Source: Candidatus Electrothrix sp. GW3-4
GTDB taxonomy: Bacteria > Desulfobacterota > Desulfobulbia > Desulfobulbales > Desulfobulbaceae
Reading direction: 5' to 3'
Assembly (NCBI RefSeq): GCF_037902255.1
Contig: NZ_CP147990.1
Coordinates: forward strand, 4,140,001 to 4,172,000
Length of the DNA: 32,000 nucleotides
In this document: positions 1-32,000 of the stretch, one piece after another
Numbering within the stretch: the stretch's first letter is position 1
How the letters are laid out: each line of letters begins with the position of its first letter
Made by a program: the position numbers and the translations under genes
The notes under the pieces: model-generated
Told to the model about the DNA's origin: nothing
The model's database searches: none
The model's input: only the letters and a program-made list of their open reading frames with translations

Positions 1-795
1 GCCCGTTTCCTGGTCCCGTTCAATCAGGAAAATATGCAGCAACTGGATAACGTTGCAGATAAAATACGGAAATACAGCTCTCGAATCCTCTGGTGCCTCC
101 CTCCTGTCCTTCATGAAGAAGACCTCAATTGGGTCGGACAGGAGATCAGAAAACTGGGCGAAAAGGGCTATAGCCGTTTCGCCTTGGGCCATTGCTCACA
201 ATACAGGCTCTTTTTCCCCCTTCTTGAGGAGCAAAAAAATTATCCGCTGGAATTGTACGGGAACTATACCCTGAACCTGCTCAACTCGGCGGCGCTCCAG
301 GCAGCGGCCCATCTTGGTTATCAGGGAGCGCTCTTTTCCCTTGAAAGCGAAGGAGAGAACCTTGCCTCTGCCCTCCATCATTATTCTCGACAAAGCAATA
401 GAGGAGCGCGGCGAAATGAGGGTATGGATCTACCGCCTAAAATACAGATAGGTGTCTATGCCTATGGTTATCCTCCTCTGTTCACGGCCCGACTGGACAG
501 CACTCATTTTCGCTATCATCAATCTCTTGTCAGCCCGCAGGAAGAATACTTCACCTTGCAGCACCATGATGGTTTGACAACAGCCCGCGCTACCCTGCCC
601 TTTTCCCTGCTCAACCAACGGCAGCAACTGGCAAGCATGGGCGTTGACTTTCTCCTGCTCGACCTGAGCAGCGGTGCAATCAGTCGGGAGGCAGCAACAC
701 TGAGTAACCTCTTGAACCAAGGAGAGCCCAGGCGGACAGGGAAGGGCAAACAGCCTGCTGTCATGCAGGGTAATTTTGACGGAGTTTTGGTGTGA
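1..795 (+). CDS. hypothetical protein, probably 5'-truncated by the window edge; weak resemblance to the central/C-terminal part of U32-family (collagenase-like) proteins
   Basis: Frame 1 is open from nt 1, with no stop before the first ATG at 34. The ORF ends with TGA at 793-795. The pattern LPPVLHEEDL...GYSRFALGH...LYGNYTLNLLNSAALQAAAHLGYQGALFSLE recalls the repeated strand/helix pattern of U32 proteins, from memory only. An AGGA four nt upstream of ATG-34 means a start at 34 cannot be excluded. Confidence 0.5.
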   Translation, partial: ARFLVPFNQENMQQLDNVADKIRKYSSRILWCLPPVLHEEDLNWVGQEIRKLGEKGYSRFALGHCSQYRLFFPLLEEQKNYPLELYGNYTLNLLNSAALQAAAHLGYQGALFSLESEGENLASALHHYSRQSNRGARRNEGMDLPPKIQIGVYAYGYPPLFTARLDSTHFRYHQSLVSPQEEYFTLQHHDGLTTARATLPFSLLNQRQQLASMGVDFLLLDLSSGAISREAATLSNLLNQGEPRRTGKGKQPAVMQGNFDGVLV

Positions 796-989
796 GGAGG
801 ATATGAAGGAAGAACCTCTTGGAGCGAGGTCCTGTTAGCGAGTTATCAGAAGGGAGAGATACACTATATTACTGTGATAAGCAGGATCAATCCTATCGGT
901 TATGGAGAGTCCTCCCTTGAAACCGGGGCGACAGACGGTATTTTTTACCTGCTATTCACCCCATAAAAGGTAGCAGAGAGAACAGCGCA

Positions 990-2057
990 ATGAAAACATG
1001 TCCAAAATGCAGACAAAAAACCGATGCTGAACAATGCCCTTCCTGTGATCTTGTTTTTGCGGACTATGAACGGGAAAAAATGGAAAAAACCGGGGGGGTG
1101 TATCAGCTCATCAGTGCCGGTGAGCTGCTGAAAGCAAAGGAACTGGCAGAAAAACTCTCCTCAGAATTCCCGGATAGCAGAACGGACTTTATTCTTCTTA
1201 TCTCAAATATTAATCGTGATCTCAATATTGCGGAAAAATATCGGCAGGCCAAGGAATTTTTTGATAAAGGAGAGCATAAGCAAACAGCCCTCCTGCTGAG
1301 AAATATCAAGGCGTTTGATCCTGGTTTAGAGGAAAAGGTCATTGCCCTGCGCCAAAAGGCAAAGCAAGAGGGAGAATATAGCGGCCGCTTCCAAAAGGCG
1401 GTCGATCTCTATGAAAAGAGATGGTACGGCGAGGCAAGAATAGCCTTTCTCAAACTCCAAAAACATCATCCAGATGATGAAAACATTACCAACTATATTC
1501 AAAAAATAGACCGAATCAAAAAAAGTCTGCTTGATGAGGTTATTGAGATCCTAGGAGAAAACAGCTTTCAACTGGCGCAGGAACGATTTAGCAAGTTGGT
1601 TGCAATCTTTCCTGATGCAGAGGAGGAGTATGCTGCAATAACAAAGACCCTTAACCATAAAAAAGAGATTAACAGCCAGATCCTTGATGCTGCAGAAGTT
1701 GCGCGAAAAAAAGGACGACTCTTAGAGGCCAAGGTGTTGTATACCTTTCTCTACCTGCAAAATCACGAGCTTCATCCCCAATTACGTCCTTATATCAGAG
1801 AAATCGGGGATGAAGCCTTGGTCAGTCTTGCTGAGTGTGCGCAGTATAATCTTCTTGACCTTAACGAAACAGGCCTTGAGGTGAAAGAGGATGGCCTCTT
1901 AGAGCGGGTGATAACAGAGCGGCAAATCACAGATAAACGATATACCGGTGAAAGATACGTTCCTCTGAGCTCGGTGGATATCTGCACAGAACCGCTGGCA
2001 GACCCCCTTTGTGAACTCGTCAATATCGATGGCTTGGAGATAGCCGACTTTTCCTGA
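990..2057 (+). CDS. hypothetical protein with an N-terminal zinc ribbon (CPKC...CPSC) and a long helical, TPR-like region
   Basis: A 355-aa ORF. The N-terminus MKTCPKCRQKTDAEQCPSCDL has two CxxC pairs. The rest is helix-rich with repeated A/K/E/L-rich segments. It is followed by an intrinsic terminator at 2089-2118. Confidence 0.6.
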   Translation: MKTCPKCRQKTDAEQCPSCDLVFADYEREKMEKTGGVYQLISAGELLKAKELAEKLSSEFPDSRTDFILLISNINRDLNIAEKYRQAKEFFDKGEHKQTALLLRNIKAFDPGLEEKVIALRQKAKQEGEYSGRFQKAVDLYEKRWYGEARIAFLKLQKHHPDDENITNYIQKIDRIKKSLLDEVIEILGENSFQLAQERFSKLVAIFPDAEEEYAAITKTLNHKKEINSQILDAAEVARKKGRLLEAKVLYTFLYLQNHELHPQLRPYIREIGDEALVSLAECAQYNLLDLNETGLEVKEDGLLERVITERQITDKRYTGERYVPLSSVDICTEPLADPLCELVNIDGLEIADFS

Positions 2058-2088
2058 GGGATTTTTATTGCGAAGCTCCGGGCCTGAT

Positions 2089-2118
2089 CCCCTGCCCCTT
2101 GGGGCGGGGTTCTTTTTT
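2089..2118 (+). terminator. Rho-independent terminator downstream of the zinc-ribbon/TPR gene
   Basis: A GC-rich hairpin, cccctgcc(ccttgg)ggcgggg with one bulged T, is followed by ttctttttt. It lies 32 nt after the stop at 2057. Confidence 0.6.
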
Positions 2119-2157
2119 ACTGCACGTTGCCGGAGGTTAACTCCGTCAACAACCACG

Positions 2158-3765
2158 CTATTCAACCTGATCAGCAGCGTCTGATAAATCGCTGCCAAAC
2201 ATATCCATGAAGTCCTTATCCCTGGCTTCCTTATCCTTGCTCTTTTTATGGCTGCTGAACTTATCATTAATCCAGCGTCCCTTCTTGACACTACCATTGG
2301 CAAAATTGAGAATCCCCTTGCCGTTCCTCTTATCGTTCTCCCAGCCACCGATATAGGTATCGCCGTCAGCATCAATTAAGCGCCCGTGTCCGTGTCGTTT
2401 ATCGTCTTGCCATTCTCCCTCATAAACAGAACCGTCAGGATAGGTATACTTTCCCTGATCATACTGTTTATTATTATACCATTCTCCTTCATAAACACCG
2501 CCATCTGGAAAAGTGCAGGTCCCTTTTCCGTGCTTCTTATCTCTATCCCACTCTCCGTCATACACCATACCATCTGTGAATGAGAGCTTCCCTGTGCCGT
2601 GCATAAAACCGTTTTTCCATTCGCCCTCATAAATGGTACCATCCAGGCAGGTAAGTTTCCCCACACCCTCCATTGCACCATCTAACCAGTTACCAGAATA
2701 GATATTGCCGGAATTAAAGGTATAGCTTCCGGTACCGTGCCGCTTGCCCTCGAAAAATTCTCCCTCGTAATGCTCGCCTTCATGGGAAACATAGGTGCCT
2801 CGTCCGTGCATCAAATCAGCACGCCACTCCCCAGTATATTTTCCCCCGTCAGCAGCTACATAGGTTCCGACACCATTTTTTTGATCGTTACGCCACTCCC
2901 CTATATAGCTATCGCCTTCAATATAGGTAAAGGTGCCGTACCCCTCTTTTCTATCATTTCGCCATTCACCGCTATAGCTATCTCCATTGGCATAGGTATA
3001 GGTCCCCTTGCCATGTCGCATATCATCCTGCCATTCGCCCTCATACCTATCCTCTTCTTCATAGAGCAGCGCGCCTTTCCCATGCCGTTTTCCGTCCTTC
3101 CAAAAGCCAGTATAGGTCGCTTCTGAGGGATAAGTATAAGTGCCCCGACCATTAAACTTATCATGCTCCCATTGGCCGATATATTTGGTTCCATCCGGGT
3201 GCGTGTAGACCCCATGACCATGACGATGATCTTGCACAAAGGCACCGAAGTATTTCGCTCCATCAGGAAAAAAAACGGTTCCTTGGCCATGTCGCGCGTC
3301 GTTCTCCCAGCTGCCAGTATACTTGCGCCCACTCTTGAGGGTCAGTGTGCCCTGCCCGTGCTTACGGTTCTCCCACCACTCGCCCTCATACACAGAACCA
3401 TCCGGGTAGACCAATGTCCCTTTGCCTTCTCGTTTGTTGTTTCGCCACTCGCCTTCGTAGACCGCACCGTCTGGCATAGTCCAGGAGCCTTGGCCATGGC
3501 GAAGATTATCCTTCCAGTCTCCGTAATAACGGCCAGACCACTCAATGCAGCCCCGGCCATTTCGCATCCCGTTCTTCCATTCGCCTTCAAAGCTCCCACC
3601 GTTCGGATCAAAGTAGGTCCCCATGCCGTGCCGCTTATCATCGACCCATTCGCCCTCATAATGGCCACCGTCAGGGTACACACATAACCCGTGTCCGTGC
3701 CGTTTGCCGTCTGATAACTCTCCAATATATTCTTCTTCACTTTGATGAATACTTTTCTTTGTCAT
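2158..3765 (-). CDS. MORN-repeat protein (about 22 tandem 23-aa MORN repeats with an acidic/basic C-terminal tail)
   Basis: A 535-aa ORF. Residues about 13-503 are an uninterrupted array of Y-x-G-E/x-W-x-x-x-x-x-H/N-G-x-G-x-x-x-x-x-x-G-x-x units, for example YEGEWVDDKRHGMGTYFDPNGGS and YEGEWRNNKREGKGTLVYPDGSV. Confidence 0.9.
   Translation of the reverse strand: MTKKSIHQSEEEYIGELSDGKRHGHGLCVYPDGGHYEGEWVDDKRHGMGTYFDPNGGSFEGEWKNGMRNGRGCIEWSGRYYGDWKDNLRHGQGSWTMPDGAVYEGEWRNNKREGKGTLVYPDGSVYEGEWWENRKHGQGTLTLKSGRKYTGSWENDARHGQGTVFFPDGAKYFGAFVQDHRHGHGVYTHPDGTKYIGQWEHDKFNGRGTYTYPSEATYTGFWKDGKRHGKGALLYEEEDRYEGEWQDDMRHGKGTYTYANGDSYSGEWRNDRKEGYGTFTYIEGDSYIGEWRNDQKNGVGTYVAADGGKYTGEWRADLMHGRGTYVSHEGEHYEGEFFEGKRHGTGSYTFNSGNIYSGNWLDGAMEGVGKLTCLDGTIYEGEWKNGFMHGTGKLSFTDGMVYDGEWDRDKKHGKGTCTFPDGGVYEGEWYNNKQYDQGKYTYPDGSVYEGEWQDDKRHGHGRLIDADGDTYIGGWENDKRNGKGILNFANGSVKKGRWINDKFSSHKKSKDKEARDKDFMDMFGSDLSDAADQVE
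2257..3729 (-). repeat. 69-bp (23-codon) periodic coding repeat array encoding the MORN units
   Basis: The periodicity is clear in the translated protein, with about 21 full units and one partial. The units are degenerate at DNA level. The stop-poor composition produces several long spurious ORFs on both strands. Confidence 0.8.
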
Positions 3766-3828
3766 ATCATACGTCCTTTTTTTGAGCGGATAACGAGGAA
3801 AGCAACATGTGTTTCAGATTCTCTCAGC

Positions 3829-4371
3829 TCATGAGGAGCTCCTTCGGGCCCGCTGGTGCAGCTCCAAAATAAAAAGCCAGCCATAATCGGCAGCAGCAAC
3901 AACACTGAACAGGATTGCAGGCCAGAGGACCCAGTGGATCTTGTCACTCCACAACACAGCAGTCAGCAGGAGAAAAAATTGTGCTGTGGTCGCCAGTTTG
4001 CCGGACCAACGGACATCCATCCGATGAAAGGCTGACCATTCCTTGATGGAAGCAGCATACATTGCTGTGCCTGCCACCAAGAGGTCGCGGGCCAGCAAAA
4101 GGGGAATCAAGAAAAGAGAAAATTTCCCGTGAGCAGCAATCGTGAGCAGGGCGAAAAGAACAAAAAGCTTATCTGCAACAGCATCAAGTATAGCCCCTAC
4201 TTTACTCTGGGCATGCCAGCGTCTGGCTATCCAGCCGTCAAGGGCATCGCTGCCCCCTCCTCCGATGATCAGCCATACCCAGGCAGACTCTGGGACAAGG
4301 GGAAAAAGCAGGGCCAGCAGTAACCGGAAGCTCGATAAGATATTTGGTATAATTTGAATAATTTTCTCCAT
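3829..4371 (-). CDS. pgsA: CDP-alcohol phosphatidyltransferase, PgsA-like (CDP-diacylglycerol--glycerol-3-phosphate 3-phosphatidyltransferase)
   Basis: A 180-aa hydrophobic protein. It has an exact CDP-alcohol phosphatidyltransferase motif, D-x2-D-G-x2-A-R-x8-G-x3-D-x3-D, in SDALDGWIARRWHAQSKVGAILDAVADK. Its size matches E. coli PgsA (182 aa). It lies immediately downstream of uvrC, as in E. coli. Confidence 0.85.
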   Translation of the reverse strand: MEKIIQIIPNILSSFRLLLALLFPLVPESAWVWLIIGGGGSDALDGWIARRWHAQSKVGAILDAVADKLFVLFALLTIAAHGKFSLFLIPLLLARDLLVAGTAMYAASIKEWSAFHRMDVRWSGKLATTAQFFLLLTAVLWSDKIHWVLWPAILFSVVAAADYGWLFILELHQRARRSSS

Positions 4372-4635
4372 ACAGAATAAGTTGTTATTTACAGTTTAGT
4401 TTCCAGCGCAAATGTAAATATGCTCTGGAAACAACGAAGCAAATAACCCATTCTGTCGTTCATGGAGCTTCCTGTCAACAAAATCCGCTCTTTTTCACCC
4501 TTATATTCCAATATTCTTTATTTTTTCACCTCTTCCAAGTCCCCTGTGGTCTCAGCTATGACCATTACCTAAAAGTATATCCGCCATAGAGTCTTTTGCA
4601 AGTCAGATGCCCAATTTATCTGCATCAACCCCCTC

Positions 4636-6462
4636 CTACCCCTCATGCAACTGCCTGTACACCGACTCTGCGGTTTTCCTGCCTATCCCCGGCACCACAC
4701 TCAGTTCATCAACCGTCGCTTCCATGATCCGCTTATAGCTGCCCAGTTTTTTCAAGAGAAGGGTCTTTCGTTTTTCGCCGATTCCCTCCAGGGTATCAAG
4801 ACGTGAATGAAGGGTGGCCTTATTACGCAGCTTCCGGTGAAAGGTGATACCAAAGCGATGGGACTCATCGCGGATCCGCATCAGATAGAGCAAGGCCGGA
4901 GAATGGCCTGGTAACAGAATGGGATTCTTTCTCCCCGGACGAAAGAGCTTTTCCCCCTCTTCCTGCTTTTCCTTGGCAATGGACACCAGATCAACCCGAT
5001 TAAGCAGATCAAAACGGGCCAGGACATTGACCGCAATATTAAGCTGCCCCTTGCCACCGTCCAGCAACAGCAGATCAGGAAGATTATCCTTTGCCAAGCC
5101 GGTTTCCATGCGGCGCTCCAACACCTCATTCATCATGGCATAATCATCCGGCTCATCCTTCAGACGGATCCGATAATGACGAAAGCGTGATGTCTCCTTT
5201 TCGCCACGCCGAAAGCAAACCAGAGAGCCCACAGGTTGTTTCCCTGCCAGATTGGATATATCCAGGCACTCGATGGTATCAGGACGATGACGGAGCTTGA
5301 GAAATTTTTCCAGAGAGCGGGCCAAGGTCTCCCAGGACTTCTCTTTTTTACTCTGCTCGGCAAAGATCTGCTGGGCATTCTCTGCGGCCATCTGCATAAG
5401 CTGCATGCGTTTGCCCCGCTGAGGGACCCGCAGATCCACCGCACCCTGCCGCAGATCACGAAGTTGCTCCAACACCAAGTCCTCATCTTCGGGCGTGAGA
5501 GGCAGGAGGAGTTCGCGAGGGGGCTGGCGCTGCTCTGAATAGTACTGAAAGATGGTTTCGCGCAGGATGTGGTTATCTTCCCCCAGAGGATCATTGATAA
5601 AAAATGTTTGGGCCCCGCTGATCATACCAGCCCGCACAAAGAGCAGGGCAATGCCTACCGAAGCGTTATGCCGGGCAATGCCAAAGACATCCTGATCCAG
5701 CTGATGCTCGGCAAAAACGGTCTGGCGCTCCAAAGTCTTGCCCAACCCATTAATCTGATCCCGATACAGGGCTGCCTCCTCAAAGGCCAGCCGGGCTGCT
5801 GCTGCTCGCATTTTTTCCTGTAAGCGATTTATTACCTTATTACTTTTTCCCTCCAGAATCAGAATGACCTCATCCACCATAGCCTGATATTCCTCCTGGC
5901 TCACGAGGTCACAGCAGGGGGCCAGGCAGCGCTTCATCTGGTAATTGAGGCAGGGACGTCCCCGCTTGCTTATGGTCCGGCAACGCCGCAAAGGAAACAT
6001 GGAAAAAAGAAGATGCAACGAGGCCCGCAGGGCAGTACTTGAGGGATAGGGTCCAAAATAACGGTTGCCGTCCCTGAGCCGCCGCCGGGTCACATGCAGG
6101 CGAGGCCACTCGTCTTTAACAGTCACCTTGATCAGGGGGTAATTCTTATCATCCCGCAGGATGACATTATAACGGGGCCGGTGTTTTTTGATCAACGAGG
6201 CCTCAAGGATCAGAGCCTCCTTCTCAGTGGTGGTGAGGATGGTTTCTACTCGCTGCACATGGGAGAGCATCACAGCGGTCTTGGAATGCGCAGAGCCGGA
6301 ATAATGGGCGTATTGAGCAAGTCGCTTGCGGAGATCCCGAGCCTTGCCCACATACAGCACCTCTCTTTTCCCCAGCATCTGATACACGCCTGGCCTATGG
6401 CTGACTGTTTTCAGATATTCGTCCGAGAGAGGCGGATAAGAAGGGAAAGAGGGATCATGCAT
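4636..6462 (-). CDS. uvrC: excinuclease ABC subunit C (UvrC)
   Basis: A 608-aa ORF. It has an N-terminal GIY-YIG module (PGVYQMLGKREVLYVGKARDLRKRL...YNVILRDDKNYP), a UvrBC-interaction region, and a C-terminal RNase-H-like endonuclease with (HhH)2 (LDTLEGIGEKRKTLLLKKLGS...PGIGRKTAESV). Confidence 0.95.
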   Translation of the reverse strand: MHDPSFPSYPPLSDEYLKTVSHRPGVYQMLGKREVLYVGKARDLRKRLAQYAHYSGSAHSKTAVMLSHVQRVETILTTTEKEALILEASLIKKHRPRYNVILRDDKNYPLIKVTVKDEWPRLHVTRRRLRDGNRYFGPYPSSTALRASLHLLFSMFPLRRCRTISKRGRPCLNYQMKRCLAPCCDLVSQEEYQAMVDEVILILEGKSNKVINRLQEKMRAAAARLAFEEAALYRDQINGLGKTLERQTVFAEHQLDQDVFGIARHNASVGIALLFVRAGMISGAQTFFINDPLGEDNHILRETIFQYYSEQRQPPRELLLPLTPEDEDLVLEQLRDLRQGAVDLRVPQRGKRMQLMQMAAENAQQIFAEQSKKEKSWETLARSLEKFLKLRHRPDTIECLDISNLAGKQPVGSLVCFRRGEKETSRFRHYRIRLKDEPDDYAMMNEVLERRMETGLAKDNLPDLLLLDGGKGQLNIAVNVLARFDLLNRVDLVSIAKEKQEEGEKLFRPGRKNPILLPGHSPALLYLMRIRDESHRFGITFHRKLRNKATLHSRLDTLEGIGEKRKTLLLKKLGSYKRIMEATVDELSVVPGIGRKTAESVYRQLHEG

Positions 6463-6760
6463 GACAATTTTGACTGAGGTGCTCTTGCGGATTTACCCGA
6501 TGACTACATTTTGAAAAAAGAGAGCAATTCTTCGCTGTCCTGTCATCAACTATGACCTGAGATTTCTGGTAAAAAAAAACACCCTATGGTAATCTATGTA
6601 TCTTGGTGCAATAAAAAAATAGCCTGGAAAGCCGCGTAGCTCTGCTCGCCCGTCCCCCTGTTCAGGGACCCCTCCAGACTGACAAGCCCGAGACGGACAA
6701 TTCCTGCTGGCCTGTTTATGGGAAGAATATTTCCTCAAAAATCCGACGAGAGGTCTCAGT

Positions 6761-9700
6761 ATGCTGGCGCTCCCTCAATACCACGTCGTACAGCAACTCT
6801 ACGAAAGCGTTTACTCAACCATTTACCGCAGTATAAGAAAAGAGGACAACCAGCCAGTTATCCTGAAAATGCTCAAGGAAGAGTATGCATTGCCAGAAGA
6901 AATCTCGCGCCGCAAACAGGAATACAACATCATAACAAGCCTATCCCATCCTGGCATTATTAAAGCACACGGTATTGAACGATACCAGAGCACGATTGTT
7001 ATTATCCTGGAAGATTTTGCTGGTGCCCCCTTAAAAAGGGTCGTGGAAAACCAAGGGGTCACTGTACGGGACTTCTTTCCTCTTGCCCTTCAACTTGCAG
7101 ATAGTCTGGCTTATATCCATGCGGCTGACGTTATCCATAAGGATATCACCCCTGATAATATTCTTATGAACCAGGAAACGAAGCGCCTAAAAATTATTGA
7201 TTTTGGTACTGCAACTCGCTTGGTATACGAGGCTCCTTCCTTACAAAACCCTGAACAGTTGCAGGGGACGTTGGCCTATTTATCTCCTGAACAGACAGGT
7301 CGAATTAATCGCAGAATAGATTATCGAACGGATTTATACTCAATGGGCATTATCTTCTACCAACTTCTCACCGGACGTTTGCCGTTCCAGTCAACTGATG
7401 CCCTGGAGTTGGTCCATGCCCATATAGCCAAAATACCAACGCCTCTTTACGAACTTGCCCCCCATGTTCCAAGAATCCTCTCGGACATCGTTATGAAGCT
7501 GCTCAGAAAAAACGCTGAAGAGAGATATCAGTCAGCTTTTGGGGTAAAGGCTGATTTAGAAAAATGTCATGATAATCTCTCCAAATTACAGCGTCAACCA
7601 GCCTTTACCTTTCCCTTAGCGCAAGATGATATTTCAGGAAAATTTCAAATTCCCCAAAAACTCTATGGACGGAAAGATGAGGTCAACACATTACTCCAAG
7701 CCTTTGATCGGGTTTGTCAGGGACAAACCGAGCTCATGCTGGTGACAGGAGATTCCGGGGTCGGCAAAACAGCCCTCGTCAATGAGATCCATAAACCAAT
7801 GACCAAAAAAAATGGCTCTTTTGTGGTGGGTAAATTTGATCAATTCCAAAGAAATACCCCATATTCAGGTATTGCCATGGCATGTGATACGTTTTGCCGC
7901 TACCTCTTGATGGAACATGAAGACATCTTGGAAAAATGGAGGGAGAGAATCCTCACTGCTTTGGGAGAGCACGCTCAGCTTCTGATTGAAATTATACCAA
8001 CATTAGAGCTGATTACCGGCCCTCAACCGGCTGTACCTCAAGTAGAAGCAACTGACGCAAAGAACCGCTTTTCCTTATTTTTTCTCAAATTCGTCGAATC
8101 GCTCTGCGATAAAGAACATCCCATCATTTTATTTCTTGATGACCTGCAATGGGCTGATTCAGATTCCTTACTGTTACTGAAAAAAATCATCACTGAAAGA
8201 AAAATACAATATCTCTTTATCATAGGGTCGTATAGAAGTCATGAAGTGAGCGAACAGCATCCCCTTCTAAGACTCCTTAAGAGACTGCAACAAGGCAATG
8301 CGGTTATTCATACCGTTGAACTGCATAACTTACGACTAGCTGATATTGAGCAACTTTTGCAGGATAGTCTGGGCTGCTCAAGAGAAAAAATTGCCTCACT
8401 CGCTACGTTAATTTATCAAAAGACGCAGGGGAATGCCTTTTTCACCCATCAATTTTTGCACGTTCTCAGAGAAGAAAAACTATTGAATTTCAGTTTTGAA
8501 ACCCATCAATGGCAATGGGATATTCAGCAAATAGCAGCGAAAAATATTACCGATAACGTGGTTGATTTACTGGCGGAAAAAATTAATAATCTTCCTCATG
8601 AAACCAGTAAGCTTCTTCAATTGGCTGCCTGCATCGGCAACAGCTTTGACTTTTTAACCCTTTCAACATGCTCTCATCGCTCAAGTGCAGATGCATTCCC
8701 CTTTTTATGGAATGCAATGAAAGAGGGGCTGATCCAACCTCTTAATGAAAATTACAAACATATTCAAATTGCAGCACACGCATCATTTAGATTTTCCCAC
8801 GATAAAATCCGCCAGGCGGCTTACGAACTTCTCCCTGATGAGCGCAAAAAAGCCGTTCATTTGCAAATTGGCCGCTTCCTCTTAAAAAATGCACCCTCCT
8901 CTTCCCGCCTTTCAGATACCCTCTTTGATATCTGCTGGCATTTCAATCAGAGTCTCGACCTGCTCAGCTCCTCTGACGAGATACTCGCAATTGCGCGTCT
9001 CAATTTGCAGGCTGGCCAGAAGGCAAAGTCATCAATGGCAGATCAGATTGCAATCAAATATTTAGAATTTGCAAAGAGATGCCTGCCAGCAAATCATTGG
9101 CAAGAAGAGTATGATTTATCTCTAAAGATCTATAAAGAAACCATAGAAACCCTCTTTCTGATCGGTCAATTTGCAGAGGTTGAAAAAATTGCTGAAATTA
9201 TTTTGCAAGAGACTGTAAACGTATCGGATAGAATAAAGGTGTTTGAAATCCTTATTCAGCTCTATATGGTCAAAAATCAGATGGAGCAGGCTCTTGAGAC
9301 TGCGTTACTTGTCTTGACAATGCTCGGGGTAAGTTTGGACCACGCGCCCCCTGAAAAATTTTCCATCGAAGAGATCTACACATCAGGAGAAATGAGCAAC
9401 CCCGAACAGTTAGCAGCTATGCGGATTCTCAATTTTGCGATTTCTCCAGCATATACGGTAGCGCCTGAGTTCTATCCCCGTATTGTCTTTACCATGGTTA
9501 GGCTATCAACGACCTACGGAAATTCATCGCTATCCGCTTTTGGTTACACGAATTTCGCCTCACTCCTCTGCTGTGCCTTTAATAACATCAAAAAAGGCTA
9601 TCAAACAGGCCAGGCAGGGCTCTGGGTGCTGGAGAAGTTTTCCTCTGATGCATTACGGGCAAAGGTCTTTGCCTCATATTATGTCACAGTGCATCACTGG

Positions 9701-11152
9701 AAAAGGCATGCTCAAGAGAGTATCCAACCCCTGATTGAAGGATGTAGGTATGGCTTAGAGACAGGAGATCTGGAGTTTGCAGGTATTACCCTTATGCATT
9801 GTTCAAGTTATTTATGTTGGCTGGGGCATCCTCTGCCTATCGTCGAGGAACAACATAAAAAGTTCAGCGGGTTAATGCATCGTTTTAATTTAGAGTACCA
9901 GGCCACCTATCTTACTATCTGGCAACAGATGGTTTTTAACCTGCAAGGGAGGAACAGTATCCCATGCAGATTACAGGGGGAAGTCTTTGATGAAGACGAA
10001 TTGCTTCCGACACTGGTGGAAAACAACTATGGGATGGCCATCTTTGGTGTTTATCTTGCGAAAATCCTGCTTTGTTATCTGTTTAAGGAGATTGATCAGG
10101 CCTTGGACAATGCCCTGCTCGCTGAAAAATATGAGCAGGCAAATACCGGCGTAATGGTCGTTCCCATCTATCAGTTCTACTATTCATTGGCACTTCTGGC
10201 TTCCCTCTCAACCATTCAAGATAACACACAAAAAAACATCCTCCGTCAAATAGAGGCGCATCAGAAACAGATGAAGCTCTGGGCAACTCATGCACCGGAT
10301 AACTTTCAACATCGTTATGCACTGGTAGAAGCAGAAAAAGCACGTTTTCTTGGTAAACCAAAAGCAGGAGAGTGGTATGAGCAGGCCATTCTCCTGGCTG
10401 AAAAAAATAACTATCGAATAGAAGAGGCCTTAGCCTACGAATTGGCTGGTGAATACTACTCGGAACAGGGCATGAAGAAAATTGCCCGAACATTTTTTCA
10501 AGAAGCGCGCTCTTCCTATAGCCGGTGGGGAGCAACTGCAAAGGTACTTCATCTAGAAAATAATCATCCAGAGCTGTTAGATGGTTACAATGATATAAGC
10601 CAAAAGAGTATCCCAGCAACTGCTACCGTGGGCTCCAGCATATTGTCTCCCATTCAGCTGGACCTTACCAGTGTGATAAAGGCATCACAGACGCTGTCCA
10701 AAGAAATTGTGCTCAGCAAATTACTGGCAAACATGATGCGTATTGTCATTGAAAATGCAGGGGCACAAAAAGGGGTATTGCTCTTGCCTCGGAAAAATAA
10801 ATGGTTTATTGAAACAGAAGGGTCTGCTGAGGATGATGAGATAATGGTCCTGCGCTCCCTTTCCCTTGAAGAATATTCTCTACTTCCCCGCACCCTTATT
10901 CATTATATTGCCCGTACCCAAGAAAATGTGGCGCTGTCCAATGCAGCTCAGGAGGGCAATTTTCGTCAAGACCCTTATATTCTCAAAGAACAGTGTAAAT
11001 CCATACTTGGTATGCCGCTGACCAATCAAGGAAAAATCATCGGTATCATATATCTAGAGCATCCTCAAAAAGCTAACCTCTCATACAGGCAATACTGCAA
11101 GACTTGCCTTGGCATTTGTTCAAAGAACGCCAAAAATCGAGCGATAATATGA
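6761..11152 (+). CDS. 5' fragment: Ser/Thr protein kinase + AAA ATPase (COG3899-like) + TPR-like region + most of a GAF domain; the last 31 codons are read-through into the IS
   Basis: The kinase subdomains are visible: VILKMLK (VAIK-like Lys), HKDITPDNIL (HRD-type catalytic loop), IIDFGTA (DFG) and LAYLSPEQ (APE). A Walker A motif, GDSGVGKT, is followed by ILFLDDLQWAD (Walker B). The GAF sequence begins near SQTLSKEIVLSKLLANMM. Native sequence stops at 11058, and the tail HPQKANLSYRQYCKTCLGICSKNAKNRAII is IS-derived. Confidence 0.85.
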   Translation: MLALPQYHVVQQLYESVYSTIYRSIRKEDNQPVILKMLKEEYALPEEISRRKQEYNIITSLSHPGIIKAHGIERYQSTIVIILEDFAGAPLKRVVENQGVTVRDFFPLALQLADSLAYIHAADVIHKDITPDNILMNQETKRLKIIDFGTATRLVYEAPSLQNPEQLQGTLAYLSPEQTGRINRRIDYRTDLYSMGIIFYQLLTGRLPFQSTDALELVHAHIAKIPTPLYELAPHVPRILSDIVMKLLRKNAEERYQSAFGVKADLEKCHDNLSKLQRQPAFTFPLAQDDISGKFQIPQKLYGRKDEVNTLLQAFDRVCQGQTELMLVTGDSGVGKTALVNEIHKPMTKKNGSFVVGKFDQFQRNTPYSGIAMACDTFCRYLLMEHEDILEKWRERILTALGEHAQLLIEIIPTLELITGPQPAVPQVEATDAKNRFSLFFLKFVESLCDKEHPIILFLDDLQWADSDSLLLLKKIITERKIQYLFIIGSYRSHEVSEQHPLLRLLKRLQQGNAVIHTVELHNLRLADIEQLLQDSLGCSREKIASLATLIYQKTQGNAFFTHQFLHVLREEKLLNFSFETHQWQWDIQQIAAKNITDNVVDLLAEKINNLPHETSKLLQLAACIGNSFDFLTLSTCSHRSSADAFPFLWNAMKEGLIQPLNENYKHIQIAAHASFRFSHDKIRQAAYELLPDERKKAVHLQIGRFLLKNAPSSSRLSDTLFDICWHFNQSLDLLSSSDEILAIARLNLQAGQKAKSSMADQIAIKYLEFAKRCLPANHWQEEYDLSLKIYKETIETLFLIGQFAEVEKIAEIILQETVNVSDRIKVFEILIQLYMVKNQMEQALETALLVLTMLGVSLDHAPPEKFSIEEIYTSGEMSNPEQLAAMRILNFAISPAYTVAPEFYPRIVFTMVRLSTTYGNSSLSAFGYTNFASLLCCAFNNIKKGYQTGQAGLWVLEKFSSDALRAKVFASYYVTVHHWKRHAQESIQPLIEGCRYGLETGDLEFAGITLMHCSSYLCWLGHPLPIVEEQHKKFSGLMHRFNLEYQATYLTIWQQMVFNLQGRNSIPCRLQGEVFDEDELLPTLVENNYGMAIFGVYLAKILLCYLFKEIDQALDNALLAEKYEQANTGVMVVPIYQFYYSLALLASLSTIQDNTQKNILRQIEAHQKQMKLWATHAPDNFQHRYALVEAEKARFLGKPKAGEWYEQAILLAEKNNYRIEEALAYELAGEYYSEQGMKKIARTFFQEARSSYSRWGATAKVLHLENNHPELLDGYNDISQKSIPATATVGSSILSPIQLDLTSVIKASQTLSKEIVLSKLLANMMRIVIENAGAQKGVLLLPRKNKWFIETEGSAEDDEIMVLRSLSLEEYSLLPRTLIHYIARTQENVALSNAAQEGNFRQDPYILKEQCKSILGMPLTNQGKIIGIIYLEHPQKANLSYRQYCKTCLGICSKNAKNRAII

Positions 11153-12714
11153 TTCAGCTGGCTGCGTAAAAGTAAAAACCGTGAAAGATATAAATTTTCA
11201 AGCTGTTCCTGCAACTTCCTGAGCAGAACCATCAGATTCATGACCAGGAAGATACAGTTGATCCATGCTTCAGAGGTTCTCTGAAGTTTTGCCCGGATGT
11301 AGTTGAGTCGGTAGCCGTTTTTTCCTTGGCCAAATTTCCCCTCAATGGGGATCCGTTCTCGACTATCCCGAATTCGTTGTGCTTTCAGTTCCCGAAGACG
11401 TTCTTTGTTTTCTTCTGTCTCTTTCGGGGACCTGCCCAATCGTTTACCACCAAATCGAATACCTTTCTCTTTGAGATATTTACGGTTTTCTCTTGTTCCG
11501 TAAATCTGATCAGCCAGTACGACTGCCGGATAGTAACCATTCCGGCGCTTGTAACTCTCCACTTGCTCACGCAAATCCGTGCCTTCGTTGAAGGCATCCC
11601 AACCAATATGATCGACAAAAGCCAAACCATCGACCATGCTCACGCTGAGTTTGGCACCGAACTCCACATTTTTACCTGCTTTCCCACGAACTATCGGTCG
11701 TACATGAGGTTGGGCAATGGAAACAATTCGGTCATCGCAGCGTCGTTTTCGTTTTTTATACATCTCATCCTGCTGGCGATACACATGCTGAATGATCCAA
11801 TACTGTCGTTGTTGCTGATGGGGAAGTGGAAAAGGTGCCGTTTCAACATTGTCAAGCAACTCATCAATATATCGCAGATTTCTTCGGATGTACTGTAATT
11901 GCTGCCGAAGTCCGCGCCGCAGAATTTTTCGGCCTGGTTTCTTTTTCTTAGCCAGATTCAGGTAGTTTTTACGGGCAAGTCTCCGATATGTTCTGGGCTT
12001 TTTGGCGTAGTCACTCTGTTTGTACAGATCATCAATCAGCTGCTCGGAAATCTCACGAGCTTCGTTGAGTAAACTCAGATCAGTCGGGTAACGAATCGCT
12101 TGCTCAGCAACCGTTGCATCGACAAGCATTTTTCCCTTATTTTCAACGGGCTCTTCCTGACTCTCATCCTCTTTTTCGTCTTCATTTGCCGTACTTTTCT
12201 TTGAGAGAGCAAGTTTTTCCAAAATCACTTCTTCAAAAGCAGAAAAAACATCTTTTCCCATGCGCTTGCGAATTTCAACAAACAGGCTGGGAGCTAGAGG
12301 TCGCTTGTCTTGAAAACAAGAAAATCCAACAAAATATTGAAGATAGGGATTCTCCTGGATCTGAAGTACGGTTTCTTCATCACTGAGCGTCAACTTGTGC
12401 TTAATGATTAACGCGCCGATCACCAATCTGGCATCTTTGGCTGGTCGTCCTTGATGCGGGTCCAAAGTTCGATAATATCTGATGGCGAACTCATCCCACG
12501 GAATAACTTTATGCCATTTGATCCATCTGTTTTCAGGGTTCAGTTTACCTCCAAACGGAAGGCTGAATCCTTCAAGTGTAAGCTGTCTGTCACTGGTGTA
12601 CCTGATCATGTGCATGCCTTATGAGGGGGTGAACGTCAAAAACATGCATATTTTACAATATTTTTACAACTTTTTCATTTAAAATCAGTGCACTGAGGCT
12701 TTTTAAGGGCAATC
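11059..12714 (-). mobile_element. IS5/IS1182-type insertion sequence (about 1.66 kb) with imperfect terminal inverted repeats and a 6-8 bp target duplication
   Basis: The direct repeat tatctaga occurs at 11051-11058 and 12715-12722. The last two bases (ga) could instead belong to the IS end, so the boundaries are uncertain by about 2 nt. The ends share an inverted CCT(c/t)AAAAAGC core (left ...catcctcaaaaagc, right gctttttaaggg...). A single DDE transposase ORF fills the element. Confidence 0.85.
11065..12615 (-). CDS. DDE transposase, IS5/IS1182 type (InsH-like N-terminal DUF772 domain + DDE_Tnp_1)
   Basis: A 516-aa ORF. The N-terminus FSLPFGGKLNPENRWIKWHKVIPWDEF...GRPAKDARLVIGALIIKHKLTLSDEETVLQIQENPYLQYFVGF is typical of the InsH N-terminal domain. 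The catalytic signature is LVDATVAEQAIRYPTD ... VVLADQIYGT ... RIPIEGKFGQGKNGYRLNYIRAKL. Confidence 0.9.
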   Translation of the reverse strand: MHMIRYTSDRQLTLEGFSLPFGGKLNPENRWIKWHKVIPWDEFAIRYYRTLDPHQGRPAKDARLVIGALIIKHKLTLSDEETVLQIQENPYLQYFVGFSCFQDKRPLAPSLFVEIRKRMGKDVFSAFEEVILEKLALSKKSTANEDEKEDESQEEPVENKGKMLVDATVAEQAIRYPTDLSLLNEAREISEQLIDDLYKQSDYAKKPRTYRRLARKNYLNLAKKKKPGRKILRRGLRQQLQYIRRNLRYIDELLDNVETAPFPLPHQQQRQYWIIQHVYRQQDEMYKKRKRRCDDRIVSIAQPHVRPIVRGKAGKNVEFGAKLSVSMVDGLAFVDHIGWDAFNEGTDLREQVESYKRRNGYYPAVVLADQIYGTRENRKYLKEKGIRFGGKRLGRSPKETEENKERLRELKAQRIRDSRERIPIEGKFGQGKNGYRLNYIRAKLQRTSEAWINCIFLVMNLMVLLRKLQEQLENLYLSRFLLLRSQLNHIIARFLAFFEQMPRQVLQYCLYERLAF

Positions 12715-12945
12715 TATCTAGAAAATAATTTAACAACAGGGGCCTTTAACCAGCAGCGACTGGAAATACTGACCCTTCTTTCTTCCCAACTTGCTATTTC
12801 CATTAAAAACTCTCTCTTATACAATCAACTGGAGGTAAAGGTCGCTGAAAGAACCCGTGCCTTACAGCAGGAGATAGGGGAACGTAAACGCGCTGAAGAA
12901 AAAGCAAACTCTGCCAGCAAGGCAAAGAGCGATTTTCTCTCCAAT

Positions 12946-14310
12946 ATGAGCCATGAATTTCGAACCCCGCTCAATGTTATCCTCGGGTTTGCCCAAATTC
13001 TGGAACGGGATCACACCATCAGCAAAGAATCCCAGGAGGAGGTATCAACAATCCGCCGCAATGCCCAGCATCTCGTCACCCTTATTAACGAGGTACTGGA
13101 CCTTGCTAAGATTGAATCTGGTCAGGCGACCTTAGATAAATCAAGTTTTGATCTGGATAACTTTCTCGAATCTCTCAAAGAGACCTTTCATCAGCAGGCA
13201 CTGGACAAGGGATTATTTTTTCATATACAAAAAGATGAAAACCAACTTCGCTATATCAAGACTGATGAGGGAAAACTCCGGCAAATTCTTATTAACCTGC
13301 TGGGCAACGCCTTTAAATTTACGAAAACAGGCGGTATTTCCTTACGCGTACGCTCAGCAAAGGAGGAAGGAGATATCCAGATGCTTCACTGTGAAGTTGA
13401 AGATACCGGCATAGGCATTAATCCAACACACCAGAAAAAAATCTTTGCCCCCTTTGTTCAGTCTTCAGCAAGCGTGGATCAAAGCGTTGGTACCGGTTTA
13501 GGGCTTTCCATTACCCAGCAATTTATTGAGTTGATGGGAGGAAATATTGCAATAACCAGTACACCCGGTATAGGATCGACTTTTCGCTTCAAGGTCTCCA
13601 TAGAACAATCTGAACACACAGAGATACAAAGGAGCTCCCGTTCTCTGCGGGTTATAGGTCTTGCTCCGGGACAGAAAATATTTCGCCTCCTTATTGTAGA
13701 AGATGTCCTTGAAAATAGGAGAATCCTGGTTAAATTATTTAACAGTATTGGCTTCAGGGTAAAAGAGGCCTCCAACGGGGCCCAAGGGGTTGAAATATGT
13801 CAAACCTGGTATCCTGATCTCATCTGGATGGACATACGCATGCCAGTTATGGACGGTTATGAGGCAACCCGACAGATAAGAAAAACAAAGATGGGCAAAG
13901 AAGTAGTTATTATAGCCCTGACTGCTCAAGCATTTGGGAATGAACGAAAAAAAACACTCAGAGCTGGCTGTAATGATTGTATCAGTAAGCCATATATGGA
14001 GGAAGAGCTTTTCGCAACCATGAAAAAGCACTTGGGCATTCAATTTATTTATCAGGACGAAGACAAGAAGAAGCAGAGTGATTCAGCTGAACAAGCCAGT
14101 GGTGTCCTTGATCCAAAAATCATTGATAAGTTGCCCGAGGATATGAGGAGTGCGTTACTTGAAGCAACAGCCCAACTAGACCAGGAACGCTTTTTTACCG
14201 TTCTGGAGAAACTTCCTCCCCTTCATAAAAAAATAGCTACCGCTTTACAAGTATTGGCAGAGAACTATCAGTTCGAGGAAATTGAACATATTCTTGGGAG
14301 AAAACAATGA
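12946..14310 (+). CDS. 3' fragment: HisKA - HATPase_c - receiver (REC) - C-terminal helical tail of the interrupted hybrid kinase
   Basis: It has the H-box SHEFRTPLN, an N-box LINLLGNAFKFT, a G1 box EDTGIGI and a G2 box GTGLGLSI. The REC domain runs LLIVEDVLENRR...WMDIRMPVMDGYE...ALTAQ...SKP. The ATG at 12946 sits two codons before the phospho-His and is probably an ORF-caller artefact. The homologous frame is open back to 12715. Confidence 0.85.
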   Translation: MSHEFRTPLNVILGFAQILERDHTISKESQEEVSTIRRNAQHLVTLINEVLDLAKIESGQATLDKSSFDLDNFLESLKETFHQQALDKGLFFHIQKDENQLRYIKTDEGKLRQILINLLGNAFKFTKTGGISLRVRSAKEEGDIQMLHCEVEDTGIGINPTHQKKIFAPFVQSSASVDQSVGTGLGLSITQQFIELMGGNIAITSTPGIGSTFRFKVSIEQSEHTEIQRSSRSLRVIGLAPGQKIFRLLIVEDVLENRRILVKLFNSIGFRVKEASNGAQGVEICQTWYPDLIWMDIRMPVMDGYEATRQIRKTKMGKEVVIIALTAQAFGNERKKTLRAGCNDCISKPYMEEELFATMKKHLGIQFIYQDEDKKKQSDSAEQASGVLDPKIIDKLPEDMRSALLEATAQLDQERFFTVLEKLPPLHKKIATALQVLAENYQFEEIEHILGRKQ

Positions 14311-15392
14311 CAGAGAGCCATATTCAAGGGGATATTCTGATTGTCGATGATTCCCCGGAAAATCTTAAGCTCTTGGCCAAAATACTCACTGCAAATAATT
14401 TCCAGGTCAGAGGGTCGAACAGCGGTCGCTATGCGCTGAAATCCATCAAAAAGAAGCTGCCTGATCTTATTCTCCTTGATATTAATATGCCCGAAATGAA
14501 CGGCTATGAGGTATGCCGCCAACTGAAAAATGATCCTTCAACGGCTGATATTCCGGTCATCTTTATCAGTGGCTTAAAGGACAATGAAAGCAAGATAAAG
14601 GGTTTTGAGGCTGGCGGGGTCGACTATGTCACCAAACCTTTTCAGGCTCAGGAGATACTGGCCAGAGTTCGGACCCATTTATCCATGAGCCGTATGAAGC
14701 ACCATCTGGAGGAAATAGTCCAGGAACGGACAGCCGAGCTTCAGGAGGTCACTGAGCAGATCAAGGCAGCTCTCAAAGAGAAAGAAGTCCTGCTGAAAGA
14801 GATTCATCATCGGGTGAAAAATAATATGGCGATGATGTCCTCCTTTCTCCAGCTTCAGATCCAGCAGGTGACAGATCCTGAGGCCTTACAACGCTTCATT
14901 GACACGAGAAGCCGTATCTACACCATGGCCCTTGTCCATGAAAAGCTCTACCACACCGAAGACTTGAAAAATATAAATATCAAGGAGTTCATTCATGATC
15001 TGGCTGAATCCCTGATATTTTCCTACACGACCTCTCCTCACCAGATAACACTGAACACAGATATCACAGATGTTTCCCTGAATCTTGACCGAGCAATTCC
15101 CTGCGGGCTCATTATTAACGAACTCGTGTCCAATGCCCTGAAACATGCCTTCCCAAAGAACAGGAAGGGAATAATCACCATTGGTTTTGCTACCGACTCT
15201 GAAGAGAAATATATCCTCACTGTCAGTGATGATGGAGTGGGCTTACCCGAGCAAATAAATATTCAGGAAACAGATTCCATTGGCCTGAAGTTAGTCCCTC
15301 TTTTATCAAGCCAACTCGATGGAGAATTTGCAATCGAAGAGGGGCAGGGTGCCTCGAAAAAAGGAACCACCTTCAAAATCGCCTTTCCTTGA
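14307..15392 (+). CDS. response-regulator receiver fused to a HisKA_2/HWE-type histidine kinase (REC - HisKA_2 - HATPase_c)
   Basis: The REC domain reads ILIVDDSPENL...ILLDINMPEMNGYE...FISG...TKP. The HisKA_2 H-box is EIHHRVKNNMAMMSSFLQLQ. The ATPase boxes are NELVSNALKHAF and SDDGVGLP. Its ATG overlaps the upstream stop (ATGA at 14307-14310). Confidence 0.9.
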   Translation: MTESHIQGDILIVDDSPENLKLLAKILTANNFQVRGSNSGRYALKSIKKKLPDLILLDINMPEMNGYEVCRQLKNDPSTADIPVIFISGLKDNESKIKGFEAGGVDYVTKPFQAQEILARVRTHLSMSRMKHHLEEIVQERTAELQEVTEQIKAALKEKEVLLKEIHHRVKNNMAMMSSFLQLQIQQVTDPEALQRFIDTRSRIYTMALVHEKLYHTEDLKNINIKEFIHDLAESLIFSYTTSPHQITLNTDITDVSLNLDRAIPCGLIINELVSNALKHAFPKNRKGIITIGFATDSEEKYILTVSDDGVGLPEQINIQETDSIGLKLVPLLSSQLDGEFAIEEGQGASKKGTTFKIAFP

Positions 15393-15658
15393 AACGAGCA
15401 GAGGACACCTTCTTCGCCCCCCGTACGTGGGGGAATAACCTGTCGTTCGCCCCTGTTTTCCCCCATTTCCGTTGCTGACGAAACATAAAAATTCTCCCTG
15501 TCTTTATCTATTTTCTCAATAACATAACGACAAAAAGAATTTTTTTTGGGAAGTATGATACACTTTTTCAGCTTGGTACTTCACGACCAACAGATGAGGA
15601 AGATCAGGAGTTGTGTCGCGATTACTGGCTATACAAAGCAAGACCTTGCAACAGCTCG

Positions 15659-16342
15659 TCAGACCATCCTTTCCTGCGACCAATCATTATGCTCAAAATC
15701 TGCATGATCTGGTTTTTTCGGCTTAATCTCTTCCATGCGCTGGCGGAGCCAAACCATCACCTTGTCAAACTCAGAGCTCAGCTCCTGCATGGCCTTACCC
15801 CGATGGCTGACCGTACTCTTCTCTTCCATGCCGACCTCAGCAAAAGTCTTGCCAAAATCCTCGTAATAAAAGACCGGATCATAGCCAAATCCTGCCTCTC
15901 CCTGACGCTCTTCTGTAATTTTCCCTTCACAGCTGCCTTCCCAGGTCAGGGCAGGACCGCCGGGGGTGGCTAAAGAAAGAACGCATTGAAAACGGGCGCT
16001 ACGGTCTGTCTTTCCTTTCATCTCTTGCAGGAGCTTTTCACAATTATCCCAGTCAGTAGCATTCTCGCCGCTGTAGCGGGCGGAATAGACGCCAGGGGCC
16101 CCATCAAGGGCATCAACGACCAGGCCGGAATCGTCAGCAAGGGCTGGAACGCCGAGGACCCGTGCGTAATGATAGGCCTTTTTATAGGCATTCTCATCAA
16201 AGGTCTCGCCATCCTCAATAACATCGGGCAAGGGACCGTAATCCTTCAGGCATTTCACTTCAATGGGGAAGTTCTTTACCAACTCTTGAAATTCTTTGAC
16301 CTTATTCTGGTTATTCGTGGCAAGAACAATAATGTTGTTCAT
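15659..16342 (-). CDS. rdgB: non-canonical purine NTP pyrophosphatase (RdgB/HAM1 family) with a C-terminal extension of roughly 25-30 aa
   Basis: The motifs are IVLATNNQNKVKEFQ, DDSGLVVDALDGAPGVYSARY, FGYDPVF and SHRGKA. At 227 aa it is longer than the typical length of about 200 aa. Confidence 0.9.
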   Translation of the reverse strand: MNNIIVLATNNQNKVKEFQELVKNFPIEVKCLKDYGPLPDVIEDGETFDENAYKKAYHYARVLGVPALADDSGLVVDALDGAPGVYSARYSGENATDWDNCEKLLQEMKGKTDRSARFQCVLSLATPGGPALTWEGSCEGKITEERQGEAGFGYDPVFYYEDFGKTFAEVGMEEKSTVSHRGKAMQELSSEFDKVMVWLRQRMEEIKPKKPDHADFEHNDWSQERMV

Positions 16343-16380
16343 CAGTTTATCTCCATAAAAAAGGGATCAGAGGATTGTTT

Positions 16381-16959
16381 TTATTTTTTGTAGTCCCGGC
16401 CCAACGGGCCGGGATGGATTTTTTTCCGCATCTTCTTATCATACCGCTCCTGCTCACTATAGATACACCCACAATACGGCTGGCGATACAGATCCATTGC
16501 AATGGATTGATCAATCCCCTGCTGCCAGCCCTCACGAAAATCCTGATAGAAAAACTGTACGGCAAACTTCCGCGCCAATGCCTCTGATTTTTCCTTAATC
16601 ATGGCATGGCGCTGGTATTTTGAGTAGAGCAGGGTGGTTGTGAAGGCGTCAAAGCCTCCTGCAGCTGCCCGTTCCGCAACAACTTCAAGACGCATATCGT
16701 AGCATATGGAGCACCGCCTGTTTTCATGCAAAACAACCTGGCGAAGATATTCTGTTAAACCGTAGTTACGGTCAATATCGACCTTGAAATCTTTCTTTTC
16801 AGAAAATTCAACCAATGCCTTAATCCGCCGTTTAAACTCACGAAAGGGATGAATATTGGGATTAAAAAAATATCCTTTGACCTCATGCCCCTGGCTGCGC
16901 AGCACCTCCAACGGATAGGCTGTACAGGGACCGCAGCAGACATGGAGCAACACCCTCAT
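16381..16959 (-). CDS. queH: epoxyqueuosine reductase QueH (DUF208 family)
   Basis: The N-terminus [14 protein letters not shown], together with [11 protein letters not shown] and [10 protein letters not shown], gives the conserved Cys pattern of DUF208/QueH. The ORF is 192 aa. Confidence 0.8.
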
Positions 16960-18584
16960 GACCTCACCTTGAACTGCTTCGGATCAATACCGTAATTATG
17001 TATTTTATAATTGATAATCCGAAGACTTGTCTCCAGGCGGGCCGCTGCCTTGGTTTGGTTACCGTTGGTATGCTTGAGTGCATCAATAATCAACTCCCGC
17101 TCAAAGCTCTCCACTGCACCGGATAAAGAGAGCGGACTGTCAGTGCTCACAGAGTCAGAGCTTTGTAAGGTAGGAGGAAGGTGAACCGAGCTTATTGTAT
17201 TGGAGTCACAGATAAGGACAGCTCGTTCCATGCAGTTTTGTAATTCACGAACATTGCCCGGCCAGTGATATTTTATCAATAAGTCAATGGCGGTGGTCGA
17301 GATTCGTTCAATCCGCTTATTATTTTCTTTGCAATATTGCTCGAGAAAATATTCCGCCAGCAGAAGGATATCTGTCCTCCTCTCCCTGAGAGGAGGAAGG
17401 TGAACAGGAAAGACATTGAGTCTGTAATAGAGATCCTCCCGGAAGAGGCCTTCAAGGACGGCTTCCTCAAGATTACGATTGGTGGCCGCAACCAAGCGAA
17501 TATCCGCTTTGATAATTTCAGTTCCCCCGAGACGCTGAAAGCAGCGTTCCTGAATCACATTGAGCAGTTTTATCTGGACAGTGGTGCTTATCTCACCGAT
17601 TTCATCTAAAAAGAGGGTTCCACCTTCTGCTAATTCAAACCGCCCTTTCTTTCGTTGCTCGGCCCCGGTAAAGGCCCCTTTCTCATGGCCGAATAATTCG
17701 CTTTCTAAAAGGTTTTCCGGGAGAGCTGAGCAGTTAACCACCAAAAAGGGTTTGTCTGCCCGACGAGAATTATGATGTAAGGCCTTGGCAACTAAGGACT
17801 TACCTGTTCCAGATTCACCCCGCAGCAGAACCGTGGCATTGGAGTCCGCAACTCGATGGGCCATTTCAAAGACTTCCTGCATCCGTGAAGAATTTCCAAT
17901 AATATCACTGAGGCGATTCTTGGCGGAGAGCTCTCTGCGCAGGCGTTGATTTTCCTGCTGGAGCGCCTCTTTTTCCCTGTTGATAACCTGCACCCTGTGT
18001 ACGGCCTGGGCGATAAGGGCACTTACAATAGTGAGAAAACGCAAATCCTGCTCTGATTGCAGACCAAATTCGTTTTCATAGTAACGAGCAACAGACAAGG
18101 CTCCTATGGACAGATTATCTGACCGGTTATGGAGGTCCTGCGTAAAGATTTTTTGTTTGGAACTTTCAAAAGTAACCTTAATAGGTACGCAGATAAAGGA
18201 ACTTTTCTTTTTCTTCTCGTCATTCCTAATCCCGGTTCTATTGAGAAATAACGGCTCTTCTCCGATTCTGGGGACAATAACCGGTTCTCCGGTGGAAACA
18301 ACTCGACCGGTAATTCCTTCGCCTAATTTATATTTCCCTTTTTTTTGCGCTGTTGCCGTAATCCCGCAGGCAACCTCAATCTCCAGCTCCCTTGTCAGTG
18401 GATTAACGATAGTTACGGTACCGTTTTCCATTTTTTTCATATCTGCCAGCACCCGAACCACCCTGTTCAAACTCTCCTGAAGGTCGGTCCCGGCAGCAAG
18501 AATTTTCGTAATTTCGTAAAGACAGGAGAGATCTTGACGCGCAAGTTCTTGATTTTTTATTGAAGTATCTAAGTCAGTGGTCAT
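16956..18584 (-). CDS. sigma-54-dependent transcriptional activator (GAF - AAA+ sigma-54 interaction domain - Fis-type HTH)
   Basis: It has Walker A GESGTGKS, the GAFTGA motif in [13 protein letters not shown], Walker [11 protein letters not shown], and [10 protein letters not shown]. The C-terminal HTH reads [21 protein letters not shown]. The N-terminal region of about 200 aa is GAF-like. Its stop overlaps the queH start (ATGA). Confidence 0.9.
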
Positions 18585-18607
18585 AATGAATCAACATCAG
18601 GAGAATA

Positions 18608-18636
18608 TTGACAGAATAAATTTTAAGTGGTATAAA
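18608..18636 (+). promoter_or_regulatory. near-consensus sigma-70 promoter for the tRNA-Ser pair
   Basis: TTGACA (18608-18613), a 17-nt spacer, then TATAAA (18631-18636). It lies about 25 nt upstream of the first tRNA. Confidence 0.6.
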
Positions 18637-18661
18637 AAATCTACACTCAATTATAGAGTCA

Positions 18662-18747
18662 GGAGGAATGGCCGAGTGGTTGAAGGCGGCGGTCTTGAAA
18701 ACCGTTGTACGAAAGTACCGTGGGTTCGAATCCTACTTCCTCCGCCA
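18662..18747 (+). tRNA. tRNA-Ser (anticodon UGA), CCA encoded
   Basis: The acceptor stem pairs GGAGGAA with TTCCTCC. The anticodon loop is cTTGAaa, with TGA at 18696-18698. It has a long variable arm (tgtacgaaagtaccg), a T-loop GGTTCGAATCC, discriminator G and CCA. Confidence 0.9.
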
Positions 18748-18780
18748 CTTTGATATTACGTTCTTGTTTTGCAAGACAGA

Positions 18781-18873
18781 GGAGAGATGACCGAGCTGGC
18801 CGATGGTGCTCGCCTGCTAAGCGAGTGTGGGGGTCAAACTCCACCGAGGGTTCGAATCCCTCTCTCTCCGCCA
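18781..18873 (+). tRNA. tRNA-Ser (anticodon GCU), CCA encoded
   Basis: The acceptor stem pairs GGAGAGA with TCTCTCC. The anticodon loop is ctGCTaa, with GCT at 18816-18818. It has a long variable arm (tgtgggggtcaaactccacc), a T-arm GAGGGTTCGAATCCCTC, then G and CCA. Confidence 0.9.
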
Positions 18874-18883
18874 AAAAATGAAA

Positions 18884-18914
18884 AGCCGCTCTTCCTGTAA
18901 GAGCGGCTTTTTTT
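18884..18914 (+). terminator. Rho-independent terminator after the tRNA-Ser pair
   Basis: A perfect 10-bp stem, agccgctctt (18884-18893) pairing with aagagcggct (18899-18908), has a 5-nt loop and is followed by a run of 7 T. Confidence 0.8.
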
Positions 18915-19037
18915 ATTGCTCTTTTTTCGTTCTGCTTCATAATGATATTATGATATAGGCACGGAAGGTGTCCCCGTGCTTCTAGCTTTCTTGCTTAAGC
19001 TGAAAAAATAAGGCATTGATAAAAGAGGTAAGCCCCC

Positions 19038-19508
19038 TTAAAAACCCCAGAGCAATGAACGTTTAATCCAGCCAGTCACCTCGCCGTGCTGGACCTTTAC
19101 CCATCCTTTTTGCTGCGCCAGCGTCTTAAACACTACACCATAATAGGCCTGAGCAACCACTTTACTCTTGGTGTTGGGTTTATTGCGGATATTAATTTTT
19201 CCGTTGTTTTTCTTTTGCGCCTTGACGATCATATGACCGGAACGGTTGACAACATCTTTATGTACCCAGCCGACAGCTCCTTCAAAGTCCTTTACCTGAA
19301 GCCAATCATCGGATTTTTTCACCACCTTCAAGGGAAAACCGATACCAAGTTTCCAGATAACCGCTTTGTCCAGACTCGGGCCTGATCGCATATTTACATT
19401 ATCGTTCTTAACAGCAACCATCCTGGCCATGACCGATCCTGCGGTCAAACTGCTCAGAAGAAAAAAAATGAATAGAATGATAAAAATATTTTTTTTCATG
19501 GTATTCAA
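19038..19508 (-). CDS. secreted protein with two bacterial SH3 (SH3b)-like domains
   Basis: It has an N-terminal signal peptide (KKNIFIILFIFFLLSSLTAGSVMA). Two repeats follow the pattern NVNMRSGPS...DWLQVKD..GAVGWVHKDVV and INIRNKPN...GWVKVQH.GEVTGWIKRSLL. Confidence 0.75.
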   Translation of the reverse strand: MNTMKKNIFIILFIFFLLSSLTAGSVMARMVAVKNDNVNMRSGPSLDKAVIWKLGIGFPLKVVKKSDDWLQVKDFEGAVGWVHKDVVNRSGHMIVKAQKKNNGKINIRNKPNTKSKVVAQAYYGVVFKTLAQQKGWVKVQHGEVTGWIKRSLLWGF

Positions 19509-19518
19509 AAGTTGTTTT

Positions 19519-19857
19519 TTATGCGTTTTCCTTCTTGGTTACTGACGAGCTTTTCCTCTTTTTAAGGATACTCAAGACAGCTCCTTTCTTCTCCCCGAGA
19601 TCTTGGACTTTGTCCCGGCGTTCGTCAATAGCAATCTGGGTTATAACTCGCTTTACTCCCTGTTGAAAAGGACGGGCATGCAGCTCCTCTGCCAGCCTAA
19701 AAAGTACAGATGGCGTCCCGTTGATGATCGTCCCCATATCGTTGATTTCACATTCGACATCCTTTTTTTGTAAAAACTCTTGGATATCAACAATGTAATC
19801 ACTCAGACTGGTCTCTCCGGTCGCCATCGGAAGCACTGTGATCTGCATGAATGCCAT
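19519..19857 (-). CDS. MTH1187/YkoF-family (DUF77) small protein
   Basis: A 112-aa ORF. The N-terminus QITVLPMATGETSLSDYIVDIQEFL....GT.I.G resembles the MTH1187 family pattern (V.P.GTG.S.S.YV). The lysine-rich C-terminal tail is unusual. This identification is from memory only. Confidence 0.6.
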   Translation of the reverse strand: MAFMQITVLPMATGETSLSDYIVDIQEFLQKKDVECEINDMGTIINGTPSVLFRLAEELHARPFQQGVKRVITQIAIDERRDKVQDLGEKKGAVLSILKKRKSSSVTKKENA

Positions 19858-19878
19858 TTTCTTCCTTTTCTATGCCTG

Positions 19879-20772
19879 TTATTCTTGCCCAACCTTTCTC
19901 TCAGCCACCAAATTGATCAAACGATCAAGATCCTCAGGGGAATAATATGCTATCTCCAGTTTACCTCGGGTCCCGTTCTGAACAATTCGTACCTTGGTAT
20001 TAAACTGATTCGTTAACTGCGTTGAGAGAGAACGACAGTAGGCAACGGAAAGCCCATCATCTTTCTTTTTTTTCTCTGCTGTAGGCTGTTTCTTTTTTTG
20101 CACCGCTTGGCGGCAGATATTTTCGGTCTGGCGAACAGAAAGGTCCTCTTTTAAGATCCGGTCCCGGATCTCCTGCATCTGGAGAGGGTCGTCTTTCAGG
20201 CGAAGGAGTACCCTGGCATGCCCTTCAGAGATCAATGCGCTTGCAACGTCATCTTGCAGTGATGCTGGAAGCTTCAAGAGCCTGAGTACATTGGTCACTG
20301 TGGAGCGTTTTCGGCCAACCTTGTGGGCAACCTCTTCCTGTGTCAAACGAAACACTTCAATGAGGCGAGAATAGGCTATGGCCTCTTCAATAGGATTGAG
20401 ATCCTGACGCTGAATGTTTTCAATCAGGGCTAATTCTAATGTTTCGTCATCAGAGCTAGTCTCCATAATAACGACAGGCACTTCCTCTTCGCCTACCAAC
20501 CGGGCAGCTCTGAGGCGACGTTCTCCAGCGATCAATTTATACCGATTACCGCCATTACTGCTTACCAGGAGGGGCTGAATGATGCCTCTTTCGCGAATAG
20601 ACTCTGCCAGTTGGTTGAGCTTTTCCTCGTCAAAATTATTCCTTGGCTGATGAGGATTAACTTCTATCTTGTCTATATCACAAAAAAAATATTTTGATTC
20701 CTCATCGTCCAATGATACATCATCTGGCAGGAGGGCGGCAACGCCTCTACCCAACACGTTTTTTGAACTCAT
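19879..20772 (-). CDS. parB: chromosome partitioning protein ParB (Spo0J)
   Basis: The ParB boxes are present: NPHQPRNNFDEEKLNQLAESIRERGIIQPLLV, YKLIAGERRLRAARLVG and IENIQRQDLNPIEEA, with the HTH region LTQEEVAHKVGRKRSTVTNVLRLLKL. Its start overlaps the parA stop. Confidence 0.95.
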   Translation of the reverse strand: MSSKNVLGRGVAALLPDDVSLDDEESKYFFCDIDKIEVNPHQPRNNFDEEKLNQLAESIRERGIIQPLLVSSNGGNRYKLIAGERRLRAARLVGEEEVPVVIMETSSDDETLELALIENIQRQDLNPIEEAIAYSRLIEVFRLTQEEVAHKVGRKRSTVTNVLRLLKLPASLQDDVASALISEGHARVLLRLKDDPLQMQEIRDRILKEDLSVRQTENICRQAVQKKKQPTAEKKKKDDGLSVAYCRSLSTQLTNQFNTKVRIVQNGTRGKLEIAYYSPEDLDRLINLVAERKVGQE

Positions 20773-21548
20773 TGCGCTTTCCTGTTTCTTCGTAAGAACT
20801 CATTACCAAGCTTATTAAAGGCCTTAGCACCGGCGCAGTTCTTATCATACTCAATAATCGTCTTCCCGTGACTGGGGCTTTCGCTCAGTCGCACATTCCT
20901 CGGTATAATTGTTTTGAAGACCTGGTCTTTGAAATGGTTTTTTATCTCTTCGGCGACCTTATGGGTCAAGCTATTCCGTTGGTCAAACATGCTCATCAAG
21001 AGACCTTCAATATAAAGCCCGCGATTCAGGCTTTTTTTCACCTTGCTAATAGTACCGATCAGCTGAGCCAAGCCCTCCATGGCAAAATATTCACATTGCA
21101 TGGGTATAAGAACTGAATCTGCGGCTGTCAAGCCATTAATTGTTAAGAGTCCGAGAGATGGAGGACAATCAATAATGATATAATCGTAGCGTTCTCGAAC
21201 TTCTTTAAGAATCCTTCGCAGTTGTTTTTCCCGATTTTCTTTGGTTATCAATTCAATTTCAACCCCGACCAAGTCTATGGATGCCGCAAGAATGAAAAAA
21301 TTCTTAATACTGGTTCGCTGAATACAGTCTGCTGTGTTCGAAACAGTCCCCATATAGCAGGTATAGAGATGTTTTTCCGGGTCGGCATTAAACAATCCCA
21401 CGCCACTTGATGCATTTCCCTGAGGATCTGAATCAACAAGCAACACCTTTTTTCCCTTTGTCGCCAAGGTAGCAGCAAGGTTAATTGCTGTGGTCGTTTT
21501 TCCTACGCCACCTTTTTGGTTTGCAAGTACAACTATTTTCGACTTCAT
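20769..21548 (-). CDS. parA: chromosome partitioning ATPase ParA (Soj)
   Basis: It has the deviant Walker A motif NQKGGVGKTTTAINLA, followed by LLVDSDPQGNAS and IIIDCPPSLG. The ORF is 259 aa. Confidence 0.95.
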   Translation of the reverse strand: MKSKIVVLANQKGGVGKTTTAINLAATLATKGKKVLLVDSDPQGNASSGVGLFNADPEKHLYTCYMGTVSNTADCIQRTSIKNFFILAASIDLVGVEIELITKENREKQLRRILKEVRERYDYIIIDCPPSLGLLTINGLTAADSVLIPMQCEYFAMEGLAQLIGTISKVKKSLNRGLYIEGLLMSMFDQRNSLTHKVAEEIKNHFKDQVFKTIIPRNVRLSESPSHGKTIIEYDKNCAGAKAFNKLGNEFLRRNRKAQ

Positions 21549-22291
21549 CAGAAATACAACCCTCTTTTTTGTTGAATTGCGACATTCTTTTTACACTCTG
21601 AAAAGAAAAATCACATCTCAAAGTTCGCTCATTTAACGCACGGTATCGCTCAGCAGATCCAACTTCACTATCGACCAAGGTTTTGCTTTTATCCTCTATC
21701 CGCATCCCGCAGGTTACATTTGACAAGAGCAGCCTGGTCCTTTTCCAGCCCTGCATCAGGAGCCTGCTGTTGCCGCTCAGCATGCTTGAACAAACGCATG
21801 ACATGGCGCTCCTCCTGCCATTCATTTCGAAACCTTCAATCCCGTGCTGCCCAACGGCAATGAGAAGCCAGTCATCCCACATCTCGGCATGATTAACGCG
21901 TTAATCTTTTTCGGCAAGAATGGAGCACAGTCCGCTGATCCTGACGTGGCCAATTCTCACTCCCTTCCAGTCTCCATGTGCAGAGAAATATACATCAATT
22001 AATTCCGACAAGCCTATTTTTTATAGGTCGCACAAGCAAGAGCAGAACATCGTCCGTTCGTTCTGTTGACAAGCTGTAGGGAGTAGCAAGAGCTTAACAC
22101 TATCTACGAAACCATTGATCAATGTCAGCGAACGGTCAGTTACATCTTACAGAAACAACAAAAGAACAAGCCGAGTCCTCAAAATGCAGCTTATGAGAAA
22201 AAAACAGATTAAAAGAACAGAATGTCGATTGTTGATCTTCACCTTTCCGAGTATACTACACTACTCTGAAAGACTGGTGAATATTTTTTTA

Positions 22292-22307
22292 TGTTTCACG
22301 TGAAACA
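22292..22307. other. parS: parS centromere-like site (perfect palindrome TGTTTCACGTGAAACA)
   Basis: This is a perfectly palindromic version of the canonical ParB-binding consensus tGTTNCACGTGAAACa. The palindrome extends to 18 bp (atgtttcacgtgaaacat, 22291-22308). It lies about 745 bp upstream of parA in a gene-free region. Confidence 0.85.
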
Positions 22308-22413
22308 TTTCCTCATCAATCCCTTTGCGTCGTTTTTCACCTCGCAAAAAAACTCATTGAGCAATAAACTCTTCCTCAACTCGAGTTAAATTTCTTCCGA
22401 AAAAAAACGAGCT

Positions 22414-24024
22414 ATGTTTTTGACAGATATACTCATTATCGGTAGTGGTGTAGCAGGACTTTCCTTTGCCCTCAAGGTGTCCTCCTTTGCCCGTGTCACT
22501 CTGGTGACCAAGAAACAAAGCGCGGATAGCGCAACAAATCTCGCTCAAGGGGGAATAGCAGCGGTCCTCTCAAAACATGATCGATTGGAAGACCATATTC
22601 AGGATACGCTCATTTCAGGAGACGGCCTCTGTCATCATGAGATTGTCCAGAGCGTTGTCGAAGAGGGGGCAGATCGAGTCCGTGAGCTGGTCAATCTCGG
22701 CGTGACTTTTCAGCGTGGAGAAGATGATGAAGAATTTGATCTTGGAATGGAAGGAGGGCATTCAGCTCGACGGGTTGCTCATGCCAAGGATATGACCGGA
22801 AGAGAAATTGAACGGGCATTACTGACTCAGGTGCAGGATAATAAACGGATAGAGATATTGGAAAATCATATGGCCGTGGATCTTCTGTTGGAATCCAAGA
22901 CGAAAAAAAAACGCCCTAAAGGGAAGGACCGCTGTCTTGGCGCCTATGTACTGAATCGAACAACCGGTGAGGTGGAGACGTGGCGAGCGAGGATAACGGT
23001 ACTCTGCACCGGGGGCAGTGGTAAGGTCTATTTGTACACCACAAACCCTGATATAGCGACTGGTGATGGTGTTGCCATGGCGTACCGGGCCGGAGCACAA
23101 GTTGCTGATCTAGAATTCGTGCAATTCCACCCCACCTGTTTTTTCAATGCCAAGGTGAAAAATTTTCTCATCTCAGAAGCCGTGCGAGGGGAGGGCGGCA
23201 TCCTGATCAATAAACAAGGGCAGCCCTTCATGCGGCAATACGATGAGCGTGGGGATTTAGCGACGAGAGATGCTGTTGCCCGGGGCATTGATACGGAAAT
23301 GAAAAAAAGCGGTGCCGATTGTGTCTATCTGGATATCACCCATAAGAAGCGGGATTTTCTCGAGCAACGTTTTCCGACTATCTACGGAACCTGCAAAAAA
23401 TATGGGGTTGATATCAGCCAGGAGCCCATTCCGGTAGTCCCTGCGGCACATTATATGTGTGGCGGCGTGCTGACAGACAAATGGGGACTCAGCTCGGTTA
23501 ATAATCTTCTTGCCCTGGGCGAGACTGCCTGCACAGGACTCCACGGGGCAAATCGACTGGCCAGTAATTCTCTGCTGGAAGCGGTCATTTTCGCCCATAA
23601 GGCTGCCCAATGGGTGAAAAAAAATTGGTCCGAAATAACCAGTCAGAAATCCTGTCATATCGAAGACTGGCGAACAGGCAGGGCCCAGTCTATTGAAGAA
23701 AACGTCCTTATCAGCCATAACTGGGATCAGGTTCGACGCCTGATGTGGAATTATGTTGGTATAGTACGCACCAAAAAGCGACTCCAGCTCGTAGAACGGC
23801 GTATGCGCCCTATCCTCATTGAGACCAAAGAACATTTTTATGACTACCTGCTCACTCCAGACCTGATTGAACTCCGCAATATCGTCCTGATGGCTGACCT
23901 CATCATCAAAAGTGCATCCTTACGCAGAGAGTCACGGGGACTGCATTACCTCCTTGATTACCCGGAAAGGGACGATATCCTCTTCAGCAAAGATACTATT
24001 TTGGAAAAAAGCACAAATGAATAA
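22414..24024 (+). CDS. nadB: L-aspartate oxidase (NadB)
   Basis: It has an N-terminal FAD fold DILIIGSGVAGLSFA, then AQGGIAA, HSARR, EFVQFHPT, SEAVRGEGG and NRLASNSLLE. Its 536-aa length is typical of NadB, a succinate-dehydrogenase/fumarate-reductase flavoprotein paralogue. Confidence 0.9.
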   Translation: MFLTDILIIGSGVAGLSFALKVSSFARVTLVTKKQSADSATNLAQGGIAAVLSKHDRLEDHIQDTLISGDGLCHHEIVQSVVEEGADRVRELVNLGVTFQRGEDDEEFDLGMEGGHSARRVAHAKDMTGREIERALLTQVQDNKRIEILENHMAVDLLLESKTKKKRPKGKDRCLGAYVLNRTTGEVETWRARITVLCTGGSGKVYLYTTNPDIATGDGVAMAYRAGAQVADLEFVQFHPTCFFNAKVKNFLISEAVRGEGGILINKQGQPFMRQYDERGDLATRDAVARGIDTEMKKSGADCVYLDITHKKRDFLEQRFPTIYGTCKKYGVDISQEPIPVVPAAHYMCGGVLTDKWGLSSVNNLLALGETACTGLHGANRLASNSLLEAVIFAHKAAQWVKKNWSEITSQKSCHIEDWRTGRAQSIEENVLISHNWDQVRRLMWNYVGIVRTKKRLQLVERRMRPILIETKEHFYDYLLTPDLIELRNIVLMADLIIKSASLRRESRGLHYLLDYPERDDILFSKDTILEKSTNE

Positions 24025-24182
24025 CCCAGCCCCTCAAGAGAGATGGGTTTCAAAGACAAAATAAAGCCCAAAATGTATCTCCACCTCAGTCGAGGTTCTC
24101 ACACCATTTTCTTCTCTCTCCCCTGGTCATCTCTTCCTTCATAACCGCAACCAACTCTTTTTATGCATATTTGCAAAAATAT

Positions 24183-24233
24183 ACAACATATAGCATTTAT
24201 TAATTGATAAACACCTATATGTTGTGCTATAAA
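24183..24233 (+). promoter_or_regulatory. candidate nrdJ promoter overlapped by two NrdR-box-like AT-rich repeats
   Basis: acaacatatag (24183-24193) and its exact inverted copy ctatatgttgt (24215-24225) lie 32 bp centre to centre. Box 2 in context is ACACCTATATGTTGTG. A possible promoter has -35 TTGATA (24204-24209), an 18-nt spacer and -10 TATAAA (24228-24233). The match to the NrdR consensus acaCwAtATaTwGtgt is approximate. Confidence 0.4.
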
Positions 24234-24332
24234 GCTTTCGTCAGTTCTTGATCGAAGACTCTTCTTCTTGAGCAATTTCCACAAAATTCTTGGCTGAAAT
24301 AATCAAGGCCACTAGCACGCAAGGGACATACA

Positions 24333-26516
24333 ATGGGGAAAGATATGAGCAGCAATATCTCTCAGCAGCTCCTAACAGAGACCGCTGAAACCGTCTTGGC
24401 ACGCCGTTATTATCTTAAGGACGGCAACGGCAATGTGCTGGAAAATTGGGACGCACTCTGTCGGCGAGTTGCGGATGCCGTCGCATCCGTCGATAGCGAA
24501 GAGAAAGATTACGAGACTATCCGGGAAGATTTTTTTGCCATGATCCACCGCCTCGACTTCCTTCCCAACTCTCCCTGCCTTATGAATGCAGGAACAGACC
24601 TCGGCCAGCTCTCTGCCTGTTTTGTTCTCCCTGTGGATGACTCTATGGATGGAATCTTCACCTCTATCCGCAATGGTGCCCTGGTCCATAAAACCGGGGG
24701 CGGGACAGGCTATTCCTTTTCCCGGCTTCGTCCCAAAAATTCTGCTGTCCGCTCCACCCAAGGTGTTGCTTCCGGGCCCCTCAGCTTTGCAGCGGTTTTT
24801 GATGCCGCCACTGAGACCATTAAACAAGGTGGAAAACGTCGTGGGGCCAACATGGGGGTATTACGGATTGATCATCCTGATATTATAGACTTTATATCAG
24901 CAAAAGAAGATCAAACCAAATTTACCAATTTTAACTTTTCTGTGGCAATAACCGATGCCTTCATGGAAGCAGTCAAAACGGACAGTGATTATGACCTGAT
25001 TGATCCTTCCGATAATCGGGTTGTCAACTCCTTGAGCGCGGTAAAGGTCTTTGATAAAATTATTGATCTTGCCTGGCATAACGGTGAGCCTGGAGTCCTC
25101 TTTATTGATACAGCCAACCGAAGCAATGCTACCCCGCAGCTGGGAGAATTTGAGGCAACCAACCCCTGTGGTGAGCAATGGTTACTTCCTTATGAATCCT
25201 GCAACCTCGGCTCCATCAACCTGGGACAGTATGTCCACGAGGGGAGGGTGGATTTTGAACGCATTGGCAAGACCGTGAAAACCGCAGTCCGTTTTCTCGA
25301 TAATGTGATTGACTGTAATCGTTTTCCTATCCCAGAGATAGCTGAGATGACACGAAAAACGAGAAAAATTGGGTTAGGTGTTATGGGAATGCATGACATG
25401 CTCATCCAGCTGGGACTTGCCTATGGGGAAGAAGTGGGGAGAGAGGCCTCAGCTGAGGTGATGCGCTTTATTCGCCAGCAAGCTGAGGCGGCCTCCATTG
25501 ATCTGGCTGCAATGAAAGGGTCCTTTCCTGCCTATGATCCGAAGATCAATGATTACCCTGCCCGCCGCAATGCAGCACTGACCTCCATTCAGCCCACAGG
25601 GACCGTCTCCATGATTGCTGATTGCGCCTCCGGCTGCGAACCGTATTTTTCCGTGGTCATGGAAAAAAATGTTATGGATGGAGACCGGTTCCTGATGGTT
25701 AATAAGCATTTTGAGGCCGTGGCCCGCAAAGAGGGCTTTTTCTCCGATGCCCTGATGAAGAAAGTTGCTCGCACCGGGACCGTTGTGGGTCATAATGAAA
25801 TCCCACAAAAATGGCAAAATATCTTCCGTACAGCCCAGGATATCACTCCAGAAGAACATATTCAGATGCAGGGGGCCTTACAGACCAATGGGGTCGACTC
25901 TTCCATCAGTAAGACCATTAACCTGCCAGACTCGGCCAGCAAAGAGGATGTACGATTCTCCTATATGCTCGGTTTTGAATTGGGCTGCAAGGGGCTGACA
26001 GTCTACCGAGACGGCTCCCGAGACTCCCAGGTCCTCAGCACAGGCCGCTCTGAGGAGAAAAAAACAGCCACGGTTTCCAATCAGGGCATCCTGCATAAAA
26101 AAGAACTGCCCGATGTCCTCAGCGCTAAGCGCTACCGCCTGAAAGACGCCAACGGCAATACCATTTATATTATTGTCTGCTTTGGAGAAAACGAGACACC
26201 GATGGAGGTCTTTGCCAAGTTCCCCTTTGACAATCGGGTGGATCTGAAGGACAAGTCCACTATGTGGACAACCACCTGCCGTCTGGTCTCCTTGGCCTTG
26301 CGCTACCAGATCCCTATGGAGGAGGTTATTAAACAACTTGATCGCTCCAGCGGACATATGCTTGACTTACCCGCCCAATTGGGTAAACTGCTCAAATCGT
26401 TTATGGCCGGAACCCGGAACGGGTTTTCGTCTGCATGCCCGGAATGTCCTGGAACCTTGGTCTTTGAAGAGGGCTGCGAGGTCTGCCGGGAGTGCGGCTA
26501 CTCCAAGTGCTCCTGA
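24333..26516 (+). CDS. nrdJ: adenosylcobalamin-dependent (class II) ribonucleotide reductase NrdJ with a C-terminal Cys-rich zinc ribbon
   Basis: It carries the RNR barrel signatures LSACFVLPV.DSM, GGGTGYSFSRLRP, KQGGKRRGANMGVL, the finger loop TNPCGEQWLLPYESCNLGSINL, and SISKTINLP. There is no class I tyrosyl-radical tail or class III glycyl-radical tail. The C-terminus is CPECPGTLVFEEGCEVCRECGYSKCS. Confidence 0.9.
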   Translation: MGKDMSSNISQQLLTETAETVLARRYYLKDGNGNVLENWDALCRRVADAVASVDSEEKDYETIREDFFAMIHRLDFLPNSPCLMNAGTDLGQLSACFVLPVDDSMDGIFTSIRNGALVHKTGGGTGYSFSRLRPKNSAVRSTQGVASGPLSFAAVFDAATETIKQGGKRRGANMGVLRIDHPDIIDFISAKEDQTKFTNFNFSVAITDAFMEAVKTDSDYDLIDPSDNRVVNSLSAVKVFDKIIDLAWHNGEPGVLFIDTANRSNATPQLGEFEATNPCGEQWLLPYESCNLGSINLGQYVHEGRVDFERIGKTVKTAVRFLDNVIDCNRFPIPEIAEMTRKTRKIGLGVMGMHDMLIQLGLAYGEEVGREASAEVMRFIRQQAEAASIDLAAMKGSFPAYDPKINDYPARRNAALTSIQPTGTVSMIADCASGCEPYFSVVMEKNVMDGDRFLMVNKHFEAVARKEGFFSDALMKKVARTGTVVGHNEIPQKWQNIFRTAQDITPEEHIQMQGALQTNGVDSSISKTINLPDSASKEDVRFSYMLGFELGCKGLTVYRDGSRDSQVLSTGRSEEKKTATVSNQGILHKKELPDVLSAKRYRLKDANGNTIYIIVCFGENETPMEVFAKFPFDNRVDLKDKSTMWTTTCRLVSLALRYQIPMEEVIKQLDRSSGHMLDLPAQLGKLLKSFMAGTRNGFSSACPECPGTLVFEEGCEVCRECGYSKCS

Positions 26517-26554
26517 CAGAGAAATGGGGCAAAGACTACCTCCTCTGAGCAACT

Positions 26555-27076
26555 ATGGCGAGAATACAGCGAAATCAATCCTGTCCCTGCGGATCAGGGA
26601 AAAAACATAAACATTGTTGTTTAGTCCGGCAACAGGCTGGACACGACCCTTCTCCCCTGCAACAGATGAAGGTCTCATTACTGGGAGAGATAGCGAAGAT
26701 CCAGCAGGCAGCTGCCGACTTCAAAACTCGGGTTTATCAGCTCGGTGTCTTTATTTTCTTCAGTATGGAAAATGGAGACGCCTGGGTGCTGGAGGTCACA
26801 GACAGCGATGCTGTCCAGGTGGCTGCCCAGGGGCAACCGCATAAGCCACCTGTAACCGAAGATAACGAACGGATTGAGGTGGACTGGAGCCATAGTTTTG
26901 CTCTTCAGAAGAAACAGCTTTTTATAACAGCGTACAAGGATGGCAAGGAGCAAGAAATTATTGCAGCTCCGACCCACCAGATCAGCGCTGCTCTTCGCCG
27001 AATCATAAAGCTGTACCCTAAAGAACTGCTCAACAAGGTTCACATACGAGACGAAGAAGACGGAGCATCTGCCTAG
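26555..27076 (+). CDS. SEC-C motif domain protein (hypothetical)
   Basis: The N-terminus RNQSCPCGSGKKHKHCC is a canonical SEC-C metal-binding motif. I did not recognise the remaining 150 aa or so. Confidence 0.65.
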   Translation: MARIQRNQSCPCGSGKKHKHCCLVRQQAGHDPSPLQQMKVSLLGEIAKIQQAAADFKTRVYQLGVFIFFSMENGDAWVLEVTDSDAVQVAAQGQPHKPPVTEDNERIEVDWSHSFALQKKQLFITAYKDGKEQEIIAAPTHQISAALRRIIKLYPKELLNKVHIRDEEDGASA

Positions 27077-27192
27077 TTCTTCCTTTTACACCTCCTCTAA
27101 TGAACTGAAATATCTGCCTCCTTCTATATAAGGACAGCAGAAGCTGCTCAAGAGAAACAGATTGAAAATATTTTCTAAGTGACTAACAGATT

Positions 27193-27450
27193 ATGACCAG
27201 AGATGAATTACAAGAGCGTATCCTCACGATTCTGACAGAGGATTTTGAGTTTGAAACCCCTGGCTTGGATGATAATCTCCGCGATGATCATAATTTTGAC
27301 AGTATCGATGCTATCGAATTGCTTGGAAAAATAGAGCATATCCTCGACACCACCCTCACCAGAGAGGAAAAGGAGCAGGCTATGGAGATCAGAACGATCA
27401 ATGACATTCTTGATTATATAGAGAAGATAACAAGCTCTCGTGCCGAATAA
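27193..27450 (+). CDS. acyl carrier protein (dedicated, non-housekeeping context)
   Basis: An 85-aa acidic protein. The phosphopantetheine attachment motif is DHNFDSIDAIELLGKIE, with the Ser in DSID. It is the first gene of a tightly packed operon. Confidence 0.85.
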   Translation: MTRDELQERILTILTEDFEFETPGLDDNLRDDHNFDSIDAIELLGKIEHILDTTLTREEKEQAMEIRTINDILDYIEKITSSRAE

Positions 27451-27483
27451 CTCTCCTCCTCCTTTCTTACCCGGCTTACCTTC

Positions 27484-28716
27484 ATGAAAAGACGTGTCGT
27501 CATCACCGCCTGTTCCGCAATTACCCCCATCGGCTACAATAAACAAGACATCATAGACAGTCTTCTCCAGGGGAAATCAGGTGTGGCCCCGCTTCGAGAC
27601 GATGGCCTGCTGACCAAGCATATCCACTCTCGGGTCTTCGGGACCGTAGGATATCCTATTGAGTATAATTTTTCCCGCTACTTCCGTAAAACCATGGGCC
27701 CAGTGGCCTATTATGCCTGTCAGGTTGCTAAAGACGTCTTGGAGCAGTCAGGCTTAGACCAGAATTTCATTACCTCAGGCCGCCTCGGTGTAGCCTTTGG
27801 TTCAATCCACGGTAGCCCAACGGTGCAACGTGATATCTACAAGGCCTATTTCAACGAACTCGACACAAAATTTTCCTCCATCGGGGCTGTAGACTATCTC
27901 CGTTCGATGGTCCATACCACGGCAGTGAATATAACCCGTATGTTCGGTATTACTGGACGGGTCATCTCCTCATCCACGGCCTGCACCACCAGTAGCCAAT
28001 CCATCGGCTACGGCTATGAGGCGATTAAATTCGGTATGCAGGATGCCATGCTCTGTGGTGGGGCCGATGAATACGATACCACCACTGTGGCTGTGTTCGA
28101 TAACCTGCTGGCCTGCTCTGTCAAATATAACGAGACGCCGGAATGCACCCCTCGGCCCTTTGACAGCAAACGGGATGGCCTGGTTGTTGGCGAGGGCGGC
28201 GGTGCTGTGATGCTGGAGGAATATGAGTTCGCGAAAAAACGCGGCGCAACTATCCTGGGAGAGATCATCGGCTTTGCCTGCAATAATAACGGCGGTGATC
28301 TGATCCTGCCTAATCACGACGGCATTAAAGCAACCCTGAAGCTCGCCCTTGAAAATGCGGAAATCACGCATGAGGAGGTGGATTTCATCAGTGCCCATGC
28401 CACAGCGACCAAGATGGGCGATGTCATTGAGGCCCAGGCCATGCATTCTGTATACGGCGATAAACCGCTGGTCAGTGGTCTGAAGAGCTATATGGGCCAT
28501 ACTATGGCAACCTGTGGGGCCATAGAACTCATTCTCACCCTCTACATGATGGAACAGGGCTTTATCGCCCCCACGTTGAATCTGGACAAGGTTGACGAAC
28601 GCTGCGCCATGCTCTGCCATTGCCAGGAAGTCACGGACGCGAACATCAATATAGCAGCCATTCAGAATTTCGCCTTTGGCGGGGTCAATACCTGTGTGTT
28701 GGTGAAAAAGGTATAG
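27484..28716 (+). CDS. beta-ketoacyl-ACP synthase, KAS I/II (FabB/FabF-like) family
   Basis: The Cys-His-His triad is visible in context: SSSTACTTSSQSIGYG (active-site Cys), ISAHATATKMGD (His) and KSYMGHTMATCGAIE (His). The C-terminus is NFAFGGVNTCVLV. Confidence 0.9.
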   Translation: MKRRVVITACSAITPIGYNKQDIIDSLLQGKSGVAPLRDDGLLTKHIHSRVFGTVGYPIEYNFSRYFRKTMGPVAYYACQVAKDVLEQSGLDQNFITSGRLGVAFGSIHGSPTVQRDIYKAYFNELDTKFSSIGAVDYLRSMVHTTAVNITRMFGITGRVISSSTACTTSSQSIGYGYEAIKFGMQDAMLCGGADEYDTTTVAVFDNLLACSVKYNETPECTPRPFDSKRDGLVVGEGGGAVMLEEYEFAKKRGATILGEIIGFACNNNGGDLILPNHDGIKATLKLALENAEITHEEVDFISAHATATKMGDVIEAQAMHSVYGDKPLVSGLKSYMGHTMATCGAIELILTLYMMEQGFIAPTLNLDKVDERCAMLCHCQEVTDANINIAAIQNFAFGGVNTCVLVKKV

Positions 28717-29459
28717 TGTTGAGCCGAGGCATCGACTTCTGCATAACCCTTCTCTACTGGGTCTGGTTCATCTTCGGCTTTCTTTGTATCTTTTCCTGGC
28801 GATATGCTGCGGCCCTGTTCAGCTCCGACTCTGAACGCACTTTCCAGGGGCTGAACAGTTGTTTTTTCCAAATCCTCCTCAGTATCATTGGCCGAACCGC
28901 TCCAGGACAAAAAATATGCATAGATGACGAGGTCGCGGCGATTCGTTCCTCGGTGATTATCTGCAATCACCTTTCTTACCTGGACCCTCTGCTGCTCATC
29001 GCCCTTTTTCCTCGCCACCGCACCATTGTGAAGCCCCGTTTTTTCATGATGCCGATCTTCGGTCAGATCATAGCCAAGTCCGGCTATCTACCGGGCGACG
29101 GAGGAGGGCGTTTTTCCCGCCTCATGATTCACCAGATGGACAGCATGCCCAAATTTTTACAAGCTGGAGGTAACCTCTTTGTCTTTCCAGAGGGCACACG
29201 AAGTCGCAGTGGAGAAATTGGGACTATGCAGCAAGGGGCCATAAAAATCGCCAGGCTCCTTGGCGCGCCCATTTATCTTCTCCAATTGCGCAATACGGAG
29301 AAACTCTTTCCTCCGGGAAAATTTCTTTTTGCGACGAGAAAAAAAAACAGAATTACCCTCAAGGTATTGCAACGCTTGGAAATCGATGGTGCATCTCCTC
29401 CTTCCTCACCCCAGCTGATGCAGAAAATAGAGGAGGCGTATCGTAGCGCAGAGCCATGA
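28716..29459 (+). CDS. membrane-bound lysophospholipid/1-acyl-glycerol-3-phosphate acyltransferase (PlsC/LPLAT family)
   Basis: It has the H(x)4D catalytic motif in ICNHLSYLDPLLL and the FPEGTRS motif in VFPEGTRSRSGE. An N-terminal hydrophobic segment reads ITLLYWVWFIFGFLCIF. I chose the GTG start at 28716, which overlaps the KAS stop by 1 nt. The ATG at 28620 in the ORF track would overlap the KAS gene by 97 nt. TTG at 28719 is also possible. Confidence 0.8.
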   Translation: MLSRGIDFCITLLYWVWFIFGFLCIFSWRYAAALFSSDSERTFQGLNSCFFQILLSIIGRTAPGQKICIDDEVAAIRSSVIICNHLSYLDPLLLIALFPRHRTIVKPRFFMMPIFGQIIAKSGYLPGDGGGRFSRLMIHQMDSMPKFLQAGGNLFVFPEGTRSRSGEIGTMQQGAIKIARLLGAPIYLLQLRNTEKLFPPGKFLFATRKKNRITLKVLQRLEIDGASPPSSPQLMQKIEEAYRSAEP

Positions 29460-30952
29460 AAGTCATCCTGATATCCATGCCCGATGTTGCTCCCATTCTC
29501 ATCCATGAGGCGGCTGTCCACCTGCCCAATCACGGCATTGCCAGCGTGGGGGGAAATATTGACGCAGAGCATGAGGTCTGGCTCATTGATCTGGTCCGTA
29601 AACGCCGCTCAATCAAAAAATATCTGACCAAGGTTATCAGAAAACTACAACCAGACCTTGTCGGCCTATCGGCTATGGCCTGGCAGTATGACACCTGTAT
29701 TCGCATTGCCCGGCTCCTCAAGAGCTTGCAGCCAGAGGTTAAGGTAGTTATCGGCGGCTACCACGCCACCCTCATGCATGAGGAAATTGCTCTCTCCCCG
29801 GAGGCACAATGGCTTGATTTTATGATTCGGGGGGAAGGGGAGGAGGCCTGCCGTCGTTTGGTCAACGCCTTGGCTGGTCAGGATGAGCTGTCTGCAATCC
29901 CCTCGCTCTCCTATAAAAAAGACGGTCACTTTGTCCATAATCCCAGAGGAGATAACCTGGATTTGAGCACCTTGAAGCTGCCTATCCGGGATAAACGGCG
30001 TCTGACCTGGGGCTACCATCTGGTCCACTCTAAGATTGAGGTCATCGAGACCTCGCGGGGCTGTACTCGTTCATGCAATTTCTGTTCAATGAAACATATG
30101 TACGGGCGGAGCTTCAGGACCTTCCCCATTGAACGCGTCTTGCAGGACATTGATGCTATCTATTTTCAGAAAAAAACACGCTGCATCTTTATCACGGACG
30201 ATAATATCGTCCTGGATCAGGCCCGACTTATGGAGCTCTGCGACGCGATCATAGCCAAGGGGTATAAAGGGTTAAAACTCTTTGTCCAGGCCGATTGTAT
30301 CAGCATAGCCAAGAACGAGGCAATGGTGGCCAAGATGGCAACAGCAGGCTTTGCTTCGATCTTTCTCGGCATTGAAAATGTCTCCCGGCAAAATTTGAGC
30401 ACGGCCTGTAAGGGGGATATTATTGCGCCAGCAAAAAAGGCCGTTGAAAACTGTCATAAATATGGGATAATGGTTATTGGTGGCCTGATCTTCGGCTTTC
30501 CTGGGGATACCGAGATATCTATTAAAGAAAATTACGAATTTTTTAAAAATCTTCAGTGCGATGCCGCCTATTGTCAAATTCTGACCCCATATCCAAAGAC
30601 CGGGATGCGTGAACACCTTCTTGAGCAAGGCTTGGTCACCAACCCAACGGATTACAAAAAATACAATGGCCTATGGGCAAATGTACGAACAAAGTACTTA
30701 GATTCCGCCCAGCTCCATTACCAATTTTGGTATCAGCGCCAGGTTGTGCTGGGCTGGTGGAATCCCTCATCACAAACAGGGAAACAGGGGCGGCTCTGGA
30801 TATTCATCTGGCGCTTCCTTTTTAAACCCTTTTTGAAGCTCCGCTACGCCCTGCATTTTAAAAAAGACGACTGGCCAGCCCGTTATCAACAGGAGATCGA
30901 CCGCCTGAACAAGATGAACAGGTTTACTGATCTTGAAGAGTTCGGAGAATAA
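29456..30952 (+). CDS. B12-binding-domain radical SAM enzyme (class B radical SAM)
   Basis: An N-terminal Rossmann-like B12-binding domain (KVILISMP...LVGLSAMAWQYD...VVIGGYHATL) is followed by the radical-SAM cluster motif ETSRGCTRSCNFCS (CxxxCxxC). The ATGA overlap with the upstream gene indicates translational coupling. Confidence 0.85.
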   Translation: MKVILISMPDVAPILIHEAAVHLPNHGIASVGGNIDAEHEVWLIDLVRKRRSIKKYLTKVIRKLQPDLVGLSAMAWQYDTCIRIARLLKSLQPEVKVVIGGYHATLMHEEIALSPEAQWLDFMIRGEGEEACRRLVNALAGQDELSAIPSLSYKKDGHFVHNPRGDNLDLSTLKLPIRDKRRLTWGYHLVHSKIEVIETSRGCTRSCNFCSMKHMYGRSFRTFPIERVLQDIDAIYFQKKTRCIFITDDNIVLDQARLMELCDAIIAKGYKGLKLFVQADCISIAKNEAMVAKMATAGFASIFLGIENVSRQNLSTACKGDIIAPAKKAVENCHKYGIMVIGGLIFGFPGDTEISIKENYEFFKNLQCDAAYCQILTPYPKTGMREHLLEQGLVTNPTDYKKYNGLWANVRTKYLDSAQLHYQFWYQRQVVLGWWNPSSQTGKQGRLWIFIWRFLFKPFLKLRYALHFKKDDWPARYQQEIDRLNKMNRFTDLEEFGE

Positions 30953-31992
30953 TGCAAAAGACGTACAACCTTGAATTTACAGAGCAGGAGATTCGCGAGG
31001 CAGTTGCTGCCGACCAACTGCTCTCTATAGAAATTGAGTTCAGTCGGGTCTGTAATTTCCGTTGCTCCTACTGTTATGTTGAGGGGCAGGAGACATGGAA
31101 GAATGAACTCTCTCGGGAAGAGATTAAGGACGTTATCCTCCAGGCCAAGGCCTTGGGTGCCCGAAAAATTATTATCCTGGGCGGTGAGCCTTCTATCTAT
31201 CCCCAGCTCCCGGAAATACTCCATTTCATCGGTCAGGAAGGCCTGGAAATAGAGATGTTCACCAATGGCTCCGGGATTACTCAGGAGCTTGCTGATGTTC
31301 TTGCTCAGGAAAAGGTTCGGGTTGCCCTGAAACTCAATTCCCAGAACGAGGAGCTTCAGGATACGCTTGCCGGTAAACAAGGTGCCTACCAGGCTATCCA
31401 ACGAGCCTTGGGCTGCTTGCGCGAGGCAGGATATCCTGGTAAAGGACTCTACCTGGCCATGAGCACGGTCATTTGCCAACAGAATATTGAAGAGCTCCCG
31501 GCAATCTGGCAATGGCTGCGAGAGCAGGCAATTGAGCCGCTCTTTGAAGTCCTCACCCCCCAGGCCAATGCCTCAGAAAATACCTGGCTTGGGGTGAGTC
31601 CTGAAGAATTGAAAACGCTCTTTACCCAGCTCGCTGACCTTGATCGGAAAAAATTCGGCCGCGATTGGGAGCCTCAGCCTCCGCTGGTGGGTAACAGATG
31701 CATGCGGCACCAGGTTTCCTGCCTGGTGACCTCGAACGGCGATATTATGCCTTGCGTTGGGGTGACCATTCCCCTGGGGAATATCCGTAACAACACCCTT
31801 GCCCATATTCTCCATAATAGTGAAGAGATACAGAATTTAAAGAATTATCGGGAGACCATAAAGGGGGCCTGTCGAACCTGCGAAAAGGCTGAAGAATGTT
31901 ACGGCTGCCGGGGCGCAGCCTATCAGCTCACTGGAGACTACCTTGCCTCCGACCCAACCTGTTGGCGTAACGCCACATTGACAAAATGTTAA
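30952..31992 (+). CDS. radical SAM enzyme with a C-terminal SPASM/twitch auxiliary-cluster domain
   Basis: The radical-SAM motif is EFSRVCNFRCSYCY, followed by GGEPSIY. The C-terminal Cys-rich region is CMRHQVSCLVTSNGDIMPCV...CRTCEKAEECYGCRGAAY. Its ATG overlaps the upstream TAA by 1 nt. The gene ends 8 nt before the window edge. Confidence 0.85.
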   Translation: MQKTYNLEFTEQEIREAVAADQLLSIEIEFSRVCNFRCSYCYVEGQETWKNELSREEIKDVILQAKALGARKIIILGGEPSIYPQLPEILHFIGQEGLEIEMFTNGSGITQELADVLAQEKVRVALKLNSQNEELQDTLAGKQGAYQAIQRALGCLREAGYPGKGLYLAMSTVICQQNIEELPAIWQWLREQAIEPLFEVLTPQANASENTWLGVSPEELKTLFTQLADLDRKKFGRDWEPQPPLVGNRCMRHQVSCLVTSNGDIMPCVGVTIPLGNIRNNTLAHILHNSEEIQNLKNYRETIKGACRTCEKAEECYGCRGAAYQLTGDYLASDPTCWRNATLTKC

Positions 31993-32000
31993 GACTGAGT

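What the first reader, a model, noticed from the sequence alone, without database searches (positions are those of the whole stretch)
11051..12722. Apparently recent IS insertion splits a 1961-codon kinase gene inside its GAF domain
An IS of about 1656 bp, carrying an intact 516-aa DDE transposase, is flanked by the direct repeat tatctaga at 11051-11058 and 12715-12722. Deleting the IS and one repeat copy joins 6761-11058 to 12723-14310 in frame, giving 5886 nt. The restored GAF sequence is ...GKIIGIIYLENNLTTGAFNQQRLEILTLLSSQLAISIKNSLLYNQLE...

Both halves are free of stops or frameshifts, and the duplication is perfect. This suggests the event is evolutionarily recent. It may be strain-specific or even a laboratory-passage polymorphism.

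The insertion uncouples the Ser/Thr-kinase/AAA/GAF input half from the histidine-kinase/receiver output half. The 5' half now ends in a 31-aa IS-encoded tail. The 3' half has no obvious start of its own, because ATG 12946 lies two codons before the phospho-accepting His.
Basis: seen in the sequence. Interest (0 to 1): 0.65.

Follow-up and report, generated by a model that had tools for sequence, protein, structure and literature searches.

The report
IS5-family insertion splits a sensor-kinase gene
A 1.66-kb mobile element of the IS5 family has inserted into a large signalling-kinase gene of the cable bacterium Candidatus Electrothrix antwerpensis GW3-4; this is a real but ordinary gene disruption.

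Summary
TATCTAGA occurs at 11051-11058 and 12715-12722. Removing 1664 bp restores one 5886-nt, 1961-codon ORF with the domains Pkinase, AAA_16, GAF, HisKA, HATPase_c and receiver.

Two boundaries need correcting. Comparison with 11 related IS copies shows the element is 11057-12714 (1658 bp) and the true target-site duplication is 6 bp, TATCTA. This fits the TANNTA target typical of this IS5 clade. The extra "GA" is the IS terminus matching the target by coincidence.

The window is 100% identical to Ca. Electrothrix sp. GW3-4. Syntenic orthologues in other Electrothrix species (1954-1987 aa, 75-77% identity) are uninterrupted. They align across the junction without gaps, at both the DNA and protein level.

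Separate assemblies of two SRA runs reproduce both IS-gene junctions with no mismatches. They show no contig break of the kind a common empty-site allele would cause.

"Recent" is plausible but only loosely bounded, at under about 1% neutral divergence. The lab-passage idea was not tested.

The likely effect is loss of kinase-to-phosphorelay coupling, with a possible polar effect on the overlapping downstream response-regulator/kinase gene. This is an unnamed member of a known kind of element, and interest is low.

The parts
6761..11056 (+). 5' part of the disrupted dual kinase gene: codons 1-1432, covering Pkinase 7-257, AAA_16 300-488, a TPR-like region, and the GAF domain up to the strand ...GKIIGIIYL
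   Evidence: ORF list, Pfam on the restored protein, 100% match to the GW3-4 protein WYD83918.1
11051..11056 (.). Left copy of the 6-bp target-site duplication TATCTA, which encodes Tyr1431-Leu1432
   Evidence: it fits the TANNTA duplications of related copies
11057..12714 (-). IS5-family insertion sequence of 1658 bp. Its transposase gene runs antisense to the kinase gene
   Evidence: Colinear over positions 1-1658 with copies L016 (95% nt), L017 (92%), L005 (88%) and L008 (87%). Neither end sequence occurs anywhere else in the window
11057..11073 (.). Terminal inverted repeat at the transposase-distal end, GAGCATCCTCAAAAAGC
   Evidence: 12 of 17 bases match the reverse complement of 12698-12714. 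This end is conserved in related copies
12698..12714 (.). Terminal inverted repeat at the transposase-proximal end. Its reverse complement reads GATTGCCCTTAAAAAGC
11065..12615 (-). Transposase ORF of 516 aa (514 aa if translation starts at the ATG at 12609, as in relatives). It is full length and has no stops
   Evidence: Pfam DUF772 and DDE_Tnp_1_2, NF033578 at 389 bits, alignment with 8 homologues
11057..11152 (+). IS-encoded 31-codon tail (EHPQKANLSYRQYCKTCLGICSKNAKNRAII) plus the stop codon, appended to the 5' kinase fragment
12715..12720 (.). Right copy of the 6-bp target-site duplication TATCTA
12721..14310 (+). 3' part of the disrupted gene: codons 1433-1961 plus the stop. It covers the last GAF helix, a coiled coil, HisKA 1500-1566, HATPase_c 1614-1726 and the receiver 1756-1865. 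The frame is open from 12697, and the first canonical start codon is ATG 12946
   Evidence: PGAP calls a 478-aa product from ATA 12874 (WYD86375.1)
14307..15392 (+). Downstream response-regulator/HisKA_2 histidine kinase gene. Its ATG overlaps the kinase stop codon (ATGA), so it is probably in the same operon and exposed to a polar effect
   Evidence: The same arrangement is found in Ca. E. laxa

Best explanation
An IS5-family insertion sequence of 1658 bp, carrying one 516-aa DDE transposase gene and imperfect 17-bp terminal inverted repeats, transposed into a TANNTA target (TATCTA, codons Tyr1431-Leu1432). The target lay in a previously intact 1961-codon HstK-type dual kinase gene (Ser/Thr kinase, AAA_16 ATPase, GAF, histidine kinase, receiver) of Ca. 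Electrothrix antwerpensis GW3-4. The insertion duplicated the 6-bp target.

Shown: the insertion, its ends and duplication, the intact syntenic orthologues, and the gap-free in-frame restoration.

Inferred: the event is young, within-species in age. The 5' product is a 1463-aa protein that lacks the last GAF helix and all output domains. The 3' part lacks a normal start codon, so kinase input is uncoupled from phosphorelay output and the gene is effectively knocked out. Transcription of the overlapping downstream RR-HisKA_2 gene is probably reduced by polarity.
For: - Repeat and in-frame join.
- IS ends and 6-bp TSD: fixed by 5 Desulfopila copies with perfect TANNTA duplications and by 4 copies at 87-95% nt identity that are colinear over exactly 1-1658. 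ISMae6-family and ISAcma17-family copies show the same TAATTA and TAGTTA duplications.
- Transposase: above the IS5 family cut-off and full length against homologues. The R-x3-E-x6-K stretch RIPIEGKFGQGK and D166, D369 and E425 are invariant.
- Organism: identified from a 100% match to WYD83918.1 of Ca. Electrothrix sp. GW3-4 and the genome paper PMC11247825.
- Orthologues: intact proteins of 1954-1987 aa, synteny in E. laxa, and no gaps at the junction in protein or DNA.
- GAF domain: complete only after restoration.
- Junctions: both are reproduced with 0 mismatches by Logan assemblies of SRR28154588 and SRR28154589. Contigs end at 11080 and start at 12691, each 24 nt inside the IS.
- Catalytic motifs: all are intact in both halves, namely K36, HKD 126-128, DFG, Walker A 330-337, the H-box at 1509-1517, the N, G1 and G2 boxes, and the receiver Asp in WMDIRMP.
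- Start codon: no canonical start in the 3' frame before ATG 12946.
Against: - The age is not measured. Intact reading frames only bound it, and the 5' half could stay open through selection.
- No empty-site allele of this species was found, and no second genome of the species was available. Fixation or polymorphism therefore cannot be judged.
- The IS copy number in GW3-4 could not be counted.
- Expression of either fragment is untested. PGAP does call a 478-aa product from a non-canonical ATA start.
- Promoter-like matches near the junction (6 found) are within about 1.3 sd of the shuffled mean of 3.4 (sd 2.0).
Confidence: 0.9

Rival explanations
1. Assembly artefact: the long-read assembler or the polishing step placed a repeated IS inside the gene, which is really intact in the organism.
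For: The genome comes from Nanopore metagenomic reads of an enrichment in which the cable bacterium was about 2% of the community, and polishing was reported as troublesome. Contigs breaking at the IS ends suggest the IS is a repeat.
Against: A misassembly would not create a precise 6-bp duplication of the clade's TANNTA target with exact in-frame restoration. Both junctions are reproduced with 0 mismatches in separate k-mer assemblies of two runs.
Confidence: 0.02
2. An old, fixed split: the two halves now work as separate genes, an STK-AAA sensor and an HK-receiver, and both are kept by selection.
For: Both halves are free of stops and keep all catalytic motifs. The 3' half is as conserved as the 5' half. 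PGAP annotates both as proteins. Family members with other C-terminal outputs exist, for example SpoIIE instead of HK in P0062 and P0077.
Against: The cut lies inside the GAF fold, not at a domain boundary. There is no ATG, GTG or TTG for the 3' half before M1508, which removes the first 8 residues of HisKA. The TSD is perfect and the transposase is intact. All syntenic orthologues found are single genes.
Confidence: 0.06
3. The insertion arose or rose in frequency during laboratory propagation of the single-filament enrichment, so it is a culture polymorphism and not a feature of the natural species.
For: GW3-4 was started from one filament and passaged repeatedly on autoclaved sediment. The TSD is perfect, there is no decay, and the transposase looks active.
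Against: There is no direct evidence. Assemblies of two read sets run through the flank-IS boundary. They do not break at 11058 or 12715, where they would be expected to break if an empty allele were common (this is my reasoning about de Bruijn graphs). The same data fit an insertion tens of thousands of years old.
Confidence: 0.1

Closest known systems
IS5-family insertion sequences of the ISMae6 / ISAcma17 clade (names as used in PGAP product names)
   Same: It has a single DDE transposase of about 500 aa with an N-terminal DUF772 and a C-terminal DDE_Tnp_1-type domain. Its curated IS5 HMM score is above the cut-off. It has short imperfect terminal inverted repeats. It makes a 6-bp duplication of a TANNTA target: TAATTA in the Microcystis copy, TAGTTA in the Acaryochloris copy, and TATCTA here.
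   Different: The transposase is only about 45-47% identical to those named cyanobacterial elements. The ends read GAGC.../...AATC instead of GGG(T/C)TTGC.../...GCAAACCC. Its close relatives, at 87-95% nt identity, are unnamed copies in marine-sediment Desulfobulbales metagenomes and Electrothrix MAGs. I could not query ISfinder, so whether it already has a name is unknown.
HstK-type 'dual protein kinases' (cbSTKIII) of filamentous cyanobacteria, e.g. Anabaena Alr2258 (PMC2176072)
   Same: It has an N-terminal Hanks-type Ser/Thr kinase, at least one GAF domain and a C-terminal histidine kinase. Full-length homologues at 42-45% identity are abundant in Nostoc, Scytonema and Coleofasciculus, and also in Beggiatoa-like bacteria.
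   Different: The host is a deltaproteobacterial-type cable bacterium. This member also has an AAA_16 ATPase/TPR module and a C-terminal receiver domain. This copy is interrupted.
Ordinary IS-mediated gene inactivation (IS-generated pseudogenes)
   Same: The coding sequence is interrupted, a TSD is present, a truncated product carries an IS-encoded tail, and polarity on a downstream overlapping gene is likely.
   Different: Nothing differs mechanistically. The only distinctive points are the host, which cannot be manipulated genetically, and the size of the gene hit.

Membership tests
IS5 family insertion sequence | The transposase matches the curated IS5-family model above its cut-off | tested here: met
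   NF033578 scores 389.4 bits against a cut-off of 275. The IS1182 model (41 bits against 270) and the ISNCY model (107 against 325) fail
IS5 family insertion sequence | DDE_Tnp_1-type catalytic domain with a conserved D, D, E triad and the R-x3-E-x6-K signature | tested here: inconclusive
   Pfam DDE_Tnp_1_2 at 2e-19 and DDE_Tnp_1 at 2.8e-5. D166, D369, E425 and RIPIEGKFGQGK are invariant in 9 sequences. Assigning these residues as the catalytic triad is my inference and was not tested against a structure
IS5 family insertion sequence | Terminal inverted repeats at the points where similarity between copies stops | tested here: met
   12 of 17 bases match. The ends coincide in the window copy and all 9 complete related copies examined
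IS5 family insertion sequence | Fixed-length target-site duplication | tested here: met
   A 6-bp TANNTA duplication is perfect in the window, in 5 of 5 Desulfopila copies, and in one ISMae6-family and one ISAcma17-family copy
IS5 family insertion sequence | Multiple copies or mobility in the host genome | tested here: inconclusive
   The whole GW3-4 genome was not searchable. k-mer assemblies of two runs break 24 nt inside each IS end, as expected for a repeat. The window holds one copy only
HstK-type dual Ser/Thr-His kinase (cbSTKIII) | N-terminal Ser/Thr kinase domain, at least one GAF domain and a C-terminal HisKA plus HATPase_c in one polypeptide | tested here: met
   Met for the restored ORF only: Pkinase 2e-41, GAF 3.6e-14, HisKA 3.4e-20, HATPase_c 1.7e-26. 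The class definition is from PMC2176072. The gene as it now stands does not meet this feature
HstK-type dual Ser/Thr-His kinase (cbSTKIII) | Catalytic motifs of both kinases are present | tested here: met
   VILK (K36), HKD 126-128, DFG 147-149, the H-box SHEFRTPLN at 1509-1517, the N box at 1624-1633, G1 at 1659-1665 and G2 at 1689-1695. Enzyme activity cannot be tested here
Recent IS-generated pseudogene | Uninterrupted orthologues at the same chromosomal position, and an exact in-frame restoration | tested here: met
Recent IS-generated pseudogene | An empty site in conspecific strains or populations | tested here: inconclusive
   An exact-pattern scan of JGI metagenomes for the restored junction found nothing. 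No second genome of the species was available

The most novel reading that the evidence does not exclude
The insertion is a polymorphism that arose in, or is still segregating within, the single-filament GW3-4 enrichment. It would then be a natural, traceable knock-out of an HstK-type dual kinase, and possibly of its downstream RR-kinase partner, in an organism for which no genetic tools exist. Filaments with and without the IS could be compared phenotypically. A related possibility is that precise excision at the TANNTA duplication makes the disruption reversible.
Probability: 0.08. Interest if true: 0.4.

Novelty: new member of a known kind. Interest (0 to 1): 0.15.

Why it matters
It matters mainly for annotation and for cable-bacteria genomics. 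The public GW3-4 annotation lists the two fragments as independent proteins: a 1463-aa 'AAA family ATPase' and a 478-aa 'ATP-binding protein' with a non-canonical start. They are better treated as one IS-disrupted gene. Comparative gene-content analyses of signalling systems in cable bacteria should count it as such.

The work also defines the ends and the TANNTA/6-bp target rule of an IS5-clade element that circulates in marine Desulfobulbales. This helps recognise other disruptions. Beyond that, it is a routine IS insertion.

Tried and rejected
- **Exact look-ups that failed.** The transposase (516 and 514 aa), UvrC and the 1463-aa fragment are not on record in the positional index. The transposase is also absent from the protein collection. 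I therefore could not count IS copies in GW3-4.
- **Genome scan.** The genome-contig scan does not contain GW3-4. It returned only related ISs from other taxa.
- **Empty-site scan.** A scan of JGI metagenomes with ATCATATATCTRGAAAATAATTTAAC gave 0 hits.
- **Direct-repeat listing.** The 20 largest of 57 direct-repeat families shown by the repeat finder did not include the 8-bp flanking repeat.
- **Alternative end models, considered and rejected.** One model has the IS ending in TA...TA with a TA or 2-bp duplication. A plain TA duplication would leave a +4 frameshift on restoration. The version with a TA-ended IS and a 2-bp duplication inside TA-NN-TA gives the same sequence as the 6-bp model, so the two cannot be separated and the conclusion does not change.
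- **My own error.** In one search I computed the upstream stop for the 3' half in the wrong frame (12630). The correct frame is 12721+3k, open from 12697.
- **Outward promoter or terminator.** Promoter-like matches (6 against a shuffled mean of 3.4, sd 2.0) and terminator-like matches (3 against 2.5, sd 1.5) do not stand out from the shuffles.
- **Literature.** Searches for IS or transposase content in Electrothrix returned nothing useful.
Full report
**1. The observation**

The sequence is as described. TATCTAGA lies at 11051-11058 and again at 12715-12722. Between the two copies, on the minus strand, is one long ORF (11065-12615, 516 aa).

Joining 6761-11058 to 12723-14310 gives 5886 nt. This translates to 1961 codons with only the terminal stop.

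Pfam finds the following domains on the restored protein:
- Pkinase, residues 7-257
- AAA_16, residues 300-488
- GAF, residues 1318-1460, matching positions 2-133 of the 133-position profile
- HisKA, residues 1500-1566
- HATPase_c, residues 1614-1726
- Response_reg, residues 1756-1865

The junction falls after residue 1432, inside the GAF domain. The truncated 5' ORF (1463 aa) ends in 31 IS-encoded residues.

The 3' part is in frame 12721+3k. It is open from 12697, after a TGA inside the IS. It has no ATG, GTG or TTG before ATG 12946, which is M1508, two codons before His1510 of the H-box. An earlier figure of mine for the upstream stop used the wrong frame and should be ignored.

**2. What the element is, and its true ends**

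The ORF product carries DUF772 and DDE_Tnp_1_2/DDE_Tnp_1. It scores 389 bits against NCBIfam NF033578 'IS5 family transposase', whose cut-off is 275. The IS1182 and ISNCY models fail.

A scan of one genome per species found relatives in Desulfobulbales and other taxa. Among them were five copies in Desulfopila sp. IMCC35008. An exact-pattern scan of JGI metagenomes with one IS end found two more copies, L016 and L017.

BLASTN shows that L016 (95% nt), L017 (92%), L005 (88%) and L008 (87%) are colinear with window 11057-12714 over exactly positions 1-1658.

The five Desulfopila copies share the ends GAGC...AATC. Each is flanked by a different, perfect 6-bp duplication: TATTTA, TACGTA, TACTTA, TATGTA and TAATTA. 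The 3' ends in Desulfotalea and Desulforhopalus also abut TAAGTA and TATTTA.

The nearest named elements are ISMae6-family and ISAcma17-family copies on cyanobacterial plasmids, at about 46% aa identity. They show TAATTA and TAGTTA duplications.

The element here is therefore 11057-12714, 1658 bp. Its imperfect inverted repeats match at 12 of 17 positions. The duplication is the hexamer TATCTA (11051-11056 and 12715-12720), which fits the TANNTA rule. The two extra repeat bases, 'GA', are the IS terminus coinciding with the next target bases.

A model with TA-ended termini and a 2-bp duplication inside TA-NN-TA produces the same sequence and cannot be told apart. Every model consistent with the data removes 1664 bp, so the restored gene is unchanged.

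The transposase is full length against eight homologues. RIPIEGKFGQGK and D166, D369 and E425 are invariant. The G+C content of the IS (0.43-0.47) is like that of its surroundings.

**3. Whose genome, and is the gene normally intact?**

The 1463-aa fragment is 100% identical to WYD83918.1 of Ca. Electrothrix sp. GW3-4, on a contig of 4,642,691 bp. This strain is Ca. E. antwerpensis GW3-4. Its closed genome came from a single-filament clonal enrichment, assembled from Nanopore reads and polished with Illumina reads (PMC11247825).

The best full-length hits are uninterrupted proteins of 1954-1987 aa at 75-77% identity from other Electrothrix genomes. In Ca. E. laxa the 1954-aa gene sits in the same neighbourhood: moeA, uvrC on the opposite strand, the kinase, then an overlapping Response_reg-HisKA_2 gene, then Ham1. 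The window has the same order.

The restored junction aligns without any gap. At protein level it reads ...GIIYLENNLTTGAF... in all ten homologues aligned. At DNA level, 336 nt align at 85% and 81% identity with 0 gaps.

At the insertion point the orthologues read TATCTG. GW3-4 has the synonymous TATCTA, which creates the TANNTA target.

**4. Independent support for the junctions**

Logan assemblies of two SRA runs contain this locus with 0 mismatches.
- SRR28154588: one contig covers window 1-11080 and stops 24 nt inside the IS. Another starts at 12691, 24 nt inside the other IS end, and runs to 18712.
- SRR28154589: one contig also starts at 12691.

The insertion is therefore not an artefact of the published assembly.

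The contigs break inside the IS. They do not break at 11058 or 12715, where an abundant empty-site allele would create a branch. This last step is my reasoning about de Bruijn graphs, not a measurement.

The break lies exactly 30 nt from the outer edge of the duplication. From memory, Logan uses k = 31. If so, another sequence in the data shares the IS end plus TATCTA, for example a second copy with the same hexamer. I could not verify this.

**5. How recent?**

The duplication is perfect, the transposase is intact and both halves are open. From the codon content, 4.8% of single-base changes in the 5' half and 4.1% in the 3' half would create a stop.

If both halves evolve neutrally, the absence of stops bounds divergence since insertion to under about 1.1% at the 95% level. 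Using the 3' half alone, the bound is under 4.6%. Indels would tighten these bounds.

The 3' half is 75-81.5% identical to orthologues and the 5' half 74-76.5%, so there is no sign of faster decay.

This fits a young, within-species event but cannot separate 'laboratory' from 'many thousands of years'. No empty site of this species was found in JGI metagenomes.

**6. Likely consequence (inferred)**

The 5' product keeps the kinase, the ATPase and most of the GAF domain. It loses the segment FNQQRLEILTLLSSQLAISIKNSLLY and everything after it. From general knowledge of GAF folds, that segment corresponds to the terminal GAF helix leading into the HK coiled coil.

The 3' part has no normal start codon. 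PGAP's 478-aa model begins at an ATA codon at 12874. A product from ATG 12946 would lack the first 8 residues of HisKA.

The kinase stop overlaps the start of the downstream RR-HisKA_2 gene (ATGA at 14307-14310). The IS lies antisense between the promoter and that gene, so polarity is likely. The promoter and terminator consensus scan gave no counts that stand out from the shuffled controls.

**7. Comparison with what is known**

The gene belongs to the HstK-type 'dual protein kinase' class (cbSTKIII) described for filamentous cyanobacteria (PMC2176072). Full-length homologues at 42-45% identity are common in Nostocales and in Beggiatoa-like bacteria.

The IS belongs to the IS5 family, in the clade of ISMae6 and ISAcma17. 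It shares their 6-bp TANNTA duplication but is only about 46% identical to them. Close relatives occur in Electrothrix MAGs EH2 and ATG2 and in sediment metagenomes.

Gene disruption by an IS is routine. My searches of the paper library found nothing on IS content in Electrothrix.

**8. Verdict**

It is a new, probably unnamed, member of a known kind of element causing an ordinary disruption. Its value lies in correcting the annotation and, possibly, as a natural knock-out if it turns out to be polymorphic in culture. Interest is low.

Noticed in passing
window 11065-12615 (-): The transposase ORF is intact in the window, yet its exact sequence (516 or 514 aa) is absent from both the protein collection and the positional index. 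Neighbouring GW3-4 proteins are present. WYD83918.1 (the 5' fragment) and WYD83919.1 (the downstream RR) have consecutive accession numbers, so the public record may not annotate the transposase as a translated CDS.
   Followed up: partly
window 12874-14310 (+): The public annotation gives the 3' fragment as a 478-aa 'ATP-binding protein' (WYD86375.1). It starts at an ATA codon translated as Met, and its accession number is out of order relative to its neighbours.
   Followed up: yes
window 11080 and 12691 (ends of Logan contigs L020, L018 and L019): Assemblies of two SRA runs break exactly 24 nt inside each IS end. That is 30 nt from the outer edge of the 6-bp duplication. It suggests that another sequence in the data shares the IS end plus TATCTA, for example a second copy with the same hexamer.
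   Followed up: partly
window 11051-11056 compared with L014:12270-12275 and L015:4882-4887: Orthologues read TATCTG (Leu CTG) at the insertion point. GW3-4 has the synonymous TATCTA, which creates the TANNTA target hexamer.
   Followed up: yes
L016:213-1882, L017:123-1792, L005, L008: Short metagenome and MAG contigs carry this IS with TANNTA hexamers on both sides, but the middle two bases differ between the sides (for example TAATTA and TAGTTA). These are probably chimeric collapsed-repeat contigs, or recombination between copies.
   Followed up: partly
window 14307-14310: The kinase stop codon and the start codon of the downstream Response_reg-HisKA_2-HATPase_c gene overlap as ATGA. A comparable overlap of the two genes is also present in Ca. 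E. laxa (L014 13858-13865).
   Followed up: partly
L014:16549-17997 and 19910-21625: The syntenic region of Ca. E. laxa carries two other transposase genes (DDE_5 and DDE_Tnp_1_6) a few kb downstream of the intact orthologue. One of them lies next to DUF7149/MmeI-type restriction-modification gene pieces, which it may interrupt.
   Followed up: no
window 2158-3765 (-), 34-795 (+), 990-2057 (+): There is a 535-aa protein made of 18 MORN repeats, and two ORFs (253 and 355 aa) with no Pfam match.
   Followed up: no
window 18662-18747 and 18781-18873 (+): Two tandem tRNA-Ser genes (anticodons UGA and GCU). The Logan contig L018 ends inside the first one, at 18712.
   Followed up: no

Follow-up and report, generated by a model that had tools for sequence, protein, structure and literature searches.

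We favour, with moderate confidence, the reading that the five genes at the end of the window (the whole 32,000-nucleotide stretch of Candidatus Electrothrix sp. GW3-4 DNA analysed here) form the first arm of an operon of 13 genes, belonging to a Desulfobulbales-wide supercluster related to aryl-polyene (APE)/flexirubin type II PKS-FAS systems with added radical-SAM enzymes and serving an anchor-chain pathway as proposed below. The five genes themselves are best read as a branch resembling ApeF/ApeR/ApeD that makes an "anchor acyl chain" and includes two tailoring steps by radical-SAM enzymes:

ACP1, 27193..27450, + strand: 85 aa, dedicated acyl carrier protein, ApeF-like
KAS1, 27484..28716, + strand: 410 aa, homodimer-type beta-ketoacyl-ACP synthase, ApeR-like
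LPLAT, 28716..29459, + strand: 247 aa, membrane PlsC-family acyltransferase, GTG start, ApeD-like
B12-rSAM, 29456..30952, + strand: 498 aa, class B (cobalamin-binding) radical-SAM enzyme
SPASM-rSAM, 30952..31992, + strand: 346 aa, radical-SAM enzyme with a full SPASM domain

The five co-directional genes recognised in the first-pass annotation are real, with all catalytic motifs intact, and genes called separately on a Logan contig of identical sequence have the same five starts. The short gap and three overlapping junctions that it had described can be read directly in the sequence: ACP1 and KAS1 are separated by 33 nt, the KAS1 stop and LPLAT start overlap by 1 nt (taGTG, 28714-28718), LPLAT and B12-rSAM by 4 nt (ATGA, 29456-29459), and B12-rSAM and SPASM-rSAM by 1 nt (taATG, 30950-30954). 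Inside the block, no promoter or terminator signals were found above shuffled expectation. The window proteins are 94% identical to those of E. scaldis and E. aestuarii (Candidatus Electrothrix, cable bacterium). Across Desulfobulbales, the order of sulfate reducers and cable bacteria carrying the block, all five genes occur in the same order in 63 of 80 loci from species-level genomes (of the other 17, contig ends interrupt 14, leaving 3 exceptions), which bears out the proposal that they act as one functional unit. The LPLAT/B12-rSAM ATGA overlap is retained in 65 of 76 loci. Catalytic motifs of all five proteins are invariant among orthologs, whose mean identity is 75% for ACP1, 80% for KAS1, 52% for LPLAT, 72% for B12-rSAM and 71% for SPASM-rSAM. 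Such conservation of order, overlap and motifs is beyond chance.

ACP1 matches PF00550 (31.6 bits) and carries the DSID serine motif, which is invariant as FDSIDA in 65 orthologs; it scores higher against E. coli ApeF (28.9 bits) than against ApeE (22.3 bits). KAS1 matches PF00109 and PF02801, retains an intact Cys-His-His triad and reaches 399.6 bits against NF006587, below the 470 cut-off. Its best PDB matches are ApeR structures (7F27, 315 bits; 4EWG, 309 bits; FabB about 230), its identity to E. coli ApeR is 41%, and Tyr135 and Phe202 of the ApeR pocket have their counterparts in Y138 and F205, both invariant among orthologs. LPLAT combines an N-terminal hydrophobic TM helix (residues 5-34) with HX4D (NHLSYLD) and FPEGTR motifs that are invariant among orthologs, and aligns with E. 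coli ApeD at 23% identity (58.5-59.7 bits, blastp/tblastn). Of the profiles proposed for searching in the first-pass annotation, PF01553 is matched by LPLAT (67 bits), PF02310 and PF04055 by B12-rSAM (63 and 64 bits), and PF04055 and PF13186 by SPASM-rSAM (91 and 40 bits).

B12-rSAM contains the CX3CX2C motif, and its AF2 model (pLDDT 94.5) retrieves TsrM, AprD4, MgmA, OxsB, TokK and CysS in Foldseek with TM scores of 0.57-0.71, so that the predicted fold confirms the class B architecture. Its best NCBIfam score is to BchE (166.6 bits, below the 481 cut-off), and the type of reaction, whether methylation, cyclisation, ring contraction or dehydration, cannot be read from its sequence. In SPASM-rSAM, the CNFRCSYC (CX3CX2C) motif and seven C-terminal SPASM cysteines are invariant in 74 orthologs. 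Its best NCBIfam score is to AhbD (133.5 bits, below the 500 cut-off), and its AF2 model is poor (pLDDT 64.8), with generic fold matches. Because neither enzyme reaches any curated family cut-off, the chemistry assigned to both is a guess. Relatives of B12-rSAM with 41-57% identity are also encoded on their own in unrelated contexts, so the family has no intrinsic tie to ACP/KAS partners. In favour of our reading, a relative with 43% identity (41% by tblastn) lies in an unrelated metagenomic APE-like cluster (locus L091), alongside aromatic ammonia-lyase, AMP-ligase, GT2, LpxL-like, MMPL and ApeI/P-like dehydratase genes.

The operon, as had been anticipated, runs past nt 32000, with eight further genes downstream: an ApeI-like dehydratase, a second ACP (ACP2), two radical-SAM enzymes, two KAS, a thioesterase and a PS-DH dehydratase. 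Both Ca. Electrothrix scaldis CP138355.1 and Logan contigs carry the 13-gene operon. Directly upstream of the block, most relatives carry an ApeP-like dehydratase, an ApeQ-like ketoreductase (KR; 48-56% identity, 13 loci), LolA, a third B12-rSAM, an AMP-ligase, a FakA-DegV fusion, a GT2 and an LpxL-like acyltransferase. A seven-gene upstream set lies immediately before ACP1 in most loci, and a DarB-type ketosynthase (KS) often lies downstream of the block. In Desulfobulbus rhabdoformis these genes form a single supercluster of about 35 kb, in the order ApeP-like dehydratase, KR, LolA, B12-rSAM, AMP-ligase, FakA-DegV, GT2, LpxL-like gene, the five genes, then B12-rSAM and DarB-family KS, with the second arm divergently upstream. 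The GT2/LpxL/LolA/KR half is not adjacent to the operon in the window's own genome, nor was it located elsewhere in it. The neighbouring supercluster genes bear out the suggested context of lipid biosynthesis and envelope lipid assembly.

The first-pass annotation had set aside kinship with aryl-polyene clusters for want of a dehydratase and a ketoreductase. This proved wrong: KAS1 is nearest to ApeR, LPLAT has its match in ApeD, and the two ACPs have theirs in ApeF and ApeE; moreover, the ApeI-like and PS-DH dehydratases and an ApeK-like thioesterase lie immediately downstream, and the ApeQ-like KR lies immediately upstream in D. rhabdoformis, alongside ApeP-like, LolA/ApeL-like, ApeH-like and split-ApeJ-like genes. 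These homologues in the block and its flanks point to an APE-type scaffold with added radical-SAM enzymes rather than to a stand-alone five-gene pathway. The exact module was indeed without an assigned function, as that annotation had held.

What is observed is the set of genes, their homologies and synteny, the intact motifs and the conserved translational coupling; from these we infer substrate, step order, radical-SAM chemistry and product as follows. KAS1 (ApeR-like) would extend an acyl primer on ACP1 (ApeF-like) with malonyl units, while ketoreduction and dehydration would fall to enzymes acting in trans, either the ApeQ/ApeP/ApeI-like ones encoded in the supercluster or housekeeping FabG/FabZ. 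B12-rSAM and SPASM-rSAM would then alter unactivated chain carbons, either on the ACP1-pantetheine-bound chain or once the chain has moved to lipid; the B12-rSAM step would most likely be C-methylation, and the SPASM-rSAM step dehydrogenation or C-C/C-O bond formation. The membrane LPLAT (ApeD-like) would esterify the product onto a lysophospholipid. In APE lipids, ApeD loads the ApeF-borne conjugated fatty acid onto the sn-2 position of lyso-phosphatidylglycerol (10.1101/2020.12.19.423268), and the ApeF-ApeD-sn-2 route suggested for the block is taken by analogy from that structural preprint. A second acyl chain would be the work of the second arm, which comprises ACP2, two KAS, two dehydratases, a thioesterase and two radical-SAM enzymes. 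In most relatives the GT2 and LpxL-like pair (a split ApeJ), together with LolA, would complete an envelope glycolipid and export it. Instead of the ACP1 chain, the radical-SAM enzymes might act on the product of the second arm or on a resorcinol/aryl moiety.

A different origin, which we regard as unlikely, is that the block represents the 'extended FASII' cluster type common to anammox bacteria and Desulfotalea psychrophila, with roles in PUFA or C31:8/C31:9 hydrocarbon synthesis or in ladderane-like polyene cyclisation and with the radical-SAM enzymes as anaerobic desaturases/cyclases. The ladderane precedent in a psychrophilic sulfate reducer, mentioned in the first-pass annotation, is real: Kuenenia FAS clusters have been described as strikingly syntenic with D. 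psychrophila loci that hold radical-SAM genes, a GT, additional FabF paralogues and a phenylacetyl-CoA-ligase-like gene, and C31:8/C31:9 hydrocarbons have been reported from D. psychrophila (Rattray 2009, PMC2649909). Desulfotalea is placed within Desulfobulbales, the cluster type was flagged "ladderane-like" already in 2009, and antiSMASH 'ladderane' calls have been reported in Desulfobacterota. By description, the anammox candidate ladderane clusters and the Desulfotalea loci (Rattray 2009; Dietl 2023) also resemble the Desulfobulbales cluster in their dedicated ACP, FabZ-like dehydratase, additional FabF paralogues and radical-SAM enzymes, among which is a B12-binding one, and the downstream rSAM3-rSAM4 pair and KAS paralogues fit the 2009 description. 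However, B12-rSAM falls outside TIGR04072, the family of anammox-type lipid B12-rSAM enzymes, scoring 97.6 bits where the cut-off is 360, and its paralogues B12b and B12c reach only 46 and 62 bits. The operon has no phytoene-desaturase-like gene; the anammox-specific Cluster I lacks LPLAT and SPASM genes and contains a mutated FabF, whereas the three KAS of the operon all keep their triad; and ladderanes were not found in D. psychrophila.

We consider it quite improbable that ACP1-KAS1-LPLAT is an ordinary ApeF/ApeR/ApeD anchor branch and that the radical-SAM pair, instead of tailoring the ACP1-borne chain, modifies an aryl/resorcinol head group or a polyene that other supercluster genes produce. 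Examples would be anaerobic C-methylation of a ring, replacing the SAM methyltransferase ApeB, or aromatisation replacing DarA. Such a reading would fit the lack of an ApeB homologue in these loci, the pairing of a DarB-family KS with another B12-rSAM in many loci that have no recognisable DarA, and the position of the 43% relative of B12-rSAM in L091, immediately before the aromatic ammonia-lyase and AMP-ligase genes. Yet the LPLAT/B12-rSAM translational coupling is widely retained, the five genes stay together even where the DarB pair, ligase or second arm is non-adjacent, and the Electrothrix operon has no ammonia-lyase or ligase. That the two enzymes form a RiPP or cofactor maturase set, merely neighbouring fatty-acid genes, is very improbable, although, among solved SPASM structures, its SPASM member is closest in sequence to the peptide maturases SkfB and PqqE (48 and 47 bits), several NCBIfam near-misses are RiPP methylases (ApyD, rSAM_ocin_1), and in locus L095 a 41% B12-rSAM relative precedes a SPASM-rSAM outside any FAS context. 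A precursor-peptide ORF, RRE domain, protease and exporter are all absent from the operon; the SPASM-rSAM radical-SAM core begins at about residue 24, without an N-terminal peptide-recognition extension; the start/stop overlaps with LPLAT and KAS are kept across an order; and every conserved flanking gene is a lipid or envelope gene.

Among known systems, class B enzymes (TokK, CysS, TsrM, MgmA/QCMT, OxsB, AprD4, BchE, HpnR) share with B12-rSAM the N-terminal Rossmann B12 domain and CX3CX2C TIM-barrel, at only 15-19% identity, and the pantetheine-linked substrates of TokK and CysS provide a precedent for a tethered chain. SPASM-rSAM resembles the non-RiPP SPASM enzymes AhbD, NirJ and anSME and the SPASM enzymes Tes and Gms, which form C-C bonds in lipids, in having the full two-auxiliary-cluster cysteine set and no peptide-recognition domain, and AhbD and NirJ2 are its top family scores; its presumed substrate is a ketoacyl chain rather than a tetrapyrrole or isoprenoid. 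Tes (NF045702) was not among the best 25 of its 92 family matches, nor were archaeal lipid synthases among its PDB matches.

With flexirubin/dialkylresorcinol clusters (DarA/DarB, LolA2), many Desulfobulbales relatives share a StlD/DarB-family KS (521 bits, above the 450 cut-off; DarB equivalog score 431, below 550) and a LolA whose best match is flexirubin LolA2 (90.8 bits, below 125). No DarA was seen in the relatives' loci, DarB being paired with B12-rSAM instead, and the DarB pair is missing from the window's operon. Gene by gene, the scaffold corresponds to the E. coli APE cluster, matched by KAS1 (ApeR), LPLAT (ApeD), ACP1 (ApeF) and ACP2 (ApeE) and, in the flanks, by the FabZ-like dehydratase (ApeI), 4HBT (ApeK), ligase (ApeH), LolA (ApeL) and GT2 with the LpxL-like protein (the two halves of ApeJ); an ApeP homologue is also present in the supercluster. 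The ACP-ApeE/ApeF assignments rest on weak scores (22-39 bits), and LPLAT-ApeD identity is low, as given above. No homologues of the ApeB methyltransferase, the MMPL exporter ApeM, ApeN or ApeG were found within 10 kb of the loci. The Desulfobulbales cluster differs in having up to seven radical-SAM enzymes (four B12-binding, one SPASM, two short), none with an APE counterpart, a FakA-DegV fusion and DarB-family KS as extras, no chain-length factor (all three 410-421-aa KAS retain the active-site Cys), and a strictly anaerobic or microaerophilic host. With the APE clusters of the E. coli CFT073 type (apeA-apeR) and of Xenorhabdus doucetiae it shares a two-carrier, two-acyl-chain logic, and in both systems the LPLAT is coupled to a dedicated ACP.

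The five-gene block consists of co-directional genes on the forward strand, listed here with window coordinates:

27193 (block start), +, ACP1, a carrier protein of 85 aa (PF00550)
second gene of the block, +, KAS1, a ketoacyl synthase of 410 aa (PF00109/PF02801)
GTG start at 28716, +, LPLAT, a PlsC-family acyltransferase of 247 aa (PF01553)
fourth gene of the block, +, B12-rSAM, a B12-binding radical-SAM enzyme of 498 aa (PF02310 and PF04055)
last gene, block end at 31992, +, SPASM-rSAM, a radical-SAM/SPASM enzyme of 346 aa (PF04055 and PF13186)

Direct reading of the sequence gives the junctions, in order, as a 33-nt gap, taGTG, ATGA and taATG, and gene calling done independently on an identical public Logan contig returned the same gene boundaries. 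The ORFs, domains and junctions of the five closely packed genes described in the first-pass annotation were all reproduced. A promoter/terminator scan found no internal promoter- or terminator-like signals in the block above shuffled expectation. An Rfam scan of the whole window, in which two tRNA-Ser genes were the sole matches, revealed neither a cobalamin nor a SAM riboswitch preceding the operon. Immediately 5' of ACP1 lies a gene for a 173-aa SEC-C-motif protein (26555-27076), seen in Electrothrix loci only, and a TSCPD-domain ribonucleotide reductase (24333-26516), whose domain layout suggests a class II, cobalamin-dependent type, is encoded just 5' of the operon. Other features of the window are:

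2158-3765, -, a 535-aa protein consisting almost wholly of MORN repeats (15 stretches, 440 bits)
11065-12615, -, a DDE transposase (DUF772 and DDE_Tnp_1_2)
18662-18873, +, two adjacent tRNA-Ser genes with anticodons TGA and GCT (Rfam scan)

The transposase overlaps the 3' end of a gene for a 1463-aa Ser/Thr-kinase-AAA-GAF protein (6761-11152) and may therefore be an insertion.

The operon had been expected to run past nt 32000, and this was borne out: in the identical Logan contig, as in the complete chromosome of E. scaldis (CP138355.1), eight further genes, here called the second arm, lie 3' of the window and are followed by opposite-strand toxin-antitoxin genes. All eight lie past nt 32000:

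one FabA/ApeI-like dehydratase
one further carrier protein, ACP2, three genes downstream
two radical-SAM proteins, each of about 340 aa
two more ketoacyl synthases, KAS2 and KAS3
one 4HBT thioesterase
one PS-DH dehydratase

Both radical-SAM enzymes of the block can be placed in broad enzyme classes, and neither reaches a curated family cut-off. B12-rSAM has the domains (PF02310, 63.3 bits against a cut-off of 32.1; PF04055, 63.6 bits), the CX3CX2C motif (invariantly CTRSCNFC) and the fold of the class B cobalamin-dependent radical-SAM enzymes; its AF2 model (pLDDT 94.5) matches TsrM, AprD4, MgmA, OxsB, TokK and CysS with TM 0.57-0.71 at 15-19% identity. An ACP-bound substrate is plausible, since TokK and CysS methylate pantetheine-tethered substrates. 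Assignment to TIGR04072, the anammox 'ladderane'-type lipid B12-rSAM family, was rejected (97.6 bits against a cut-off of 360), as was assignment to BchE (TIGR02026), the best curated match yet only 166.6 bits against 481; JGI entries named 'anaerobic Mg-protoporphyrin IX monomethyl ester cyclase' are thus over-annotated. The score against HpnR was 117 bits. SPASM-rSAM combines the radical-SAM core with a SPASM domain (PF13186, 39.9 bits against 21.5) whose C-terminal 7-Cys motif is invariant in 74 orthologs. It reached no equivalog and was rejected as AhbD (133.5 bits against 500); its AF2 model is poor (pLDDT 64.8), with generic fold matches. The core begins near residue 24 and lacks a peptide-recognition extension; this speaks against a role in RiPP maturation, and a RiPP reading of the pair was rejected because there is no peptide context at all.

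The five genes had also been claimed to form one conserved unit, and comparison across genomes agrees with this. The closest homologues of B12-rSAM and SPASM-rSAM are from Candidatus Electrothrix (E. scaldis 94%, Rat3 90%, E. aestuarii 94%, E. communis 88%), which places the window in a marine cable bacterium of the Desulfobulbaceae (Desulfobulbales). Scanning one genome per species yielded 166 B12-rSAM relatives, and the loci of the best 80 of these were analysed; at 68-76% identity, all 80 are Desulfobulbales, among them Desulfobulbus, Desulfocapsa, Desulfopila, Desulforhopalus, Desulfogranum, Desulfofustis, Desulfurivibrionaceae and Hydrosulfovibrio. The block is complete and in the same order in 63 of the 80 loci, with 14 cut by contig ends and three exceptions, and the ATGA overlap between LPLAT and B12-rSAM is kept in 65 of 76. 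Ortholog alignments indicate strong purifying selection, and the DSID serine of ACP1, the KAS triad, the LPLAT HX4D and FPEGTR motifs, both CX3CX2C motifs and the seven SPASM cysteines are invariant. Only a dozen or so loci have the second arm next to the block, and its distance or orientation varies among them, so the two arms are separable modules. In two Desulfobulbales MAG loci (L056 and L076), a B12-rSAM ortholog (69-70% identity) is present, with no ACP, KAS, LPLAT or SPASM neighbour detected beside it despite sufficient flank; these may be natural 'module-minus' genomes or else the result of misassembly.

Clustered at 50% identity, the B12-rSAM family comprises one representative at 57% identity (P0121) and about 60 at 37-45%. 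When the module was sought beyond the Desulfobulbales through these representatives, the 57% homologue and several at 41-44% proved to be stand-alone genes, one representative is followed by a SPASM-rSAM within a glycosyl/radical-SAM cluster, and one lies in a different, independent APE-like (aryl-polyene-like) cluster (L091). Among the 50%-identity representatives, the five-gene block as such was therefore seen only in Desulfobulbales. The 57% homologue (L090, 10001-11494), carried on a contig of 2.6 Mb, has no ACP, KAS, LPLAT or SPASM neighbour.

In the majority of loci, seven genes lie directly 5' of the five-gene block:

gene 1, LolA, with flexirubin LolA2 as best match
gene 2, an uncharacterised 270-aa protein
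gene 3, a third B12-rSAM (B12b)
gene 4, an AMP-ligase
gene 5, a FakA-DegV fusion
gene 6, a GT2 glycosyltransferase
gene 7, an LpxL-like acyltransferase

Often, a fourth B12-rSAM and a StlD/DarB-family ketosynthase (521 bits against a cut-off of 450) are found 3' of the block in relatives. The region of Desulfobulbus rhabdoformis DSM 8777 additionally carries, further 5', an ApeP-like dehydratase and a ketoreductase, and a divergent arm with another ACP, a 721-aa ketosynthase (ketoacyl-synt and Ketoacyl-synt_2 domains), another B12-rSAM and the second module, forming a single supercluster of about 35 kb with seven radical-SAM genes (L097, JAFFQA010000002.1 1-21269; L046, 12594-15041). It also encodes a FakA-DegV fusion. 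Within it, a B12-rSAM is paired with the StlD/DarB-family ketosynthase and no DarA was recognised, a hint that a resorcinol- or cyclohexanedione-type moiety may be made anaerobically. When B12b was used to search for the LolA-to-LpxL half in Electrothrix, the best 120 matches were all at least 81% identical and of Desulfobulbus type. Two of the matches (P0413 and P0415), 89-90% identical to Desulfobulbus B12b, were deposited under the purple sulfur bacteria Allochromatium palmeri and Thiorhodococcus mannitoliphagus, and reflect either contamination of the assemblies by a Desulfobulbus grown in co-culture or a recent transfer event.

The block is one arm of an APE/flexirubin-like envelope-lipid supercluster decorated with radical-SAM enzymes. 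Of the lipid-tailoring pathway first proposed for these genes, the conserved, uncharacterised lipid-tailoring unit stands; the free-standing five-gene pathway gives way to one arm of a supercluster. For the Desulfobulbales including cable bacteria, we tentatively suggest, as a possible if somewhat doubtful outcome, that radical-SAM chemistry acts on a ketoacyl or polyene chain bound to an ACP or a phospholipid, with cobalamin-dependent C-methylation and SPASM-type C-C or C-O bond formation or desaturation yielding a structurally new envelope lipid. There is hardly any documented case of radical-SAM modification among fatty-acid-type (ketoacyl) lipids, for which a 2026 review lists only the unproven ladderanes and Jaw5. 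If correct, the pathway would be the first beyond these two cases, in hosts that include cultivable Desulfobulbus, Desulfogranum and Desulfocapsa. The supercluster couples an APE-like scaffold to up to seven radical-SAM enzymes. The order that carries it is environmentally important and takes in cable bacteria as well as sulfate reducers and sulfur disproportionators; several of its members can be cultivated. Once solved, the product would define new radical-SAM chemistry, would explain the 'ladderane' gene-cluster calls of genome mining outside anammox bacteria and could possibly serve as a sediment lipid marker of Desulfobulbales.

The annotated E. coli APE cluster was compared gene by gene with the block and its relatives, taking as the core set that of Grammbitter et al.: ketosynthases apeO/R, ACPs apeE/F, chain-length factor apeC, dehydratases apeI/P, ketoreductase apeQ and transporter apeM.

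E. coli counterparts of block and supercluster genes
KAS1, ApeR, 41% identity
LPLAT, ApeD, 23% identity, about 60 bits
ACP1, ApeF, weak score
ACP2, ApeE, weak score
FabZ-like protein, ApeI
4HBT thioesterase, ApeK
AMP-ligase, ApeH
GT2 and LpxL-like proteins, the two halves of fused ApeJ
LolA, ApeL

KAS1 corresponds to the ApeR-type homodimeric ketosynthase, though its NF006587 score (399.6) is under the cut-off of 470. Its closest solved structures, AbApeR (7F27, 315 bits) and PpApeR (4EWG, 309 bits), have been identified as ApeR ketosynthases of APE clusters (PMC8358021); FabB scores about 230. The proposed aryl-stacking residues Tyr135 and Phe202 of ApeR correspond to invariant Y138 and F205, whereas Phe118 and His268 are not conserved. 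As in APE clusters, there are two dedicated ACPs, ACP1 in the window and ACP2 downstream, which pair with ApeF and ApeE by reciprocal best match at weak scores. In contrast to the KS-CLF heterodimer of APE clusters, in which one KS paralogue lacks the active-site Cys, KAS1, KAS2 and KAS3 all retain Cys-His-His, so no chain-length factor is among them. The fetched loci contained nothing matching E. coli ApeB, ApeC, ApeG, ApeM or ApeN, and tblastn with ApeM, the MMPL/RND exporter, gave no match in the window or about 95 loci with 10 kb on each side. The operon encodes an ApeI-like dehydratase (PF22818, 30.7 bits against 28.5) alongside PS-DH. The D. rhabdoformis-type supercluster has an ApeP-like dehydratase and an ApeQ-like ketoreductase, both of them absent from the Electrothrix operon and window (E. 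coli ApeQ and the relatives' ketoreductases share 48-56% identity in 13 loci); the ApeH-like ligase likewise occurs in relatives and not in the Electrothrix operon. No ammonia-lyase or chorismate lyase for an aryl starter was seen in the Desulfobulbales loci. Without counterpart in the APE cluster are the radical-SAM enzymes, the FakA-DegV fusion, the DarB-like ketosynthase and PS-DH. LPLAT shows the domain (PF01553, 67.1 bits against 23), the motifs (HX4D and (F)PEGTR, invariant) and the membrane anchor (TM helix, residues 5-34) of PlsC/LPLAT acyltransferases; a canonical PlsC was ruled out (TIGR00530, 64.6 against 102.95).

An independent metagenomic APE-like cluster (L091, JGI Ga0619461_05952376, 2824-17644), unrelated to the block, encodes an aromatic ammonia-lyase, an AMP-ligase, LpxL-like and GT2 proteins, an ApeI/P-like dehydratase, at least four radical-SAM enzymes, one a 43% relative of the window B12-rSAM, and the only MMPL protein among the loci examined. 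B12-rSAM-decorated APE clusters therefore exist outside the Desulfobulbales.

In the APE lipids of Xenorhabdus, glycerol sn-2 bears a conjugated C26:5 fatty acid. This acid is proposed to be assembled on ApeF and then transferred by ApeD to lyso-phosphatidylglycerol, after which ApeJ is proposed to add GalNAc and the ApeE-borne aryl polyene (10.1101/2020.12.19.423268). In E. coli, late, unattached intermediates build up in apeD, apeJ and apeR mutants alike. By analogy to these lipids, and with carrier assignments that rest on weak scores, ApeF-like ACP1, ApeR-like KAS1 and ApeD-like LPLAT would form an 'anchor acyl chain' branch, which the split ApeJ adjoins in most genomes, and tailoring of the anchor acyl chain would fall to the two radical-SAM enzymes, which are translationally coupled.

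Our literature search turned up no paper that treats the block genes of cable bacteria, nor any on radical-SAM genes within APE-type clusters. The antiSMASH 'ladderane' calls reported in Desulfobacterota are so far without explanation, and the anammox-specific Cluster I differs from the block in gene content. Extended FAS clusters with radical-SAM genes were described as common to Kuenenia and Desulfotalea psychrophila, in which C31:8/9 hydrocarbons were present and ladderanes were not found (Rattray 2009, PMC2649909). Desulfotalea is itself a member of the Desulfobulbales by taxonomy look-up, and the likeness of those clusters to the block is based on the paper's description and this shared taxonomy. 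The cluster type was already noticed in 2009.
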